Origin: Victivallis vadensis
GTDB taxonomy: Bacteria > Verrucomicrobiota > Lentisphaeria > Victivallales > Victivallaceae
Direction: 5' to 3'
DNA length: 64,000 nucleotides
Assembly: GCA_040394635.1 (NCBI GenBank)
Contig: JBEBRW010000010.1
Span: forward strand, 39,340-103,339
Shown: positions 1-64,000 of the stretch, one piece after another
How the letters are laid out: each line of letters begins with the position of its first letter
Position numbering within the stretch: the first letter of the stretch is position 1
The notes under the pieces: model-generated
The model's database searches: none
What the model saw: the letters and a program-made list of their open reading frames with translations, nothing else
Told to the model about the DNA's origin: nothing
Translations under genes and position numbers: made by a program

Positions 1-909
1 TTTGACCCCGAGCCCATGGTAATAAATCATGCCGAGGTAGTATTTGCCCAGCTCGACCTGGTCGGAGCAACTTTCGAACAGCACCCGGGCCCGTTCATAA
101 TTCAGGGCTCCGCCGAGCCCGTTGAAATAAAGCACCGCCAGGTGATAACGCGAAAAAAGATTATATTTCTCCGCCTTCTGCAGCCACTCGCGGGCCTTCC
201 GGTAATCCACCACCCCGCCTTTGCCCTCGAGGTAATACATCCCCAGCGAAGTCAAAGCCTGCGAGTTTCCGGCCTCGGCGGCCCGGTGGTACCACTCCAG
301 CGCTTTGTCATATTCCCCCTTGGCAAGGCATTGATTGCCCAGCGACTCCATGGCGCCGGTATCGCCCAGCTCCACCGCTTTTTCAAAGGCGGCGGCGGAA
401 CGGGTCAATTCGCTGCGGCGGTGATAAAGTTCGCCCAGCAGCCGCCAGGCTTCCCCGTCGTTGAATTTGGTGCCCTTAACCAGCCATACCTCGGCCCGGG
501 TCCAGTCCCGCCGGCGCATGTGCCATTCGCCAAGCTTCTTCATGGACTCCAGGTCATCCAGCGCGGCGGCGCGCTCGAGCCACTTCACGGCCTGGTCCGG
601 CTGGTTATTGGCAAACAGAATATCGCTGAGGCGACGCATGGCGGACTTGCTGTCAAACGCCGCCGCGCGCTCGTAGTACTTGATCGCCTGCGGCAAATTC
701 CGGTTCACGCCGAGCCCGTTGTCATACATGTAGGCAATGGGCAAGAAGGCGCGTTTCTCGCCGTCGCGGGCGGCAATCTGCAACTGCCTCAGCGCCTCGG
801 TAAATTGATTTTGTTTATAAAGGGCGATCCCCTTCGCATATGCACTTTCATTGCCGGCCACCCCGGCACAGATTACGACCAGCAGCAATGCTGTCAGCAG
901 AATTTTCAT
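1..909 (-). CDS. Sel1-like (TPR-family) repeat protein with a signal peptide; the C-terminus lies beyond the left window edge
   Basis: My own minus-strand translation from the ATG at 909 gives MKILLTALLLVVICAGVAGNESAYAKGIALYKQNQFTEALRQL. Repeated ~36-aa units with Sel1-type G-L-G-V endings follow (YDNGLGVNRN, YFNGLGGALN, YYHGLGVK). The frame is still open at nt 1. It is absent from the ORF track because it runs off the window. The + ORF 16..951 is its antisense shadow. Confidence 0.8.
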   Translation of the reverse strand, partial: MKILLTALLLVVICAGVAGNESAYAKGIALYKQNQFTEALRQLQIAARDGEKRAFLPIAYMYDNGLGVNRNLPQAIKYYERAAAFDSKSAMRRLSDILFANNQPDQAVKWLERAAALDDLESMKKLGEWHMRRRDWTRAEVWLVKGTKFNDGEAWRLLGELYHRRSELTRSAAAFEKAVELGDTGAMESLGNQCLAKGEYDKALEWYHRAAEAGNSQALTSLGMYYLEGKGGVVDYRKAREWLQKAEKYNLFSRYHLAVLYFNGLGGALNYERARVLFESCSDQVELGKYYLGMIYYHGLGVK

Positions 910-985
910 TTTGGCCCCCTTATCAAGAAAAAACGGCATACAGATATATGAATCCGTATGCCGCAAAAGTCAAGCCGGAATGTAA

Positions 986-3565
986 TTATTTTCCGGTTTT
1001 TTCATCCTCATCCGCAGCTGCGGCGTCGGTATTTTTTACATGCTCGGCATCCTCGAAATCCTTCATGTCGGCAGCGGACACGTGCCCGATGACGCGGCCG
1101 TCGTCAAGCACATTGACCTCGCCGCGCTGGTCGAGGAACTTGAACATCTTGTGCAGGTCCAAACTCCCGCCGATGGTGAACCAGACCGTGGAAACAATCC
1201 CGATGATGGCCGCCACCACAATGCTGGTCACATAGAAATAATCCGCCCACCATTTGCTCGGCCACGGCTGGAACACGTTCCAGATGATGACGATCAGGAA
1301 GCAGAGGACAAACCCGTAGATGAACGAATAAATGAACACCGACCACGCCAGGATTTTGTCGCCGATCGTGTACTGGGAGTCGATACCGATAATGGTATTC
1401 ATGTTCAGCTTCCGCTTGGCCAGTTCCTGCCCCTCGGTACGGTATTTGCCGCGATGCAGCATGCGGTCCATATTGAACGGCGAACGGCAGGTGATCAGCG
1501 ATATGATGACATACAACGAAACGGCCACCAGCATCGCCATGAAGAAGATTTCCTGCGAGTTGATCGGAAACTTGTCCGGCGTGGTGTTCCAGACAATATA
1601 GGGATTGAGCGGTTTCGACACGGCCGACAGGAAGTTGGTCAGCGGCACCGCCAAGCTCGCTTTGTCCAACAACGGATAAAGGTGCGCCGCCCAGAGCTGC
1701 TGACACAGAATACCGCCCACCGCAATCGCGGAACCACTGCCCAGCGCGGCAAAGGCCCCCGCCGTCGTGCCGCGTTTCCAGTAAAGGCCGAACAGGATGA
1801 CCGGTCCGGCGCCGCCGAGCCAGATCGCCCCGGTAATCGCGAAGAACATCAGAATGAAGTCCCCTTGCTTGAAAAGCAGCGAGAAGAAGAAGGCGAACGC
1901 CGCCACCCCCGCAATGATGATACGCAACAGGCGCAACTGGGTTTCCGGCTTGAACGCAGTCTTGCGGAACGGCAGGATCAAATCCTGCACGATGATACTG
2001 CCCCAGGAATGCATGTAAGTAGTATCGGTACTGATCAGCAGGAACAGCATGATCGCGCAGAAGATACCGGTAATCCCGGCAGGCAGCATTTCGCGCACCG
2101 CCATCGGCACCAGCATCTGGTTGTAGATCGTATTAAACGAGTTGCCGCGCTGAAGCGCGTCGCCGTCGGTGACTTCCGGCGATTCCTCGGCGGTCACGTT
2201 AATCGCCACTTTGGCGATATCACGGTAGATTTCCGTGGCTTCCGAGAGAAACACGCGCTTGTCGGTCGTGGAATTTTCCGGGTTGTCAATATCGTAACCG
2301 GCCTTGACCGCGGCTTCACGGATGGCCGGGCTGATTTTACCCTCGGTCAGATATTCCTTGAACTCCACGGATTTGTCTTCGTCGAAACGCAGGTCGATCA
2401 GGCGCAACTGACGGCGGCGGAAAGCTTCCGTATAGGCTTTGGATTTTTCCGGATTGACCAGGTCGTAACCGGCCTCGGCAGCGGCAGCCTGGAGCCGCGG
2501 ACTGATGGTTCCGTCGTTGATATAATTCTCAATATCCTTGCGGGTTTCCGCAAAAACCGGCTCCGGCACGATATCCGACATAGTCTTGACGGTCAACTGC
2601 TTGCTGACATTTTCCGCAAACGGCTTGTAGTTCGCGTGCTTCATATAAGTGAACGCCGCAATCGCCAGCAATGTATACATCATAACCGAGAAACCACTAC
2701 GCCACGTACCGAGCAATCCCCCCATCTTCTGTTCGTGCGGAGTCGCTGCGGCCGCGTTGTACCCCTGGGTACCGGACCACGACATGCGGTTGAAAATCGA
2801 ACTGAAAATACCGACAAAAACATAAAACAGATTGAAATTACGAAGCTTGTCGACATCGTACGGGTTGAGGAAACTTTTTTGAGGGTCGGTATCCAGCAGC
2901 ACCGGCGCCATTTCCTGCGACCAGGAAAAACGGTAAAGGATATACCCCACCACCACCACATACATCGGATAACTCAAAATCCCCTGAATACAGTCGGTAA
3001 CCATGATGGTGACCTGGCCGCCGAACATCACGATCGCCACGGCGATCCCGAGGAAAAACATCATGCACAACGCAAAAGTGGGAAACTGAAAGCCGAAAAC
3101 CGGAATATGAGTCGGCAAATCGAGGAAGTAAATCAGGAAACGCGCGCCCACCGCCGGGAAAATCGCATAGTTGATCACCCCTGAAATCGACTGAAGGGCC
3201 GCGGCGAAAATACGAAACGATTTGTTGTAACGCATTTCCAGAAATTGCCCCATGGTCATGGCGCGGGTTTCGCGGTAACGGTAAATACAGAACCCGGTCA
3301 AGGCGAAAATCAGCCCGAGCGGCCCGGTGATCCGCTGCCAGAAACTGACCCCGAATCCGCAGGTATAGTACATTTCAAACATCGCCACCACGCTGATCAG
3401 CCCCATCGCGGCTTCACCGCTGGCCACTGCCACCACATAACGGCCCGCTACCCGGCCCGCGGTCAGAAAGTCGGCCACGCCTTTGACGTAGCGTTGGGTT
3501 CTTATCCCCAACCATAACACCACCAATAGCGGAATTATGACCAACACATAATCGATTGGAAACAT
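986..3565 (-). CDS. Sodium:solute symporter family transporter with a ~170-aa hydrophilic insertion and an acidic C-terminal tail
   Basis: An 859-aa ORF with many hydrophobic helices and an SSF-like N-terminus (ADFLTAGR..G..V..A..A..M). A soluble insert spans aa ~311-483. The overlapping + ORFs are Arg/His/Pro-rich antisense artefacts. Confidence 0.85.
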   Translation of the reverse strand: MFPIDYVLVIIPLLVVLWLGIRTQRYVKGVADFLTAGRVAGRYVVAVASGEAAMGLISVVAMFEMYYTCGFGVSFWQRITGPLGLIFALTGFCIYRYRETRAMTMGQFLEMRYNKSFRIFAAALQSISGVINYAIFPAVGARFLIYFLDLPTHIPVFGFQFPTFALCMMFFLGIAVAIVMFGGQVTIMVTDCIQGILSYPMYVVVVGYILYRFSWSQEMAPVLLDTDPQKSFLNPYDVDKLRNFNLFYVFVGIFSSIFNRMSWSGTQGYNAAAATPHEQKMGGLLGTWRSGFSVMMYTLLAIAAFTYMKHANYKPFAENVSKQLTVKTMSDIVPEPVFAETRKDIENYINDGTISPRLQAAAAEAGYDLVNPEKSKAYTEAFRRRQLRLIDLRFDEDKSVEFKEYLTEGKISPAIREAAVKAGYDIDNPENSTTDKRVFLSEATEIYRDIAKVAINVTAEESPEVTDGDALQRGNSFNTIYNQMLVPMAVREMLPAGITGIFCAIMLFLLISTDTTYMHSWGSIIVQDLILPFRKTAFKPETQLRLLRIIIAGVAAFAFFFSLLFKQGDFILMFFAITGAIWLGGAGPVILFGLYWKRGTTAGAFAALGSGSAIAVGGILCQQLWAAHLYPLLDKASLAVPLTNFLSAVSKPLNPYIVWNTTPDKFPINSQEIFFMAMLVAVSLYVIISLITCRSPFNMDRMLHRGKYRTEGQELAKRKLNMNTIIGIDSQYTIGDKILAWSVFIYSFIYGFVLCFLIVIIWNVFQPWPSKWWADYFYVTSIVVAAIIGIVSTVWFTIGGSLDLHKMFKFLDQRGEVNVLDDGRVIGHVSAADMKDFEDAEHVKNTDAAAADEDEKTGK

Positions 3566-3721
3566 TGCTTCTTCCTTCCTTTGTTTTCCGTTTAATTATT
3601 GCTGTTAATTTTATGATTTTTTGGTTTTATACGGTTTACTGAAATTTCCCCGGACGTTTCCCCTTCCTTTGTTCATTGTTCAATATTGCTTTAAGAAAAT
3701 AAAATTCCTGTCAAACCTACA

Positions 3722-3937
3722 TTAAAGCAAACCGCTTTTCAATCTCTTTAGTAGAAAATTTCCCGAAAAATCCCGGGAAATTTCCAAAAATTTTCGGTCA
3801 AGTGGGTTGACAAGACTTTTTTGCAAATATTTTCGCAATTTTTCACTATCCCGGATTTGTTCATCTTTCAAACATAATAGCTTATGCTTCGGTAGATTGG
3901 TAGTACCAATAGGCACAGAAAAGGGAACCGCAACCAT
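3722..3937 (-). CDS. Possible small basic protein (71 aa) in an AT-rich intergenic island; very uncertain
   Basis: An ORF of this length is less expected by chance in AT-rich DNA. No clear RBS and no recognisable motif. Confidence 0.2.
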   Translation of the reverse strand: MVAVPFSVPIGTTNLPKHKLLCLKDEQIRDSEKLRKYLQKSLVNPLDRKFLEISRDFSGNFLLKRLKSGLL

Positions 3938-3994
3938 GATTGGACGACAGCAATAAATTCGCTTATCCTACCACTGATTCGGTTCCCGTTATGA

Positions 3995-4408
3995 TTAATC
4001 CTGAATACTGGTGCCGACGCTGGAGATCCCGTCGGCGCCAACGGTCAGGTCCTGCCTGGTGGCCTGAATCGTCCTGGCAATGCCATCCCAGTTTTTCTGA
4101 TTGGGGAGCGTCGAGATTACGCCGCTGTCGGACTTGCCGGCAAATATCTTGGCGCCGGGCGTCGGGTCCTGCGTGGTCGCAATGCTGACCGATGCATACG
4201 CCATCCACCCGGACTGCCAGGCTATGACCGTTTTATTTTTCGTGCTCTCGCTCAGGGTCTTGACGACCGATTCGCTGGATTGAATCACCTGCTCAATGCT
4301 GCCGTCCTCGCGATAGATCGTGGTGGTGGACCGGGTCGGCGCAAAACATCCGGCGGTCATCAGCATTGCTCCAGCAGCAATGATTAATTTCTGCATATTT
4401 TTACTCAT
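3995..4408 (-). CDS. Small lipoprotein, the last gene of the tail operon
   Basis: Signal peptide with a lipobox (AMLMTAGC). The start overlaps the stop of the upstream fibre gene by 8 nt, which suggests translational coupling. Confidence 0.6.
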   Translation of the reverse strand: MSKNMQKLIIAAGAMLMTAGCFAPTRSTTTIYREDGSIEQVIQSSESVVKTLSESTKNKTVIAWQSGWMAYASVSIATTQDPTPGAKIFAGKSDSGVISTLPNQKNWDGIARTIQATRQDLTVGADGISSVGTSIQD

Positions 4409-5456
4409 CGGGGGCTCCCCAGCTGTAGAATGCGCTCACGGCTTCACCGGCCCAACTGGTGGAGCCGTCCGGATTGATGGTGACGGGACGAACCTCGATT
4501 GTGCCCGTAGTGGTATCGGCATCGCCCACAGTCACCGCGGGAACGCCGCCTGAACCGCCGGCAGCGGCCACTGCGCCGGGCTTCCAGGCTTGGGTAGCCG
4601 CCTCATAAACCAACGCCTGCCCATCGGATGCGTCGGACAAGCCGGACACGTCGGACAAGTCAGCCAGAGAGCTTGCACCGGCAGGGCCCCGGTCCCCTTT
4701 GTCGCCTTTGGGGCCGGGTTCTCCCGTATCGCCTTTTTCGCCCTGATCGCCTTTGGGGCCGGGTGCTCCGGTATCGCCTTTTTCCCCGGCCGGGCCGCCG
4801 GCTATCTTCAAGGGATCGGACCAGAGGCCGCCGATTTCACGGTTGCGAAGGCGGTACCAGCGGGCATTTTCGACACTCGCGGACCAATCGCCCGGCTCGG
4901 ACTCATTCGAAGAATATTGCAGCTCGAGACCGGCCTGCCAGAGCGATTCCACCCACGTGCGGTCCGCCCAATGCGCGGCCACCTCTTTCGGCTCCGTGCC
5001 GGAAACCGGGTCGATCGGCATAATTGCCTTGATGGGAAATTTACAATAATAAACCGCTTTGCCGCTGGTCTCCATGCCCCACAACTCAAACCAGGCGCCA
5101 ATGGATTCCCGCCCGTTGAGAGCAGCCAGGAAGTTAACCGTGTTGGCATTGATGACAAGCCCGACTTCGCCTTGTGCCAGGCCGGACGTATCGATATTTT
5201 CGCTCAATATCCGGCACATGGGTTCAGTGGTACAGTCATGGTCGCAATCGATCGCGGCCCGCCAGCTCGGCACTTCCGTCAGGTCAAGCGGCTTAAGCTG
5301 ACCGGACTCGGACGAACACAGCTGAATGGTCCATTCGGGCGAAGTGGCGAAGGCAATTTCCGGCTTCGTCAAACTACTCCCGCCAACGTTTCCCGGCTCC
5401 GAGTCACTGACGCGCCTGCGCAGGGTATTTGTGCTAACATTGTACTGATACAGCAT
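4401..5456 (-). CDS. Tail-fibre-like protein with a collagen-like G-X-Y segment
   Basis: A 351-aa ORF with 13 uninterrupted G-X-Y triplets (GPAGEKGDTGAPGPKGDQGEKGDTGEPGPKGDKGDRGPAG). It sits at the distal end of a tail gene string. Confidence 0.8.
   Translation of the reverse strand: MLYQYNVSTNTLRRRVSDSEPGNVGGSSLTKPEIAFATSPEWTIQLCSSESGQLKPLDLTEVPSWRAAIDCDHDCTTEPMCRILSENIDTSGLAQGEVGLVINANTVNFLAALNGRESIGAWFELWGMETSGKAVYYCKFPIKAIMPIDPVSGTEPKEVAAHWADRTWVESLWQAGLELQYSSNESEPGDWSASVENARWYRLRNREIGGLWSDPLKIAGGPAGEKGDTGAPGPKGDQGEKGDTGEPGPKGDKGDRGPAGASSLADLSDVSGLSDASDGQALVYEAATQAWKPGAVAAAGGSGGVPAVTVGDADTTTGTIEVRPVTINPDGSTSWAGEAVSAFYSWGAPDE
4677..4796 (-). repeat. Collagen-like G-X-Y triplet repeat (coding)
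   Basis: aa 221-260 of the 351-aa ORF. It contains the internal duplicate GEKGDTG(A/E)PGPKGD. Confidence 0.85.
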
Positions 5457-5459
5457 ATT

Positions 5460-6854
5460 TTATCCTTTTTTGTTTGCCGGGGTGTTTTTTGCTCCGGACA
5501 TTATTTGTTGATATTTGGCGAACAATTCTTCGCCGACCTGGCTGCGGAACCATGGCTCGTGCTCATGTTCCGATTTCTCAAATTTCTTGCGGTGTTCACC
5601 CGTGAAGCCGTTTCTGCTCAACCCTTTGATTCCGATCGGAATGGTTTCGCCGGGGTATTTCCTCATGGTTTTGTCGGCAAACTTGTGCCAGAGGTCGATG
5701 TCCACGAAGTTGCCTTCGCAGGAGCGGACAATGTCGATAAACCGGTCGCGATGCCGGAAATGGCAGCCGCTGAGCGCGGTAATGCACAGGTCCTCGCGTT
5801 GATTTACCAGCCGGTGTTTTTCCAGCGGCCAGTAATAAGTCGCGTTTTTCCAGCCGAAAAGACCGGTACTGCTCCGGGCCAGTTTGACCGTTTCGGCCAG
5901 GTATTCCGGCGGATAGAAATCATCGTCCTCCATGAAGATGATGATGCCGCCGTTCCATTCCTTTAGTCCGGCCAGAAGATTTTCGCGGTGCGTGAAACGC
6001 TTTTTCGGGTCATGTTCCCGGCGGATATATTTGCAGGCGCGGGCGGGACCGACCGGCTCTTTGCCGTCATCCACCACGACCCATTGGAAATTCTGGAAGG
6101 TCTGGTTATTGAGCATTTTTTCGTGCAGGGCAAACAGCGCCTGACGGTCGCGGGTCACCGTCAGGACCGTAACTTTCGCCTCGCGGGCCGCCAGTCCCGC
6201 CAACTCCAGCGCCCGGCTCAGAAGCGGATTGAAATCCGGCACATATTCCTGCTCCGTCATGATCTTCAGCCGCTTTTCACGGATCTCCGCCGCGAATTCG
6301 GGGTCCATGGCGAAACATTCCTGTTCCGCCTGGCTCAAATTGCCGATCGCCCAGGCCCGGTGAACCGGATATCCGTGCTGGGCCTCGATCATCAGGATAC
6401 CCGCATCCGCCAGATGCTTCAGCACGCATTGCGGACAGGCCGGACGCGGGAAGCTGAAGTCCCCCGTATCGGCGCTTTTCACCGCCGCCCGCGCCGGGCG
6501 CGCATACATCCCCAGTACCGGAAGCTGCGCCGCAGGGATTCCGGCGGCCTGTTCTTCCGTCAGCACCCGGGGCCATGTCTGGGCGGAAACCCGGTTCATG
6601 ACGTCCTCGCCGAACCGTGCTTTCAGCTTTTCCCGGCTCTCTTCCGTCCATTTGATCGAGGCCAGGAACTGAATCAAATGGGCAATGATGGTTTTCCGGT
6701 GGCAGCGGCTGCAGCTTTTCAGCTTTTCGTTCATCGCGTTTACCGGGGCCTCCAGATTGGGCAGCAGCTCGGTCAGGAACCCGATGTTTCCGGTGAAATC
6801 CTGGTGTGTTTTCTCATCCAGGTTCGACAAAAATTCTTTGGTTTGCAGAGACAT
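5460..6854 (-). CDS. Two-domain protein: an N-terminal Cys-pair domain fused to a GT-A (family-2-like) glycosyltransferase domain
   Basis: The C-terminal half has VTVLTVTRDR...FQWVVVDDG and a DXD-type FMEDDDFYP motif. The N-terminal half has CSRC and CPQC pairs. Confidence 0.75.
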   Translation of the reverse strand: MSLQTKEFLSNLDEKTHQDFTGNIGFLTELLPNLEAPVNAMNEKLKSCSRCHRKTIIAHLIQFLASIKWTEESREKLKARFGEDVMNRVSAQTWPRVLTEEQAAGIPAAQLPVLGMYARPARAAVKSADTGDFSFPRPACPQCVLKHLADAGILMIEAQHGYPVHRAWAIGNLSQAEQECFAMDPEFAAEIREKRLKIMTEQEYVPDFNPLLSRALELAGLAAREAKVTVLTVTRDRQALFALHEKMLNNQTFQNFQWVVVDDGKEPVGPARACKYIRREHDPKKRFTHRENLLAGLKEWNGGIIIFMEDDDFYPPEYLAETVKLARSSTGLFGWKNATYYWPLEKHRLVNQREDLCITALSGCHFRHRDRFIDIVRSCEGNFVDIDLWHKFADKTMRKYPGETIPIGIKGLSRNGFTGEHRKKFEKSEHEHEPWFRSQVGEELFAKYQQIMSGAKNTPANKKG

Positions 6855-6864
6855 ATATCCTCCT

Positions 6865-9609
6865 TTATTCGGTCTCGAATCGATTCATAGCGGTACCGCA
6901 GTCGAAATCATCCGACCAGCTGTCGACTTCGCCGTTATAGTTCCAATATTGATAGGGCGTGGAGTTGCAGATATACTGTCCGCACCCGACATTTCCCCAA
7001 TACCCCCTGCACTGTTGGATATGGTAGTCAAGTTCGTTTAGCGGAGCGAAGGGCTCATCCACAAAGTCACATAATTCCTGGCTGGTCGCAAATCCCATTA
7101 CCAGACTTCGGATGATGGTATTGGACGAGTCACTGCTTTCGCTGTAAAAACAGTCCCCATTGCTTCCCGATCCCGAATCCGAAGCGGAGCAGCTTTCGGT
7201 ATATGGGAAACCCCGTTCCGCTTCTTTTGGCGGAATCTGATAAAAGACATAAGCTACCTGGTGATACGTGCCGCCGTTTGCCGAGGAACCTTCGCACGAG
7301 CCCGAATAACTGACGGAATAATTCGATGAACTGTAATGATCAACCCGGATTGCATAATACAAACCCTGATAATAGGCGATCATAGAATTCAACCACTTCT
7401 GATACAGAGCATTGTTCTCGTACACCCAGAGATCAATTTCATGTACCGAATCGAGAAACGGCGTCAGCCGGCGGAACTCAAATTCATACCCGTCCGGTAA
7501 CTGAAGATATCCGAATAATTCATCATTTTCCGGATCAAGAAGAGTATTGGGATTTACCGGAATCGGCACATTCAAATGATTGTCATAGGAAATAACGAAC
7601 TGATTATTTTCAATTTTCACATTGAACACTCCGATCCCATACTGTTTGCCTCCTTTCCAGGCACTTTTGTCACATTCACGATAATCGGATGACCAGTTGC
7701 AATCATAATAATGAGACCAACCGTGAGGGGTCCAGTAAGCACCATATAGCCTGGTATATTTACCATTTATATCCGGAGTTCCGTCGCCATCGCCACCGTC
7801 AGAGCCGTCACCAGTTCCATCGCCGGTTCCATCACCAGTACCATCACCAGTACCATCACCAGTACCATCGCCAGTGCCATCACCAGTGCCATCGCCAGTA
7901 CCATCACCAGTTCCATCACCAGTTCCATCACCAGTGCCGTCACCAGTTCCATCGCCAGTGCCGTCACCAGTGCCGTCACCAGTGCCATCGCCAGTGCCAT
8001 CACCAGTACCATCACCAGTACCATCACCAGTACCATCACCAGTACCATCACCAGTACCATCGCCAGAGCCGTCACCAGTTCCGTCACCAGTTCCATCGCC
8101 AGAGCCGTCACCAGTTCCGTCACTGCTGCCATCACTAGAGCCATCGCTGGAGCCATCACTGGAGCCATCGCTACTGCCATCGCTGGAGCCATCACTGGAG
8201 CCATCGCTACTGCCATCACTGCTACCATCGCTACTGCCATCACTGCTACCATCGCTAGAGCCATCACTGCTACCATCGCTAGAGCCATCACTGCTGCCGT
8301 CACTGGAGCCATCGCTTGAGCTATCACTATTGCCATCATTGCTCAATCCGCCGTAGTAATCTCTCAACCACGAGTCCTTCACCGGAATATTCGTTTTTAA
8401 CCATGGACTGTATGCTCCCGTCTTGTCTTCCTCATCTTCCGTCTCCGGGGGCCTGCTGCCATCGGGCTCCTCTTCCACCACGACACACTCACAGTCATTG
8501 ATTTTCAACGTGAAGTCGGCATAGCGGGGCATATAAGACGGTTTCTCCTTGCTCGAATTTTTCATGATCAGACGATCATAGTAAAATCCCGAATAGATAA
8601 ATAAATTCCCCTGTTCTGCCGGAATCCAGTCTTTGACGCTGGTATTGTTGCGGACATACCACTCATCGTAAACCGCCTTGCGTCTTGCCAGTTCCACCTT
8701 GTACGCTTCTTTGTCTTCTTCCGTGGCCTTTTCGCCCGGCTTCGGCAATTTATCAAACACCGGCTCGGGCTCACAGCCAAAGTCTGATGTAGTGGAAAAA
8801 ACCAGTTTTCCACTGATCGGACCGTCAAACAAATCACACACATCCGCCGCCCGGATCAGGACCGACGTTTTCTGAATCACCGTCCCCAAATCCCCCCGCG
8901 GCAAAACGTCGATTATCCCCATAGTGTGGCCCTGAAGTACCCTGTTATGAAAATTCGGAAAACTGCTCTGGGTGGCCGCGCCGCTGTAAAACCGGGCCCA
9001 GGGCGGACGCTCCTTCACCGGAATATCCCGCATTTCGCGGCTCAACTCCATGAACTCCTCCGTCGCCATCGAGGTGAACGGACAAATTTCCGAACCGCGA
9101 AATGTCAGCTGCCGGAGCTGAACCCCGAGCTCGCTGTCCACCAGCTCCCCGAAGGTATTTGCGAGAAGCCCCAGATATACCACCGCATAACATGCATGCG
9201 TACTGAAGGTCCCGTGGTTTTTCGGCTTTCTGCTCGTGAAATAGAGCCTGTCCGGCAGCCCGATGAACCTGCGGCAGCCCATTTTGGCGTTATAACGCGG
9301 ATAGTATTTCCGCAGGTGGCTGAGCCACTCCGGAGAATCCACTTTGGCCAGCTGCAGATGATACGTGCCGTCGATATGATCCAGTGGCCAGCGCAGCTCC
9401 GGGTTGCCCCAGCCCAATTCGGCATGAAATATCCCAAGTTTATCGATGCCGGACAGCGTCACCGTGGCCGAAGCGTCCTCCGTGCAGAACATTTTGCCGC
9501 ACAACGTATTGTCCACGACCGTACCGCCTCCGCCGCCGCCGGAATCGGATAATTCGTCTTCCTCATTGCGGCACGGACATTTTTTCGCTTTCAATGGTAC
9601 CAGCCTCAT
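6865..9609 (-). CDS. Large Cys/Tyr/Trp-rich tail-associated protein with a central (SSDG)n(TGDG)n low-complexity linker
   Basis: A 914-aa ORF in the tail operon, 1 nt downstream of the preceding gene's stop. The repeat tract spans aa ~424-610. Confidence 0.8.
7780..8340 (-). repeat. 12-nt-period tandem repeat (coding) encoding tetrapeptide units
   Basis: About 561 nt. From tract length I estimate roughly 18 SSDG-type units (8121-8340) and 28 (T/S)GDG-type units (7780-8120). Five identical 12-mers (caccagtaccat) occupy 8001..8060. Elsewhere the units differ at synonymous positions. Confidence 0.95.
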
Positions 9610-9610
9610 A

Positions 9611-10141
9611 TCAGCAGCTCCTGAAAATGTAGTTGTAAATCATGCCGTATTGCTGCTGGTAAATCCGCAACGAATTCTCACCGGTTTCGACGATCGCCAG
9701 AAGAATGCTCAAACCCTCATCCCCCGATATCGAAAAATGACTCCGCACCACATATCCCTGGAAAACCGGCAAATCATCCGACATCGTGAACTCCGCGATA
9801 ATGAACGAAACCCCGCCGTTCAGCGAAAGCTGCTCCGGGTCGCACGACAGCACGGTGTCGTTGATCACCGCATTCCCGGCCGGCATCTCCATCCGTACAG
9901 CAGCGGCGAGCCGCCCGTCGACGACCGCCACTCCCGGCACCCCGTCTTCCGAACAATCCACCACCTTGAAATACCCCCCATACCCTCCGCCCCCACCGCC
10001 CCATCCTTCCTTCGCCAGGCTGATCCGCTGGCCGGAAGCCGACTGCTCGAGGATGATATTGCTCCCGCTCAAGGGCTTGAGACGCTCGATCTTCTTATTC
10101 AGAAATCGACAGGCACTCTGCCAGTCCAGAAAAGTACTCAT
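9611..10141 (-). CDS. Hypothetical tail/baseplate-associated protein (176 aa) with a Gly run
   Basis: I chose the internal ATG at 10141 (MSTFLDW...). It has an AGGAGAG RBS and avoids overlapping the upstream gene. The protein contains WGGGGGGYGGYF. Confidence 0.6.
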   Translation of the reverse strand: MSTFLDWQSACRFLNKKIERLKPLSGSNIILEQSASGQRISLAKEGWGGGGGGYGGYFKVVDCSEDGVPGVAVVDGRLAAAVRMEMPAGNAVINDTVLSCDPEQLSLNGGVSFIIAEFTMSDDLPVFQGYVVRSHFSISGDEGLSILLAIVETGENSLRIYQQQYGMIYNYIFRSC

Positions 10142-10149
10142 ATTCTCTC

Positions 10150-11610
10150 CTATGCATTGAAAAATGACGAGTTCCAGGTGTAACCGCGCGGCGCGTTTTC
10201 CCACTTGCGGATGATCCGGGTCCATACGTCTCCCTGGTAAACGCAGCGCTCCACCGATTGATGAACCTTGCGCCAGCTGCCGTTCAGGGAGCTCCTCCCC
10301 TGCAGCGTACCGTTGTGGATGATATCCCGGTCCAGCCAGTCTTTCAGCGAGCTCATGTTGGTATGGGGTTCACCGGACTTGTACGAGGTCAGGGTGATGG
10401 TGAAGCATTCCAGTGGATTTTCCACGAAATTCAGCGGCAGCTGCGAGTCGGAAATCAACGGGCACTGGCTCGAGCTGCTCCAATCCGGGTATTCGGAATA
10501 ACTGCCGCCATTATCGACCCAGCCGCATTCGACGGCGGAAAATTTATGGTAGGTCAGTTCCACGTTGCTTTCGGTACTGCCGTCGAAACTGTCCGGTATA
10601 TTCGAATAAGTCGGGTACAGGTAAGAAGGCTCGCGCGCCACCATGGTAATCTCCCATTCGCCCGGATTGCTGCGGCGGCTCTCCACGGAGGCGATGATAA
10701 AACCGCTCTCCGACCAGGATGCGGCATCGCTGCCAGTGGCCGGGCGAAACTCCTCCAGATCCTCGTCACGCACCCGCCAGCGCCCCGTGTAAGATACCTC
10801 GCGCACCATTTCGCCGGTGCCGAAAGTGATGTACTTCAAGCGGTCCGAGCGCCGGATATCGAGCAGCCGCATGCCGGAATACACCGCCGTCAAACTCACG
10901 TGATAACCGTACACTCCCACTGCCGAACAATTCCGAGACGACACCACGTAATTCTCGCCGGCCCACGCCGCCCCCTGCCCCACATCGTTTTCCTGCAGGA
11001 ACTCCTCGATTTTTTCCAGGCTCACCTGCCAGCGCGCCGTTTTGGTGCATTCCAGTTCGCCGGTTTTGCGTTCGCTCGGCAGTCCCAGCATCAGCGTGCT
11101 CATGTCGCGGATTTTCAGCCGGACGTCCCACTCGCCTTCGGGCTTCTGCGAAGCACTGATATTGTCGCAATAAAAATTCTCGCCGGCCCAGATGATGAGA
11201 TCCCCCACCTGCGGCAGCCACTCCTGCAAGGTCTCGTCGTTGATCAGAAACGACGCGTTGATTTCGTGTTCCAGATTGTTGTTGATCTGCCGCGAAAACC
11301 CGGTCATCAGCGATTCCAGGTTTTTCTTGCGCGCCGCAAACGTCACCGTGTACAAATTGCGCATCTGCCCGGAATCGGCCTTGATCGAGGTGACCACCCA
11401 GTCGCTGTCCTCGTGATAACTGCTGCTGTCGGTGTTGGGGACCTTCAGGGCGTCGCCGATCTGCCCGACCCACGCCTCAACCTCATCGCGAAACGCATCC
11501 CAACGCTCGAAATCGCCCGCTTCCGGCAGGATCTCCCAGACCAGCGTCCGGAAAATCTGGTTGGCGTTATCAACACTGAATCCAATGTTGTTTTTATGTG
11601 TCAACTGCAT
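10150..11610 (-). CDS. Tail hub / distal-tail-like protein (486 aa) made of 3-4 tandem ~80-aa modules
   Basis: It follows the chaperone genes and the short protein at the tape-measure position. Internal repeats share L(E/Q)E(F/W)...W(A/S)(G/E)(E/S)(N/G)(F/Y)...GEW(D/E)(V/I). Confidence 0.65.
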   Translation of the reverse strand: MQLTHKNNIGFSVDNANQIFRTLVWEILPEAGDFERWDAFRDEVEAWVGQIGDALKVPNTDSSSYHEDSDWVVTSIKADSGQMRNLYTVTFAARKKNLESLMTGFSRQINNNLEHEINASFLINDETLQEWLPQVGDLIIWAGENFYCDNISASQKPEGEWDVRLKIRDMSTLMLGLPSERKTGELECTKTARWQVSLEKIEEFLQENDVGQGAAWAGENYVVSSRNCSAVGVYGYHVSLTAVYSGMRLLDIRRSDRLKYITFGTGEMVREVSYTGRWRVRDEDLEEFRPATGSDAASWSESGFIIASVESRRSNPGEWEITMVAREPSYLYPTYSNIPDSFDGSTESNVELTYHKFSAVECGWVDNGGSYSEYPDWSSSSQCPLISDSQLPLNFVENPLECFTITLTSYKSGEPHTNMSSLKDWLDRDIIHNGTLQGRSSLNGSWRKVHQSVERCVYQGDVWTRIIRKWENAPRGYTWNSSFFNA

Positions 11611-11622
11611 ATTTTTTCCTCA

Positions 11623-12063
11623 TTAATCATTTATTTCCAACCCGTCCCGCTTCTGCTCGCCCAGACGCTCGGTGTTCTGCTCGACCGCCCGGATCAGGTC
11701 ATCCAGCCTCAGCTGCAGCTCGCGCAGGACCTCCGCCATCTGCTCATCGCTTCCGCCCCGTTCCTGCCGGTTTTCGTTATTGAAAATCCGGCGGCTCGAA
11801 TCGGTCCGGATATTCTGTTCGATTTCCGTGACGGCTCCATAGCTGATCTGCGAATTCATCTCTGCCGAAGCCGCCGGAGTTCCGCCGTAATACGCCGCGC
11901 CGTGCAGGACATTCGTGGTGGCGTGCCCCGCGGAATTTTCGCTGCCGGAATTCACCCCGCTGAGCTGACTGGCGCCGAGCAGCTCTTCGAACCGCCTCAG
12001 ATAATGCTCCAGCAGTTCAGGGACGTATCCGTTCCCTTCATATTCAAATGTCGGTGTACTCAT
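11623..12063 (-). CDS. Small protein (146 aa) at the position normally held by the tape-measure gene
   Basis: ATGA start/stop overlap with the upstream -1 frame ORF. The C-terminal part looks helical (DEQMAEVLRELQLRLDDLIRAVEQNTERLGEQ). Confidence 0.65.
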   Translation of the reverse strand: MSTPTFEYEGNGYVPELLEHYLRRFEELLGASQLSGVNSGSENSAGHATTNVLHGAAYYGGTPAASAEMNSQISYGAVTEIEQNIRTDSSRRIFNNENRQERGGSDEQMAEVLRELQLRLDDLIRAVEQNTERLGEQKRDGLEIND

Positions 12064-12467
12064 TTTTCAACCTTTTCACTGTTATTGATTATTTCCTGCG
12101 CGGTGTATTCCCGGTCGGTGCTGACCATGGTTTTGTCTTCATTGATACGGTGTGCCAGCTCCAGCGCCGCCCTGAGCTTCTCGCCCGACACCACACTGCC
12201 GGAGCTCCGCTGAAAAGCACTTCCGCGGCGGCGGCGCATTTCATCGAGCAGTGTTTCATTTTTCTGCAGCGATGTGCTTAACGCAATCACCGGGTATTCG
12301 AGCATGCTGTTTGCCTGCGCCCGGTCGGCGAGCGAAACCAGCGCCATGAAGATATTCAGCGGCTCACTCAGCAAACGTTCCAGCGTGTAACCGCCGAAAA
12401 CCTGCAGGACCCGGGCGGCGGCAAACTCAAAATCAGGCTCGCGGAATTCCCTGTTCAGTTTTTTTTT
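12060..12467 (-). CDS. -1 frame extension of the tail assembly chaperone (T part of a G/GT-like fusion)
   Basis: The -1 frame is open from the A9 run down to the stop at 12060. No ATG or good RBS of its own lies near the 5' end; the ORF track could only start it at a TTG at 12374. Confidence 0.55.
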   Translation of the reverse strand, partial: KKKLNREFREPDFEFAAARVLQVFGGYTLERLLSEPLNIFMALVSLADRAQANSMLEYPVIALSTSLQKNETLLDEMRRRRGSAFQRSSGSVVSGEKLRAALELAHRINEDKTMVSTDREYTAQEIINNSEKVEK

Positions 12468-12799
12468 GAGCCGTTTTCTTCAGCCTCGAAATCGCTGCCG
12501 AACGCCATATACATCCCCAGCTCAATCAGCCCGGCATAGCCGAGCCGGAACAAATCGCAGCTCAATCCTTCCGGGAAATACGGCGCCAGCAAATCACAGA
12601 TCCGCCGCCCGCCCCGTTCCATCAATCCGGTCCTGGACGCCAGGTCCAGATCCGCCGCGGCGCAATCCTGCTCCACCTCCCGGATCATCTCATTGAGCCT
12701 GTCGTAATCCAGGATCGAAAGCTTCCGCACTTCCACTTCTTCGCCGCCGCCGATCCGCAGCCGCACCGTCCGTTCCCCAAGCTTCGGAAAAAATCGCAT
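12455..12799 (-). CDS. Tail assembly chaperone (G-like, 114 aa)
   Basis: A small acidic protein immediately after the tube-like gene. It ends at the slippery run. Position and size match the lambda G paradigm. Confidence 0.7.
   Translation of the reverse strand: MRFFPKLGERTVRLRIGGGEEVEVRKLSILDYDRLNEMIREVEQDCAAADLDLASRTGLMERGGRRICDLLAPYFPEGLSCDLFRLGYAGLIELGMYMAFGSDFEAEENGSKKN
12461..12467 (-). other. Candidate -1 programmed ribosomal frameshift slippery heptamer A_AAA_AAA
   Basis: The minus strand reads TCA AAA AAA AAC TGA in frame 0, from a run of nine A (12459..12467). The heptamer is in X_XXY_YYZ register, two codons before the stop. Confidence 0.6.
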
Positions 12800-12812
12800 T
12801 TGCCGGCTCCTT

Positions 12813-13286
12813 TCAGTTGACGCTGATCTTTTTCATGATGACCCCGCTGCTGTCGGGATACGCCGTGAATTCAACCGCGAGCACATGCTCCTGGTTGCCG
12901 TCCAGCCGGTAGGTGCACGAGGGGCGCATTACCGCCGCCGGGAACTCATAACCGGCTTTGTCATCCGGGTTGACCGGCGTCAGGCGCAGCAGCCCGCTCC
13001 GGCTTTTCAGGTCCACGCCGATGAGGCCGAGATTGATTTCGCCTGTGTCGTCGAGCATGGTTTCGAAGGCTTTGTCGATCTCCTTCAGATCGGCGCTGAT
13101 GCTTACCTTCATGCCGGTCACAATCTCGCGCAATATTGCACCGCCGCTCTGGTCGCATTTGGATTCGTACACCTGCGGCTCGATCTTGATTTGCGGCGGA
13201 TTCTGGGTGCCCCCCAATACCTGATTTTTGAACGTCAGGGCGCATGAGCCGATTTTGAAATTCTGGACGTCATAACTGTTTGACAT
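12813..13286 (-). CDS. Major tail (tube)-like protein, 157 aa
   Basis: Only the C-terminal 157 aa of track ORF 12813..14183 are credible. The ATG at 13286 (MSNSYDVQNFKIG...) follows AAGGAG by 6 nt. The upstream part of the track ORF is antisense to the scaffold and capsid genes. It is the first gene of the leftward operon. Confidence 0.7.
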   Translation of the reverse strand: MSNSYDVQNFKIGSCALTFKNQVLGGTQNPPQIKIEPQVYESKCDQSGGAILREIVTGMKVSISADLKEIDKAFETMLDDTGEINLGLIGVDLKSRSGLLRLTPVNPDDKAGYEFPAAVMRPSCTYRLDGNQEHVLAVEFTAYPDSSGVIMKKISVN

Positions 13287-13327
13287 GTTGATCTCCTTTC
13301 GGGTTGTTGTCTGTGAACTAACTTTAC

Positions 13328-13376
13328 GAAAAAGGTCAACCTGACGCTCATTTCGTGCGTGAAGTTGACCTTTTTC
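13328..13376. promoter_or_regulatory. Perfect 13-bp inverted repeat (GAAAAAGGTCAAC-N23-GTTGACCTTTTTC) in the divergent head/tail control region
   Basis: Read directly from the sequence. Each arm carries an outward-facing TTGACC, a -35-like hexamer. Confidence 0.4.
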
Positions 13377-13418
13377 ACCAGTTGTAACGACAAACCCCCA
13401 ACCAAAAAGGAGACAGCA

Positions 13419-14036
13419 ATGGAACTGATGGAGATCATCAGAAAAGCCGCGGCCGGCGAAGCTCTGAATCAGGAAGAAAAAGACTTCCTGGCTTCGTACA
13501 AGCCGCAAGATGCCCCGAAAGGGCGGCTGGACAACGAAATAAAGCGGAACCGGGAACTGGCGGCACGCAATCAGGAGCTCACCGCCTCCATCGACGAGTT
13601 GACCGGCAAACTCGAAGATCTGGAATCCCAGTCCGCCCCGGAACCCGTCCGGCAGAGAAGAGAATACATGCGCGAAATCAACCAGCTGAAAAAGAATATC
13701 AAACTGCTGGCCGAAGAACGCGACGGTCACCGCGACGAACTGCAGAAAATCAAATTCCGCAGCCGCGTAACCGATATCGCCGGACATTATCAGTTCAACG
13801 ATCCGGAGTATCTCGAATATCTGCTGGGCAAGAATCAGCTCGATGCCGAAGACCCCGAACAGGTCAAGGACTTCATGGCCCGTATCCGCGAGGAAATGCC
13901 GCGCCACTTCAAGGTGCAGCTGCGTCCCGGCGGCGGCAGCAATCCCGGTCACGACCATCTCGCTGATTTCACCTCGGCCCAACAATCCGGCGACATCATG
14001 CAAATGCTTTGCCACGCCCCCGAACTCAAGAACTAA
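13419..14036 (+). CDS. Scaffolding-like coiled-coil protein
   Basis: The ATG at 13419 follows AAGGAGA. The protein (MELMEIIRKAAAGE...) is charged and heptad-like (NRELAARNQELTASIDELTGKLEDLESQ). It lies directly upstream of the capsid-like gene. Confidence 0.65.
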   Translation: MELMEIIRKAAAGEALNQEEKDFLASYKPQDAPKGRLDNEIKRNRELAARNQELTASIDELTGKLEDLESQSAPEPVRQRREYMREINQLKKNIKLLAEERDGHRDELQKIKFRSRVTDIAGHYQFNDPEYLEYLLGKNQLDAEDPEQVKDFMARIREEMPRHFKVQLRPGGGSNPGHDHLADFTSAQQSGDIMQMLCHAPELKN

Positions 14037-14051
14037 AAAAAGGAAAAAAAC

Positions 14052-15200
14052 ATGACTCTCTACACCTACAGCTTCCAGGAAAAACGCCGCGACCTCTCCG
14101 ACATCCTCTCCACCGTGATCAAGAATGAACCCCGCTTCATCTCCTGCTTCAAACGCGTGGGCGACGCCACCCAGCAGAAACACGAGTGGCTCGAGGATCA
14201 GATCGCCGGCCGTTCCGTGACCGTGCAGTCCGTCAGCACCGGCGTCATCACGCTCTCCGCTGCCGACGCCGCCAAGGTCAAGGTCGGCACGCTGCTGGTG
14301 ATCAAAGACGATTCGGCCCTGTTCCGCATCGCCCAGATCAACAGCGCCACCACCTTCACGCTGGCCAAAGTCGCGGCCAACGGCTCAACCACGGCCGCTC
14401 CGGCCGCAGGCGCCGTCATGAACATCGTCAGCACCCCGATCGCGGAAGGCAGCGCCACCGGCGAAGGCGAAGAAACCTCGCACCTCTCCGATACCGCGTA
14501 CAACTGCACCCAGATCTTCCGCAAAGACATCGTGATCACCGGCTCGGCCCTGGCCATCAGCGTGGCCGGCAATGTCGACAACCAGCTGAACCGCCAGACC
14601 AATTTCGCCCTCGGCGAACTCTCCCGCGACCTGAATCGCGTGGCGCTCTTCGGCCGCCGTACCGAAAACACGGTCGCGGCCCGCGGTGAAATCGGCGGTC
14701 TCTACTACTTCACCGAAAACAGCGCGCTGAAGATCAATGCCAACGGCTCGATCATCGACAGTTTCATGATCAACGACGGTGCCCAGGCCGTCCTCGGCGA
14801 AGGCGGTGTTCCCACCCAGATCCTCTGTTCGCCCGGACAGGCCCGCGTGCTCTCCAACGAGTACAAGAACCGCCTGCAGATCGTCCGCTCCGACGACGCC
14901 CGCGGCGCCTATGTCGCCGTCATCATCAATGAAAGCAACGGCAGCACCATGACCATCATGGCCGATCCGGACGTACCGGACACCGAAGCCTGGGTGAACG
15001 ACGTCAACGGTTTCGGACTCTCGAACCTGCACGGCCGCGCCATCAGCGACCAGGATTCCACCCCGAAGGGCTTCGACGGCGTCAAGCGCATGGCCCTCGG
15101 CGAGCTGACGCTGGAGTTCAAGAACGCCCACCAGCGCCTCTGCCGCATCTACGGCCTCAAGCCGAGTGCCCAGGCCCTGGCCGCGCTCCGCTCCGAATAA
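14052..15200 (+). CDS. Major capsid protein candidate (382 aa)
   Basis: The call rests on size, an Ala/Gly/Thr/Ser-rich composition, its position after a scaffold-like gene, and the strong hairpin right after its stop. The N-terminal KHEWLEDQ region recalls SU10/DUF5309-type capsid proteins (memory only). Confidence 0.7.
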   Translation: MTLYTYSFQEKRRDLSDILSTVIKNEPRFISCFKRVGDATQQKHEWLEDQIAGRSVTVQSVSTGVITLSAADAAKVKVGTLLVIKDDSALFRIAQINSATTFTLAKVAANGSTTAAPAAGAVMNIVSTPIAEGSATGEGEETSHLSDTAYNCTQIFRKDIVITGSALAISVAGNVDNQLNRQTNFALGELSRDLNRVALFGRRTENTVAARGEIGGLYYFTENSALKINANGSIIDSFMINDGAQAVLGEGGVPTQILCSPGQARVLSNEYKNRLQIVRSDDARGAYVAVIINESNGSTMTIMADPDVPDTEAWVNDVNGFGLSNLHGRAISDQDSTPKGFDGVKRMALGELTLEFKNAHQRLCRIYGLKPSAQALAALRSE

Positions 15201-15212
15201 GTTAACCCCCTT

Positions 15213-15240
15213 CCCCCTGCACCAGCAGGGGGATTTTTTT
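15213..15240 (+). terminator. Stem-loop with a U-tract immediately after the capsid gene
   Basis: CCCCCTGC-ACCA-GCAGGGGG followed by ATTTTTTT. Confidence 0.6.
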
Positions 15241-15256
15241 GATTTCAGGAGAAATT

Positions 15257-15625
15257 ATGATCACACTTGAAGATGCCAACAATTATTTCCAGAATCATCT
15301 GGACGGCGCCAAATGGCTGGCGCTGCCGGAGGAAACCCGCACCGCGGCGCTGCAGATGGCCGCTCGCGACGTCGCCGCCCGGCTGAACCGCGAATCGATC
15401 GATCCCGCCCGGATTTTTCAGCTCTACGCCGCCTGCGAACAGGCCGTTTTTCTGGCACTGGACGAAAGCGGCCGCCGCGAACTTTTCGTGGAAAGCGAGC
15501 AGATCGAGGGCCTCGGCAGCGTCAAATACGCCGCCCCGGCCGGCAACGAAACCGGGTGGTCGCCGCGCGCCCTCCGTTTCATCGAATGCGAGCTGAATTT
15601 ATTTCCGCGCATCGGCCGCGGCTGA
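15257..15625 (+). CDS. Head-tail adaptor / connector-like small protein (122 aa)
   Basis: The ATG at 15257 lies 6 nt after AGGAGA (the track starts at a TTG at 15239). The N-terminus ITLEDANNYF...W..L.EE.R.AAL..A resembles gp6/DnaT-like head-tail connector families (memory). Confidence 0.6.
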   Translation: MITLEDANNYFQNHLDGAKWLALPEETRTAALQMAARDVAARLNRESIDPARIFQLYAACEQAVFLALDESGRRELFVESEQIEGLGSVKYAAPAGNETGWSPRALRFIECELNLFPRIGRG

Positions 15626-15633
15626 ATTCTCCC

Positions 15634-15669
15634 AGTCGGACCCGTCGGACCTGTCGGACGAGTCCGACT
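15634..15669. repeat. 9-nt-period array: 3 x GTCGGAC then 1 x GTCCGAC (member of the intergenic element family)
   Basis: The units are agtcggacc cgtcggacc tgtcggacg agtccgact. The junction GTCGGAC-GA-GTCCGAC is a perfect palindrome. The array lies between convergent gene ends. Confidence 0.85.
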
Positions 15670-16465
15670 ATTTATTGCGCTTGAAATTCCAGAGGGCTTC
15701 GTCTTTGTTTCCGCCGGGCCAACCCAGCTTGTAGATATTCTTGACTTCAAGATCGCCGTAGCCCCAGCCCGAATGTGTATAGCCCAACGCCTCAGAAGTC
15801 ACGTGTCCGTCGATCCAACCGATATTGGCGCGTCCGTTGTGGCGGAAATGCATGGTCGGACTGGCTCCGCCCCATCCCTCATCCGTCTCGTCTTCCTTCA
15901 GGTAAATCGGCGCAAACATATCGTATTGCTCCACAAAGACCCCGCCGTTGATTCCGGCGTTATCGGCGAAAACCACCGTTTGCGACGGCTTCTTGATCTC
16001 CGAGGTTTTCGCCGGGAAACTCGCCGGCCACTCCATCCACTTGCTGCCGATCACCGCAGAATATCCGTAACCGCCGTTTCCGTTGTTGGTATCGGCGACA
16101 TCGCCGAAGACGCCCGTCGGACACCGCCGGATTCCCTCGCTGTTACCCAGGAAATCGTTCAATCCGCCTTCCGGTTTGATATCGCTGGTGCCGTAGGAGC
16201 CGCCGGTGGCTTTGCCGCACCAGATATCCGAGCCCACGGCCAGGGGAATGAAATATCCCTCGTAATTGTCGCAATAAAGATTCAGCGCCAGCGGCAGTTG
16301 TTTGAGGTTGTTGGTGCAGCTGATCATTTTGGCTTTTTCGCGGGCGGAATTCAGCGCGGGCAAGAGCATTCCGGCCAGGATGGCGATGATCGCGATCACT
16401 ACGAGGAGTTCAATGAGGGTGAAATCATTGACGGACAGACGGCAGGTACGGGTGTGCTTAAACAT
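15668..16465 (-). CDS. Prepilin-type N-terminal cleavage/methylation domain protein (DUF1559-like pseudopilin)
   Basis: The ATG at 16465 gives [38 protein letters not shown]. The C-terminal box is [16 protein letters not shown]. Confidence 0.85.
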
Positions 16466-16688
16466 TTTTTGACCTTTGGTGTTACGCGCACTATGCATTT
16501 CTGCTCTCAAAGTACGGGGTCCGACTCATGGCTTTCACCATTTACGGTTGCGCGACAGTTCCCGGTTTTCACGGGATTCACCGTTCTCGCTTTGAGATTT
16601 GCATATAATATAATGCCCGTGACGGAAAAATCAATCCATTTGTTGAAAATATGGTTTACAAATCCACAAACAGGCTGTAAATTATTAG

Positions 16689-18803
16689 ATGATTAAACCG
16701 GCAGAAGATATCCGCAGACTTGACGACCGTTTCTTTGACGAAACGGAGCAGCCCGCCGTGGAAATTCCCCTTGAGGAATTCATGGAAGAATACGAGGCAG
16801 TGAGCTACCGCGAAGTCGGCGAAATCACCGACATTCCCGATATCGTCACCCCGACCCGCGATTTCTTCGCCGAAACCGGTCCGCTCGCCAAATCCGCCAT
16901 GGCCGGCAACCGCCCCTACGAACACCGCCCGCAGCAGACCGATATGGCGATCAATACCGCCATGGCGCTGCAGGGCCGTTACAACCTCTGCGTGGAGGCC
17001 CCCACCGGCGTCGGCAAAAGTTTCGCTTATCTGATCCCCGCCATTCATTTCGCCAAGACCCAGACCTGCCCGGTGGTCGTCTCCACCGAAACGATCAACC
17101 TGCAGGAACAGCTGGTCGAAAAAGATATTCCGTTTTTAAGCGACGTCACCGGCATCGAGTTCCGCGCCGCCCTGGCCAAGGGCCGCAGCAACTATCTCTG
17201 CCAGCGCCGTTTGCACATGGCCTCGTCCGAACATCAGGACCAGCTACTGCCGCTGGCCTCGCTGGTGCTGGATCTCGAGCGCATGGCGCACTGGCTCGAC
17301 AAAGGCGGCACCGGCGACCGCGACGACATCAATTTCCGCTATGACCCCATCGCCTGGAGTTACTGCTGCTGCGAGGCCGGCAACTGCATGGGCAACAAAT
17401 GCGCCTATTTCCGCAGTTGTTTCTACTGGAAGGCCCGGATGGAGTGGGAAAAGGCCGACATCATCGTGACCAACCACGCCATGTTCTTCACCGATTTGAA
17501 GATGAAGCAGGACGTCAGCCTCGACATGACACTGCTCCCCAAGTGGAGCGCCGTCATCATCGACGAGGCCCACACGCTCGAGGACAGCGCCGCTTCGCAC
17601 CTCGGCCTGCGGGTATCCAGCGGCGGCTTGCAGGGCTTCCTGAACCGTCTCTTCAACCCCGACAACGGGCGCGGCATCCTGCTGCGCAAGGGCGAGGAAG
17701 CGATGAACCTGCGCAAGATCATCGCCGAGCTCAAACCGCAGACCAGCGCCTTCTTTTCGCTGTTCGAAAACATGCTGGCGGAGAAAAACGATTCCGTTTA
17801 CCGCGTCCATACTCCGAAAATGGTGCCGAACCTGCTCGCCGCCGGCCTCGGCCGCCTCCGCAACGCCCTGGCGGCATTTGCCGAAATCCAGGAGGAAGAC
17901 AAAAACTTCAAAACCGAGCTCGAGGCCCAGGTCAGCCGCTGCGACGCCTTTATCGACGGCATCGATGCCTTTATCGACATGGCTTATCCCGAGCACGTCT
18001 ATTGGATCGAGGAGGAAAAAGGCGGCGTAACGCTGCAGGGCGCCCCCCTGAACATCCCGGAACTGCTCGAACAAATCCTGTTCCACAAACGCTACCCGGT
18101 GGTCCTGACCAGCGCCACGCTCACGGTCCGGCGGACCTTCGACTATTTCCGCTCGCGCACCGGCTTTATCAACGGCACCGAATTGAGGCTGGATTCGCCG
18201 TTCTCGCCCGATCAGGTGCGGCTCTATATCCCGCGCTCGATGCCGGAGCCGAACCACGACGATTACAAAGACGCGCTGGTGCAGCAGATTCCGCGCTTCC
18301 TGGACGTGACCCACGGCAAGGCGTTCGTGCTGTTCACCAGTTACCAGCTGCTGCGCCACTGCGCGGAAAAACTGCGCTATTATTTTGACGAAAGAGGCAT
18401 CGCGCTCCTCACCCAGGGCGAAATGAACCGCACGCAGATGCTGCGCGAATTCAAAAACGACATTGACTCGGTGATCTTCGGCACGGACAGTTTCTGGACC
18501 GGTGTCGACGTACCGGGCGAAGCCCTCAGCAACGTGATTCTGACCAAATTTCCGTTTGCCGTGCCGTCACACCCGCTGATCGCCGCCCGCTGCGAGCGCA
18601 TCGAAAAATCCGGCCAGAGCGCCTTCATGGAATACAGCCTGCCGGAAGCGGTGCTGAAGTTCCGCCAGGGCATCGGCCGACTGATCCGCAGCAAGGACGA
18701 CACCGGCATCATCGTGATCCTCGACCGACGCGTCATCTCCAAACGCTACGGCCAGATGTTCATCGAATCCCTGCCCCCCTACCCCGTCGAATACGTCAAC
18801 TAA
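16689..18803 (+). CDS. dinG: DinG-family ATP-dependent DNA helicase (Fe-S, XPD-like)
   Basis: Walker A VEAPTGVGKSF, DEAH box IIDEAHTLED, and a Cys cluster (CCCEAGNCMGNKCAYFRSC) between the motifs. 704 aa. Confidence 0.9.
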   Translation: MIKPAEDIRRLDDRFFDETEQPAVEIPLEEFMEEYEAVSYREVGEITDIPDIVTPTRDFFAETGPLAKSAMAGNRPYEHRPQQTDMAINTAMALQGRYNLCVEAPTGVGKSFAYLIPAIHFAKTQTCPVVVSTETINLQEQLVEKDIPFLSDVTGIEFRAALAKGRSNYLCQRRLHMASSEHQDQLLPLASLVLDLERMAHWLDKGGTGDRDDINFRYDPIAWSYCCCEAGNCMGNKCAYFRSCFYWKARMEWEKADIIVTNHAMFFTDLKMKQDVSLDMTLLPKWSAVIIDEAHTLEDSAASHLGLRVSSGGLQGFLNRLFNPDNGRGILLRKGEEAMNLRKIIAELKPQTSAFFSLFENMLAEKNDSVYRVHTPKMVPNLLAAGLGRLRNALAAFAEIQEEDKNFKTELEAQVSRCDAFIDGIDAFIDMAYPEHVYWIEEEKGGVTLQGAPLNIPELLEQILFHKRYPVVLTSATLTVRRTFDYFRSRTGFINGTELRLDSPFSPDQVRLYIPRSMPEPNHDDYKDALVQQIPRFLDVTHGKAFVLFTSYQLLRHCAEKLRYYFDERGIALLTQGEMNRTQMLREFKNDIDSVIFGTDSFWTGVDVPGEALSNVILTKFPFAVPSHPLIAARCERIEKSGQSAFMEYSLPEAVLKFRQGIGRLIRSKDDTGIIVILDRRVISKRYGQMFIESLPPYPVEYVN

Positions 18804-18815
18804 GCGAGGTTTGCC

Positions 18816-19601
18816 ATGCATAAATTATTCTTCTCTGCGCTGTTACTGATTTCCTGCGGATTCCTTTCGGCGGAGGAAAAATTCGAGCTCAGATCCATCC
18901 CCTACGAGGTCGACGGCGTCAAATACGAGTGCAAGACGTATTACGCGAGCCACAAACAAAATTCCAGCAGAATGCACGAACAGATATTGAATCTTGTTTC
19001 GGAAAAAATTTTCGCCCTGAATGGCGTGCCCAAAGTCACCCCCGAGCAAGAAACTCAAATCAATGTCGTGGTCTATAACGAAATGACCGGCAAGGAAGAA
19101 TTTGCAAAAATGGCCAAAGGTATGTCAGGCTATTTTACCCGGCAGGCAGAAGGAATCGTAATGCTGCACGAACAAAAACTTGATCCACTGGAAGTCGGCA
19201 AAAAGTTGTTTCCTGACACCAATGATCAAACCATGATGTCCTGGATGAATGCCTCCTGCACGTACACATATGAATGGGCCAAGAAGTTTCTGACTTATGA
19301 CGAAAAAGAAAAAATCGGCACCTTATTTGCGCCGAAGAAAATCCAAATGGCCAAATTCATCATCTGGGCCGAAAAACTCTCCGCCCGGTACCCGGCCAAA
19401 GAAGATGCCCTGAGGCAGATCAACGCTCAGCTTGAAGAACTGAACATAGTAGTTCCGGAAGAATACAAAGCGGTAAAACCAAACATCGGCACCGCCCTGA
19501 GAAACGTCTACAAAATGTTAAATACGCCGGACTGGCCGGAAGAAATGAAGCAAATCGTAAAAATCATTCAAACACCCTCCCCCGCCGAGCAAATCAATTA
19601 G
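18816..19601 (+). CDS. Secreted hypothetical protein (261 aa)
   Basis: Signal peptide MHKLFFSALLLISCGFLSAEE. It lies 12 nt after dinG and has a tandem paralogue downstream. Confidence 0.7.
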   Translation: MHKLFFSALLLISCGFLSAEEKFELRSIPYEVDGVKYECKTYYASHKQNSSRMHEQILNLVSEKIFALNGVPKVTPEQETQINVVVYNEMTGKEEFAKMAKGMSGYFTRQAEGIVMLHEQKLDPLEVGKKLFPDTNDQTMMSWMNASCTYTYEWAKKFLTYDEKEKIGTLFAPKKIQMAKFIIWAEKLSARYPAKEDALRQINAQLEELNIVVPEEYKAVKPNIGTALRNVYKMLNTPDWPEEMKQIVKIIQTPSPAEQIN

Positions 19602-19613
19602 GCGAGGTCCACC

Positions 19614-20405
19614 GTGTATAAATCATTTTTTTCTGTGCTGATATTGATTTCCTGCGGGTTCCTTTCGGCCGAGTAAAAATTCGAACTTCAATCCATACCC
19701 TTCGAAGTCGGCGGCATCAAATACGAGTGTAAAACCTATTATACCACGCATAAGCAGAATTTCGATAAATTACGCGAAAAGCTGCAAAACATCGTGGTGG
19801 AAAAAATCTCTGCTCTAAATGGTGTTTCAGGAATCACCTCCAAGCAAAAAGCCCAAATCACGGTATTGGCCTATGACGAAATCGCCGCCAAACCAGCCCG
19901 TTTTGAAATGGCCCGGGAAATGCTACCCCATATTACCCGCATCGCCGAAGGAATCGTAATGCAGCATGAGCAGAAGCTCGATCCGCTGGAAGTCGGTAAA
20001 AAACTTTTTGCCGATACCGGCAATGACTCCATGATTTCCTGGTTGGACGCCTCCTGCACTTACACTTATGAATGGGCAAAAAAATTTCTGGCTGATAATG
20101 AAAAAGAAAAAATCGGGACTCTGGTTGCCGTCAGAAAAATCCAGATGGCGAACTTCATCCTCCTGGCAAAAAAACTGTCCGCCCGATATCCAAAAGAAGA
20201 AGATGGGTTGAACTATATTGCCGCTCAACTTAAAGAGCTGGACATAAAAGTTCCGGATGACTACCAAGCAGTAGAATATAGCATCAGTGCCCTCATAAAC
20301 GACATCTATACTCTTTCGAAAATGGAATGGCCGGAAGAACTAAAGCAAATTGCGAAAATCCTTCACCCCCCCTCCCCCACCGAGCAAATCAGCAAAGGAG
20401 AGTGA
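19614..20405 (+). pseudogene. Tandem paralogue of 18816..19601, interrupted by an in-frame TAA after the signal peptide
   Basis: The GTG at 19614 gives VYKSFFSVLILISCGFLSAE. TAA (19674..19676) then replaces the GAA seen in copy 1. The same frame continues KFELQSIPFEVGGIKYECKTYY... and joins track ORF 19794..20405. Confidence 0.6.
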
Positions 20406-20406
20406 A

Positions 20407-20826
20407 ATGGAAAAGATAACAGAAAAAGACTGGGAAAAAGTGATGGCCCTCGCCTGTGATATTGCCAATACCGATGATCCGCCAATCGAACGAGCCGCTC
20501 GCAAGCGATATTTCAATTATATGCGCACTCTATTAAAAAAATATGGAGAACAGCCTCAGATTCTGGCTTCGACTGCGGATTTTTACACATCAGGCAAAAG
20601 AGCTATTCCGCTTCTGGAAAAAGCTTATCAGCTGGCTGTTGAAGAAAATAATGCCTATGAAAAGACACTGATCGCCGACTCGATACTCAACCGTCTGGCC
20701 GAAAGCATAAAACCGGATCATTCGGAAGTCCGAAAATGGCTGGATATCCTTGAACAGAACTTAAAAGATCATCCCGACAAACATATAAAAGCCAATTTCA
20801 AACGAATCTCCTCAGACTTCCGGTAA
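20407..20826 (+). CDS. Hypothetical helical protein (139 aa)
   Basis: The ATG at 20407 follows AAAGGAGAG (MEKITEKDWEKV...). The upstream part of the track ORF overlaps the previous gene. Confidence 0.6.
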   Translation: MEKITEKDWEKVMALACDIANTDDPPIERAARKRYFNYMRTLLKKYGEQPQILASTADFYTSGKRAIPLLEKAYQLAVEENNAYEKTLIADSILNRLAESIKPDHSEVRKWLDILEQNLKDHPDKHIKANFKRISSDFR

Positions 20827-22125
20827 CTCCTCTTCAATTTTCAATTTTCCATTATCAATTTTCAATTGAGAAAATCCCTGCGAAGCCAGCCACAGTGCGG
20901 TCGTCAGCACCAGGATTTTCTGCCCCTGAATCCGGACCGGGCGCCCACCGATGTTTAGCGAGAAAAACAGCCCCAGTCCACAGATTATGACCAGCCACGC
21001 CACGCGGAAACGGAATTTCATCGCGTCACCGCTCTTTTTCAGCAGCAGCAGAATCAGCATAATTACCACCGTCAAGATCAGCATGTTGATGCTGATACGG
21101 TGCAGTTTCAGCGTGCCGGATGGCGCCATGCCGATCCCGGTCAGCGCCGCCCCCATGACCAGCCCGGCGATCATCACTGTCCGCCCCAGCCAGTTGCGCC
21201 CCACGCCAAGCGAACGGCTGAACCAGTACATCGCGATGCAGATACCGCCCACTGACAGCGCCCCGTTGTAGATCATGAAATAGCGGTAGACAAACTGTTT
21301 TCCCTCGGCATCCGTCAGGAAAATATTGCCCATGATGCTCATCCAGTGCTTCTGCCAGTTGAACCCGACCTCCTGCGCGTGACCGGGAAATACCAGCGTT
21401 CCGATCAGCATCAGCGCCAGCATGGCGAACGCCCCCAGGAAGATCGCCCATGCCCCGAATTTTCTAGTCAGTTCAACGGCCTCCGCCTGAATTTCGCGGA
21501 CTCCGCCGCGGACCTGCCGGTACAGCAGCACGGACTGCGTCACCATGTAAGTAAAGATCAACAGTACAAACGACTTCTGAAACAACGCCGAACCGTACGG
21601 CAGATAATTCTTTTTCGTCCACTGAAAAATGAAATAAAGCGGAATACAGGCGAGGAACAGCCCGAACCATTGCCAGTTGAACGGTTCGTCGGCCTTTTTC
21701 AGCGAAAACATGCACACGCAAAAGGCCAGGATCGCCGTCATCGAGCCGACCACATGCATCTGAGTCGGCGCGTCCGCCGGCGTAATGCCGATATTCATCA
21801 CCCCGAGCCCCATCAGCAACCCGCAGATCAGCGTCCGCAAAACCGCTCCCCGGCTCTCCATCAGCAGCGCCCGCGCCCCCCAGAACGGAATACAGCTGAT
21901 CCCCCAGATCAACAGCGCAAAATTGTACACCGAAAAATAATAATACGGCTCCTTGCCGTTCGCCGTTCTGATGTAAATCCGCCCGAGCGTGCTCAAATCG
22001 CGCTGCCACCACTCATAACCGGGGTAAATGCTCCACGCGCAAACGATCACCGCCACTGTCAACACAATCCCTACGATCGTGACAATAAACCCATCCTGAA
22101 CCCGTGATTTCGATATGAGAAACAT
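20812..22125 (-). CDS. Polytopic membrane protein with an internal duplication
   Basis: 437 aa, with about 12 hydrophobic segments. The two halves resemble each other (YYYFSVYNFALLIWGISCIPFW versus VYRYFMIYNGALSVGGICIAMYW). Confidence 0.75.
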   Translation of the reverse strand: MFLISKSRVQDGFIVTIVGIVLTVAVIVCAWSIYPGYEWWQRDLSTLGRIYIRTANGKEPYYYFSVYNFALLIWGISCIPFWGARALLMESRGAVLRTLICGLLMGLGVMNIGITPADAPTQMHVVGSMTAILAFCVCMFSLKKADEPFNWQWFGLFLACIPLYFIFQWTKKNYLPYGSALFQKSFVLLIFTYMVTQSVLLYRQVRGGVREIQAEAVELTRKFGAWAIFLGAFAMLALMLIGTLVFPGHAQEVGFNWQKHWMSIMGNIFLTDAEGKQFVYRYFMIYNGALSVGGICIAMYWFSRSLGVGRNWLGRTVMIAGLVMGAALTGIGMAPSGTLKLHRISINMLILTVVIMLILLLLKKSGDAMKFRFRVAWLVIICGLGLFFSLNIGGRPVRIQGQKILVLTTALWLASQGFSQLKIDNGKLKIEEELPEV

Positions 22126-22306
22126 AATTCCGCCCTTATTTTGCCTATATGAAAAATACGCCGATATCCGTTAAATTCAAGTAATTAAAAGATCAATCTG
22201 ATTACAAATGTAAATTTTCTTTACGTTTTTTGTTTCTAAGCACTTGCTTTAATGAAAATCCGGCGTTATTTTAATAATATAACGACACCGAATTCCGGGG
22301 AATTTT

Positions 22307-22903
22307 ATGAAGAACAAGACTCAAAAATCACAGGCCAAAAAGTCGCGGATGAAGAAAATCCTGATTCCGCTGGGCATACTGGTTCCGATCATCCTGATCC
22401 TGGTCGTCATCAGCTTTTTCGTGGAACGCGAACCGATGACGCCGAAAGAAATTCTGGACAAAAACGAGTGGTCCGAAAAAGAGCTGACCCGCACCCTTTC
22501 GCGCACCATGCAACTGCAGACCGACCGCGAGTTCCGTCAGAACGTCACCAAGCACCTGAATAACCAGCTCCACAAGCTGCCGCCCGAACGGCAGTCCGAA
22601 ATCCGGGTCGCCGCCGTGAGCGACGCCATGAACAAAAGTCTGCAGCAGTTACGCACCCTGCGCCCGGCCGAGCGCGAGAATCTGATGCAGCGGATGCACA
22701 ATCAGGTGGACCGCCATTATGACCGGGTCAAAAATATGTCCAGCGAGCAGCGGAAAAAGATGCGGGAAGAAAGCGAAAGCGCCGAGTCCAAAGCCATCGT
22801 CAATGAGGCCAACCGGATCGTAATCATTCAGATGACCCCGGAGGAACGCCGGGACTTCAACCCCATCATCGAAAAATGGCTGAAAACCATGCGGGAGATT
22901 TAA
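22307..22903 (+). CDS. Single-pass membrane protein with a charged helical ectodomain
   Basis: Basic N-terminus, one TM segment ([22 protein letters not shown]), then a Lys/Glu/Arg-rich region. Confidence 0.65.
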
Positions 22904-22907
22904 GCTC

Positions 22908-23504
22908 ATGAGAAGAACACGCACCCCATTTACACTGATCGAACTCCTGGTCGTGATCGGGATTATCGCCATTCTGGCGGCACTGCTGCTGCCGGCTCTG
23001 GAGCGCAGCCGGATGTCCGCCCGCAAAGCGGCCTGCTCCGGCAACCTGCGCCAGCTCGGGCTGGCCCTGAACATGTACGCCGACGCCAACAACTTTTTCC
23101 TGCCGGTCTGCAAACCGCTGTCACCAGACTCCGAAATCAAGAGCGTTGGCGGTATTGCCAAGAATTATTACGACTATGATACCAGAACTGATCCGACATT
23201 GCCGGAAGCACTGGCCCCATATGTCGGGCGTCAGGAAGGCGATAAAGATAAAAAAATCAAGGTTTTTCATTGTCCGGGCGATGCCACCTGTTTTGAAGAA
23301 TTCAATTCGAGTTACGAATGGAACTTCTTCTTGAACGGACTCAAAGTTGACCAGAAAACCTATAAACTGGTTCTCTCGCTGGAGATGAAGAATCCGGTCT
23401 TCATGATGGATGCAGGTCAGTTTCACGGCAAAGATGAAAAAGGCAAAAATTATCTGTACGAGAACGGCACCGTGCTGAATGAATTTCTCACGGAGATTCT
23501 CTGA
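22908..23504 (+). CDS. Prepilin-type N-terminal cleavage/methylation domain protein (pseudopilin-like)
   Basis: [31 protein letters not shown]. Its stop overlaps the ATG of the ABC ATPase (TGATG). Confidence 0.8.
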
Positions 23505-24421
23505 TGCTTCAATGTAATGGTTTGACCAAGATTTATCAGGGGCGGCGTGCCGTCGACAATGTGACTTTCGAGATGCGTTCCGGCCGGGTCATGGGGCTGG
23601 TCGGCCCCAACGGCGCGGGCAAAAGCACGTTATTGAAAATGGTGACCGGGCTGATCTGGCCCTCCGCCGGCAATGTGGAGATCGACGGGCACGACGTCCA
23701 CCAGAACCAGCGCCTGGCACTGGCCAACGTCGGGGCAATCATCGAGTGGCCGGCGTTTTATCCGGACCTCTCGGCGCAGCGCAATTTGCAGATCCTTTCC
23801 GGCGGCCACGGCCCCGAATACGAAAAACGCCTGAAAGAGATCATCCATATGGTCAATCTGGATGGGCGAATGAAGGACAAAGTGGGGCGTTACTCCACCG
23901 GCATGAAGCAGCGGCTCGGCATCGCGCTGGCGCTGCTGCCTGACTCCCGGTTCATCATCCTCGACGAGCCGACCAACGGGCTCGACCCGCTGGGGCTGCT
24001 CGAAATACGCCGGATCATCCGCGAATACAACCAGATGTTCAACACGACGATTCTGGTGACCACGCACCTGCTCTCGGAAATCGAACAGGTGGCGGACGAC
24101 ATCGCCATCATCAACCGAGGCCGGCTGATCGCGTTCGGCGATATGAACGCGCTGCTGGCCGGCGACAACCTCCTGAAAATCGTGGTTTCCGACAACGAGG
24201 CCGCGGTCAAGATCCTGCAGGCGAGCGAGCTGCCGATCGACAAAATCCACATCACCGGAGCGGAAGGGCTCCAACTCAAGCTGACCTGTTGCGACTGCGT
24301 CAGCGATATCAACGAACTGCTGGTCCGGAACAATATCAAAGTCTCCTGTCTGAATCTGGTCCGGAAAACCCTGGAAAGCTTTTTCCTGGAAAGCACCGAG
24401 GAGGACGAACATGTTTCGTGA
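23504..24421 (+). CDS. ABC transporter ATP-binding protein (ABC-2 exporter type)
   Basis: Walker A GPNGAGKST, signature YSTGMKQRL, Walker B FIILDEPTNGLD. Confidence 0.9.
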   Translation: MLQCNGLTKIYQGRRAVDNVTFEMRSGRVMGLVGPNGAGKSTLLKMVTGLIWPSAGNVEIDGHDVHQNQRLALANVGAIIEWPAFYPDLSAQRNLQILSGGHGPEYEKRLKEIIHMVNLDGRMKDKVGRYSTGMKQRLGIALALLPDSRFIILDEPTNGLDPLGLLEIRRIIREYNQMFNTTILVTTHLLSEIEQVADDIAIINRGRLIAFGDMNALLAGDNLLKIVVSDNEAAVKILQASELPIDKIHITGAEGLQLKLTCCDCVSDINELLVRNNIKVSCLNLVRKTLESFFLESTEEDEHVS

Positions 24422-25256
24422 GACTTACTACGAGATCATCAAGATCTTCACCCAGAAGAAGAATTTCGTCGTCATTTTCGGGCACCTCTTCATGATGGCG
24501 CTGTGTTTCGTGGCGTTCAAAACCAACGATTTCAAGTTCATCGGCGGGGATGTCCGCGACATGTTCAGCGGCGACATCATGCAATTCATCGACGGTATGT
24601 TTTTCGCCCGGCTGGCCGCCATCCCGACGTTTATGATGATCATGCCGATTTTCGTTTCCACACTGGCGGGGGATATTATCGCCGGTGAAATTCAGGATGG
24701 CTCGCTGAAACTTTATCTGGCACGGCCGCGCTCGCGAATCCGGCTGGTCGCCAGCAAAATGCTGGCCATATTCGCCGTCACGCTGCTTTATTCGCTGTAT
24801 TTCTCGCTGGTCTGCCTGCTGATCGGCATCATCTTTTTCGGACTGCCAAACAGTTCGCAGCTTATCTACATGCGCGGCATGGGCCTGGGCAACAGCATCG
24901 TCCTGATGAACCTGGCGGGGGCCAGCTTCCGCTATCTGCTGATGACGCTGTATTATTCGTTTTCGCTGATGGCGCTGGCAAGCATCGTGCTGTTTCTCTC
25001 GACCGTTTTCAACCGGATGACGGCGGCCACGGTATCCGGCATTACGCTTTACTTCGTCTGCTACATCATCGAGCGGCTGCCGTTTGCGGAAAAAATCGCG
25101 CCGTACATGCTGTCACGCGTGATGAATTATCCGGACCTGTATATCCTGGAAATACCGCTCGGCAGGTTCACCGCAAATATGGCGGCGCTGAGCATATACA
25201 TCGCAGTATTCATGATGCTCAGTATGATCAACTTCAGTATGAAGGACATCAAGTAA
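24411..25256 (+). CDS. ABC-2 type transporter permease
   Basis: 281 aa, about 6 TM segments, with an 11-nt overlap onto the ATPase gene. Confidence 0.8.
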   Translation: MFRETYYEIIKIFTQKKNFVVIFGHLFMMALCFVAFKTNDFKFIGGDVRDMFSGDIMQFIDGMFFARLAAIPTFMMIMPIFVSTLAGDIIAGEIQDGSLKLYLARPRSRIRLVASKMLAIFAVTLLYSLYFSLVCLLIGIIFFGLPNSSQLIYMRGMGLGNSIVLMNLAGASFRYLLMTLYYSFSLMALASIVLFLSTVFNRMTAATVSGITLYFVCYIIERLPFAEKIAPYMLSRVMNYPDLYILEIPLGRFTANMAALSIYIAVFMMLSMINFSMKDIK

Positions 25257-25261
25257 TCCGA

Positions 25262-26182
25262 TTACTCGGCCACTGCGGCGGCGGCGGATTCGACCGGCTT
25301 TTCGACCTTTACGTCAACCGGTTTGGATTTTTCAACCGGGGCGACTTCCACCGGCTTGGCTTCTTCCACGACCGGAGCCGGAGCGGCTTCAACAGGTTTT
25401 GCATCTTCCACCACCGGAGTTTCCACCGGCTTGGCTTCTTCTACAACCGGGGGCGGAGCGGCTTCGACGGGTTTCGCTTCTTCCGCTACCGGAGCAACTT
25501 CCGCGGGTTTTAATTCTTCCACGACCGCAGGTGGGACTTCCACAGGTTTTTCGTCTTCCACGACCGCAGGCGGGACTTCCACAGGCTTTTCGTCTTTCGC
25601 GATTTCTTCGGCGGGCTGTTCCACCGGCTTGGCGGTTTCTTCCACGGCGGGAGCCGCAACCGGCTGGGGGTCCAGGCTGATGGCTTCGAGCTTGCCGCTG
25701 ACCGTTCCGGTGGAATCGGTCACATTAGCCGGATCTTTCAGGAATTTCGCCCGGATGACCCGCATATAGGAACTGTGCGAATGCGCCGAAGTCGTATCTT
25801 TGCCGATCTGCCCGTAGGAGGCGAAATCCCGCTCCATCGAGTACCAGAGGGTATCGCTGGTGCTGTCGTTCCAGACCCGTTCGACGGCTCCGGTGACCAC
25901 CGATTCCGGCACCACCTGATGCGCATAAATATAGACGACATCGGCGCCGACCGCCTCGGCTTTGGCGCGGAGTTTCTCGCAAATCTGGGCTTTGGTGAAA
26001 TTGTCGCGCCGTCCGTATGCCACGCAACTGCCGACGTCCACATAATCCTCGGGAATCAGGGTGCGGTCTTCAAAAAGTTTGACTCCGCTGGTGGCCGGAT
26101 AAGTCTGCCCCTCATATTTAACGCTCACGCAACCCGCGATGAAAACCACGGTCAAAATCAATATCGCCACATATTTCAACAT
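25262..26182 (-). CDS. Lipoprotein with a Pro/Glu/Val/Lys-rich repetitive C-terminal tail
   Basis: The ATG at 26182 lies 8 nt after GGAGA (MLKYVAILILTVVFIAGC lipobox). The C-terminus is built from KPVE(V/A)(A)PP(A)VVE(D/E) units. Confidence 0.75.
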   Translation of the reverse strand: MLKYVAILILTVVFIAGCVSVKYEGQTYPATSGVKLFEDRTLIPEDYVDVGSCVAYGRRDNFTKAQICEKLRAKAEAVGADVVYIYAHQVVPESVVTGAVERVWNDSTSDTLWYSMERDFASYGQIGKDTTSAHSHSSYMRVIRAKFLKDPANVTDSTGTVSGKLEAISLDPQPVAAPAVEETAKPVEQPAEEIAKDEKPVEVPPAVVEDEKPVEVPPAVVEELKPAEVAPVAEEAKPVEAAPPPVVEEAKPVETPVVEDAKPVEAAPAPVVEEAKPVEVAPVEKSKPVDVKVEKPVESAAAAVAE

Positions 26183-26279
26183 CTTGCACAATCTCCGTAT
26201 CTGTTTTGTTCATCCTATGAATTTAACACGGCAAAGCCTCATATTCAAGCCAAAAATCGCAAAAACTGCGGTCATGGAG

Positions 26280-26307
26280 TTGACAATCTCCGCCGATGGA
26301 TTAGAGT
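26280..26307 (+). promoter_or_regulatory. Candidate sigma70-type promoter (TTGACA-16-TAGAGT)
   Basis: Hexamers read by eye, about 30 nt upstream of the ATG at 26340. Confidence 0.3.
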
Positions 26308-26339
26308 ATCTGCAAATAATTTGCAAAAGGGATAATACC

Positions 26340-27620
26340 ATGATCACCGACAAAGAATTAACCGCTCTCGAAACCGAACTTAACAGTATGAACCCGCAAC
26401 TGCGCGCCAGCGCGCTCTCGCAACTGAACGACCTGCGCCTGGCCAAAAAGGTGGCGCTTCAGGACAGCGGCGACCGGCACAACCTGCACTGCCATACGAT
26501 TTACTCCTACAACGGTTACAACTATTCTCCCGGCTACATTGCCTGGCTGTCCTGCAAATCCGGCTGGTTCGCCGCCGGAATCGTCGATTTCGACGTGCTC
26601 GACGCCGTGGATGAATTCCTGAAGGCCTCCAAGCTCCTCAACATCCGGGCCACCTGCGGCATGGAAACCCGCGCCTTCATCAAGGAACTCGCCGACAAAG
26701 AGATCAACTCTCCGGGCGAACCGGGCGTGGCCTACCACATGGGCGTCGGCTTTATTTCCAGCGAAGTACCGGCGGCCGAAGCCGCGTTTGCCGCTTCGCT
26801 GAAGCAGACCGCGGCCGAGCGTACCCGCCACATCGTCAAGCTGGTGAATCCCTTCCTGGCTCCCGCCTCGCTGGATTTTGAAAAAGACGCGGCGGCGCTG
26901 ACCCCCTGCGGCAATGTGACCGAGCGCCATGTCTGCTATGCGTACCGCCTGAAAGCCGAAGAAGTCTTCCCGGACAAAGACGCCCGCGCCAAATTCTGGT
27001 CCGAAAAACTGAGCTGCAGCCTCGAAGACGCCGCCAAACTGGTCGCCGACCCGGTCAAACTGGAAGCCCAGATCCGCGCCAAAACCATGAAAAAAGGCGG
27101 CGCCGGTTATGTTCAGGCCAATCCGCAGTCGTTCCCGGCGCTGGCCGATATGAATAATTTCGTCGCGGCCTGCGGGGCCATCCCCTGTATCGCATGGCTG
27201 AACGGCGACTCCCCCGGCGAGGCCGATCCCGCCGCGCTGCTCGACCTGCATATCCAGTACGGCGCGGCCATGCTGAATATCGTCCCGGACCGCAACTGGA
27301 ACTTCAGCGACGCCGCCGTGCGCGCCAAGCGCATTGCCGAGCTCAATAAAATCATCGACGCGGCCATTGAGCGCAACATGCCGGTCATCGTCGGCACCGA
27401 AATGAACGCTCCCGGCTTGAAGCTGGTGGACGATTTCGCCAGCGAGGCTTTGGCTCCGCACGTGAAAACCTTTGTCGACGGCGCCGCCATCGCCTGCGCC
27501 CACACCATCCTGCAGGCTAAGGGCCAGGGCTACCTGAGCGACTGGGCCAAAACCAATTACCCGGATCTGGCGGAACGCAATAAGTTCTTCGCCGCGTACG
27601 GCCGCGAACATACTCTATGA
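26340..27620 (+). CDS. PHP-domain metal-dependent phosphoesterase-like protein
   Basis: The start is set at the ATG at 26340 (MITDKELT...). Motifs are HNLHCHTIYS and GIVDFDVLD. The upstream part of the track ORF overlaps the convergent lipoprotein gene. Confidence 0.7.
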   Translation: MITDKELTALETELNSMNPQLRASALSQLNDLRLAKKVALQDSGDRHNLHCHTIYSYNGYNYSPGYIAWLSCKSGWFAAGIVDFDVLDAVDEFLKASKLLNIRATCGMETRAFIKELADKEINSPGEPGVAYHMGVGFISSEVPAAEAAFAASLKQTAAERTRHIVKLVNPFLAPASLDFEKDAAALTPCGNVTERHVCYAYRLKAEEVFPDKDARAKFWSEKLSCSLEDAAKLVADPVKLEAQIRAKTMKKGGAGYVQANPQSFPALADMNNFVAACGAIPCIAWLNGDSPGEADPAALLDLHIQYGAAMLNIVPDRNWNFSDAAVRAKRIAELNKIIDAAIERNMPVIVGTEMNAPGLKLVDDFASEALAPHVKTFVDGAAIACAHTILQAKGQGYLSDWAKTNYPDLAERNKFFAAYGREHTL

Positions 27621-28831
27621 TTCGTAAGTTCAGGTATCTGACGCCGATTGCGGTTCTGGCATTGCTTCTCTATGCCAGGCCGCTTTTTTCCGGCGCTCCG
27701 GTCCTGAATGTGCTGCTGCATATCGTGTGCGGCGGCGGGGTATTTTCCCTTGGCCGCCGCCTCGGTTTCCGCTCCATGGTCGCCGCCGGGCTGGCCCTGG
27801 TTTTCGTGCTGCACCCGCAGCAGGTCGACGTGGTCCTGGCTGCGGACGGCTGGAAATACATCCTCGCCGCGCTCCTGACGCTGGCCGCGCTGATGCTGCC
27901 GCTGATAAACTGGAAAAAACTGCTGCTGATTCCAGTGATAATCGCCATGGCGGTACTGCAATACCTGATCCTTTTCCTGCAAGTCGATTATTTTTTCCTG
28001 CCGGTACTGATGGCGGCGCTCATCATCATTTATACCCAACGTTTCGACGGACGCAAGCTCTGCCTGTGGTGTATCCCGGCGCTGCTGCCGCTGCTTTTCT
28101 TTCCGTTCGCGCCGCTTCAGCCGTGGTACGTGGTACTGTCGAATTACGGCGTCACGTTCTGGCAAACATTGATTCCGCTGACCATGCCGCCCGGATTGAT
28201 GACGTTTTACCTGATGCTCCCGGCACTGGCTTCGATCACCGTATTTACTTCGCTGCGCCGCCCATCATTCCTCTGCGAATGGTTCATCCCGTGCCTGGTT
28301 TGCATGCTGGTTTCGCCATTGCTTCTGAGCCGGACGATCAATGAGCCAGGGTACCTGATCCTGCTTTTCCTGTGGCTGCCGGCCTTTGCCGCCGTGCAGA
28401 TTTACTGGCGCGAGGAATACAAAAAACCATTACGCATCGGCATGGTCATTTATCTCCTGATCCTGCTGGTGGTTTCGTTCATCCAGACAAGCGCCTGGCA
28501 GGAACAGAAACAGATTGACCGTATGACCATCACGGCCATGCGCGACCTTTATCCGGCCCTCGGACGGGCGCTGGAAGCACAGGACTGGCACCGGGCGGTC
28601 AGCATCGCCCGGAACATACGCCAGAACGGCGGAAATCTCTCGACATTCGAGGATTATCTGTACCATGGAATCGCGGAATTTCTGCTGAAAAATTATTCGC
28701 AGTCCGAGCAACTCTTCAGCAAAGCCCTGGAGATTGCGCCGGGCAATGATATCGCGACCGGTTACCTGGCCCGAATCCGCGAGTTTACAGGAAAAGATCC
28801 AGCACCGTCAAACTCCACAGCGGGTAACTGA
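27617..28831 (+). CDS. Polytopic membrane protein with C-terminal TPR repeats (PMT/ArnT-like glycosyltransferase-fold candidate)
   Basis: About 9 TM segments, then a TPR-like region (YHGIAEFLLKNYSQSEQLFSKALEIAPGN). ATGA overlap with the PHP gene. Confidence 0.7.
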   Translation: MIRKFRYLTPIAVLALLLYARPLFSGAPVLNVLLHIVCGGGVFSLGRRLGFRSMVAAGLALVFVLHPQQVDVVLAADGWKYILAALLTLAALMLPLINWKKLLLIPVIIAMAVLQYLILFLQVDYFFLPVLMAALIIIYTQRFDGRKLCLWCIPALLPLLFFPFAPLQPWYVVLSNYGVTFWQTLIPLTMPPGLMTFYLMLPALASITVFTSLRRPSFLCEWFIPCLVCMLVSPLLLSRTINEPGYLILLFLWLPAFAAVQIYWREEYKKPLRIGMVIYLLILLVVSFIQTSAWQEQKQIDRMTITAMRDLYPALGRALEAQDWHRAVSIARNIRQNGGNLSTFEDYLYHGIAEFLLKNYSQSEQLFSKALEIAPGNDIATGYLARIREFTGKDPAPSNSTAGN

Positions 28832-30536
28832 AATCCGCCTCGCGCCGCTGGTGCGCATCGATCATTTTCTGCAGTTCGTCTTTTTTGAAGTAATTCGATT
28901 TCACCAGGTTACCCTCCAGCAAATGCGCGCACATGAGCTCATGCCAGGGGCCGCGCAGCCATTCGCCCACGGGCACGCCGAACCCTTTCTTGCGCTGGGT
29001 GGCGATCTGCGCGGGGATGAATTCCGGGAAAGCGATTTTCAGAATATGCTTGCGTGAAGCGCCGCTCTGCTTGAATTTGAGCGGCAGCTTCATGGCGAAA
29101 TCCATCACGTCGTTGTCGAGAAATGGGGCGAGCCCGCTGATGCCGGCGCCGTCGGCGGCGATCGCGGCCTTGGGCAGGACGTCGCCCGGCATATAGGTAC
29201 GCATATCGACTTCCTGCATCCGCTCCACCACGTGCTTGCCGGTGGCGACGAGTTCCGCGTCGTTGATCACCCGGTAAGTCGGGGCGAACTGGAACTCCGC
29301 CAGCTCGCCGTCGTAAACCCTGCGCCGCTCTTCCTCATTGAAGCGGCAGATGATGTCCAGGTAGCGCCGCTCCGGCCCGGAAGCCAGAACACGGCAGGTG
29401 CGGAGCAAACGCCCTCCCCGGCTCCGCTCATTACCGCCTTTCGGCAGCATGCCTGCCGCTGCTTTGAACAGCCCGCGCGGTACGAATTTCGCGTAATTCG
29501 CGTAACGCATCACCAGATACCGCTCGTACCCGGCAAAGAGTTCGTCCGCCGCGTCGCCGTTGAAAGCTGCCGCCATATTCTCCTCTTTCGCCCAACGGCA
29601 CAGCAGATGCGTCGGCAGCAAAGATGCATCGGCATATGGTTCCCCGTAGGCTTGTACCAATTCCTCAAACAGCCGGAAGTTATCCGCCTGCACCACCTTG
29701 ACCCGGTGATCCAGCTGATAACCCAGCTCGCGATTGATTGTATTGACCGCAAATGCCGCCCGGTCGCGCTCATCGTATTCCGGCTGGTCGAAACCCATGG
29801 TCAGGGCCGGCAGCGGATAACCGGTGTTCTTCGCCGTCAGCGCGGTGACGATCGTGGAGTCGAGCCCCCCGGAAAGCAGCGCGGCGTAATGCCCGGACGC
29901 CGGAATCCGCCGCTTGACCGCTTTTTCCATCAGTCCGCGCAGCTCCTCCGCCGCCACCCCGATGGTGATTTCCCGGTTGATCCGCGAGAAATCCGGCACC
30001 CAGTAATCGGCCAGATGCATGGATTTGTCCTGCAGCGACACGGTCAGGACCGCCCCCGGCCGCATTTTCCAGACCTCGCGGTACAGTGTCCGCGGCGAGG
30101 GCACATACTGCAGCGCCAGGTAATCGTGAAGCGCCTGCAAGTCGATCTCGCGCGGCATGGCCGGGAACTGCTTCAGCCTGCCCAGCGTATGGGCAAATGC
30201 AAAGCACTCCCCGCTTTTGAAGTAAAACAACGGCATGGCACCCAGCCGGTCGCGCGCCAGCATAAGACTCCGCTTGTCCTCGTCGAACACCGCCACGGCA
30301 AAGGCCCCGTTGACCTTGCCCAGGAAGTTCAAGCTGCCGTGCTCCAGGTATTTCCGCAGAATCGCCTCGGCCGGCGACTCCGCCTGCGGCACCAGTTCCC
30401 CGAGATTGAAGAAACTGCCGCAGAAGAACACCGTAACTCCGGATTCCGCATCCGTCCTGACCGAGCCGCCGTTGAACACCGGCTGCCCTTCATCGAAACG
30501 GATCGTACCGTCATACCGATTCATATTCATATTCAT
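28785..30536 (-). CDS. Asparagine-synthetase-family (AsnB-like) adenylating enzyme with a degenerate glutaminase domain
   Basis: PP-loop LLSGGLDS. No N-terminal Met-Cys nucleophile at any candidate start. The NGEIYN-type motif is replaced by CGSFFN. The start is set at ATG 30536 (MNMNMN). Confidence 0.8.
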   Translation of the reverse strand: MNMNMNRYDGTIRFDEGQPVFNGGSVRTDAESGVTVFFCGSFFNLGELVPQAESPAEAILRKYLEHGSLNFLGKVNGAFAVAVFDEDKRSLMLARDRLGAMPLFYFKSGECFAFAHTLGRLKQFPAMPREIDLQALHDYLALQYVPSPRTLYREVWKMRPGAVLTVSLQDKSMHLADYWVPDFSRINREITIGVAAEELRGLMEKAVKRRIPASGHYAALLSGGLDSTIVTALTAKNTGYPLPALTMGFDQPEYDERDRAAFAVNTINRELGYQLDHRVKVVQADNFRLFEELVQAYGEPYADASLLPTHLLCRWAKEENMAAAFNGDAADELFAGYERYLVMRYANYAKFVPRGLFKAAAGMLPKGGNERSRGGRLLRTCRVLASGPERRYLDIICRFNEEERRRVYDGELAEFQFAPTYRVINDAELVATGKHVVERMQEVDMRTYMPGDVLPKAAIAADGAGISGLAPFLDNDVMDFAMKLPLKFKQSGASRKHILKIAFPEFIPAQIATQRKKGFGVPVGEWLRGPWHELMCAHLLEGNLVKSNYFKKDELQKMIDAHQRREADFSYPLWSLTVLDLFL

Positions 30537-30674
30537 ACCTGTTGTTTCTGATCGTCCGCACCTACTGAAAAGCAAATCACATGCCAGAATTTTTTCCGCT
30601 CAAAAGTCCGCCTGCTCCAACAAAATTGTAATCGCCCGGGCCGGACAAATTACAATTTCGTAAAAGTTCGCCGC

Positions 30675-31493
30675 TTACAGATTCCTGGTTTCGCCCGGCT
30701 CGATTTTGACGGTTTCGCCTTCCACATTCAACCAGACCGGCATGGCGCTCGGGTTGTGAACCTTGTCGCAAACCGCGGTGAACTCCAGCCGCTGGAGCGC
30801 CATCATATAGTTGTAGATCTCAATATTGGTCGCGTACCAGATATCGTCACGATGCGCAATGGCCGCGCAGAATTTCTCGATCAGGTCCCAGTTGCAGTTG
30901 CGCTCGAACTCATACGAATGGCCCCAGACATAGAACAGAGAAAAATTGTGATGCGACTCCTTGAAGATCTCGGCTTTGGTCAGGATGTCTTCGCGGTGGT
31001 GACAGGTCGGGTGCCACTCCAGCCAGTTGTCCGGCATCCCGAAGCGCCCGGTACTGATGGTGGTACGGCAATAAACAATATCCGCGGCATCCAGCGTTTT
31101 CTTGACTTCGGTGCTGTAAGTGCCCATGGGATAAGACATACCGCGCACCGGATACCCCATCAGCGCCTCCAGTTCTTTGCGGTCCTCCGTCACCTGGTTC
31201 AGCGCCGCGACCTTCGGTATCCGCTCGAGGAAGGGATGCGTATAGCTGTGGCAGGAGATTTCGTGCCCTTTGTAAAGCTCTTTGTATTCCTCGGCCGGGA
31301 TACGGTTCCCCTTGCCGATCAGGCCGGCATTGACATGGAAACTTCCTTTGATGTCAAATTTATTGAAAATTTTGATCAGCTGCCGGTCCTCGACCACGCC
31401 GTCGTCGTAACTCATGGTCAGGGCCTTCCGGCGTCCTGCGGGAAATTGGAAAAGCACATTTTTCATATTCGAATCCTTTGTTTTATCGGACAA
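30675..31493 (-). CDS. Polysaccharide deacetylase (NodB homology domain)
   Basis: TMSYDDG and HSYTH motifs. Confidence 0.85.
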   Translation of the reverse strand: MSDKTKDSNMKNVLFQFPAGRRKALTMSYDDGVVEDRQLIKIFNKFDIKGSFHVNAGLIGKGNRIPAEEYKELYKGHEISCHSYTHPFLERIPKVAALNQVTEDRKELEALMGYPVRGMSYPMGTYSTEVKKTLDAADIVYCRTTISTGRFGMPDNWLEWHPTCHHREDILTKAEIFKESHHNFSLFYVWGHSYEFERNCNWDLIEKFCAAIAHRDDIWYATNIEIYNYMMALQRLEFTAVCDKVHNPSAMPVWLNVEGETVKIEPGETRNL

Positions 31494-32766
31494 AAAACAT
31501 CCACAATATTCCTGCCGCCGCCGCCATGAGCAGTATCGCGATCACCATATACAGCAGCGTTTTCGGCTTCTTCTTTTTGAATTGTATTCTGGGCGGGGCC
31601 ACCACAGGCGCTACCCGCCGCGGCGGTGCTTCGGGGACCGGAGCCGGGGCCCGTACCGCTGTTTTCCCCTCGACTTCGGCGGCTTTGGCCGCGGGGGAAG
31701 TCACATGCGCGGGCAAGGGCTGGGAGATATGCATCCGGATCGGAGCGCGCGGCGACGAAATCGCGACCTTGCCGGGCTCGCCGCGTTCATTGAAAATCCG
31801 GCCGACCGGAGAGCGTCCCTCCAGCGCCAGGTCGATATCGGCAATCACATATTCCCATGAGGTATGACGGTCCTTCGGCGATTTCGCGGTCATGATCTCG
31901 ATCAGCTTGTAACACGGCTGCGACATGCCGGAGCCCAGACCGTCCAGCCGGGGAAACGGCGCATTCAGCTGCATTTTCAGCGTTTCCTCCACCGTCGCGC
32001 CCTTGAACGGCAATATCCCCGTGATCAGCTGAAACAACGTGATCCCGAGCGAATAAATATCCACGTGGAAATCGATGCCGTCATCGGCCCGGACCTGTTC
32101 GGGGCTGATATACTCGGGGGTCCCGCAGAGGTCGTCGCCCCCGTTCAGTCCCCGCTCGGTATCGATGATCTTGGAAATACCGAAATCCATCAGCCGGGGA
32201 TTGCCGTTTGCGTCGATCATGATATTCGCCGGCTTGATGTCGCGATGGATCATCCGGTGGGTGTTCCAGGCGTAGCGCAGCGCCTCCGCCACCGATTTGG
32301 CGATCTTCAGCGCCTCGCGCTCCGGAATCCGGCGGTCGGCTTTCAAACGGTTGTTCAACTCCACGCCGTCGATATAGGAAGTGGCCAGGTAATAAAAATC
32401 CCCGACCTGCCCCGCCGAATACGCCATCACGATATTCGGATGCTCCAGCTTGCCGGACATGGTGGCTTCCGCCATGAAACGGTGGATAAACCGTTCGTTG
32501 ACAACCAGGCGCGGATGCAGGATTTTCAGCGCGACTTTGCGCCCCAGGGTTTTCTGTTCGGAGAGCCAGACCTCCCCCATGCCGCCTGAGCCGATTTTGC
32601 GGATCAGCACGAATTCACCGAGCTCCAGGCCGCCGCTGAGCCCCGGGATCGGCACCGTCGCCGTCGCGCCGCATCCGGGGCAAACGACTTCGTGCCCTGC
32701 CAGTGAGTCCGGTGCGGTTATTTCTTTGCGGCATTTGCCGCAGCTAAAACTGATTTCATACGCCAT
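31483..32766 (-). CDS. Ser/Thr protein kinase with an N-terminal zinc-ribbon and a C-terminal TM anchor
   Basis: CGKC...CPGC, GSGGMGEV, HRDIKPAN, DFGISK, a Pro-rich linker, and the TM segment LLYMVIAILLMAAAAGILWMFFV. Confidence 0.9.
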   Translation of the reverse strand: MAYEISFSCGKCRKEITAPDSLAGHEVVCPGCGATATVPIPGLSGGLELGEFVLIRKIGSGGMGEVWLSEQKTLGRKVALKILHPRLVVNERFIHRFMAEATMSGKLEHPNIVMAYSAGQVGDFYYLATSYIDGVELNNRLKADRRIPEREALKIAKSVAEALRYAWNTHRMIHRDIKPANIMIDANGNPRLMDFGISKIIDTERGLNGGDDLCGTPEYISPEQVRADDGIDFHVDIYSLGITLFQLITGILPFKGATVEETLKMQLNAPFPRLDGLGSGMSQPCYKLIEIMTAKSPKDRHTSWEYVIADIDLALEGRSPVGRIFNERGEPGKVAISSPRAPIRMHISQPLPAHVTSPAAKAAEVEGKTAVRAPAPVPEAPPRRVAPVVAPPRIQFKKKKPKTLLYMVIAILLMAAAAGILWMFFVR

Positions 32767-32881
32767 TGCAATTCCTCATGGACTGATTGTCTGGTATTAC
32801 TATATCAATCCAGCTGAAAAATGCAAGATTTCGATTGTCAATCAATTGTCAAAAGTAATTTTCACCGGGACTGCCGCGCCG

Positions 32882-32917
32882 GGTCCGACCCGTCCGACAT
32901 GTCCAACATGTCCGAGT
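32882..32917. repeat. 9-nt-period GTCCGAC-type array (half element)
   Basis: The units are ggtccgacc cgtccgaca tgtccaaca tgtccgagt, in a divergent intergenic region. Confidence 0.8.
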
Positions 32918-32973
32918 TCCAACGATCATACAAAGACACAAAAATACCCGAAAACCACTTGCAATAAAGGATA

Positions 32974-34833
32974 ATGGCGAATACTTTATCCCATGATCAA
33001 CCGAAGGTTATGACTATGGCAAGATTGTGGCTGTTGACGGCGCTGTTACTGATAACGAACACTCTCCGGGCATTCCCGGTCAACGGCGAAAAATCCCCGC
33101 CGGTTCCACCGGGCGCAAAAGTTTCGCTCGAAGCGGACGCCTCGGAATATTTCCTCGGCGACAGCGTGCTGCTTCATTTCACGCTGCGCAACACGGGCCC
33201 AGAACCCTTCGATTATAGTTATGGCTGGGATTACCGAGGGGTGAATCGTTCCCTGCGCTTCAAGTTTCGCGTGTTTGACGAGAAAGGCACAGAATTGCCC
33301 GATCCCTTCCCTAATCCGATGTGCATGGGCGGCCTTGGAGGAACCTGGCCGCTTGAACCGGGTAAAGTCCTGACCTTTTCTCTCCCACTCTTTCGCTACT
33401 GGCATTTCGACAAACCGGGAACATACACCATCCGCGTCCATCATGATTTCGGCTGGAACAAGGGTGAAGGCGAATACCCATATGCCGAGATCAAGCTCAC
33501 GCTGAAAATGCCGGATGACGCCGAAGCCGAGCGCGTAGTCAACCGGCTCGACAAACTGCCGAAAGAAAATCCGGGCAGCGTGGGCGAACGAGACAAAGAC
33601 TTTGCCGATTGGTCCGGCCTGCGTTACGGCGTTTATCTGAAGCCGTTGCTCAAACGCGTTCGACAGAACCCGCAACGTTATCTCGAAGGCATCGATATCA
33701 TCCCGACGATCGAAGCGACCCGGGCGCTCATCGAGCTCGCGGGCGACTCCAATCCCGAACTCCGTCAACAAGCCGCCAAATTGTTGCGGAAGCGTGTAGG
33801 CGGTCAATATCCGGACGTACGGGATTATCCTTTGTGGGGAGGAATCTATATATCGACGTTCACGGCCCGGGTATGGAGCCCTGATTTACGCGATCCGCTC
33901 CGTTCTGCGGGCAAGAATCTGATCCGGGACGCCGATCAGGAGACGGTCGCCGCAGGCGCATGGCTGCTTCAATACGTGGCGCAACCGGAGGATGCCCCGG
34001 TGATTCTCGACGCTCTTGAAAAAGCACTTAATGTAACTGCTACCCCGCGTACCGGTGAAAAAGCGAATCCATTGAATTTCCCCTCGCCCCTCATGGAATT
34101 GCTGGATGCCGCCAACACCGCGTACCAGCGCGGCTACCAACCGGATCATCTTTATGCTGACGCACGATTTCTCCTCTACTTCCATCGTCTTTCCGTCACC
34201 CGTCCCGACCCAATGCCTGACGGCTGGTTACGTACGCTTGATGCATTCGGCACAGGCAGCAGGTATGCGGTTCGCGAACGCGCGCTCGCATCCATTCCCC
34301 CGTCCGTACCCGACGACTGTGTGAAATATGTCCAACGCGCTTTTAATGATCCCGATGCCGGTGTCCTCCTTCTCGCATGTGAGCTGGCCGGAAACTCCAA
34401 GCGCCGCGAATTTCTCAAACCGGTCCTTGAGGTACTGCAAACCACACGCCAGGACTGGATCATTCGCGAGGCGGGAAATAGCGCCTGTATACTTGGCGGT
34501 CAATACGAAGCGTCCCTGATTTGCGCGAACCGCCTGGCCGAGGATGGCTTTTTCGGTCTGGCCCTCGAAGTACTGGTGCGAAACCTCGACGGTCTTGGCG
34601 GCAGCGGTGGCGGCCGGACCGATCTCACTCGTGGCGAACGCATTGCGCTACGCGAGGCGTGGCAGCAGTTTCTCACCGTCAACGCTGCCGCGCTGAAATC
34701 CGGCAAGCGCATTCATTATCAGGACCCTACCGTCACCCGTGAGCTCTTCGGCCGCGCGAGATCATGGGATATGCCGGATGGCTCCACCTGGCCCACAAGT
34801 ATAGAAGAGCAAAATCGCCCACCCGCCAAATAA
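32974..34833 (+). CDS. Secreted HEAT/ARM-like repeat protein (hypothetical)
   Basis: Signal peptide-like MARLWLLTALLLITNTLRAFP. The true start may be the ATG at 33016. The C-terminal two-thirds looks like a helical repeat. Confidence 0.7.
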   Translation: MANTLSHDQPKVMTMARLWLLTALLLITNTLRAFPVNGEKSPPVPPGAKVSLEADASEYFLGDSVLLHFTLRNTGPEPFDYSYGWDYRGVNRSLRFKFRVFDEKGTELPDPFPNPMCMGGLGGTWPLEPGKVLTFSLPLFRYWHFDKPGTYTIRVHHDFGWNKGEGEYPYAEIKLTLKMPDDAEAERVVNRLDKLPKENPGSVGERDKDFADWSGLRYGVYLKPLLKRVRQNPQRYLEGIDIIPTIEATRALIELAGDSNPELRQQAAKLLRKRVGGQYPDVRDYPLWGGIYISTFTARVWSPDLRDPLRSAGKNLIRDADQETVAAGAWLLQYVAQPEDAPVILDALEKALNVTATPRTGEKANPLNFPSPLMELLDAANTAYQRGYQPDHLYADARFLLYFHRLSVTRPDPMPDGWLRTLDAFGTGSRYAVRERALASIPPSVPDDCVKYVQRAFNDPDAGVLLLACELAGNSKRREFLKPVLEVLQTTRQDWIIREAGNSACILGGQYEASLICANRLAEDGFFGLALEVLVRNLDGLGGSGGGRTDLTRGERIALREAWQQFLTVNAAALKSGKRIHYQDPTVTRELFGRARSWDMPDGSTWPTSIEEQNRPPAK

Positions 34834-34865
34834 AAAACGGAGCAGGCTTTGTCGGCTTGCTCCGT
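34832..34865 (-). terminator. Hairpin ACGGAGCA-N13-TGCTCCGT with a U-tract on the minus-strand transcript
   Basis: An 8-bp perfect stem. The A6 run on the + side becomes U6 after the stem for the leftward aspS operon. Confidence 0.5.
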
Positions 34866-34885
34866 GCGTATATATTGGTAATTAG

Positions 34886-35869
34886 TCAGCGTGCGGCGGG
34901 GGTGTTCTCGACGGGTTTGATTTCGATCACTTCCGTTTTTGCCACCGGATTTCCGTTGGCAGTCGCTCCCGGAATCTGGCTCTGGTATTTTTCCTTCAGG
35001 GCTTTCAGCAATGTCTCACTGACGGGCAGATCAATCATGACTTTGTTGCCTTCCGGATAAACTTTCAGTTTTTTGCTGATCTGCTCGACCAGCCAGGCGT
35101 CATCGGTGGCCTGCATGATTACCGCGCCCAATACCAGCGGAATCAGGAAAGACGACTGTGCGGCGGTTTCCGGCTTGTCGAATTCCAGGATGCCATTCAG
35201 GAGAAACGCGGTTTTCTCATCGGCGCCCTTCGAGAGCTTGAGCGTCGTCGCATTCAAACTGCGCCCGAAGAGCTCAGACGGTATGAAACCCGCCCCCATG
35301 CTGCTGATCCGTATCACTTCCAGCTCGCCGGAATCCTTGAAATGCTCCAGGATCGGCGCCGGCTTTTCCCCGGCCTTCAATTCGGCGGGGGCGAAAGAAC
35401 CGTTGGTCAGCGCCACCGCATCTTTATCCAGGTAATAGATTTCAATCGGGTTCTTATTGTTAACAATCAACCGGAACCCTATGTAATCTTTATTCGGCAG
35501 CTCGCCCAGCTTGATCACGTCGGGGAAATCCAGCGTCAGCTTTTCCAGCTTGGCCCGCATTTCCTCCGGGGTGTTGGTCACCGGCACGATCACCACCGGT
35601 CCGTTACCAAACCTGGCAGGGTTGTAGATGACCAGCACCTTGGCCGGCAGGCTGCCGCCGCCGAAAATGTTGTATGCCTCGATGGTCTCGCGCCAGCTTT
35701 TCGCCTCGGCATCGTCACCCTTCAGGGCCGAGAGCTCGAGCGCCATCCGGGGGCGCAAGCGGCCCATGATCCGGGTATCCTCCGGCACGAAACGCTCAAG
35801 ATTGTCGGCGGATGCCAGATATGCCAGGGAGCACACCATGGCCATGACGAGGCATTTCAACATTTTCAT
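34886..35869 (-). CDS. Secreted hypothetical protein (327 aa), co-transcribed with aspS
   Basis: Signal peptide MKMLKCLVMAMVCSLAYLASA. It starts 2 nt after the aspS stop. Confidence 0.7.
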   Translation of the reverse strand: MKMLKCLVMAMVCSLAYLASADNLERFVPEDTRIMGRLRPRMALELSALKGDDAEAKSWRETIEAYNIFGGGSLPAKVLVIYNPARFGNGPVVIVPVTNTPEEMRAKLEKLTLDFPDVIKLGELPNKDYIGFRLIVNNKNPIEIYYLDKDAVALTNGSFAPAELKAGEKPAPILEHFKDSGELEVIRISSMGAGFIPSELFGRSLNATTLKLSKGADEKTAFLLNGILEFDKPETAAQSSFLIPLVLGAVIMQATDDAWLVEQISKKLKVYPEGNKVMIDLPVSETLLKALKEKYQSQIPGATANGNPVAKTEVIEIKPVENTPAAR

Positions 35870-35871
35870 CC

Positions 35872-37665
35872 TTAGCTTTCCTTATTTGCGGTATGCTTCT
35901 CCGGCAGCACGACTTTCAGATGCAGTTCCCTGAGCTGCTTCGGCGTCACTTCCGCCGGGGCATTCATCATCAGGTCCTGCGCCTGCTGGTTGAACGGGAA
36001 CGCGATCACTTCGCGGATATTCGGTTCTTCGGCCAGCAGCATCACGATGCGGTCGACGCCGGGGGCGATCCCGCCGTGCGGCGGCGCGCCCAGGCGGAAC
36101 GCACTGATCATGCCGCCGAATTTGTCGTCCACCACGCTTTTGTCGTAACCGGCGATTTCAAACGCCTTGTACATGACTTCCGGCTGGTGGTTACGAATCG
36201 CGCCGCTGGAGAGCTCGATGCCGTTGCAGACGATATCGTACTGATAAGCCAGGATGTCCAGCGGATCTTTGTTCAACAGCGCGTCCATGCCGCCCTGCGG
36301 CATCGAGAACGGGTTGTGACTGAAGCCGACTGCGCCGGTTTCCTCGTCCGCTTCGAACATCGGGAAATCGACGATCCAGCAGAATTTGAAGCTGTTTTTG
36401 TCAATCAGTTCCAACTGACGGCCAAGCTCGGGGATGACCGCGCCGCCGATGCGTTCGACCATCTTTTCCTTGTCCGCCAGGAAGAACATGGCGTCGCCGT
36501 CCTTCACACCGCCGAGAGCTTTGAGCTTGTCGAGCTGCTCGCGCTGCATGAATTTGACGATCGGGCTCTTTTCTTCGCTGCCGGTCCAGATGATATAGGC
36601 CATGCCCTTGGCGCCGTTTTCCTGCGCATATTTGATCATGTCGTCGAAGAACTTACGCGACTTTTCGGCAACCTGCGGCACCTTGATGCCGCGCACCACG
36701 CCGCCCTTGGCCACCACGTCGGCAAAGGCTTTGAATTCGCAATTGGCGAAAACATCGCTTACGTCGATCATTTCCAACGGGTTGCGCAGGTCCGGCTTGT
36801 CGCTGCCGAAGCGGCGCATGGATTCGCGGTACGGAATCCGCGGGAACGGCAGGTCGTCGATCTGCTTTTTGCTGAATTCAACGAAAATCGAGTGCATCAG
36901 ACCTTCGACCAGCTGGAAAATGTCTTCCTGTTCGACAAAGCTCATTTCCATGTCGAGCTGGTAAAACTCGCCCGGCGAACGGTCCGCCCGGGCGTCTTCG
37001 TCGCGGAAGCACGGCGCGATCTGGAAGTAACGGTCGAAACCGGAGACCATCAGCAGCTGCTTGAACTGCTGCGGAGCCTGCGGCAGCGCATAGAATTTGC
37101 CGGGATGCAGACGGCTCGGGACCAGATAGTCGCGGGCGCCTTCCGGTGAACTCGCGGTCAGGATCGGGGTCTGGAATTCATGAAATCCTTTTTCCCACAT
37201 GTATTTGCGCATGGCGGAAATCACATTGGAGCGCAGGATGATATTTTTCTGCAGTTTGTCGCGGCGGAGGTCGAGGAAGCGGTATTTGAGGCGCATGGAT
37301 TCCGGGGCCTGGTCGTCCTTGGCCACCTGAAACGGAATCACGTCGGCCTCGCCGAGGACTTCCATATCGTCGGCCACCAGTTCGAGTTCGCCGGTCGCGA
37401 TCTTGGGGTTGATGTTCTCGGCGCTGCGCTCGACGATCTGGCCGCGGAACGCGATTACGCTTTCCACCCGCCAGCGTTCCAGCGACTGGTAAAACGCCTT
37501 TTCCGGATTGATCACCACCTGAGTGATTCCGTAATGGTCGCGCAAATCGATAAAGATCACGCCGCCATGGTCGCGCACACTGTGCACCCAACCGGCAAGT
37601 TTAACAATTTCACCGACATTGCTCTTGCGCAATTCTCCGCATGTATGGGTCCTGAATTTACTCAT
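35872..37665 (-). CDS. aspS: Aspartate--tRNA ligase
   Basis: N-terminus MSKFRTHTCGELR..VKLAGWVHSVRDHGGVIFIDLRD, FQTPILT, and class II motif 3 GGIAPGVDRIVMLL. 597 aa. Confidence 0.95.
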   Translation of the reverse strand: MSKFRTHTCGELRKSNVGEIVKLAGWVHSVRDHGGVIFIDLRDHYGITQVVINPEKAFYQSLERWRVESVIAFRGQIVERSAENINPKIATGELELVADDMEVLGEADVIPFQVAKDDQAPESMRLKYRFLDLRRDKLQKNIILRSNVISAMRKYMWEKGFHEFQTPILTASSPEGARDYLVPSRLHPGKFYALPQAPQQFKQLLMVSGFDRYFQIAPCFRDEDARADRSPGEFYQLDMEMSFVEQEDIFQLVEGLMHSIFVEFSKKQIDDLPFPRIPYRESMRRFGSDKPDLRNPLEMIDVSDVFANCEFKAFADVVAKGGVVRGIKVPQVAEKSRKFFDDMIKYAQENGAKGMAYIIWTGSEEKSPIVKFMQREQLDKLKALGGVKDGDAMFFLADKEKMVERIGGAVIPELGRQLELIDKNSFKFCWIVDFPMFEADEETGAVGFSHNPFSMPQGGMDALLNKDPLDILAYQYDIVCNGIELSSGAIRNHQPEVMYKAFEIAGYDKSVVDDKFGGMISAFRLGAPPHGGIAPGVDRIVMLLAEEPNIREVIAFPFNQQAQDLMMNAPAEVTPKQLRELHLKVVLPEKHTANKES

Positions 37666-37782
37666 AAAACGATCTTTCCTGAAAAATTTAAGGTTCGGAT
37701 ATTAATAACTCTTTAAAATAGCATAACTTGCGAAAAATGCACATCGCAAACGATATTTTTTCAAGAAATCTTAGGCTCCATG

Positions 37783-37819
37783 AACAAAAGCAGACCCGCC
37801 ATCGAAAAACGACAGCGGG
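37783..37819 (-). terminator. Strand-specific terminator hairpin after the aminotransferase gene
   Basis: The minus-strand RNA reads CCCGCUGUCG-UUUUU-CGAUGGCGGG, a 10-bp stem that includes two G-U pairs, followed by UCUGCUUUUGUU. Confidence 0.55.
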
Positions 37820-37841
37820 CCTGCCTGGGTGGGCTGACTGA

Positions 37842-39170
37842 TCAGGCTTTGCAGTGACGCTTGCGGATTTTGGCCGCAGCGTTCTTGATGCCTTCAACCA
37901 TGGCTTCGACATCGGCGTCGGTGAGGCGCGGATGCATCGGCAAATTGGTTTCGCGCTTGTAGAAGAAGTCATTGGCAATCGGACACTGATTCTGGTCGTA
38001 ACCGAGTTTCTTCAGCGCAGTGAAGTGATAACTCGGCTGGTAGTGCAGGATCGTCTGGATCCCTTCTTCCTGGTACAGCACCCGCATGAAATCGTCGCGG
38101 CTGCCGCCGAGTTCCTTCTCGTTCACGCAGACCGTGTAGAGGTGGAACACATGGTTGTAGCCTTCCGGCTCGTACACGGTTTCGATTCCCTTGACATCCT
38201 GCAGACCGGCGGTGATCTTGTGGCCGATTTCGCGGCGCTTGGCGGTGAGCATATCGAGTTTGTCGAGCTGGGCGCAGCCGACCGCGGCCTGGATTTCGTT
38301 CATACGGTAGTTGTTGCCCCAGTGGCCGTTCCAGTTCTGCACGTCGAAGTGAGCCGGCATCCAGTAGTCGCAAACGGATTCCTTCTTGCAGTTGATCTTG
38401 TCGCCGAACTGCCATTCTTTGGCGCCGCCTTCGCTCCAGGAGTGGTTGTTGTTCATGCAGCGCAGGTTCTGGATGGCGTGGGTGTAGGCGTCGTTGTTGG
38501 TGGTGAGCATGCCGCCTTCGCCGCAGGTGGTGATGTTTTTCAGCGAATGGAACGAGAACGCGCCGATGTCGCCGATGCTGCCCGCCATGCGGCCCTTGTA
38601 CGAGGCGCCGGTGGCGTGGGCGCAGTCTTCAAGGACCAGCAGCCCGTGCTTCTTCGCGAGCTCCATGATCGGGTCCATATCGACCATCAGACCGGCGTAG
38701 TGAACCACGTAAATGGCTTTGGTTTTGGAAGTGATTTTTTGGGCCACTTCGGCGGGGTCGATGTTGAAGGTGCGTGGATCGATGTCGGCGTAAACCGGTA
38801 TGCCGCCTTCCTTCAGGATGACCAGCGAAGTCGCCCAGAACGTGTTCGGGGTCACGATGACTTCGTCGCCCTTTTTGATGTCGAAAACCTGGGTGACCAC
38901 GTGCATGCCGGTGGTGCAGTTCGAGCAGGCGAACGCGTGTTTCACGCCGTGCGATTTGGCGAATTTGTTCTGGAATTCCTGGGTTTTCGGACCCATGGTC
39001 AGCGAATCCTGCTTCATGGCCGCAAACGCCGCGTCGCGCTCGGCGTCGTCGTAGATGCTGCCCATGAAGGAATACGGAACTTTGAGCTTGACGCCGTCCG
39101 CAGTCGCATAGGAACTGGTGATGCCGCCTTCGGTTTCCCCGCCGGTGAAATGTTTCTTGTCGAGAGCCAT
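37842..39170 (-). CDS. DegT/DnrJ/EryC1/StrS-family PLP-dependent aminotransferase
   Basis: SFHSLKNITTCGEGGML (PLP lysine region). The ATG at 39170 lies 9 nt after GGAGG. Confidence 0.9.
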   Translation of the reverse strand: MALDKKHFTGGETEGGITSSYATADGVKLKVPYSFMGSIYDDAERDAAFAAMKQDSLTMGPKTQEFQNKFAKSHGVKHAFACSNCTTGMHVVTQVFDIKKGDEVIVTPNTFWATSLVILKEGGIPVYADIDPRTFNIDPAEVAQKITSKTKAIYVVHYAGLMVDMDPIMELAKKHGLLVLEDCAHATGASYKGRMAGSIGDIGAFSFHSLKNITTCGEGGMLTTNNDAYTHAIQNLRCMNNNHSWSEGGAKEWQFGDKINCKKESVCDYWMPAHFDVQNWNGHWGNNYRMNEIQAAVGCAQLDKLDMLTAKRREIGHKITAGLQDVKGIETVYEPEGYNHVFHLYTVCVNEKELGGSRDDFMRVLYQEEGIQTILHYQPSYHFTALKKLGYDQNQCPIANDFFYKRETNLPMHPRLTDADVEAMVEGIKNAAAKIRKRHCKA

Positions 39171-39247
39171 AGTGAGTACCTCCAAATATTGATTGGTTTG
39201 TTCGAAGTTTGATTTTATGAGCGGCTTATGCGCCGCGGGAAGTTATG

Positions 39248-40339
39248 TCAATTATCCCAGGGATAATAAATGGTTTTGAGCTTGCCGCCGTCCATGGCGG
39301 ACTCCGCCGCGTAGATGCCGGGCAGCGTCATGCGCAGGCTCTCTTTCAGGGGGACCGGCGAGACCTTCGCGCCCGACCGGAGCGCCTCGATAAAGGTGTT
39401 CCACAGGTAATTATCCGCCCCGCCGTGGCCGAAACTCAGGCCGATGCCATGGGGCATGAACCCGACCGGCAGCTCCGTCAGCGTTTTCATACCGTAAATC
39501 TTGTTGGAATTGACAAATGTTTTCGCGCTTTGGCTGCCGCGCGCCGACAGATGCTCGAAATACCCCTCGGTACCGAATACCCGGTACGAATGATTTCCGC
39601 AGCCGGCGTTGTTGATGAACGAAACCGTCAGGCGCGCCACCACATCGGACTCTGTCCGGAAATGCGCCGTCATCAGGTCATTTGCACCCTCGAAATCCGT
39701 GACATGGCTGCCGGTGTTCAAGCAGGAAACCTCGCGCAGATCCTCATCCAGAATACTCAGCAGCGGCCCAAGCGAATGCGTGCAGTAACGGATCGGCTGA
39801 TAGGCTTTGCGCCACGGCGTTTCCTCCCACAGGCTCCGGATGTCATGAATATATTCGGCTTCCAGATAAAAGGGTTTGCCGAGCGCGCCTTGCCGGTGAA
39901 AATCCTGCATCGCCAGGACGAAACCCCATCCCAGCGTAGTGGCCCCGGTCATCAACAGCGCCTTCGACTCGAGGTGCAGCTCCCAGAGCATCTGCGCCTC
40001 TTCAACACTGCTGACCGTGGGAATGTCCGAGAAAACATGGATGCCCCTGCGCAGCGCCTTGGCACAGAATTCGGCATGGCAATCCGCCGGAGTTTCGACC
40101 ATGACGATATCGAGTTTGGCTTCTTCCAGCATCCGGTCGTAGTCTTCATAAAATTTCACATCGGGCATGGTTTTGACCATGGCCTCCTCGCCGCGCGCCT
40201 CGTGCGCCTCCAGCCACAGCGCCGGATTGATATCGCACGCCGCCACCGGCTCCAGCTCCTTGAAGGCACCGGCAGCGCCCCTGAACATCGCCCGTCCGCG
40301 GTGCCCGAGCCCGACCACTCCAAACCTGAATTTCTTCAT
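39248..40339 (-). CDS. Gfo/Idh/MocA-family NAD(P)-dependent oxidoreductase
   Basis: N-terminal Rossmann motif FGVVGLGHRG. 363 aa. Confidence 0.85.
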   Translation of the reverse strand: MKKFRFGVVGLGHRGRAMFRGAAGAFKELEPVAACDINPALWLEAHEARGEEAMVKTMPDVKFYEDYDRMLEEAKLDIVMVETPADCHAEFCAKALRRGIHVFSDIPTVSSVEEAQMLWELHLESKALLMTGATTLGWGFVLAMQDFHRQGALGKPFYLEAEYIHDIRSLWEETPWRKAYQPIRYCTHSLGPLLSILDEDLREVSCLNTGSHVTDFEGANDLMTAHFRTESDVVARLTVSFINNAGCGNHSYRVFGTEGYFEHLSARGSQSAKTFVNSNKIYGMKTLTELPVGFMPHGIGLSFGHGGADNYLWNTFIEALRSGAKVSPVPLKESLRMTLPGIYAAESAMDGGKLKTIYYPWDN

Positions 40340-40352
40340 ATCCCTGAATTCC

Positions 40353-41204
40353 TTACAGTGACAATATTTTAAGTTCGGTCACACCGTTATGCACAATGCG
40401 CTTGCCGCTCTTCCGTGCCTCATCGGCCTTGCAGATGGCGTCGCCGATCGCGGCGGCGGCGTTTTCCACGAACTCGCCTTCGATCTTCGCACCGAGCTCG
40501 GCGGAAGCTTTCTGCGGATAACCCATCACGCCGATCTTCACATCCGTACGCTGCGAGGTATTGACGATCTCCTGCTTCAAATCCGTGAAGGACTCCAGAT
40601 GCTGGTAGCTGTCCGGATTGGAACGCAGGCGCTCGGCCACTTCTGGCTCATCCAGCACAATTTCCTCGCGCACCACTTCCGGGCACCAATGCAGCAGCAG
40701 TGACGTTTCCACCTGCGCCGCGTGATAATCCTGCTGCCGGAAAAGTTCCGTCCAGGTGGGCGAAAAATCCCAGATCGGCAGCATCAGAATCAAATCGTCG
40801 TGCAGTGCCGGATTCAGCCATTTCAAGATCCGCAGCGACTCTTTCAGGTGAAACATGCTCTCGCTGCCGCCGTGACCCGGGATGATGATGAAGTTGCGGA
40901 ACCCCTGCAGGCTCAGCGATTCGATGATCTCCCCGACCAGGTTCGAAAACGTATTCGGCTTCACGTTGATCGTCCCCGGCAGCATTCCGCCGGAAAACGT
41001 GTAGTTGAGCACCGGCGCGATCAGGCAGTCCAGCCGTTTTGCCAGGGCCAGCGAGGAATACTCCGCATTGCGGATATCCACGTCCAGCGGCAGGTGATAA
41101 CCGTGCTGCTCGCACAAAGCGTAGGGTATGATCACGGTCTGCTTCGTTTTCAGATATTCCTGAACGTCTTTCACGGTCAGGTGCCGCATTTCATGGCTTT
41201 TCAT
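40353..41204 (-). CDS. Creatininase-family amidohydrolase
   Basis: CEQHGYHLPLDVD motif. The ATG at 41204 lies 9 nt after AAGGAG. Confidence 0.8.
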   Translation of the reverse strand: MKSHEMRHLTVKDVQEYLKTKQTVIIPYALCEQHGYHLPLDVDIRNAEYSSLALAKRLDCLIAPVLNYTFSGGMLPGTINVKPNTFSNLVGEIIESLSLQGFRNFIIIPGHGGSESMFHLKESLRILKWLNPALHDDLILMLPIWDFSPTWTELFRQQDYHAAQVETSLLLHWCPEVVREEIVLDEPEVAERLRSNPDSYQHLESFTDLKQEIVNTSQRTDVKIGVMGYPQKASAELGAKIEGEFVENAAAAIGDAICKADEARKSGKRIVHNGVTELKILSL

Positions 41205-41282
41205 ATGGATAAACTCCTTGCATTTTTTAGCATCTGCCATGATTATATTGTTTTTTTTGAAAAAATCAAGACTTTTTTACTT

Positions 41283-41317
41283 ATAAATGTTGATTTTTCA
41301 TGCATTTATATTATAAT
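41283..41317 (+). promoter_or_regulatory. AT-rich palindrome (TATAAATG-N13-CATTTATA) overlapping a TTGATT-16-TATAAT candidate promoter
   Basis: Read by eye in the divergent region between the creatininase operon and the ROK regulator gene. Confidence 0.35.
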
Positions 41318-41362
41318 TATGATACGATAGCGAATTATAAATAGCATTCAAGGACATCAAAA

Positions 41363-42529
41363 ATGAGCAGAAAAGAACATTTGCGTTCTGAAATCATCAA
41401 CATATTCCTGATGAGCGGCTCGATCGGCCGCCCGGATTTGATCCAGCGGACCGGGGCCCGCGCCGCCACCGTATTAAAAGTCATCGACGAATTGAAGGCG
41501 GAGGGCATCATCACCGAACCCGACCGCACCGGCCTGAAAACCGGCCGCCGCGCCCCCTTGCTCCAACTGAACAGCGATCACCTCTGGACGCTCGGAATCG
41601 ATTTTCAGACCGACCGGATCATCGGGGCCCTCGTCAACCTGAAAGGCGAAATCATCGATTCCGTGGAGAAACCCGCCCGGCAGCGCGGCACCCCCGCCAC
41701 CTGCTGCGAGGAAATCCGCGAAGTCGTCAACCAGCTGAAACAGCAGAACGCCGGCGACTGGGACAAAGTCAAGGGAATCGGGTTCGCCGACCCCGGACTG
41801 GTGGACAGCGAAAACGGCATTTCGCTGCGCGCGGTCAATATCCCCGGCTGGGAAAACGTCAAAACCGGCAAATGGCTGAGCACCGAATTCCGCTGCAGCG
41901 CCGTCATCTGGCCGGAATGCATGGTGAAAACCTATATGGAATACCTGACCCGCTACACCGCCGCGCCGCCGGAAAGCCTGTTCCACATCAGCCTCGGCGA
42001 AGGAATCGGCGGCGGCTTCATCAAATACGGCGAATGTTTCATCGGGGCCAACAACCGCGCCATGGAAATCGGCCACGTGATCGTGGCGCCGGAGGGCCCG
42101 CTGTGCCAGTGCGGCAACCGCGGCTGCCTCGAGGCCCTGGCCGGTTTCAACGGCATCAAACGCAAAGTCAAGGAAGTCATCAACAGCGGCGTCGACACCG
42201 AACTCTCGCTCAACGACTTCACGCTGCAGCGCTTCGTGGAGTGCTCGCGCCGCGACAAAGCCGCCCGGATCATCGCCGGCGAAATCTGCACCAGCATCGG
42301 CACCGCGCTCGCCACCGTGGTCACGCTGCTGAACCCCTCAATGATCGTCCTGAGCGGCGAAACCGCCGCCCTCGGCGAATTGCTGCGCAACGACATCCGG
42401 CGCATCCTGAACTCCAGCTGTTTTGGCGGCTCGGTGGAAAAACTGCAGATCGAATTCTCGATCCTAGACCCGCAAGCCACCGCCCGCGGCGCCGCCATCC
42501 TCATGCGCAATAAACTACTGCAGTCTTGA
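41363..42529 (+). CDS. ROK-family transcriptional regulator (NagC/XylR-like)
   Basis: N-terminal winged-helix region (RPDLIQRTGARAATVLKVIDELKAEGII) and the ROK zinc motif CQCGNRGCLE. Confidence 0.85.
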   Translation: MSRKEHLRSEIINIFLMSGSIGRPDLIQRTGARAATVLKVIDELKAEGIITEPDRTGLKTGRRAPLLQLNSDHLWTLGIDFQTDRIIGALVNLKGEIIDSVEKPARQRGTPATCCEEIREVVNQLKQQNAGDWDKVKGIGFADPGLVDSENGISLRAVNIPGWENVKTGKWLSTEFRCSAVIWPECMVKTYMEYLTRYTAAPPESLFHISLGEGIGGGFIKYGECFIGANNRAMEIGHVIVAPEGPLCQCGNRGCLEALAGFNGIKRKVKEVINSGVDTELSLNDFTLQRFVECSRRDKAARIIAGEICTSIGTALATVVTLLNPSMIVLSGETAALGELLRNDIRRILNSSCFGGSVEKLQIEFSILDPQATARGAAILMRNKLLQS

Positions 42530-42583
42530 CATATCTCCCAAAATGTGTTAATTTTACGAATAACAAAATCAGGAGATCAAACC

Positions 42584-43192
42584 ATGAAAATCCTTCCCGT
42601 CATCCTGCTCCTCCTCGCCTTTGCTCCGGTCCGCGCGGAAGAGGTAAAAATCATCTTCAAGAACATCACCAAAACCGATAGCGAGATCCGAACGGTAACT
42701 TCAATCAAAACAGTTGGAGATAAAAAAGTTACGGAAGAGATAAAGAAAAAGTACAACACGTTTGGTTTTCTGTTCATACTGTACAATAACAGCACCAAGC
42801 CGCTTACCCTGCCCACGAAGTTCACGTCAGCCACCTATGGCGCCGAGACCCACGACAAGGGTGCGCCCAAGTATCTTACTTTATCCCACATGAACTTCAC
42901 CCATCAAGCGGTCGCTGAACAGAATATTCCTGCATTCGTCCTGGTTTATCCGGATTCGGATTATTCTCCGGTCGTAGTAAAGCCCGGGGAAGGAACGATG
43001 GTGGGTTACACAATGAATTTATCCGAAGAGCAACTGCAGCCCGGAGACACTGTCATCATCAAATACGAACCGAATACTTGCAATAACCGCTATGAGTTCT
43101 GGCAAGGCAAAGCCATTTCACCGGCATTCGTTTATCAAGAAAAAAAGACACCTCTCTCTCTTTCTCTCACCACGGATAGCCCCGGTAAATAA
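42584..43192 (+). CDS. Secreted hypothetical protein
   Basis: The ATG at 42584 follows AGGAGA. Signal peptide MKILPVILLLLAFAPVRAEE. Confidence 0.65.
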   Translation: MKILPVILLLLAFAPVRAEEVKIIFKNITKTDSEIRTVTSIKTVGDKKVTEEIKKKYNTFGFLFILYNNSTKPLTLPTKFTSATYGAETHDKGAPKYLTLSHMNFTHQAVAEQNIPAFVLVYPDSDYSPVVVKPGEGTMVGYTMNLSEEQLQPGDTVIIKYEPNTCNNRYEFWQGKAISPAFVYQEKKTPLSLSLTTDSPGK

Positions 43193-43240
43193 TCATGAGT
43201 GAAACTGAACAACAGAAACTACTGCGAAGAAGCCCTGCAA

Positions 43241-43933
43241 TCATTTGCCAAATGCTTTTGCAATCAAAGCAACCGATATCACAACCGGAGCAAGCGCAAT
43301 GGTCACTCCGGCGCCCGCAATAAAGACGGGCACATCCACCGCAAAACCCACGACCATCAAAGGCGCAAGAAGCCAGCTGGATGCGGATTTTTCGCTCCTG
43401 ACGTATATTGCGCCATGAAGAGACTCTCCACAGCACATTGACTGGACCAGCGGATGAGAGAATCTTCTTTTTGGCGTTACTCGTTTCGCATCGGATAAAT
43501 CAATCGGCTCGGTACAAACGCGACCATAAAAATTGGCCCATGCCAGTTGGATTTTCTTCCATTTTTCATCGAATGCATATTCCTCGGACTCCAAAGGCTC
43601 CTCTGATTCTTCGCTCAATACATACTCCACGGAGTCCGGAGCCAGGACAACCAGCACATACCGCCCGGAATACCCCTGTTCTGTTATTTTATTGCGCGGA
43701 TGCATAGCCACGGCGTACCAATCAGGAGAATCGGTATAAGCAACTTCTGCGGCGTAGACATAATAAGTATCCTCTACCCGATATAAGACATTATCTTTGA
43801 TATAAGCGCCATCGGCATAATACTTAACATTGCCAATCGAGTAGGCACATTCTCCGAACCGGGTGAAAAAGCATCCCGGGGTCAGAAGCAGCGTGATTAT
43901 GCAGAAGCATGAAAGTAGCGAATTTTTAATCAT
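43241..43933 (-). CDS. Lipoprotein with C-terminal hydrophobic segments
   Basis: Lipobox LLLTPGC. C-terminal TM-like segment LLAPLMVVGFAVDVPVFIAGAGVTIALAPVVISVALI. Confidence 0.65.
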   Translation of the reverse strand: MIKNSLLSCFCIITLLLTPGCFFTRFGECAYSIGNVKYYADGAYIKDNVLYRVEDTYYVYAAEVAYTDSPDWYAVAMHPRNKITEQGYSGRYVLVVLAPDSVEYVLSEESEEPLESEEYAFDEKWKKIQLAWANFYGRVCTEPIDLSDAKRVTPKRRFSHPLVQSMCCGESLHGAIYVRSEKSASSWLLAPLMVVGFAVDVPVFIAGAGVTIALAPVVISVALIAKAFGK

Positions 43934-44038
43934 TTTTAATCATATAATTATTAGCATCTATTTAATTATACTGCCGGGCTCGGTAAATTGCAAAGCTGGA
44001 ACAGACAAAATTCGAGATTTGGTGATCGGCAAGAGTGA

Positions 44039-44153
44039 TTTTGATAGGACGAATGGGACGTACAGGACATATAGGAGACGACTGGCAAGCTCAAAAACTT
44101 GTTCGTGTTGCCTGACTCGTCCGACTTGTCCGACCTGTCCGACTTGTCCGGGT
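44039..44153 (+). repeat. Full intergenic element: GGAC-periodic left arm plus 41-nt spacer plus four GTCCGAC 9-mers
   Basis: The left arm tttgataggacgaatgggacgtacaggacatatagga is near-identical to 49244..49280. The right arm is cgtccgact tgtccgacc tgtccgact tgtccgggt. Confidence 0.85.
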
Positions 44154-44259
44154 TCCGGTTAGCCACTCCCAAATCGCGAAATTTTTTGCCTGCGAACTTG
44201 TTAATTCGCCCCCCTCGTGCTAACTTACTGGAAATACAAACATGCAAAGGTGAATAACT

Positions 44260-44832
44260 ATGATAATCAGATCCATAATCGCTTTGGGACTGGCGTTGCT
44301 TGCGAGCGGCTGTGCCCGGATTGTTTCGGTGGCGGAAGCGTTGCAGCAGCCGGTCGACGGCAAAGTATACCTCGGCTGCAACATCTGGTATCAGGACCCC
44401 AATGATATTTCCAGCGTCAATTACCAGAAAGGCGGCCGTTTCATCCGCTTCGGCACCGAGATTGAAGTGGTGGAAGCCGATGAATGCAAGATCGTTTTCA
44501 AGGATACCGGCGGCAATCAGTACACGATTAAATACGACCGCGATATGATGATGCTGCCGATTCAGGACTACATCCGCCAGGTCTTCACACTGAAAAGCAA
44601 GGCCGAGCTCACCAAAGACATGGAGCCGGAATTCCTCGACGCCATCGAGCGCGGCGTGATCATCCGCGGCATGACCCGCGCGGAAGCCAGGATGGCCTGC
44701 GGTCCGCCGCCCGCGTTCCGCACGCCGGACCAGCTGAACAGCACCTGGGTTTATTTTCTGGAAAAAAATATGACCTACCGGGTGATTTTCAGCGGAACTC
44801 AAGTCGAAATGATCATGAATATCAACGATTAG
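44260..44832 (+). CDS. Lipoprotein with a BamE/SmpA-like C-terminal region
   Basis: Lipobox LLASGC, plus [14 protein letters not shown]. The opposite-strand ORF 43966..44895 is an antisense artefact. Confidence 0.7.
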
Positions 44833-44851
44833 GCATAACAGGGAGCCCGTC

Positions 44852-45820
44852 ATGTCGAGAAAAACAATACTAGTCACCGGCGGCAGCGGTTTCATCGGTT
44901 CGCATCTGTGCGAACGCTTGCTGAAAGACGATCACGACGTCATTTGCGTGGATAATTTTTTCACCGGTTCCAAAGACAATATCCGGCACCTGATGAACCA
45001 CCCGAATTTCGAGCTGATCCGGCACGATATCACCTGGCCGCTGTATGCGGAGGTCAATGCCATTTACAACCTCGCCTGCCCCGCCTCGCCGGTTCATTAC
45101 CAGTGGGACCCGGTCCAGACGACCAAGACCTGTATCATCGGCGCGGTCAATATGCTCGGCATCGCCAAACGGCTGCGGATTCCGATCCTGCAAGCCTCGA
45201 CCTCCGAAGTTTACGGCGATCCCCTCGAACACCCGCAGACCGAGACCTACTGGGGCAATGTGAACCCCATCGGCATCCGGAGCTGTTACGACGAGGGCAA
45301 GCGCTGCGCCGAAACGCTGTTTTTCGACTATCACCGCCAGCTGAATACCAAAATCAAGGTGGTGCGGATTTTCAACACCTACGGACCGCGGATGCGTCCC
45401 GACGACGGCCGGGTGGTCAGCAATTTCATCGTCCAGGCGCTGAAGGGCGAGGACATTACCATTTACGGCAGCGGCGAGCAGACCCGCAGTTTCTGCTATG
45501 TGGCGGACCTGATCGAAGGGCTGATCCGGATGATGAATACCCCCGACGAAGTAACCGGACCGATCAACCTCGGCAACCCCGGCGAATTCACCATGCTCGA
45601 GCTGGCCAATCTGATTCTGGAACTGACCGGTTCCAAATCCAAGCTGGTATTCAAGGAACTTCCGGCCGACGATCCGGTGAAGCGCCGCCCGGACATCACC
45701 CGCGCCCGCCAGACACTGGACTGGGAACCAACCATCAAACTGCGCGACGGGCTCGAAAGGACCATCCGTTATTTCGATGCCCATCTGAAGGGTGATCATG
45801 CTTCAGCCGTGCTTCAGTGA
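44852..45820 (+). CDS. UDP-glucuronate decarboxylase (UDP-xylose synthase)
   Basis: [39 protein letters not shown]. Confidence 0.9.
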
Positions 45821-47201
45821 TGGTTTGGAATTATTGAAACCCCTGTGGGCCCTCAAGCCCGCCGGGGTCACCAATGATTCGCGCCAAGTCAAGCCCGGTT
45901 TCGCCTTTATCGCCATCCCCGGAGCCCAGATCGACGGCCATGACTTCATTGCTCAGGCCATACAGAACGGCGCCATCGCAATCGTCTGCAGCCGCGATAT
46001 TCCCCTCCCGGAAAATATCTGTGCCGTCAAGGTGCCGGACGCCTATCTGGCCTATGCGCTGATGTGCGAGCACTTTTATGGCTTCCCTGCGAGCAAATTC
46101 AAACTGCACTGCATTACCGGGACCAATGGCAAAACCACCTCGGCATATCTGCTGCGCGAAATATTGAGCGCCGTCGGGCATTCCTGCGGGTTGATCTCCA
46201 CCATCAAATACGCGTTCGGCGCTTACGAATGCGAGGCGGCCCGGACCACCCCCGCCGCCGATGAACTGCAACTGCTGTTCCGGCAAATGGCCGATTCCGG
46301 CTGTACCGATGTGGTCATGGAGGCCTCCAGCCACGGCCTGAGCCAGCACCGCTTCGGGCATCCCGATATCGATATCGCGCTTTTCACCAACCTGACGCAG
46401 GACCATCTGGACTACCACCTGACCATGGAAAACTATTTTCAGGCGAAAAAGACGCTGTTCACCGATTACAACGCCAAGCACAAAATCGTCAATATCGATG
46501 ATCCCTACGGCGCGCGGCTGGCGGCCGAGGTTCCCGGCGTCACGACGTTCGGTACTTCGCCGGATGCCCATTTCCGGATCAGCGATATCGGGCTGAACGC
46601 CTCCGGCGGCACCTTCCGGCTGAACAACGAACCGATCGAATGCCACCTGCCGGGCGCACACAACATCTACAATCTCACCGGCGTGCTGGCGGCCGCCGAG
46701 CGGAAAGGAATTCCCGCCCTCAAAGCGGCGGGATTCGCCAGTAATATCCGGGTCGACGGCCGGCTGGAGCATTTTGAGATCAACGGCGCTCATTTTTACG
46801 TGGACTATGCCCACACGCCGGACGCCCTGGAAAGCGTGTTGAAACTGTTGAAAAAGATTGTTTCCGGCAGGCTCATCACCGTCTTCGGCTGCGGCGGGCA
46901 CCGCGACCGCGGCAAGCGCCCTTTGATGGGCGAAATCGCCGCCCGGCTGTCCGATCTGGTCATCGTCACCAGTGACAATCCGCGCGACGAAGATCCGGCG
47001 GACATCATCAATGATATCCTGAAAGGCTGCCCGGACGCCATGACCGAACCCGACCGCGGCAAGGCCATCGAACAGGCCGTGAAGCTCTCGCGTCCTGCCG
47101 ATATTATACTTATCGCCGGCAAGGGCCACGAAAACTATCAGGAGTCCAACGGCCTCAAAATTCACTTCGATGATCGCGAAGAACTGCGTAAATACATTTG
47201 A
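45798..47201 (+). CDS. murE: UDP-N-acetylmuramoyl-L-alanyl-D-glutamate--2,6-diaminopimelate ligase
   Basis: ITGTNGKTT and the DNPR motif (SDNPRDEDP). The start is ATG 45798 or GTG 45792. Confidence 0.9.
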
Positions 47202-47299
47202 TTTTTTCATATTACAGCACAACTGAAATTTGAAAGATACAAATATTATGATACTTTTATAGGCAGGAATTCACGCGTATGTGGATAAGGAGGTGAATT

Positions 47300-47827
47300 A
47301 TGTTCAGTGAGAATCGAGACGATCTCCAATTTGACTGGTGCATGATTGGAGATATCGAGGACGGACGCCCCACGCTTGGGAGCACCATGTCCGTAGCAGT
47401 GTACCGTTTGATGCAGTTTACAATTCGCGATGTTCTGGTCCGTGATTACGGGTTGAAGGTCGCCGACCGCGTCTTCTACCTCGCGGGCAAAAAAAGCGGA
47501 GAGGAATTTTTCCGGGCGAATCTGGCCGAATGCAAAAGCTTCAATGAGCTGGTGGCCAAGATCGAAGAACTGTTCCTGATGCTGAAAATCGGTATTTTCC
47601 GGGTGGAAGGCGCCAATATAGAGCGCAATGAATTTGTCTTCACTGTCGCCGAGGACCTCGATTGTTCCGGGCTCCCGGAGAACAATGAGACCATTTGCAC
47701 TTACGACGAAGGCTTGCTCGCGGGCATCCTGCTGGGCTTCACCGGCAAAGAATTCACCGTGCGCGAAATCGATTGCTGGTGCTCCGGCGACCGCATCTGC
47801 CGCTTCGAAGTAAAAATGCTCAAATAA
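47300..47827 (+). CDS. V4R-domain protein
   Basis: The C-terminal pattern DCSG...C.YDEGLLAGIL.G..G....V.E..C..SGD..C.F matches V4R. The RBS is AAGGAGGTG. Confidence 0.7.
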   Translation: MFSENRDDLQFDWCMIGDIEDGRPTLGSTMSVAVYRLMQFTIRDVLVRDYGLKVADRVFYLAGKKSGEEFFRANLAECKSFNELVAKIEELFLMLKIGIFRVEGANIERNEFVFTVAEDLDCSGLPENNETICTYDEGLLAGILLGFTGKEFTVREIDCWCSGDRICRFEVKMLK

Positions 47828-49190
47828 GTTTGCCGCGCCAGTAATCGATTCTGGATTTGACGGTGTTGTAGCCGGTGGCGCCGGGTATTTCGCGCTTGCG
47901 GATGCTCTCGGCAGGATCGAACAAGGTCAGGAATTCCGGGGTTGCCTCCGGGATGCTGATGCGCATTTCGTCCAGTGTGACTTCGTTCAAAGCCTTGCTG
48001 TGGTCACGACACCATTTGACCAGGGCTCCGACCTTGTGATGGGCGGTACGGAACGGCACCTGGAGCTTTACCAGTTCGTCCGCCAGGTCGGTGGCCATCA
48101 GGGCCGGGTCGGAGGCGGCGGCGAGCATGCGCTTGGCGTTGATTTTCATGGTGCCGATCATCGGCGGGTAAACTTTCAGGATCATGACGACGGTATCGAC
48201 GGCGTCGAACACCGGCTCCTTGTCTTCCTGCAGGTCGCGGTTGTACGTCAGCGGCAGCCCTTTGCAGAGTGTGAGCAGCGAGACGAGATCGCCGTAAACT
48301 CTGGCGGTCTTGCCGCGGGAGAGCTCGGCCACGTCGGGGTTTTTCTTCTGCGGCATTAAGCTCGAACCGGTGGTAAAGGCATCGTCCAGTTCGACGAAGC
48401 CGAACTCCTGCGAACACCACAGGATCAAATCCTCGGACAAACGAGAGACGTGCATGGCGAAAACCGACAGCGCACTCAAGAGTTCAATCGCGAAATCGCG
48501 ATCCGCCACGGCGTCCATACTGTTGGCGGTCAGCGCGTCGAAACCGAGTTTTTCGCGGACGAATTCGCGGTCGATCGGCAGCGTAGTCCCGGCGATTGCA
48601 CCGGAACCGAGCGGCATCACATTCATGCGTTTGCGGCAATCTTCCAGCCGGCCGATATCGCGCGCCAGCATCTCCACATATGCCAGCAAGTGGTGCGCAT
48701 ACAGCACCGGCTGGGCGTGCTGCAGGTGGGTGAAACCCGGCATGATCGCCGTCGGGTTGGCCTCGCACTGGGAGAGCAGCGCCCGCTGGAAATCGCGGAT
48801 CATGTCGGTAATCAGGGTAATCTGGTCACGCAAGTACAAGCGGATATCCAGCGCGACCTGGTCGTTGCGGCTGCGGGCGGTGTGCACGCGTGCACCTTCG
48901 GCACCGATGGCTTCCGTCAGGGCGCTTTCGATATGCATATGGATGTCTTCGAGCTCGACGCTGAAGGTGAAATCACCGGCATCGATACGCTTCTCGATTT
49001 TATCCAGCCCGGCGCTGATTTCTTCGGCGGTCCGCTGCGGGATAATCCCCTGTTTCGCCAGCATCGCCGCGTGGGCCTTGCTGCCCATGATATCATATTT
49101 ATAGAGCCTTTTGTCGAACGACACCGACTCCGAAAACGCCTGCATGTCTTTGTCCGTCCCGCTGCTGAACCTGCCGCCCCACATTGCCAT
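47820..49190 (-). CDS. argH: Argininosuccinate lyase
   Basis: MWGGRFS N-terminus and fumarate-lyase signature GSSLMPQKKNPD. Confidence 0.95.
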   Translation of the reverse strand: MAMWGGRFSSGTDKDMQAFSESVSFDKRLYKYDIMGSKAHAAMLAKQGIIPQRTAEEISAGLDKIEKRIDAGDFTFSVELEDIHMHIESALTEAIGAEGARVHTARSRNDQVALDIRLYLRDQITLITDMIRDFQRALLSQCEANPTAIMPGFTHLQHAQPVLYAHHLLAYVEMLARDIGRLEDCRKRMNVMPLGSGAIAGTTLPIDREFVREKLGFDALTANSMDAVADRDFAIELLSALSVFAMHVSRLSEDLILWCSQEFGFVELDDAFTTGSSLMPQKKNPDVAELSRGKTARVYGDLVSLLTLCKGLPLTYNRDLQEDKEPVFDAVDTVVMILKVYPPMIGTMKINAKRMLAAASDPALMATDLADELVKLQVPFRTAHHKVGALVKWCRDHSKALNEVTLDEMRISIPEATPEFLTLFDPAESIRKREIPGATGYNTVKSRIDYWRGKLI

Positions 49191-49230
49191 AATATCTGAT
49201 CCTTACATTAGTTGAAAAATCCGGGTCGCT

Positions 49231-49338
49231 CCCGCCAAAAAGTTTTGATAGGACGAATGGGACGAATAGGACATATAGGAAAGTCCAAAGTTTTGTCCGA
49301 CTTGTCCGACCCGTCCGACTTGTCCGAGTTTTGGCGGG
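49231..49338 (+). repeat. Full intergenic element with an outer 10-bp stem (CCCGCCAAAA / TTTTGGCGGG), a GGAC-periodic arm and a GTCCGAC-periodic arm
   Basis: The left arm is tttgataggacgaatgggacgaataggacatatagga (49244..49280). The right arm is tgtccgact tgtccgacc cgtccgact tgtccgagt (49294..49329). Confidence 0.85.
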
Positions 49339-49434
49339 GCGCTACCTGCTATAAAATACGCTGTTTGCAGGATTTTTCAACTTTCAATTTGCATTTATCC
49401 GCTTAGACCCTTAAATTTATCTTATGGAGAATTT

Positions 49435-50451
49435 TTGAAAATGAAAATAAATACACTTATTATTGCCGCCGGAGTCCTGGGCACACTTCTTTTGAGCGGC
49501 TGCTTCTCGCCCAAACCGCAGAAACAGGTGCATCAGATTACCGAGCGCACCCGGCCGAAAACCCTGACCCGCGACTATATGATCAAAAACAACGACCTTC
49601 GCGGCTGGCAGGAAACGGACGACGATGTCATGCGCCGGACCGCTTTCCGCATGTTGATGGACAGCCCCGAGCACCGCATGCCCTCCGCCCGCAAGGGCCT
49701 GACCGACCGCGATCCGGTCATCCGCCGCAGCGCGGTCTACGCCCTCTATGAGACCGATCACGAAAAGGCCCTGCCCGAAATCACCAAACTGGGCAAGGAC
49801 CCCGATTACAACGTCCGCTACATGGTGGCGCTTTGCGCGGCCGCGCTGGCCAAGGAAAACAGCGCCGAAGCCATGCTTTACCTCGAAAACACCGCCAAGC
49901 TCGACAGCGATCCCCGCATCCGCCAGTTCGCCACCCGTTCAGCCTGGCCGTATTACCGCGACACCAAGCTCCTGCGCGACAAAACCTCCGGCAGCCAGCA
50001 GGTCACCGTCGTCAACTCCATTAAACTCCCGGTCGAAAACTGGAAATTCCAACTCGACCCGAGCCAGAACGGCCACATGGAAGGCTGGCAGCAGACCGAC
50101 TTCGACGCCGCCGAATGGAACGTCATCGACATCGGTCCGTGGCAGGATCAGGGCGTGGGCAATTACCACGGCGCCGCCTGGTACCGCATTCAATTCAATA
50201 TGCCCGAGCAGATCGAATGCAAAGCCGTCGAACTCGACTTTGCCGGAATCGAAGACAGCGCCTGGGTCTGGCTCAACGGCGTCTATATCGGGCAGTACGA
50301 CCTGGGTAAAAAAGGCGGCGCCAAAGCCTTCCGGCTCGATGCCACCCAGGAAATCCGTTGGAACGCCGAAAACCTGCTGGTCGTACGCGTAGTCAACAAC
50401 GCCGGCAAGGGCGGCATCGTCAAACCCGTCTCGGTCGACGTCCTGAAGTAA
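49435..50451 (+). CDS. Lipoprotein with HEAT-like repeats and a C-terminal galactose-binding-like (GH2 N-terminal-type) domain
   Basis: Lipobox LLLSGC. HEAT-like DRDPVIRRSAVYAL and DSDPRIRQFA. C-terminal HGAAWYRIQF...FAGIEDSAWVWLNGVYIGQ. Confidence 0.7.
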   Translation: MKMKINTLIIAAGVLGTLLLSGCFSPKPQKQVHQITERTRPKTLTRDYMIKNNDLRGWQETDDDVMRRTAFRMLMDSPEHRMPSARKGLTDRDPVIRRSAVYALYETDHEKALPEITKLGKDPDYNVRYMVALCAAALAKENSAEAMLYLENTAKLDSDPRIRQFATRSAWPYYRDTKLLRDKTSGSQQVTVVNSIKLPVENWKFQLDPSQNGHMEGWQQTDFDAAEWNVIDIGPWQDQGVGNYHGAAWYRIQFNMPEQIECKAVELDFAGIEDSAWVWLNGVYIGQYDLGKKGGAKAFRLDATQEIRWNAENLLVVRVVNNAGKGGIVKPVSVDVLK

Positions 50452-50453
50452 CC

Positions 50454-52835
50454 TCAGGGTTTGGCGAGCACTTCAAGCCGCACCAGGCCTTTTTTGAAGT
50501 CGATGCGGCGCTGGATTGTCACGGCCTCATCGGAGTCGAGCGTCAGCGGCTGGGCTTCCCCCAGCCGGGACATGCCGCTTTGACTCAATGTAGCGCCCCG
50601 GCCCCAGAACCTCAGCCGGATCGCCTCCCGCGCGAGCCACTCACTGCCCCCGCTCTCGTCAATCACGTCACCGGTTTCAACGCGATAACTGTCATGCTTC
50701 GATGTCGTCGGCGTCATGACCAGAGGAAACAGCATTGTTTTCCCCGCGAGTTTGCCGGTAACCAGGTACTGAAAACCCGCCGCCGGCTTGTATCCGCCCC
50801 TCGGGCGCTGCTCCGGTTCAAAACTGCGCTCCACCTCGAACCGCAGCAAACCGTCTTCGCCAGGTTCTCCGGTAAACTCAATCGTCCACAGCATTTCCGG
50901 CGGGAAGTTCTCCGGCGCGGCCTTGTAAAGTTTCATCGCGCACCCCGACCATTCCCGGGTTCCCTTCAGCTCCTGCAACAGCTTGCCGGCTTCTTCCGCC
51001 GCCGCCCGGCGGGCGTCGTCCTTCAACTTGCCGAGCTCGGCCAGGCGCGCTTCAAATGCCAATTTCTTCTCACTGTCGCCCTGATACTGAACCTCAAAAA
51101 CAAGCTGCTTTTTATCCGGTTGAACATGACTGAAAACCGTCATTGCATAATTCTCCGTCAAACCATTGTCTTCGGAGTCGACCCGCCGGGTTCCCCAGGA
51201 GTACGGCCAGAACCGTTCCACCTGCGAACCGAATTTTTCACGTCGGAATCCGATCACCTGCATATCCCTGCCCAGGTTTTCGAGGGTCACGCCGTAGTGG
51301 CTCGAGCCGTCGTACTGCCGAATGAATTGCCCGGGATGCTCCGGGTCCGGCAACACCCCGACATTCAACAGCAAATCCCGAAACCTCTCCTTCTCAAACC
51401 GCAGCACAAAGACTTTGCGAAACTTGGTGACGTCCGCCAGCGGCAGCTCGACGACTTCCCGGGCCGTACCCGCCGCCGGCAAAGTAATGATGCACAAGCG
51501 GTCCCCCAGCGCCGCATACAAATCATTCCGCAATGTTTCCCATTTCTCGCTGAACTGAAAAAGCGAACTGATGTAACTATTGTAATTGAGGTCGCCCTGA
51601 TAATCGGCCACCACATCATTGGCGAGGCGGCGGAACTCCGCACCGACTACCGGCATGAGCTCCGCCGATGATCCCGCCGTTTCCAGCGCCCGCAGCCGGA
51701 GCGCCGCGGACGGCTTCGGCTGCAGCGCGAAGAATTTTTCCGCCAATTCGCGGCGCTCCTTCAAGTCTTTCACACCACTCAGCCCGCGCGACAGAACGAA
51801 GACCCGCAAATCGTTTTCCCGCAGCCAATCAGCCAATTCCGCGCCGAAATCGGGTATGCCCGGCCTCCGCCAAACGACCAGAGCCTGCGAGAACTCGATC
51901 GGAGCACCGTCGATGCCATAACGTTTCTGACCGGGTATCCGCCACCAGTACAACTCTGCCCCGCTTTCACCGTACGGTTTGCTCTCGAAAATACGAATAT
52001 CGTTCTGGTATCTCATTTCGTTCAGCAGCAAGCCACGCTCCGCCAGCGCAGCGCTCACCGCCGCCAGGTCGCTCTCCCAATTGCCTTTGGTAAACGTGTA
52101 CAACTCATCGCTTTCGCCATTGATGTCGTCTGAGGACACCAGCTTGCGCCACCCGGCCACGCCCGGTACTTCCAAATCATCATCGGATAAAAGCGCCGGA
52201 CGGAAACGTTCGGGAATTTCCGGCAACCGGACCGCATCGGGACCACGGAAACGCCCCAATGCAGGATTCAGCTTCTCCACGATATCGCTCGCCACCCGCT
52301 TGACCCCGGCTTCGTCCGAATCCCGGCTGACCATGGTTATGATCATAAAATTGTACTCAAAGTCCGGCATGGCAATATAGCGGCCCCGGCCTGAGTGTAA
52401 ACTGTCCGGCCGCAGCAGGCGCAGCATGTAGGCCGGTTTGCCGTTATAAGTTTTCTCCGTCTCCGGCGAAAACATGCTTGCCCGCGGCCTCACGACCGGC
52501 CCCATCTCCTGGTTCGTGAACAGGCCGCGCCCGAGCCAGAATGCGATTGCCCGTTTGCGGTCGTAAGATTGAGCCGGCGCACCGTAGGGGATCACCTCAC
52601 ACGGCTGGGGCAGTTCCTGCGCCAGGGCGGCGGCCACCGCCGCCGTTTCCGGCCCCGGTGACCCGGCCAGAATGTATATTTTCTCGAGATAAGGGGTGAT
52701 CTGGTCCCCCCTGCCCCAGGAAAATGTGGTCGAAACCGTCACCGGTGGTGCAGCCTCCGGGACGTCGGAGCATACCCCGGCCCCGCTTGCAATCACCGCC
52801 ACGACCACGGCCATCAGTTTAAAATAACGCTTCAT
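50454..52835 (-). CDS. Large secreted hypothetical protein (793 aa)
   Basis: Signal peptide MKRYFKLMAVVVAVIASGAGVC. Normal composition. The + strand overlapping ORFs are Arg/Pro-rich artefacts. Confidence 0.75.
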   Translation of the reverse strand: MKRYFKLMAVVVAVIASGAGVCSDVPEAAPPVTVSTTFSWGRGDQITPYLEKIYILAGSPGPETAAVAAALAQELPQPCEVIPYGAPAQSYDRKRAIAFWLGRGLFTNQEMGPVVRPRASMFSPETEKTYNGKPAYMLRLLRPDSLHSGRGRYIAMPDFEYNFMIITMVSRDSDEAGVKRVASDIVEKLNPALGRFRGPDAVRLPEIPERFRPALLSDDDLEVPGVAGWRKLVSSDDINGESDELYTFTKGNWESDLAAVSAALAERGLLLNEMRYQNDIRIFESKPYGESGAELYWWRIPGQKRYGIDGAPIEFSQALVVWRRPGIPDFGAELADWLRENDLRVFVLSRGLSGVKDLKERRELAEKFFALQPKPSAALRLRALETAGSSAELMPVVGAEFRRLANDVVADYQGDLNYNSYISSLFQFSEKWETLRNDLYAALGDRLCIITLPAAGTAREVVELPLADVTKFRKVFVLRFEKERFRDLLLNVGVLPDPEHPGQFIRQYDGSSHYGVTLENLGRDMQVIGFRREKFGSQVERFWPYSWGTRRVDSEDNGLTENYAMTVFSHVQPDKKQLVFEVQYQGDSEKKLAFEARLAELGKLKDDARRAAAEEAGKLLQELKGTREWSGCAMKLYKAAPENFPPEMLWTIEFTGEPGEDGLLRFEVERSFEPEQRPRGGYKPAAGFQYLVTGKLAGKTMLFPLVMTPTTSKHDSYRVETGDVIDESGGSEWLAREAIRLRFWGRGATLSQSGMSRLGEAQPLTLDSDEAVTIQRRIDFKKGLVRLEVLAKP

Positions 52836-52998
52836 GACGCCTCCTTGCTTGTTCTCCTATACAAGAATTATAATAATCACCGTTTTACATAAAATCAATA
52901 CGCCGCTGAATAAAATTGGTAATTTATAGATTGATTTTTTGCGCCGAGGCTGTACGTTAATTGCAGAGTAAATTGTGATCCAAACAAGGCAGGGTATT

Positions 52999-54048
52999 AT
53001 GAAAATTTCCATATTGGCGGCGTTATTGCTGGTATCACCGGTGCTGTTTGCACAGCAGGGCGGGGAGAAAATCCGGGTGGCGGTCCTTGATTTCACCACC
53101 ATCGATGTCGAGGGACAGAAGCGGTTCCTGAACCATCAGAATCAGCGAATCGACATCCCCCGCGAATCGACGCTGAACATGGCCGACCACCAGACCATGA
53201 ACAGCATCATGCAGGGCTATGTGCGGATGATCGATGCATGGGATAATTCCGAAACCAACACCGCCAACCGCATCGCGCAAATTCAGAACAACGACCGCGA
53301 ATACGCCAAAACGCTGGAACTCTACCGGATCGTGGTCAAGGGCGAAATGCGCCCGGTCGTGATCGGCGCGGAATACCTCTCCGCCTATCTGGGCAAGCAC
53401 AACGATGTCTTCGCCCCGGTCGACGCCAAGCTGGTCGGAGTCGCCATGGAGAAGCTTGCTGCGCAAAGTGATTTCCCGAAAGATTTCATGCGTAAACTGG
53501 CGGAAGAAAGCGGCGCCACCCACCTGATTTACGGCACCGTGTCCGACATGCGGACCAAGGAAGGCATCTTCAAGGGCTACGGCATCGAAACCCGGTCGCT
53601 GAATTACCAGCTCGACGTCATTCTGAAGGTCGTGGATTTGCGTTCGCAGAGCGTCTGCTACAGCAATATGTACACCGGTACTTACCGCGAGCAGCTCAAG
53701 CCGGGCGCGGTAACCATCGACCACAATAAATTCCAAACCCTGATGACTTCCGCGTTGGAACAAGCCTCCGAAGACATTTACGAGCACGCCAAGCCGGGCC
53801 CGGAGAGCTTGATCAAGGTCCACGTGCCCCCGGTCCGGGTCATCTTCGCCGTCGACGGCGGCAAGGGTTTCAAGCCGGATACCGCCATGATCTACCTGAA
53901 CGGGCAGCAGATCGGCGACTCCACCCGTATTTTCGATATTCTCCCCGGCACTTACCGGATCGAGATCAAGGCCCCCGGCTACAAAACCCAAGCCCTCGAG
54001 GCCACTATAAACGCCGATCAGGCGATCAAGGCCACGCTTGAAAAATAG
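52999..54048 (+). CDS. Secreted LpoB/CsgG-like domain protein with a C-terminal PEGA-like domain (operon gene 1)
   Basis: The ATG at 52999 gives the signal peptide MKISILAALLLVSPVLFAQQ. IRVAVLDFT strand motif. The C-terminal LPGTYRIEIKAPGYKTQ is PEGA-like. Confidence 0.75.
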   Translation: MKISILAALLLVSPVLFAQQGGEKIRVAVLDFTTIDVEGQKRFLNHQNQRIDIPRESTLNMADHQTMNSIMQGYVRMIDAWDNSETNTANRIAQIQNNDREYAKTLELYRIVVKGEMRPVVIGAEYLSAYLGKHNDVFAPVDAKLVGVAMEKLAAQSDFPKDFMRKLAEESGATHLIYGTVSDMRTKEGIFKGYGIETRSLNYQLDVILKVVDLRSQSVCYSNMYTGTYREQLKPGAVTIDHNKFQTLMTSALEQASEDIYEHAKPGPESLIKVHVPPVRVIFAVDGGKGFKPDTAMIYLNGQQIGDSTRIFDILPGTYRIEIKAPGYKTQALEATINADQAIKATLEK

Positions 54049-54059
54049 GAGAACGTTTT

Positions 54060-55058
54060 ATGTTGAAAAAAATTCTGACCGCACTATTTTCCTGCACCCT
54101 GCTGACGCTGGCCGCCGCCGATAAAATCGCCGTGGTCGAACCGGTCGCCAAGGGCGGCGTGAGCCCGCAGGAAATCGAAGCCGTATGGGGCATGCTCGAA
54201 GCCAATATCGGCGGCAATTTCGAAATCATTTCCCGCAGCGCCATCAAGCAGATGCTGACCGAAATCGGCTTCACCGATACCTCCGAGCTGGCCAACCCGA
54301 ACTCCACGCAAAAGGCCAAACTGGGTGAAATCAAAACCGTCAAATACCTCCTGGTGTCGGAAATCAACCGCTTCGGCACCCGTTACAATGTCAATATCTC
54401 GGTGGTGGATTCCTCGACCGGCACACTGGACCCGGACAAGCGCGGCTCCGTCACCGTCGCCAGTTTCGATGAACTGAGCGACAAGCTTACCGACACGCTG
54501 CGCGAGATGGGGCTCGGCCGCCCGGTGGCCCTGTCCGGCCGCGGCGCGCTGCTCGTACCGGTCATCAAACAGGCCAATTCGCCGAAGTACCTGAACGACG
54601 AACTCAATGACCGCCTGCAGGAAATCCTGCTCGATAACGGCATCCGGCTCTACCAGCTGCAGAACATCCGCAAGATCCTGACCACGAACAAAATCGGCAA
54701 TCTCGACGAAGCCGAGCCCGCCATGTATGCCCGGGTGGGCGAACTGCTGCGGGCGGACTACCTGATCCAGCCGGAAATCACCAGATACGACACGCGCATC
54801 AGCAAGGTTTTCGTCAAGGCCTCCAACCGCACGGTCACCAAGTGCATCGGCGACATGAACGGCAGCGTCAAGATCATCAATGCCAAAACTGGCGACATGA
54901 TCGCCAGCGTCACCTTCCGCAACCGGATCGATTTCGGCGATATCAACGACGACACCTCCGACTGGACCGCCGAAGATTACGGCAACTACCTGATCGAAAA
55001 CACCCTCAAGCCGCTTGCCCCGAAAGTTCTGGAAAAGCTCAAGGCCGTGGAGAAATAA
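54060..55058 (+). CDS. Secreted protein with two LpoB/CsgG-like half domains (operon gene 2)
   Basis: Signal peptide LTLAAADK. KIAVVEPVAKG and a second GALLVPVIK module. RBS AGGAGA. Confidence 0.75.
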   Translation: MLKKILTALFSCTLLTLAAADKIAVVEPVAKGGVSPQEIEAVWGMLEANIGGNFEIISRSAIKQMLTEIGFTDTSELANPNSTQKAKLGEIKTVKYLLVSEINRFGTRYNVNISVVDSSTGTLDPDKRGSVTVASFDELSDKLTDTLREMGLGRPVALSGRGALLVPVIKQANSPKYLNDELNDRLQEILLDNGIRLYQLQNIRKILTTNKIGNLDEAEPAMYARVGELLRADYLIQPEITRYDTRISKVFVKASNRTVTKCIGDMNGSVKIINAKTGDMIASVTFRNRIDFGDINDDTSDWTAEDYGNYLIENTLKPLAPKVLEKLKAVEK

Positions 55059-55067
55059 ATCTTCGCT

Positions 55068-56522
55068 ATGAAATGCCGGACCGTCATCTTGCTGACTCTG
55101 GCCGCCGGATCATTCATCTGGAGCGGCTGCTCCAGTGTTGTCAACTCCCATCTGCAAAAAGAAACCATGATGACGGGTTACATGAACGGCAATACCGACC
55201 TTGTGCTCAAGGAGATCGACAGCAAGCTCAAGTCCACCTCCGGCACCGGCGATGAACTGATGTGGGTACTGGAGGCCGGCAGCATGAACTTCAACCTCCG
55301 CAATTACCCGGCCAGCATCGAATATTTCCGCAAGGCCGAGCAACTGGTCACGGAGTACGACGACCGCGCCATGATCAGCCTGCGTGACAGCGGCTCCGAG
55401 GCCCTCATGGCCGTGACCAACCTCAATGCCCTGCCCTACCGCGGGTTCTGCCGCGACCGGATTCTCCTTTCATTCTTCAAGGCCCTCGCCTACCTCGGCG
55501 AAAACAACGAGGAGGCGTTCAGCGCCCAGCTCCGCCGCATGCGCGACGAGCAGAAAAAAGTCATGGAGGATTACCAGAAATTTTTCGACGCCGAACAGGA
55601 GGCCGTCCGCCAGACCCGCGCCGACAACCGGGACGTGGCCAAAGCCCTCAATTCCACCAATGAGAAAACCATCACTTCCAATGTCGACAACCAGGAATTC
55701 ATGAGCGCCCTGAATCAGACGAAGCAAATCGCCAACCATGCCTACGGCGATTTCCTCAATCCGGCGGCGCTCTTTCTCTCCGCGCTCGGCTCGCTCCGCG
55801 ACAATCTTTATGATAATGCCGTCATCGACTTCCGCCGCTTCTACGAAGCCATGCCGGCGAATCCGCTCGCCCGCCAGTATTATGTCACCGCGCTGAAACT
55901 GGCCGGACAGGAAGTTCCGGCGGAACTGGCCCAGGTCCCGCCATTCGATTTCCCGCTGAACTCGGATTGCGTCCACGTGATTTTCGCCAACGGGCGCGGC
56001 CCGGCCTTCCGTCAGGTCGCCATTTACCTGCCGGTGATGACCGCCTGGCCCGTCTGCGAATACTATCAGAGCCCCTACAGCCGCTTCCGGGTAATCGCCG
56101 GCGGCAAGGCTTACGACAGCGTGCAGATCGCCGACATGGACGCGATTATTTCGCAGGAGTACAACCAGCGGCTGCCGGGCATGATCACCCGCATCGTCAT
56201 CAGTACCGCCATCAAGGAAGCGGCGCACTATACCGCCACCGCGCTGGCGGCGCATGAGGATGAACTCGCGGGCGCGCTGGTTTTCGCCGGCGGGCTCATT
56301 TACAAAATGATCTTCAATACCGCCGACACCCGCAGCTGGGAAATCCTGCCGAAGGAATTCCAGCTGACGCAGTTTCCGATGCCGCCCGGCCGCAAATTCG
56401 TCATCGAAAGCCCCTACCGCGAGATCACCCTGCCGGAGAATTACCGCTCCGCCATTATCTATGTAAATACCCCGAGCCGGGGATTTTCCACCGTAAATGT
56501 TTTCGGATTTAACTCAAAATAG
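55068..56522 (+). CDS. TPR-like lipoprotein of unknown function (operon gene 3)
   Basis: Lipobox IWSGCSS, 484 aa, helical N-terminal half. It resembles the large lipoprotein that precedes YcfL/LpoB-like genes in other bacteria (memory). Confidence 0.75.
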   Translation: MKCRTVILLTLAAGSFIWSGCSSVVNSHLQKETMMTGYMNGNTDLVLKEIDSKLKSTSGTGDELMWVLEAGSMNFNLRNYPASIEYFRKAEQLVTEYDDRAMISLRDSGSEALMAVTNLNALPYRGFCRDRILLSFFKALAYLGENNEEAFSAQLRRMRDEQKKVMEDYQKFFDAEQEAVRQTRADNRDVAKALNSTNEKTITSNVDNQEFMSALNQTKQIANHAYGDFLNPAALFLSALGSLRDNLYDNAVIDFRRFYEAMPANPLARQYYVTALKLAGQEVPAELAQVPPFDFPLNSDCVHVIFANGRGPAFRQVAIYLPVMTAWPVCEYYQSPYSRFRVIAGGKAYDSVQIADMDAIISQEYNQRLPGMITRIVISTAIKEAAHYTATALAAHEDELAGALVFAGGLIYKMIFNTADTRSWEILPKEFQLTQFPMPPGRKFVIESPYREITLPENYRSAIIYVNTPSRGFSTVNVFGFNSK

Positions 56523-56531
56523 GAGAAAGAT

Positions 56532-56990
56532 ATGAGAAAGTACTGTTTATTGCCGGCTTTGGCCCTGTTGGCGCTGGTCCTTCCGGGCTGTCAGGATTCC
56601 GTAAACGCGGTAGAGGCGGAAAACAAGACCATGACGGTCAACACGATTTCGGACACACGCTATGTGACCGACAGTTTCCTGCGTGACCGCCTGCGCCTGA
56701 CCGGCGTCAATGTCTCGGAAACGCCCGAGGGGCTGATGCGGGCGCAGCTCACTGCCGTAAACGTCCGTACCGGCGTCCTCGCCCAGGCCTGGAGCTCCCT
56801 GACCAACGACAATCCGTATAAGGTCCAGTACAAATTCACCTGGTTCGACCTGAACGGCATGGAAGTGCCGTCCATCGTCTCGACCTGGCACGACCGCCAG
56901 ATCATTCCCGGTGAAACCGTCCAGTTCCAGTCCGTGGCCCCGCGCAAGGACTGCAAAGATTTTCGTATTGAACTCAAAGAAGCAAAATAA
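56532..56990 (+). CDS. YcfL-like (DUF1425-type) lipoprotein (operon gene 4)
   Basis: Lipobox LPGCQD, about 150 aa. The pattern YKVQYKFTWFDLNGMEV...W....I.PGETV.F.SVAP is YcfL-like. Confidence 0.7.
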   Translation: MRKYCLLPALALLALVLPGCQDSVNAVEAENKTMTVNTISDTRYVTDSFLRDRLRLTGVNVSETPEGLMRAQLTAVNVRTGVLAQAWSSLTNDNPYKVQYKFTWFDLNGMEVPSIVSTWHDRQIIPGETVQFQSVAPRKDCKDFRIELKEAK

Positions 56991-57003
56991 GGAGGCCCGA
57001 ACC

Positions 57004-57651
57004 ATGAGAAACCCCGTATACCTGATTGCATTTGTCCTGTCCGCCGGGCTGCTGGCAGGCTGCAGCAGCACCAAAACCGAAACCTACAACCCGGGCAATC
57101 CCTCGGAGAGCAAGGTTCGCGCCATCGGCACCGTGTCGTACGCCGAATGCTACGAGGCCGCCCGCGCCTCGGCCCAGAGCGCCCTCACCAGCCCGAATTT
57201 CACCCGCTTCCTCTCCCAGTACCGCACGGAAAAAGCCGACCAGAACGCCATTCCGCTGATGCAGGTCGGTTACCTGAAAAACCAGACCCGCGATCCCGAT
57301 CTGCAGATGAATCTGGTTACCGACGAGCTCTGCACGGCGCTGATGAATTCCGGTTTAGTCGATATCACGCTGGCCACCGGCCGCGACGTCTCCCAGACCT
57401 TTGCCGACGCCCGCGACCTGAAAAACGACCCGAACTTCAACAAATCCACCGTGGCCCCGAAGGGCACACTGGAAGCTCCCCGGCTGAGCATGGAAGGCGC
57501 CATCATCTCCAACACCACCACCGAGGGCGGCACCACCGAGCAGGTCTATACCTTCAACCTCCGGATCGCCGACATCCAGACCGGTCGCGTGATCTGGTCG
57601 GACAACCAGAAGTTCGGCACCCGGAAAACCCGCAGCGTGGTCGGCTGGTAA
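57004..57651 (+). CDS. LpoB-like lipoprotein (operon gene 5)
   Basis: The ATG at 57004 follows AAGGAGG. Lipobox LLAGCSS. Motifs are LMQVGYLKNQT, LVTDELCTALMNSG, LEAPRLSMEGAI and the final IADIQTGRVIWS. Confidence 0.7.
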   Translation: MRNPVYLIAFVLSAGLLAGCSSTKTETYNPGNPSESKVRAIGTVSYAECYEAARASAQSALTSPNFTRFLSQYRTEKADQNAIPLMQVGYLKNQTRDPDLQMNLVTDELCTALMNSGLVDITLATGRDVSQTFADARDLKNDPNFNKSTVAPKGTLEAPRLSMEGAIISNTTTEGGTTEQVYTFNLRIADIQTGRVIWSDNQKFGTRKTRSVVGW

Positions 57652-57666
57652 GGCCGGGAGGTTCAT

Positions 57667-58452
57667 ATGAAAGCGTTATTTGCGATCATTCTGGCGGCGG
57701 CGGGGTTCATTCTCGCCGGCTGCAACAACAGCGCCAATTTTGATTACGCCGGTACCGCCGGCCCGATGATCAAAGTGTCGGGCAACACCGGCAAGAGTGT
57801 GGCGGTGCTGCCGTTCATGGACCAGCGCGGGCTCAAATACATCGATCCCTCGCTCCAGGCCGAAGCCAAGGACTACCCCTATGGCGACACCGGCTCGCTG
57901 TGGTTCGGCATCATCCCGCTGATGCCGTTCGGCTGGATCGGCAAGGAAGAACCGGAAAGCAGTACCGACTTCATTTCACTCGGTTATTTCCACGCCAATC
58001 CCTCGCAGGACCTGGCCGCCGCCGCCGAACTCAGCTTGAAGTATTCCAATATGTTCAACCGTGTGACCGGCGTCCCCAGCGCGTCCAAAGCGGATACCGA
58101 CTACATCTGGCAAGGCAGTTTCTCCAACCTGCATTACAGCGGCGTCATGTTCTCCTATTGCGTGACCTATATCGGCGCGCCGGTGTTCTGGCTGCTCGGC
58201 GCCCCGATGGGCTACTCGCGCAATGAATTGTGGGTGGATTTCGCCCTGATCGAACGCGAGAGCGGCAAAACTGTCTGGACCTACCGTTACCGCGACAAGG
58301 ACTACGTGGTGCACTGGATTTACGCCCGCATCGGCAAAGACGCCAGTCTCTACGCCCAGCTGATGCGCAAGGCCATGAATGCCGCGCTCTACGACCTGAA
58401 CCAGAAATATCTCCCGCTTTCCACGGTTCAACATCTCCCGTCCAAGCTTTAA
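57667..58452 (+). CDS. Lipoprotein of unknown function with an LpoB/CsgG-like N-terminal strand motif (operon gene 6)
   Basis: Lipobox ILAGCNN. SVAVLPFMDQ motif. Confidence 0.7.
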   Translation: MKALFAIILAAAGFILAGCNNSANFDYAGTAGPMIKVSGNTGKSVAVLPFMDQRGLKYIDPSLQAEAKDYPYGDTGSLWFGIIPLMPFGWIGKEEPESSTDFISLGYFHANPSQDLAAAAELSLKYSNMFNRVTGVPSASKADTDYIWQGSFSNLHYSGVMFSYCVTYIGAPVFWLLGAPMGYSRNELWVDFALIERESGKTVWTYRYRDKDYVVHWIYARIGKDASLYAQLMRKAMNAALYDLNQKYLPLSTVQHLPSKL

Positions 58453-58467
58453 CCCTGCTTATTACTC

Positions 58468-58510
58468 ACCGGCCCCGGTTGTTTTTTCAGCCGCGGCCGG
58501 TTCTTTTTTT
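58468..58510 (+). terminator. Rho-independent terminator of the lipoprotein operon
   Basis: ACCGGCCCCGG-N12-CCGCGGCCGGT (an 11-bp stem with one mismatch), followed by TCTTTTTTT. Confidence 0.65.
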
Positions 58511-58531
58511 CTTATTTTTTCATTTGTCCTA

Positions 58532-58560
58532 TTGACAACTGGCGGTTTTTCGGTTATAAT
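58532..58560 (+). promoter_or_regulatory. Consensus sigma70-type promoter TTGACA-17-TATAAT
   Basis: Both hexamers are perfect (58532..58537 and 58555..58560) with a 17-nt spacer, 55 nt upstream of the regulator ATG. Confidence 0.6.
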
Positions 58561-58614
58561 ATTGCCAAGTTAAATTAAATAGCATTAGCACTTTTAGCAA
58601 TTTAAAGAATAATC

Positions 58615-59718
58615 ATGGCAGAAACATTATTTGAAGAGAGTCGCCGGTATATCCTCGAAAAGATGCGTGGCATCCTGCGCGAGGGCGGACGGAAAATGCC
58701 GACCGAAAAGGAGTTGGCCGGGGAAATGTTCGCCAGTTATGCCACCATCCGGCTGGTAATGGGCGAGCTGGAGCGCGAGGGATTCATCCGCAAAATCCGC
58801 GGCTCCGGCACTTATCTTGAACCGGGCGCGACGGAGCTTCTGGAGCGCGCCTCCCTCGTCCGGCTGCGGCTTTTCAGCTCGCCGCTCACCGGAACACCCG
58901 ACAACGATTATGCCGCTTATCTGGTCGACGAACTGACGCGCCGGGCCGGGGAAAAACGCTTCCGGGTGGAGCACCGCCAGGTGGCTACTCACGACGCCTT
59001 TCTGGCCGAGCTCGACAAGGAAGCGGGCTCCTGCGATCCGGTCATCTATCTCCCGCCGACCGAAGCGTTTACGATGCAGCAGCTCGGCAGGCTCGGCCGT
59101 TTCGACCGCCTTCCGCTGGTGGTTATCGACTGCGAGCTCGGCAATATCAATGTCAACAACATCACCACCGACAACCGCAAGGGCGGAATGCTGGCTGCGC
59201 GCATGCTGCTCAATAGCGGCTGCCGCAAACTGGCGCTGCTGCTGTGCGAGCCGCCGCTTCGCCAGATCTCCCAGCGTGTTCAGGGATTCACCGAAATCGC
59301 GGAACTGGCCGGTGTGGATGTCGAAATCTGGGACTGCGAAGTCCGGGTAAACGACGACCGTGCCGCGCTGGCACGACAGAAGACCCTGACGGCCCTGCGG
59401 GCGGGACACCGCCCGGACGGCATTTTCGCCGTCTCCGACTCGGGGGCCATCAGCGCGGCCGCGGCCATTCGCGAATCAGGTTTCGAGCCCGGCCGGGAAA
59501 TCGCACTGATCGGTTTTGACGGTCTTCCCGCGACGCGGAAGCACACCCCTTCCCTCGGGAGCATCGCGCAGCCGGTCACCGAAATCGGCGAAGAGATTTT
59601 CGCTCTCCTCGAGACCTGGCAACCGGGAATGCATATTCAGAAATTGCTCTCTCCGCGCTTCCAGGCCGGAGTATCATTGACCAAAAAAGAAGAAGCCATG
59701 TTGGCCCTTCCAACTTAA
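58615..59718 (+). CDS. GntR-type HTH fused to a LacI/PBP1-type sugar-binding domain (transcriptional regulator)
   Basis: [42 protein letters not shown]. The remainder resembles a periplasmic-binding-protein type I fold (VVIDCELG..., [13 protein letters not shown]). Confidence 0.8.
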
Positions 59719-59734
59719 GATAAGGAATACGATA

Positions 59735-60430
59735 ATGAAAAGAAACAAATTCACACTTATTGAGCTTCTTGTAGTCATAGCGATCATCGCCATACTCGCA
59801 GCCATGCTGTTGCCGGCCCTGAATGCGGCGCGCGACCGTGCGAAATCGTCCAATTGCCTGGGGTTCCAGCGTCAACTGATCCAGGCCGAACTCATGTATG
59901 CGGACGACAATCAAAATCTGGTGACTCCGTTCAACCTGGGACCGAACTGGAGCGGACTGATCAAAGGCAAATGGTGGGTGAACCTGATTGCCGAGTCTTA
60001 CCTGCCGTATCCGGGCTGGCTAAACGGGGCTCCCGGAACCATGAATACAGCCGAGCAGAATGGCGACGTTAAAAGAGGCATTTACCGCTGTCCATCTGTC
60101 CCCCAGGGCTTTGAATGGGGCGGCGGCATCGGGATTTCCGCCGAAGGCAAACACCCCCTGACGAATTACGGCAAGGCGATCATGATCACCAAGATGCGGA
60201 ATCCCTCCAATCTGATCCTGCTCGGCGATTCGAGCCTGCAGAACGCGGACGGGACTATGGCGCCGTCGCGTCACATGAAGTGTCCGGACAATTGGACCGG
60301 CAGTACTTACCGCATGCATTTCCGCCACCTCGGGCGTGCCAATGGCGCGTTACTTGACGGACACGCAGAAAACCGCTCCGAGGAGCCCTGGAAAGAAGCC
60401 TTCCAGTGCGAAGACGGCGCGAAAATTTAA
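59735..60430 (+). CDS. Prepilin-type N-terminal cleavage/methylation domain protein (DUF1559-like pseudopilin)
   Basis: [30 protein letters not shown]-terminal [16 protein letters not shown]. Confidence 0.85.
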
Positions 60431-60446
60431 TACTGGAGACCGATTC

Positions 60447-62432
60447 ATGCGACACCTACCCCTCAGCCTCTTTTGTCTCGCCTATATCCTCATGCCCCTG
60501 CTCACCGCCGCACCGTCCATCGACCGATACGGCCAGTTCACCGGAGAAGAATGGCCGGAAAAGATAACCAGAGACGCCGAAATGCAATCCGATCTCAAAC
60601 AGGAATCCCGGGAACTCGCCGGCATCAAGCCCGATCTCATGAAATTTGACCGCTTCGGCGGACTCAGGGAAGGCGTACCGCAGGAGGCGACCGGCTTCTT
60701 CCGGGTCATGAAAATCGAAAACCGCTACTGGCTGATTTCGCCCGAGGGAAACCGCTTCTTCCTGAAAGGCGTTGACGCCGTTCCCTATCTGGAACGCGGC
60801 TATTTCACGGCGGCCAAAGAGGGCGATGGCAAAACCATCCGCAAGCAGTTCACGCAGGGCGCGCCTGACCGCCAGAAATATGCGGAAGCCTGGACCTCCG
60901 ACGGAAAACAGGTCAATTTCCTCGCAGCCAACCTCCAACGCAAATACGGCGAGAACTTCCGCGAGCGCTGGATGGATCTCACCGAAAAGCGCCTGCTGGA
61001 CTGGGGTTTCAACTCCTCCGGCAAGTGGAACAATCCTTTTGTTTTCGATCGCCTGCCCTTTCTGCTGGATTCCGGTTTGCCGGTTCGCAAACTCGACCGT
61101 TTCATCGACCCCTTCGACCCGAATTTCGCCGCAAAAGTGGACGCCCACATACAGAAAATCGCCGCCCGGTTCCGCGACAATCCCTTCCTGATCGGCTATC
61201 AATTCGAAAACGAAAACGGCTGGAGCCGCAACACCCCGCTCCTGTTCCTCAAGGACCGCTCCGGCATGGAGGCCAAACGCGCCTTGCTCGCGTTTCTCGC
61301 CGAGCGTAACGACGGCGATGCGGGCAAACTTTTCGACCAGCCCGGAGCGGCAATGGATGTACTGATGAAGCAGGCGCTTGATGGCGCCAAACTGCCCCGG
61401 GAACAACTTTCCGAATTCATCAAAATGGCTTCGCAGCGGTATCATTCGATTCTGGCGGGAAGTCTCCGGAAGTACGATTCCAATCACCTGTTTCTCGCAG
61501 CCTCGCACTGCGGTATCCAGAGCGTGGAATGGATCGAAAGCGGCCTGAATTATATCGATCTCCTGCCTCTGCACGAGTACAACCTTCATTCCCGCTGGAT
61601 CGGCGGTTTCCTGGCCGATTACCTGAAAAAATGGGATAAACCGTTTGCGGTACTGGAATACTCCTTCACTAACAGCAGGCGCGGGTTCAGTTCCTTCTCC
61701 AGTTCAATCACGGTTGAGACGGAAGCGGACCGCGGCCGGGCATTTCAAATCTACACCGAGCAGTTGGCAAGCAATCCGTTATGTGTCGGAATGAGCTATT
61801 TCATTATGTACGACCAGCCGGTTACCAGCCGCGGGCACGATGCGGAGGCCTTCAGTTTCGGGCTGATCAATGTGGTGGATCGTCCCTACCGGGAAATGCT
61901 GTCTATCGTCAAAGAGGCCAATGCCAGACTGTTCGATATCCACGCCGGTAAGCTCGAACCAACCAAGATGCTGCCGCTGCTGAAAGAGGCACGGAACACA
62001 AAAGAATTCCTGCCGGGCTCCCTGGGCGATGTCCGGTTCGACAGCAGCAACCCGCAGTTCCATCACAGCCGCATCGACCGGATTCGCTTTTCCGACAATG
62101 CTCCGCTTGGGGTGCCGCTCCCGGCCGGGACCATCGATGCCGGCAAGCCGGACGGGTTCCAGAAACTCGAGTTTTATGTGTTCCTGTGGAAGACCGAAAA
62201 GAACCGGAACCTGGACGACTGGTTCAGCCTGGAAGAATCCGCCGACAATATCACCTTTGAGCCGACTGCCGCAAAATTCCGTCTCTACCGCGACGGCACG
62301 TTCTGTGAATATATCATGACCGCAAAATCCCTGAAGCCAACCACCCGGTATGTCCGGCTGAACTTCATCCTCCACAATCCGGCAGCCTCATGGACGACCT
62401 CGCTGGCGGAGGTGCGCGTCGAACGGCGCTGA
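60447..62432 (+). CDS. Secreted glycoside-hydrolase-like protein (clan GH-A TIM-barrel candidate) with a C-terminal beta-sandwich region
   Basis: The ATG at 60447 gives the signal peptide MRHLPLSLFCLAYILMPLLTAAPS. The Asn-Glu motif IGYQFENENGW is typical of GH-A acid/base sites. Family not assignable by eye. Confidence 0.6.
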   Translation: MRHLPLSLFCLAYILMPLLTAAPSIDRYGQFTGEEWPEKITRDAEMQSDLKQESRELAGIKPDLMKFDRFGGLREGVPQEATGFFRVMKIENRYWLISPEGNRFFLKGVDAVPYLERGYFTAAKEGDGKTIRKQFTQGAPDRQKYAEAWTSDGKQVNFLAANLQRKYGENFRERWMDLTEKRLLDWGFNSSGKWNNPFVFDRLPFLLDSGLPVRKLDRFIDPFDPNFAAKVDAHIQKIAARFRDNPFLIGYQFENENGWSRNTPLLFLKDRSGMEAKRALLAFLAERNDGDAGKLFDQPGAAMDVLMKQALDGAKLPREQLSEFIKMASQRYHSILAGSLRKYDSNHLFLAASHCGIQSVEWIESGLNYIDLLPLHEYNLHSRWIGGFLADYLKKWDKPFAVLEYSFTNSRRGFSSFSSSITVETEADRGRAFQIYTEQLASNPLCVGMSYFIMYDQPVTSRGHDAEAFSFGLINVVDRPYREMLSIVKEANARLFDIHAGKLEPTKMLPLLKEARNTKEFLPGSLGDVRFDSSNPQFHHSRIDRIRFSDNAPLGVPLPAGTIDAGKPDGFQKLEFYVFLWKTEKNRNLDDWFSLEESADNITFEPTAAKFRLYRDGTFCEYIMTAKSLKPTTRYVRLNFILHNPAASWTTSLAEVRVERR

Positions 62433-62436
62433 GCGA

Positions 62437-62958
62437 TTAATTCTCACCGGCCCCGGTTGTTTTTTCAGCCGCGGCCGGTTCTTCGGCTTTGATCAGGGCG
62501 GCGTTGGGAATGGCGTAGCGGCTGGGGTCGTGCCCGTTATGAACCGGAATCTCCACCTTGCCTGCCGGATATTGGCGGCTGTAGACGAAATCCCGCCCCT
62601 CGGCCATATTGTATTTCCATTTCACGAACTGGTCCTTTTCCAGTTTCCACTCCTTGGAAAGATCCACTTTGCCGTGGTCCTCGACCAGCATATACACCGT
62701 GGCCGGTTTGTCGATGGTAAACGAATACCCCGCCGTCGGAGCATTTCCCACGCCGCGCGGCACCGATATCATCTGCAATCCATTCAACATCTCCGGTACC
62801 GCGGTAATCGACGCGCCGTATTTATTGTTCGTCCGGTCCTTGCTGTTCATCCCCATCCGGGAAATTTTGGCATTGCCGGGCAGGTTCGATATCTGCACAT
62901 CGGCGGCCAGAAGCAGCGCCGAGACTCCCAGGAACATCACGCAGCATAACGCTTTCAT
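62437..62958 (-). CDS. Secreted hypothetical protein (173 aa)
   Basis: Signal peptide MKALCCVMFLGVSALLLAADV. Its ATG overlaps the stop of the upstream HlyD-like gene (TGATG). Confidence 0.65.
   Translation of the reverse strand: MKALCCVMFLGVSALLLAADVQISNLPGNAKISRMGMNSKDRTNNKYGASITAVPEMLNGLQMISVPRGVGNAPTAGYSFTIDKPATVYMLVEDHGKVDLSKEWKLEKDQFVKWKYNMAEGRDFVYSRQYPAGKVEIPVHNGHDPSRYAIPNAALIKAEEPAAAEKTTGAGEN
62443..62483. repeat. 41-nt exact copy of 58465..58505 (terminator hairpin module)
   Basis: ctcaccggccccggttgttttttcagccgcggccggttctt is identical at both sites. Here it also encodes the last 14 codons of the minus-strand gene 62437..62958. Confidence 0.9.
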
Positions 62959-64000
62959 CAGAATGTCAGCTCCTTCTGCAATACCGACAGCACCGCGCGC
63001 AGCGCATTGCCGCCGATCGACGAATAACGCTTCAGCCAGACCGTGCCGCTGCGCCCGATCGCCAGCCCCTGCTGCGAGTCAGGCGTGATTTCGATCTGGT
63101 AATAAGACTCCAGCGGCCGGTACATATTTGTGCCTTCGACCGGAAGGCACGGAATCGGCCCTCCGAAAATATTCAACAACGGCGAAGGCGGCAGCAGAGC
63201 CGGCAGCGGGCTGGCGTAAGTCACCGCGCCGGAATGCCGGACCAACTGGTCCTTCAGCGCAATCGTCGCCCGCTGTTTGTCGGTAATGCCCTTGTAGTCG
63301 CTTTCCTTGACGAAGGCCACGATCTTCAGTTTGGACGAATCCACCACTTCGCCAATGACATCCCCCTTGCGCATCCACTTCCCTTCCTTCAGGTGCTGGT
63401 CATGCAAAGCGAAATTGCCGTCGATGGGATTGCTCACCGTCAGCAGGCTTTGCTTGCGCGCCAGCTCATCGATGCTCGCTTCGCTGTTCTGGTAGGCGAG
63501 CCACAATACCCGCGCATCCGGCAACGTCCTGGTGTCGCTCAACGATGAGTCGAATTCGATACCGCTGATCATCCGGTCGAGCTGTGCCTCCTGAATGGCC
63601 CACTGAAGATAAGGATTGTACTGGGTGAATACCTTTTCACCTTTCAGGATCCGCTGCCCGTTCGCCACCTTGAACGAGCCGAGATACCCGTCGATCTGGG
63701 CGTAGATCACGGCGGACTCGATCGGCCTGATCTCGCAGGGCATGGTCAAGTTCCATGGCAATGGCAACGCAATGATCAATATAATGATCAGGAAGCCAAT
63801 ACCGGAACCGATCAGGTTGGCCCGTTTGGTTTTCTTCAGCATGTGCATAATCGTTTTTACCTCCATATAAAACGGTCTGAAAATCAGCAGATACACTTCC
63901 AGGACCAACAGGATGATCCCGAGGGTTTTGGTGAATTTGAAATACACGATCAGGATAATCGACGTATACAGGAAAATCCGGTACACAAACGCACTGATAC
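62958..64000 (-). CDS. HlyD-family membrane-fusion-like protein preceded by TM segments; the N-terminus lies beyond the right window edge
   Basis: The frame is still open at nt 64000. Its TM helices are followed by a barrel-sandwich-like region (IYAQIDGYLGSFKVANGQRILKGEKVF ... GDVIGEVVDSSKLKIVAFV). Confidence 0.7.
   Translation of the reverse strand, partial: ISAFVYRIFLYTSIILIVYFKFTKTLGIILLVLEVYLLIFRPFYMEVKTIMHMLKKTKRANLIGSGIGFLIIILIIALPLPWNLTMPCEIRPIESAVIYAQIDGYLGSFKVANGQRILKGEKVFTQYNPYLQWAIQEAQLDRMISGIEFDSSLSDTRTLPDARVLWLAYQNSEASIDELARKQSLLTVSNPIDGNFALHDQHLKEGKWMRKGDVIGEVVDSSKLKIVAFVKESDYKGITDKQRATIALKDQLVRHSGAVTYASPLPALLPPSPLLNIFGGPIPCLPVEGTNMYRPLESYYQIEITPDSQQGLAIGRSGTVWLKRYSSIGGNALRAVLSVLQKELTF

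Follow-up and report, generated by a model that had tools for sequence, protein, structure and literature searches.

The spacer between the argininosuccinate-lyase gene (argH, minus strand) and the gene for a HEAT/GH2_N protein (plus strand) of Victivallis vadensis contains a 108-base intergenic sequence (positions 49231–49338 of the 64,000-nucleotide stretch of DNA analysed here, referred to as the window) in which two short-period tandem arrays face each other between divergent genes. Is this sequence a regulatory element of its locus or a copy of a repeat, and, if the latter, of what kind of repeat? A first-pass annotation of the same DNA, whose letters agree with those found on inspection of the sequence, had left the choice among a REP/MITE-like repeat, a structured small RNA and an array of protein binding sites. 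Two further points were missed by it: many array families obey one polarity grammar, and arrays frame, or sit inside, genes of the S23p/IVP family.

Architecture of the 49231 element and its copies in the window

The whole gained segment spans 49222–49345 (no strand assigned), as defined by the alignment of the genome of the window (G000) to contig C17 of its closest relative (G004), where the segment is missing from the orthologous site. Inside this segment lies an imperfect outer pairing (GGTCGCT.../...GCGCTACC, with fold pairs 49225–49343), followed by a perfect 10-bp outer stem that is seen both in the sequence and in the predicted fold. The 5′ half of the stem, CCCGCCAAAA, occupies 49231–49240 and the 3′ half, TTTTGGCGGG, occupies 49329–49338, both on the plus strand. 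The stem encloses a purine-rich left arm with a 9-nt period (49243–49280, plus strand, TTTTGATAGGACGAATGGGACGAATAGGACATATAGGA), which is made up of TTTTG followed by ATAGGACGA, ATGGGACGA, ATAGGACAT and ATAGGA and displays GGAC every 9 nt along its length. A 12-nt spacer, AAGTCCAAAGTT (49281–49292, plus strand), leads to the pyrimidine-rich right arm (49293–49328, plus strand), which reads TTGTCCGAC, TTGTCCGAC, CCGTCCGAC and TTGTCCGAG, that is, three TT-GTCCGAC units and then GTCCGAG. The outer stem had been described correctly in the first-pass annotation and is private to this copy, as no other copy has one. A metagenome scan with the right flank of the site returned no match.

Arrays of three to four NNGTCCGAC units occupy five sites in the window, two of which have a near-identical ATAGGAC-type left arm in common. 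In the second of these left modules (44039–44096, plus strand), the arm (44039–44076) differs from that of the 49231 copy at 2 of 37 positions and is separated by ten variable bases from the tail AAGCTCAAAA (44087–44096), of which the spacer of the 49231 copy is a degenerate form. A 33-nt spacer separates its arm from a right arm composed of GCCTGAC, three GTCCGAC units and GTCCGGG (44110–44152, plus strand). A solitary right-arm-type array (two GTCCGAC units, GTCCAAC and GTCCGAG; 32881–32916, plus strand) and an array located between convergent genes (GTCGGAC and three GTCCGAC units on the minus strand; 15635–15668) both lack a left arm. The fifth array, which is degenerate, lies inside a collagen-like ORF on the minus strand (4623–4665), where it is translated as ..LSDVSGLSDASD... 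The two-unit pattern GTCCGACNNGTCCGAC with up to two mismatches has 25 matches in the window against 0.59 expected, a number reached by none of 100 shuffled sequences. The four array loci and the shared left arm reported in the first-pass annotation are thus confirmed, although the fifth array had escaped it. Its statement that three of the four loci lie in divergent promoter regions holds for two of them (32882 and 49294), would extend to 44118 only if the ORF at 43241–43933 is real, and fails for 15634, which lies between convergent ORFs.

The long in-register hairpin that had also been proposed for these copies stands in part. In the predicted fold of the 49231 copy the arms pair in register with an energy of −49.4 kcal/mol (z = −4.5), and the opposite strand is predicted to fold too. 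This strong score owes much to the outer stem that is absent from every other copy. The arms of the 44039 copy pair in register, yet no better than those of shuffled sequences (z = −0.70). Genome-wide, in-register pairing is predicted for four of six ATAGGAC–GTCCGAC composites and the other two are out of register, with most energies being unremarkable. As modelled, the pairing of these two arm types is real but weak. The free bases of opposite arms match in 57%, 60% and 26% of cases, compared with 40%, 51% and 27% for permuted arms, which shows that strict complementarity is neither maintained nor inherited. This near-permuted level rules out that the arms are recent inverted duplications or are constrained by pairing.

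A superfamily of opposed arrays and its turnover

The genome of the window is a 5.4-Mb assembly of 106 contigs that is about 90% complete. It contains NNGTCCGAC arrays of at least three units at 40 loci, of which about 30 are intergenic and approximately nine lie inside ORFs, where they are translated as Ser-Asp-X. The family is therefore real and not a chance motif, and the dispersed intergenic repeat suspected in the first-pass annotation is borne out. It is also one of many. Tandem Repeats Finder (TRF) reports about 2,500 arrays in the genome, 817 of them intergenic (counted at periods 7–11), and periods 7, 9 and 10 dominate the intergenic ones. These intergenic short-period arrays fall into at least 12 unit families, with recurrent cores that include CACGGAA, ATAGGAC, ATGGAC, GTCGGAC, CACAAAA, GAATTGG, GAGAATT, GTTAAGA, GAATTAA, AAAATTG, AAAATGG and GAATTAC. 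By our crude gene calls, on which all context statistics rest and which leave about 15% of the genome intergenic, an array is present in roughly one in ten intergenic spacers, and the arrays overall are distributed in proportion to spacer length with no divergent, tandem or convergent bias. Taken by themselves, GTCCGAC arrays show some enrichment in divergent spacers (12–13 of 27 versus about 6 expected, by the same crude calls).

The arrays are mostly paired, with a complementary-type array located 0–200 nt after the first one. In the 49231 element, both arms are built from three to four phased 9-nt units, in which two to three free bases accompany a conserved core. Every family examined for order displays a single one (CACGGAA...TTCCGTG 17:0, TAGGAC 8:0, CACAAAA 12:0), and the purine-rich strand is found in the left arm of all 34 inverted array pairs in the unbiased TRF list, which spans over a dozen families. 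At least 12 unit families thus form a superfamily with one polarity, in which a purine-rich array is 5′ and its pyrimidine-rich complement is 3′. In the case at hand, these are the Shine–Dalgarno (SD)-like ATAGGAC arm and the GTCCGAC-type arm, respectively. This purine-rich-arm-first rule is a constraint that any mechanism must explain.

Within this grammar the parts are exchanged freely. The ATAGGAC left arm belongs to a 62-nt module, in which a T run precedes four units and ten variable bases separate these from the tail AAGCTCAAAA. The module occurs at nine or more loci in the genome without a fixed orientation or distance to genes. Its right partners are of five kinds, namely GTCCGAC, GTCCTAT, TTCCGTG, GTCCCAT and AATTCTC arrays. 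The arms are chimeric in that different families combine freely, the spacers are unrelated between copies, and pairs can be nested, as in CACGGAA[CACAAAA..TTTTGTG]TTCCGTG and CACGGAA[GTCCGAC ×4]TTCCGTG. Some A/T-rich heptad pairs flank GC-rich terminator-like stems at gene ends.

The first-pass annotation held that a simple terminator role would not suffice, and intrinsic termination can now be ruled out. Palindromic array elements are found in divergent spacers as often as expected (12 of 54 versus 12), the T run of the ATAGGAC family precedes the arms and the A run follows them, which places both on the wrong sides, and neither a consensus site nor any terminator-like site was found at the divergent 49231 locus. 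Taken together, these observations show that the arrays are not terminators as a class.

A comparison with the closest relative, G004, which belongs to the same genus and whose flanking sequences are 92–100% identical to those of the genome of the window, reveals how rapidly the elements change. At the 49231 site of G004, about 24 unrelated AT-rich bases replace 49222–49345 between flanks that are 93% identical. The element is also absent from the orthologous site of G002 and G001, and the same spacer in G003 contains a different opposed-array element (GAATTGGT ×3 ... CCAATTCT CCAATT). The 44039 site of G004 carries four ATGGAC and five GTCCAT units between identical flanking bases, and synteny between the two genomes is broken just upstream of the 32881 array. 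Across 13 loci compared between these two genomes, three elements are kept, five are swapped for another array family, and five are absent or located at a synteny break. Even in the three kept elements, either the unit numbers differ, or a heptad family has been replaced, or the central spacer is unrelated; the outermost units persist and the arms have changed mainly at their inner ends. Neither target duplication nor defined termini were seen at pairs of filled and empty sites in this comparison. Copies have thus been gained, lost or swapped at the same intergenic sites within about 5–7% sequence divergence.

Such turnover between near-identical flanks means that the 49231 copy has no conserved locus-specific role as a small RNA, operator or attenuator. 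It is recently gained, fast-turnover repeat DNA and not a conserved regulator. For annotation, this is a caution against reading such elements as small RNAs, operators or terminators locus by locus. The distribution on a larger scale is equally patchy. Of 40 relatives, G003 and G004 are rich in GTCCGAC and CACGGAA arrays, as is the genome of the window, a few other genera are positive, and the same-genus genomes G001 and G002 have zero to one match for either motif. A reversed control, CAGCCTG-NN, has no match in 41 genomes.

Arrays around and inside S23p/IVP genes

The family PF05635 of S23p/IVP four-helix-bundle proteins is represented in the genome of the window by seven loci: four canonical genes (125–137 amino acids, TIGR02436) and three longer ones. 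All four canonical genes are framed by opposed heptad arrays: on the coding strand, the purine-rich one precedes the gene and its complement follows it. These are GTTGACA and TGTCAAC for C28:4109-4420, GAATTAC and GTAATTC for C94:98-412, GAATTAA and TTAATTC for C8:13797-14096, and GAGAGAA and TCTCTTC for C87:2452-2757. By comparison, 1.2% of the called genes overall have arrays within 120 nt on both sides. In the longer genes (184–195 amino acids), TIGR02436 is joined by the TIGR04258 suffix domain, and the nonamer families of the 49231 element (GTCGGAC/GTCCGAC or ATAGGAC arrays) are found at their start or in the linker. C28:83-671 has (GTCGGACAA)×7 just upstream and (GTCCGACNN)×5 in-frame in its linker, where the array is read as SDWSDVSDMSDPSD; four ATAGGAC units adjoin the ATG of the gene on C43; and the linker of the gene on C14 contains a CACGGAC..GTCCGTG mini-palindrome that breaks the frame. 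The same arm types as those of the intergenic elements thus frame every canonical S23p/IVP gene (PF05635, TIGR02436) and adjoin or enter the longer TIGR04258 genes.

Relatives provide further cases: a GTCYGAC array in the linker of an IVP-like gene (G022), GTCCAT and GTCCTTT arrays after the stop codon of an IVP gene (directly after it in G004; and G003, respectively), and ACGGAC arrays before an IVP-gene ATG (G016). Within the genus, the array-rich genomes G000, G003 and G004 have six, six and five PF05635 genes, respectively, versus none in G001 and none in G002. G020 has a few arrays but no PF05635 match, and 18 IVP-positive relatives are without the two array families counted (GTCCGAC and CACGGAA).

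The link extends beyond the phylum. An exact scan for four GTCCGAC units, with one genome per species, yielded at least 119 loci, and 846 kb of their sequence was searched with profiles. Among the matches listed, the loci from Actinomycetota and similar groups are coding, and the remaining ones are spread over Lentisphaerota, Verrucomicrobiota, Planctomycetota, Bacteroidota, Myxococcota, Acidobacteriota and others. Of the 119 loci listed, seven match a profile of the long IVP-like proteins (E = 1e-59 to 1e-88; three from Lentisphaerota, three from Verrucomicrobiota and one from Alloprevotella rava), against a chance expectation of less than one such gene in the 846 kb (about 0.5 per Mb, a rough estimate from the genome of the window). 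In all seven, a GTCCGAC array is located either inside the gene, where it forms SD-X repeats in the linker or at the C-terminus, or no more than about 160 nt away. GTCNGAC arrays therefore touch IVP-like genes in three phyla, and this link offers the best available account of why the nonamer core recurs in distant phyla, unlike the reversed control.

Other genomes provide two further observations. Array pairs at these loci comprise six in the purine-to-pyrimidine order versus two in the opposite order, with only eight pairs available, and long homogeneous arrays are present in other phyla. Prevotella ihumii contains about 160 copies of an element with terminal inverted repeats (TIRs), the short variants of which have GTCNGAC arrays as their whole interior. 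The nonamers can thus be passengers of other palindromic elements, in which they invariably take the central position.

Origin of the element and its place among known systems

Considering (i) the opposed, phased arms of the 49231 copy, (ii) its purine-first polarity and (iii) the framing of IVP genes by the same arm types, we lean, by a modest degree, towards regarding it as a gene-less copy of an array-armed hairpin repeat of the IVP-cassette type, as known from 23S rRNA intervening sequences. No four-helix-bundle ORF (PF05635/TIGR02436) is found between its arms, where the spacer measures only 12 nt, and the copy is thus at most a gene-less derivative of such a cassette. Most likely, it is a miniature, empty version of the cassettes in which repeats frame a small four-helix-bundle gene. 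Gene-less copies would then relate to IVP cassettes as miniatures to their gene-carrying parent, or would arise by the same process, and the universal polarity would derive from the coding strand of the cassette, on which the purine-rich 5′ arm is upstream of the start codon and could double as the SD region. Where the arms are transcribed, they may form an imperfect double-stranded stem that would be cut by RNase III (its gene, rnc, is present in the genome), by analogy with the 23S rRNA intervening sequences. At its own site the 49231 copy probably serves no conserved function, apart from incidental effects on the argH/HEAT-protein promoter region. As it shares no sequence with any IVP gene, its descent from a cassette is deduced from arm types and layout, and it could be instead that the surroundings of IVP genes are preferred by invading arrays, or tolerate them, which would make the link an association without parentage.

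Both the inner-end turnover of retained elements and the central position of arrays within other palindromes suggest that the relevant events take place at the palindrome centre. A bolder proposition, which we consider rather doubtful, is that the short and long S23p/IVP proteins are working parts of a cross-phylum mobile system, with the opposed 7–9-nt arrays as its signature and the gene-less copies as its footprints. In such a system, the arms may be laid down or renewed at the palindrome centre by templated 3′-end synthesis, possibly by a host reverse transcriptase. S23p/IVP four-helix-bundle proteins are relatives of the Avd cofactor of diversity-generating retroelements. The proposition would explain the polarity, the chimeric and nested arms, the inner-end turnover, the lack of target duplications and the recurrence of GTCNGAC from Lentisphaerota to Bacteroidota. 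Two retron-type reverse transcriptases are present in the genome, and their distribution does not track that of the arrays.

Among the rival explanations, the likeliest is that the arrays are plain long-unit simple sequence repeats generated in place by replication slippage, the IVP link being incidental. Slippage would be favoured because the GTC-N-GAC-NN unit is doubly palindromic and folds back on itself, and in the GTCNGAC nonamer the variable positions, three in number, coincide with the dyad centres. The differing unit numbers at loci retained between G000 and G004 and the long homogeneous arrays in other phyla fit this explanation, and an excess of heptamers put down to slippage is discussed in PMC4692102. 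However, the reversed control, which is equally palindromic, is absent from all 41 genomes, and the non-palindromic CACGGAA and ATAGGAC families behave alike. Furthermore, arms are repeated as entire blocks whose ends are fixed and whose bases are position-specific, as in the 62-nt left module and the terminal GTCCGAG-TTTT, and slippage predicts neither a universal polarity nor a strong cross-phylum link to one gene family. We therefore consider it rather unlikely as the origin of the element.

It is less likely still that the element is a MITE moved in trans by an ordinary transposase, for which the phased units would serve as binding sites. The element resembles MITEs, including the P. ihumii TIR element with its array-filled variants, in being small, non-coding and, by virtue of the outer stem of the 49231 copy, bounded by an inverted repeat, and its presence differs between close relatives. 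But the outer stem is private to that copy, the arms are chimeric, the spacers are unrelated between copies, and no target duplication was seen, so that a family-wide TIR and a conserved interior, which MITEs have, are both missing from the window element. Neither is there a partner transposase: no array-flanked transposase gene was found, and long-range array pairs enclose only ordinary genes, membrane proteins among them. A search for the RAYT/Y1 transposase (PF01797), which the first-pass annotation had recommended, gave no match in G000 (about 90% complete), nor in the array-rich G004 and G016, and no GxxExxY nuclease (PF13366, PDDEXK_3) was found either. The same result separates the element from REP/BIME–RAYT systems. 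It is akin to REP/BIME elements (REPINs) as a short, dispersed, strain-variable intergenic imperfect palindrome, but it has no GTAG-type head and its arms are tandem arrays. The REP/MITE-like label is thus apt in its broad sense, and in no narrower one.

No better are the prospects of the arrays being cooperative binding sites for a sequence-specific protein that acts on the neighbouring promoters, an explanation to which we assign an equally slim chance. The conserved core with variable spacer bases and the enrichment of GTCCGAC arrays in divergent spacers would suit such sites, although the conservation figures carry a bias from the search that yielded the arrays. Ribbon-helix-helix proteins bind contiguous 7–8-bp repeats with an orientation rule. 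A precedent is also available in Geobacter (PMC2700814). On the other hand, relatives whose flanks are nearly identical do not share the sites, a dozen families would need a dozen proteins, the superfamily overall is proportional to intergenic length, and arrays occur in coding linkers as well. A structured small RNA, or an RNA sponge for a CsrA-type protein that would bind the GGA motifs of the GGA-rich left arm, is extremely improbable in spite of the hairpin predicted to be stable on both strands of the 49231 copy: no CsrA gene (PF02599) was found in the genome, Rfam has no match anywhere on the window or on a separate 200-nt repeat, other copies fold no better than shuffled sequences, the left module keeps no consistent orientation or distance to genes, and elements are absent or replaced at orthologous sites with 93–100% identical flanks, that of the 49231 copy in the closest relative among them.

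A literature search on the motif and on Victivallis repeats produced nothing relevant, but comparable arrays are on record elsewhere. The cyanobacterial STRR heptamer repeats, reportedly described by Mazel in 1990, are the same kind of intergenic long-unit tandem repeat. The present family shares with the long-unit repeats of the STRR, Xanthomonas and Geobacter type its tandem 7–9-nt units, its mostly intergenic location, its many copies and its often convergent pairs. In Xanthomonas, GGGAATC arrays form 70–75 pairs per genome that are always in convergent orientation, their function being unexplained (Rehm 2015, PMC4692102). These arrays and ours are intergenic long-unit tandem repeats that obey the same polarity rule and vary in length between relatives. 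They differ in that two species of Xanthomonas retain 83% of the arrays in place (PMC4692102), compared with 3 of 13 here, and in that the arrays described here comprise many mixing families, have 9-nt units and display no G-quadruplex potential. Geobacter metallireducens contains three classes of three to five tandem 7–9-nt repeats, mainly as opposite-strand pairs at variable distance and in dozens of copies (Aklujkar 2009, PMC2700814), for which the label ‘putative global regulator binding sites’ is a guess made in annotation. One of its units, that of class 2 (TCTCCGTS[Y]; PMC2700814), is similar to the TTCCGTG family of V. vadensis, although the phylum and the units are different and a link to IVP genes is not noted in PMC2700814.

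The closest parallel is provided by the S23p-type 23S rRNA intervening sequences of Coxiella burnetii, Leptospira and Xanthomonas, in which complementary ends with tandem short units form a stem (PMC4990558). The Coxiella intervening sequence is a stem-loop that holds the S23p ORF and whose stem is cut by RNase III (PMC4990558), and an SD-like stretch with two to three tandem, purine-rich GACAGAT heptamers, the number of which is strain-variable, precedes the ATG (PMC4990558). The 49231 copy differs from these sequences in being gene-less, in its location between protein genes, in its nonamer units and in having arms from two families, and processing by RNase III would be expected here by analogy only. 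It nevertheless displays two hallmarks of an IVP-type cassette, the opposed pairing arrays and the purine-5′ polarity, and lacks the ORF between the arms, and genes of the same Pfam family do sit inside array pairs in its genome, with the purine-rich units 5′. Paired short-tandem arrays in cyanobacteria, Geobacter and Xanthomonas have gone without explanation for decades, and the S23p protein likewise has no assigned function. The genome of V. vadensis ties paired arrays to S23p-family genes, and across phyla the long form of these genes is accompanied by one nonamer core. The S23p/IVP link is thus a concrete candidate for what makes or moves paired repeats.

Sites flanking and resembling the element

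Directly after the 108-base array-armed hairpin at 49231-49338 of the window lies a stretch, TATAAAATA-CGCTGTTTGCAGGATTTTTCAACTTTCAATTTGCATTTATCC (49347-49420), that is conserved in three same-genus relatives, G004, G003 and G002, and is probably the promoter/leader of the plus-strand HEAT-protein gene to its right. For this putative promoter, the element stands in place of what would be the −35 region in G004. Elsewhere in the window, a collagen-like gene contains an in-frame array of the GTCCGAC type (4623-4665).

Arrays at gene ends and other repeat families

Throughout the Victivallis genome that holds the window (G000; C-numbers denote its contigs), heptad arrays of GTTAAGA and GAATTAA start at the preceding gene's stop codon or overlap it, supplying TAA in all frames (for example C24:8460-8528, C27:23342-23420, C86:3790-3857 and C9:55500-55592). 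Such an array is followed directly by a GTCCGAC array in four operon spacers, where the latter ends 16-30 nt upstream of the next start codon.

Outside the window, the same genome carries a further repeat of ~200 nt, distinct from the array families, that includes CGCCACCGGGTGCTACCCGGACGCGGTCCAGCGCGCGGACAGCGCTGGTCGCC .. GGGCGAAA .. GTAAGCCGCAGGCGCTA .. GAGGTTGAAAAA. BLAST returned 48 matches in G000, frequently as inverted pairs, and nearly all copies are preceded by a heptad array of changing family (C22:318-417, C12:84132-84515, C64:22428-22806 and C5:94768-95137 are examples); a comparison with Rfam gave no match for this repeat. In Prevotella ihumii (G041), a MITE-like family of ~160 copies with the terminal repeat AACCCAAATCGGTCGTTAGAC (loci L159-L188, L043, L057 and L113) has interiors of 196-197 bp of two mutually unrelated kinds, deletion forms of 58-64 bp, and 89/116-bp forms whose interior consists of GTCNGAC nonamers throughout.

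Reverse transcriptases and long IVP-like proteins

Two solitary retron-type reverse transcriptase genes are found in G000 outside the window, at C67:15626-16606 and C50:34718-35746. PADLOC matched them best to its RT_XIII/X and RT_III-A models; the C67 gene has counterparts of equal size in G004 and in another array-rich relative, G016.

One of the long IVP-like genes of G000 (C14:57461-57926 and downstream) is split by a frameshift that coincides exactly with a CACGGAC..GTCCGTG mini-palindrome in the linker, and its suffix domain runs on in a different frame. In Verrucomicrobiota MAGs (loci L042, L107 and L122), the C-terminal end of the long IVP-like proteins consists of SD-X repeats and, after these, a CxxC...CxxC zinc-ribbon, an arrangement that hints at nucleic-acid binding. 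This zinc-ribbon, CPxCGxxMxxRTAxxGxxxGxxFWGCxxYPxCKG, is similar to a topoisomerase-type finger.

Follow-up and report, generated by a model that had tools for sequence, protein, structure and literature searches.

A conserved operon of exported proteins built around a COG3014/YcfL/LpoB-like lipoprotein trio in a Lentisphaerae bacterium

Described systems related to the operon

Campylobacter jejuni carries three adjacent lipoprotein genes, cj0089, cj0090 and cj0091, which encode a TPR lipoprotein of roughly 450 aa, a DUF1425/YcfL-like protein with an Ig fold and an LpoB-like protein, respectively (PMC3100323, PMC11394524). Helicobacter HP0018 and HP1457 are grouped with this system. Cells deleted for hp0018 form outer-membrane vesicles in chains and have an altered shape, and two peptidoglycan hydrolases, AmiA and MltD, were recovered by co-immunoprecipitation (PMC11394524). 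Cj0089 fractionated with the inner membrane, and no adherence or colonisation phenotype was reported for the cj0089 mutant (PMC3100323).

E. coli possesses ycfL and lpoB in this order, preceded by hinT, followed by thiK and without a COG3014 gene. LpoB regulates a peptidoglycan synthase as the activator of PBP1B. Aeromonas exhibits an intermediate arrangement, in which COG3014, ycfL and lpoB genes are followed by an APH-family phosphotransferase (thiK-like kinase) gene at the position of thiK. Soluble periplasmic proteins of the FlgT/CsgG fold are combined with outer-membrane lipoproteins from the same fold group, which polymerise as rings or disks, in the Vibrio flagellar H-ring (FlgT, FlgO/FlgP) and the FlgP basal disk of Campylobacter and Helicobacter. 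Most structurally characterised members of the CsgG/PelC/FlgT/PqiC/LpoB fold group assemble into rings or disks beneath the outer membrane (PMC13631591, PMC11756786). Of the MCE-associated lipoprotein rings of the PqiC/XCC0632 type, those of PA3214 and PqiC are octameric, and the structure 2iqi is listed as PqiC-like (PMC13631591).

The operon analysed here lies in a 64,000-nucleotide stretch of DNA from Victivallis vadensis (the window), and its six genes are termed G1 to G6. G3, G4 and G5 are the same trio as Cj0089-91, in the same order, and the Pfam families of G4 and G5 are those of E. coli YcfL and LpoB. A preliminary description of this DNA had pointed to the Campylobacter triad, and the triad exists as described (PMC3100323). 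Unlike in Campylobacter, two soluble CsgG/FlgT-like proteins, one of them with a PEGA domain, come before the trio in the window, and a lipoprotein with a CsgG/PelC fold comes after it; the host is a non-flagellated bacterium of the PVC group.

Operon architecture and products

The six ORFs occupy positions 52999-58452 on the plus strand, separated by 11, 9, 9, 13 and 15 nt from G1 to G6. Purine-rich RBS-like motifs lie 5´ of every start (AGGAGAA, GGAGAAA, AGGAGAA, AAGGAGG and GGGAGG), the motif of G1 being weaker. A 163-nt divergent intergenic region (52836..52998, plus strand) separates the start of a minus-strand 793-aa ORF, which ends at 52835, from the ATG of G1. The operon promoter and 5´ UTR presumably sit in this gap, where the sigma-70-like matches are weak (9/12). 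Downstream, an intrinsic terminator at 58468..58511 (plus strand) consists of a 13-bp GC-rich hairpin (58468-58501) followed by UCUUUUUUU. The hairpin has a dG of -24.6 kcal/mol (z = -6.6), and none of 200 shuffled sequences folds equally well. The spacing, individual RBSs and terminator are as initially described, and the six-gene operon of exported proteins is real. No second copy of any of its genes was found elsewhere in the window. The next gene shows a perfect sigma-70 promoter match at 58532-58560, 3´ of the terminator.

All six products carry export signals. G3 to G6 have the lipoboxes WSGC, LPGC, LAGC and LAGC, followed by Ser, Gln, Ser and Asn at the +2 position, with Asp in none. 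G1 and G2 have cleavable signal peptides and are not lipidated. The preliminary description of an operon of secreted proteins and lipoproteins holds for export of the whole set, with the lipoproteins limited to four and with G1 and G2 as soluble periplasmic proteins. No peptidoglycan-binding domain (OmpA_C, LysM, SPOR or AMIN) was recognised by Pfam in any of the six products.

G1 (52999..54048, plus strand, 349 aa), with the signal peptide MKISILAALLLVSPVLFAQQ, combines a CsgG/FlgT_M-like alpha/beta N-terminal domain with a C-terminal PEGA beta-sandwich. The PEGA match at residues 293-347 scores 27.8 bits (cutoff 20.8), as anticipated from the letters, and the FlgT_M match is weak (14.8 against a curated cutoff of 31.2). 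Among 26 G1 orthologs, 13 match PEGA, four CsgG and three FlgT_M. G2 (54060..55058, plus strand, 332 aa) comprises two tandem CsgG/LpoB-like alpha/beta domains. The CsgG-type assignment proposed earlier is upheld by a match at residues 201-288 (30.2 bits against a cutoff of 20.8, E = 3.5e-7), which spans only positions 60-150 of the 210-position model, and by CsgG matches in 24/27 G2 orthologs (best E = 5e-16); a few orthologs match FlgT_M, LpoB or FlgT_C. The signal peptide of G2 in the window contains a Cys, but the aligned orthologs have SPI-type signal peptides with no conserved Cys, so G2 is not a lipoprotein. In two independent MAGs (L089 and L090) G1 and G2 are fused in one ORF, which is classic evidence of a physical or functional link. 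The counterpart of G2 in Verrucomicrobia and Brocadia is a 301-aa CsgG protein, and one verrucomicrobial copy (L091) adds a weak FlgT_C match.

G3 (55068..56522, plus strand, 484 aa) belongs to a family whose members carry the NCBI name 'COG3014 family protein'. No match was found in Pfam or NCBIfam, and the PDB gave generic TPR matches and nothing more specific. The AF2 monomer (pLDDT 83) shows an N-terminal TPR-like helical domain (helices 27-278), which is the TPR module noted earlier, and a C-terminal beta-rich domain (strands 301-356 and 430-481) with a conserved, rather hydrophobic helical hairpin (357-416). The C-terminal domain contains the hallmark motif N-x-A-D-T-R-x-W-x-x-L-P-K-E-F. 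The family comprises 2450 cluster representatives (50% identity) at E <= 1e-3, and C21, N231, P328, D420, R422 and W424 are invariant across its diverse members. G3 corresponds to Cj0089/HP0018 by position, architecture and the homologies of G4 and G5, rather than by direct sequence comparison.

G4 (56532..56990, plus strand, 152 aa) is a small lipoprotein with an Ig-like beta-sandwich, and its likeness to YcfL is borne out by a DUF1425 match (55.1 bits, cutoff 28.3; E = 7.5e-15). The G4 family profile matches 3o0l (E = 8e-10) and 4gio, the crystal structure of Cj0090 (E = 2.6e-6). G5 (57004..57651, plus strand, 215 aa) is an LpoB-family outer-membrane lipoprotein, in agreement with the first reading (Pfam LpoB, E = 1.3e-25); the profile of its family matches the LpoB structures 4q6z and 2mii (E about 1e-6) and PelC 5t11 (5e-3).

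G6 (57667..58452, plus strand, 261 aa) matches nothing in Pfam, NCBIfam or the PDB sequences. The AF2 monomer (pLDDT 90.2, pTM 0.86) has the alpha/beta fold proposed for this product, here placed by Foldseek in the CsgG/PelC/FlgT/PqiC type. The best match is 8z5n, a chain of the Vibrio LPHT ring, and the second-best is 2iqi; HpaA, the CsgG pre-pore 4uv2, FlgT 3w1e and PelC are further top matches (E 7e-6 to 1e-4, TM 0.3-0.6). The model is less confident in two conserved insertions, hydrophobic and rich in aromatic residues, at about 76-92 and 157-180. G6 is a new sequence family, remotely related to that of G5 (96% probability in hhalign). In total, 112 homologs were found, nearly all in Lentisphaerae, and the distant ones stand alone. 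No MCE (PqiB-like) or PqiA-like gene was observed in the operon or the examined neighbouring genes.

Co-inheritance and distribution

This gene order recurs in dozens of other Lentisphaerae genomes at a G3 protein identity of 38-68%, with flanking genes that differ in the inspected loci (L002 and L004). The arrangement is far beyond chance. Among 80 Lentisphaerae species-level genome loci, with denominators that vary by gene, G5 is present in 73/73, G4 in 70/73, G2 in 56/69, G1 in 47/69 and G6 in 35/70. The co-occurrence expected for all six genes is thus strong for five and partial for G6, which is an optional Lentisphaerae accessory. The order PEGA, CsgG-like, COG3014, DUF1425 and LpoB is also found in Limisphaerales and Candidatus Brocadia, and this five-gene form is a conserved feature of Lentisphaerae, Verrucomicrobia and Planctomycetes, not special to this genome. 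When metagenomes were scanned with the CsgG-like gene as the seed, the triad lay downstream of that gene in 43/44 loci and a PEGA protein lay upstream in 50/53.

The COG3014/YcfL/LpoB-like trio is widespread in Gram-negative bacteria. It occurs alone in Ruficoccus, Aeromonas, Campylobacter (PMC3100323) and on an Azospirillum plasmid, where one more LpoB-like protein and a DUF6844 protein accompany it. Its carriers include anammox bacteria, Azospirillum and lineages from peat, soil and lake metagenomes, and E. coli LpoB looks like one specialised offshoot of the trio. In other lineages, additional G5 paralogs, a DUF6844 protein or a Gly-zipper protein take the downstream slot. Some MAGs contain two copies of the cluster (L034 with L044; L026 with L083).

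A candidate envelope assembly and its alternatives

We tentatively favour, at slightly less than an even chance, one periplasmic assembly that sits against the inner side of the outer membrane and helps to maintain the envelope or the peptidoglycan. The close packing of six exported products in one terminator-bounded operon, their co-inheritance, the five-gene order in other phyla, the G1-G2 fusion and the spread of the triad all point in this direction. So do the five alpha/beta domains of G1, G2 (two), G5 and G6, which belong to the CsgG/PelC/FlgT/PqiC/LpoB fold group. G3, G4 and G5 would constitute the ancient core, with G4, G5 and G6 held under the outer membrane by their lipid anchors. 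G3 may act as the hub: partner proteins would bind in its TPR groove, where conserved polar residues abound, and its conserved C-terminal domain and hydrophobic hairpin may dock onto the membrane or a further partner. The soluble G1 and G2, which would share the ring-forming module of FlgT, CsgG, PelC and PqiC with a PEGA sandwich added, may oligomerise beneath the lipoproteins as FlgT does beneath FlgO/FlgP. FlgT_M and FlgT_C matches among the G1/G2 orthologs and the Vibrio structures matched by G6 fit this comparison. Unlike the H-ring, the operon has no flagellar genes nearby and its FlgT scores are below cutoff, and ring formation by its products is hypothetical. We infer complex formation from genomics alone, the AF2 models being of monomers, and a ring or disk geometry is likewise conjectural.

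Such an assembly might couple the outer membrane to peptidoglycan, or position or regulate peptidoglycan-remodelling enzymes; a secretion pore is not part of the proposal. The hp0018 phenotype, the recovery of AmiA and MltD and the action of E. coli LpoB on a peptidoglycan synthase suggest this envelope role. The fractionation of Cj0089 makes the anchoring of G3 in the outer membrane uncertain, so the outer-membrane-anchored complex originally envisaged is retained with this reservation, and the assembly may span the periplasm rather than only underlie the outer membrane. Against this reading stand the two-copy MAGs, unusual for one housekeeping machine, as well as the lack of a recognised peptidoglycan-binding domain, the absence of a reported adherence or colonisation phenotype of the cj0089 mutant and the interpretation of Cj0091 as an adhesin.

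The control of peptidoglycan synthesis suggested in the preliminary description would be most direct if G5 were a true LpoB that reaches through peptidoglycan to activate a class A PBP of the PBP1B type, modulated or localised by the other five products. The Pfam and structural matches of G5, the Aeromonas synteny with E. coli ycfL-lpoB, an Azospirillum triad member annotated as LpoB by NCBI and the presence, roughly 1.7 kb from one distant G6 homolog, of a class A PBP gene that weakly matches UB2H are consistent with this idea. However, G5 scores 96 bits with the NCBI LpoB equivalog model TIGR02722, under its cutoff of 110.55, and shares 18% identity with E. coli LpoB. It lacks the Pro-rich, periplasm-spanning linker of E. 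coli LpoB, which is 61 residues long; its own linker has 30 residues (26-30 in all triad-type proteins). The experimentally defined interface positions S157/A164/Y178/S180/E201 are T/L/N/T/R in G5; the E201 position, with the invariant G200 and W204 on either side, carries the Arg of the published E201R mutant that abolishes PBP1b binding. Campylobacter also has the triad, and no PBP-activator role is reported for it in the publications consulted. Given the score, the half-length linker and this Arg, activation of PBP1B in the E. coli manner is unlikely for G5, and the corresponding reading of the operon is improbable. The secretion pore also raised there fares similarly, and we consider a CsgG/PelC-like export apparatus (type VIII-like or polysaccharide-type) unlikely. 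In that case G6 and/or G2 would oligomerise as a channel or periplasmic funnel, scaffolded by G3 as by PelB. The CsgG matches of the G2 orthologs, the resemblance of G6 to the CsgG pre-pore and the PelC dodecamer, its aromatic-rich insertions and a TPR/PelC-like pairing that recalls PelB/PelC favour export. Conversely, G1 and G2 bear no lipid anchor, and the partial CsgG match and the core size of each G2 domain (about 130-170 aa) would leave no room, judging from length, for the two transmembrane hairpins of CsgG; G1 likewise lacks insertions of hairpin length. The differing flanks (neighbours of the window, L002, L004 and L091-L095) contain no conserved beta-barrel partner, substrate, glycosyltransferase or CsgE/F-like gene. 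Moreover, G6, the sole CsgG-sized lipoprotein, is dispensable, being absent from half of the Lentisphaerae and all Verrucomicrobia and Planctomycetes loci seen.

A host- or substrate-attachment locus with surface-exposed adhesins or antigens is very unlikely. PEGA domains are known from surface-layer-type proteins. A cj0091 mutant showed weaker INT 407 adherence and poorer early chick colonisation, and the protein was interpreted as an adhesin, but its surface exposure was not demonstrated and protease tests were undecided (PMC3100323). The triad also occurs in free-living and environmental lineages, and its closest structurally characterised relatives are periplasmic. There is a slim chance that co-transcription is all that links the six envelope proteins, each doing its own work outside any common complex. 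The optional G6, the variable downstream slot and the loci that miss G1 or G2 speak for such modularity; set against it are a gene order fixed over phylum-level distances, the 9-15 nt gaps, the G1-G2 fusion and the near-perfect linkage in the metagenome loci.

Operon layout and exported products

The operon comprises six consecutive ORFs on the + strand (52999-58452): G1 (52999-54048, 349 aa), G2 (54060-55058, 332 aa), G3 (55068-56522, 484 aa), G4 (56532-56990, 152 aa), G5 (57004-57651, 215 aa) and G6 (57667-58452, 261 aa). The intergenic gaps are 11, 9, 9, 13 and 15 nt, and a purine-rich ribosome-binding motif was observed 5' of every one of the six starts. A 13-bp GC-rich hairpin (58468-58501) with a U-run behind it closes the operon. 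The folding energy of the hairpin, -24.6 kcal/mol (z = -6.6), was matched by 0 of 200 shuffled sequences. The preliminary description had drawn the same layout, and it had also assigned lipoboxes to products 3-6 and ordinary signal peptides to products 1-2. Both assignments hold. The lipoboxes are WSGC in G3, LPGC in G4, and LAGC in G5 and G6, with S, Q, S and N as the +2 residues, and the lipobox Cys is invariant in the G3, G4 and G5 family alignments. G1 and G2 carry ordinary (SPI) signal peptides, and the Cys in the G2 signal peptide is not kept in the alignment of its orthologs.

The genes next to the operon differ in the two homologous loci inspected in detail, L002 and L004, which indicates that the unit is conserved and not its neighborhood. 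A GntR/periplasmic-binding regulator (58615-59718) was considered as the operon controller and rejected as unsupported: the terminator lies between, and this gene has a perfect -35/-10 promoter match of its own. The same regulator is located on the other side of the operon in L002 and does not adjoin it in L004. The divergent gene on the 5' side (50454-52835, - strand) encodes a 793-aa secreted protein with zero Pfam matches, and it does not adjoin the six genes in L002 or L004. Other neighbors in the window are a prepilin-type N-methyl protein and glycan-utilization-like genes. Farther away, an ORF at 14052-15200 (+) strongly matches the SU10 major capsid protein (E = 1e-46). The surrounding genes (4401-9609, - strand, and 16689-18803, + strand) include a collagen-repeat protein (4401-5456), a GT2-domain protein, a 914-aa protein without Pfam matches and a DEAD_2/Helicase_C_2 helicase; this region may be a prophage or a prophage remnant.

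G3, G4 and G5 are adjacent on the same strand, follow the order large TPR lipoprotein, DUF1425 protein and LpoB-family protein, and all bear a lipobox. This is the arrangement of the Campylobacter cj0089-cj0090-cj0091 operon, the published example of such a triad (PMC3100323). G4 was described as YcfL-like from the sequence, and the DUF1425/YcfL family (PF07233) matches it with 55.1 bits against a gathering score of 28.3 (E = 7.5e-15). The middle protein is also homologous to its Campylobacter counterpart, as the G4 family profile matches the crystal structure of Cj0090 (4GIO) with E = 2.6e-6.

G3 has no Pfam match. Its AlphaFold2 model (pLDDT 83) contains a TPR-like helical domain (residues 27-278) and a C-terminal β-rich domain (residues 301-356 and 430-481), within which a helical hairpin (residues 357-416), conserved and fairly hydrophobic, is inserted. 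Searches of the PDB with the full model using Foldseek returned generic TPR proteins only, and sequence-profile searches of the PDB with G3 and G6 gave nothing meaningful. Where relatives of G3 are named by NCBI, the label is 'COG3014 family protein'. An exhaustive profile search yielded 2450 representatives of 50%-identity clusters with E <= 1e-3, of which 327 reach E <= 1e-30; the majority are full-length (~460-500 aa). The lipid Cys, N231, P328 and the D420, R422 and W424 residues of the motif N-x-A-D-T-R-x-W-x-x-L-P-K-E-F are invariant across diverse members. Judged by position and architecture, G3 would be the equivalent of Cj0089/HP0018, and Cj0089 was described as a TPR lipoprotein resembling Shewanella TPR proteins (PMC3100323). 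In the searchable literature, COG3014 has one incidental mention, in a Vibrio phage-host predictor.

Two further features of this family were observed. Residues 103-122 of G3 (window 55374-55433) have the lowest model confidence (pLDDT < 50) and overlap the start of T-N-x-N-A-L-P-Y-R-G-x-x-R-D-R (residues 117-131), a motif among the best conserved in the family, and the next block has a pLDDT of 65; the region may fold only on partner binding. In two 731-aa proteins from metagenome assemblies, P0307 and P0493, a SurA_N-like chaperone domain (residues 573-691, E = 2e-10) follows the COG3014-family part at the C-terminus, which could hint at a link to outer-membrane protein handling or be a fusion produced by assembly or gene calling.

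Conservation of the gene set

The Lentisphaerae scan, with one genome per species, collected 80 loci, all Lentisphaerae or unclassified except one labelled Verrucomicrobia. Genes were counted by iterative profile searches on ORFs, only in loci with enough flanking sequence. G5 was present in 73/73 loci, G4 in 70/73, G2 in 56/69, G1 in 47/69 and G6 in 35/70, and the G3-G4-G5 order was the same in 70 of 73. In the 59 loci with both flanks intact, all six genes occur in the window order in 28, genes 1-5 without G6 in 14 and the triad only in 7. The expected co-occurrence of all six families was thus borne out for G1-G5 but only in part for G6. As variants, some loci have one or two additional G5 paralogs in the downstream slot, some have G6 upstream on the opposite strand, and two have G1 and G2 fused. 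The closest relatives of G3 and G6 are from Lentisphaeria/Victivallales MAGs, mainly of gut and rumen, an origin with which the prepilin-type N-methyl protein and the glycan-utilization-like genes near the operon agree.

Related gene sets were found outside Lentisphaerae. A Limisphaerales contig encodes a PEGA protein, a CsgG/FlgT_C protein, COG3014, DUF1425 and LpoB proteins and then a Gly-zipper protein; a Candidatus Brocadia contig encodes a TPR+PEGA protein followed by CsgG, COG3014, DUF1425 and LpoB proteins; Ruficoccus carries just the triad. When metagenomes were scanned from the Verrucomicrobia/Brocadia CsgG-like protein as seed, COG3014, DUF1425 and LpoB genes lay downstream of it in 43/44 loci and a PEGA protein gene upstream in 50/53, and no G6 was seen in these loci. 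On Azospirillum plasmid p1 (L094, 7397-9998), a DUF6844 protein comes after the triad and precedes a 402-aa protein, one segment of which is weakly LpoB-like. On the Aeromonas chromosome, COG3014, YcfL and LpoB genes precede an APH-family phosphotransferase gene, a family that includes thiamine kinase, and E. coli has ycfL-lpoB-thiK in the same order with no COG3014 gene. G3 matches the gene at the same position with E = 2e-14 (96% coverage) in Azospirillum and E = 2e-9 in Aeromonas. The triad order recurs in Lentisphaerae, Verrucomicrobia, Brocadia, Ruficoccus, Azospirillum and Aeromonas. Depending on the lineage, the position downstream of the triad is taken by G6, by G5 paralogs, by a Gly-zipper protein or by DUF6844, and it is therefore an accessory slot that different exported proteins fill. 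The Aeromonas locus (L095, NZ_AP026896.1) is on a 4.9-Mb Aeromonas caviae replicon that is a PLSDB plasmid entry, almost unannotated and evidently a chromosome.

The LpoB-like and CsgG-like products

LpoB of E. coli controls a peptidoglycan synthase. By its sequence, G5 is an LpoB protein at the family level (Pfam LpoB, 90.5 bits against 22.3; E = 1.3e-25), as the preliminary description had stated. The N-terminal strand motifs said to be shared among the products correspond to the first β-strand of the α/β fold; E. coli LpoB SVLLVDSVNNRT aligns with G5 PLMQVGYLKNQT. G5 is 18% identical to E. coli LpoB and scores 96.0 bits against the TIGR02722 LpoB equivalog, below the cutoff of 110.55. G5 lacks a long disordered N-terminal linker that could span the periplasm: from the lipid Cys to the column of E. 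coli Y82, the linker is 30 residues in G5 versus 61 Pro-rich residues in E. coli, and it is 26-30 residues in all triad-type LpoB-like proteins examined. Egan et al. are said to have found in 2014 that the long linker is needed for LpoB function in E. coli. The LpoB contact positions S157, A164, Y178, S180 and E201 were set by affinity maturation and mutagenesis, with E201R as a non-binding control for PBP1b (PMC12279963). The corresponding residues of G5 are T, L, N, T and R, although with 18% identity the alignment of the loop positions is less reliable. The E201 column is reliably aligned because the invariant G200 and W204 flank it, and here G5 carries the Arg of the non-binding control. 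G5 is probably not a PBP1B activator in the E. coli sense, and it possibly has a co-evolved partner interface. A distant stand-alone G6 homolog (31% identity; L009, 6442-7215) and a class A PBP gene (8896-11217) with a weak UB2H match are ~1.7 kb apart, on opposite strands with three genes between, and L010 is arranged likewise; other distant G6 homologs (L006-L008) have no class A PBP neighbor.

G1 and G2 are soluble CsgG/FlgT-like proteins. The PEGA domain proposed for product 1 was recovered at the C-terminus of G1, residues 293-347 (PF08308, 27.8 bits against a gathering score of 20.8), and G2 matches CsgG (PF03783) with 30.2 bits against 20.8. These weak Pfam calls are made firmer by the ortholog sets, which match too: PEGA in 13, CsgG in 4 and FlgT_M in 3 of the 26 G1 orthologs, and CsgG in 24 of the 27 G2 orthologs, with FlgT_M, LpoB or FlgT_C in a few. 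The FlgT_M match of G1 itself is below the curated cutoff (14.8 bits versus 31.2), FlgT matches in the orthologs of G1 and G2 are sporadic, and no flagellar genes were seen among the cluster neighbors examined. In two independent MAGs, G1 and G2 are fused as one ORF (L089, 7016-8977, 653 aa; L090, 1518-3680, 720 aa), with G6 upstream on the opposite strand in both loci. Single-sequence PDB searches with G1, G2 and G5 gave no matches. An apparent G1-G2 homology at an hhalign probability of 99.6% was rejected as an artefact, since two G1-G2 fusion proteins sat in the G1 alignment, and the hhalign comparison of G2 with G5 was weak (probability 19%).

G6 has no Pfam match, CsgG included. Its AlphaFold2 model, computed from a 52-sequence alignment (pLDDT 90, pTM 0.86), has as its best PDB fold matches a Vibrio LPHT ring chain (8z5n), XCC0632 (PqiC-like), HpaA, the CsgG pre-pore, FlgT (3w1e) and the PelC dodecamer, with E-values of 7e-6 to 1e-4 and TM-scores of 0.3-0.6. 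In a profile-profile comparison, G6 matches the G5 family (probability 96%). An α/β fold group of outer-membrane lipoproteins includes LptE, PelC, CsgG and PqiC (PMC13631591), and the fold matches together with the link to G5 therefore place G6 as a new sequence family of this fold.

The resemblance of the products to CsgG and PelC invites the reading that the operon encodes a secretion pore, one of the roles offered in the preliminary description. G6 is lipidated, is of CsgG size and has two conserved hydrophobic insertions (residues ~76-92 and 157-180), where AlphaFold2 confidence is lower. However, its TM-score to CsgG is 0.35-0.45, and none of G1, G2 and G6 has the full CsgG lipoprotein architecture with two transmembrane hairpins. 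G1 and G2 are non-lipidated and have no conserved Cys; the G2 match spans the CsgG core only (model positions 60-150 of 210), and each of their α/β domains, at ~130-170 aa, is too short for the CsgG transmembrane hairpins. The cluster has no conserved neighbor gene for a substrate, a barrel or a CsgE/F-like protein, and no csgE, csgF or curlin subunit gene was found among the operon products or neighbors scanned. Many relatives also do without G6: half of the Lentisphaerae loci and all Verrucomicrobia/Planctomycetes-type loci seen lack it, so that it was rejected as an essential pore.

A putative periplasmic assembly

The gene set instead fits a multi-protein periplasmic assembly, located beneath the outer membrane or between it and the inner membrane. 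The tight operon packing, the phylum-scale co-inheritance and the G1-G2 fusion argue for such an assembly, as do a TPR hub, two β-sandwich modules and five copies of a fold whose characterized members mostly form rings or disks beneath the outer membrane. Soluble FlgT/CsgG-like proteins are likewise combined with lipoproteins of the same fold group in the H-ring of Vibrio and in the FlgP disks found in Campylobacter and Helicobacter (PMC11756786); no flagellar genes were seen around the cluster.

The only known triad phenotypes point to the envelope. Deletion of hp0018 produces outer-membrane vesicle chains and loss of helical shape, and HP0018 forms foci and co-precipitates the peptidoglycan hydrolases AmiA and MltD (PMC11394524). 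Cj0091 affects adherence and early colonization, and Cj0089 was recovered in the inner-membrane fraction and Cj0091 in the outer-membrane fraction (PMC3100323). A tentative reading, toward which we lean with slightly less than even confidence, is a scaffold for envelope maintenance, which would link the outer membrane with the peptidoglycan layer or put peptidoglycan-remodeling enzymes in place. We favor it because the composition mirrors the H-ring and FlgP disks and because of the triad phenotypes and the control of a peptidoglycan synthase by E. coli LpoB. In this scaffold, G3 would serve as the hub, G4, G5 and G6 would be lipid-anchored modules, and G1 and G2 would form a soluble oligomerizing layer; complex formation, the geometry and the peptidoglycan link are what we infer. 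A bolder and rather unlikely proposal holds that the triad is the core of an ancient flagellum-independent, ring/disk-like or trans-envelope machine of diderm bacteria. PVC bacteria would then keep the FlgT/CsgG-like G1 and G2, Lentisphaerae would keep a CsgG-like membrane-associating G6, and LpoB-PBP1B activation in E. coli and the flagellar H-ring and basal-disk proteins would be specialized offshoots.

The triad itself is already known. No description of the five-gene PVC form, the six-gene Lentisphaerae form or the G6 family was found in the searchable literature, and no paper on this gene set was found in the literature on COG3014, DUF1425/YcfL function or LpoB-like/CsgG-like rings. As a regulator of cell-wall synthesis, LpoB is textbook knowledge, but in enterobacteria only, and its YcfL and COG3014 neighbors are functionally unassigned despite more than 2400 COG3014 clusters. 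The LpoB-like protein normally travels in an exported set of three to six, from Proteobacteria and Campylobacterota to Verrucomicrobia, Planctomycetes and Lentisphaerae, which recasts LpoB as one component of a larger, ancestral envelope module. This module may account for the vesiculation and cell-shape phenotypes of the hp0018 mutant and the colonization phenotype of the cj0091 mutant. The operon offers not a startling mechanism but a well-defined, widely conserved, unstudied and directly testable envelope module, with a concrete parts list, including the fusion-supported G1-G2 pair, for interaction and cryo-ET studies.

Two copies of the cluster were observed in each of two MAGs (L034 and L044 in JBEBXH01; L026 and L083 in URKJ01). 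G6 or extra G5 paralogs accompany only one of the two copies, and such paralogous clusters within one MAG may be specialized.
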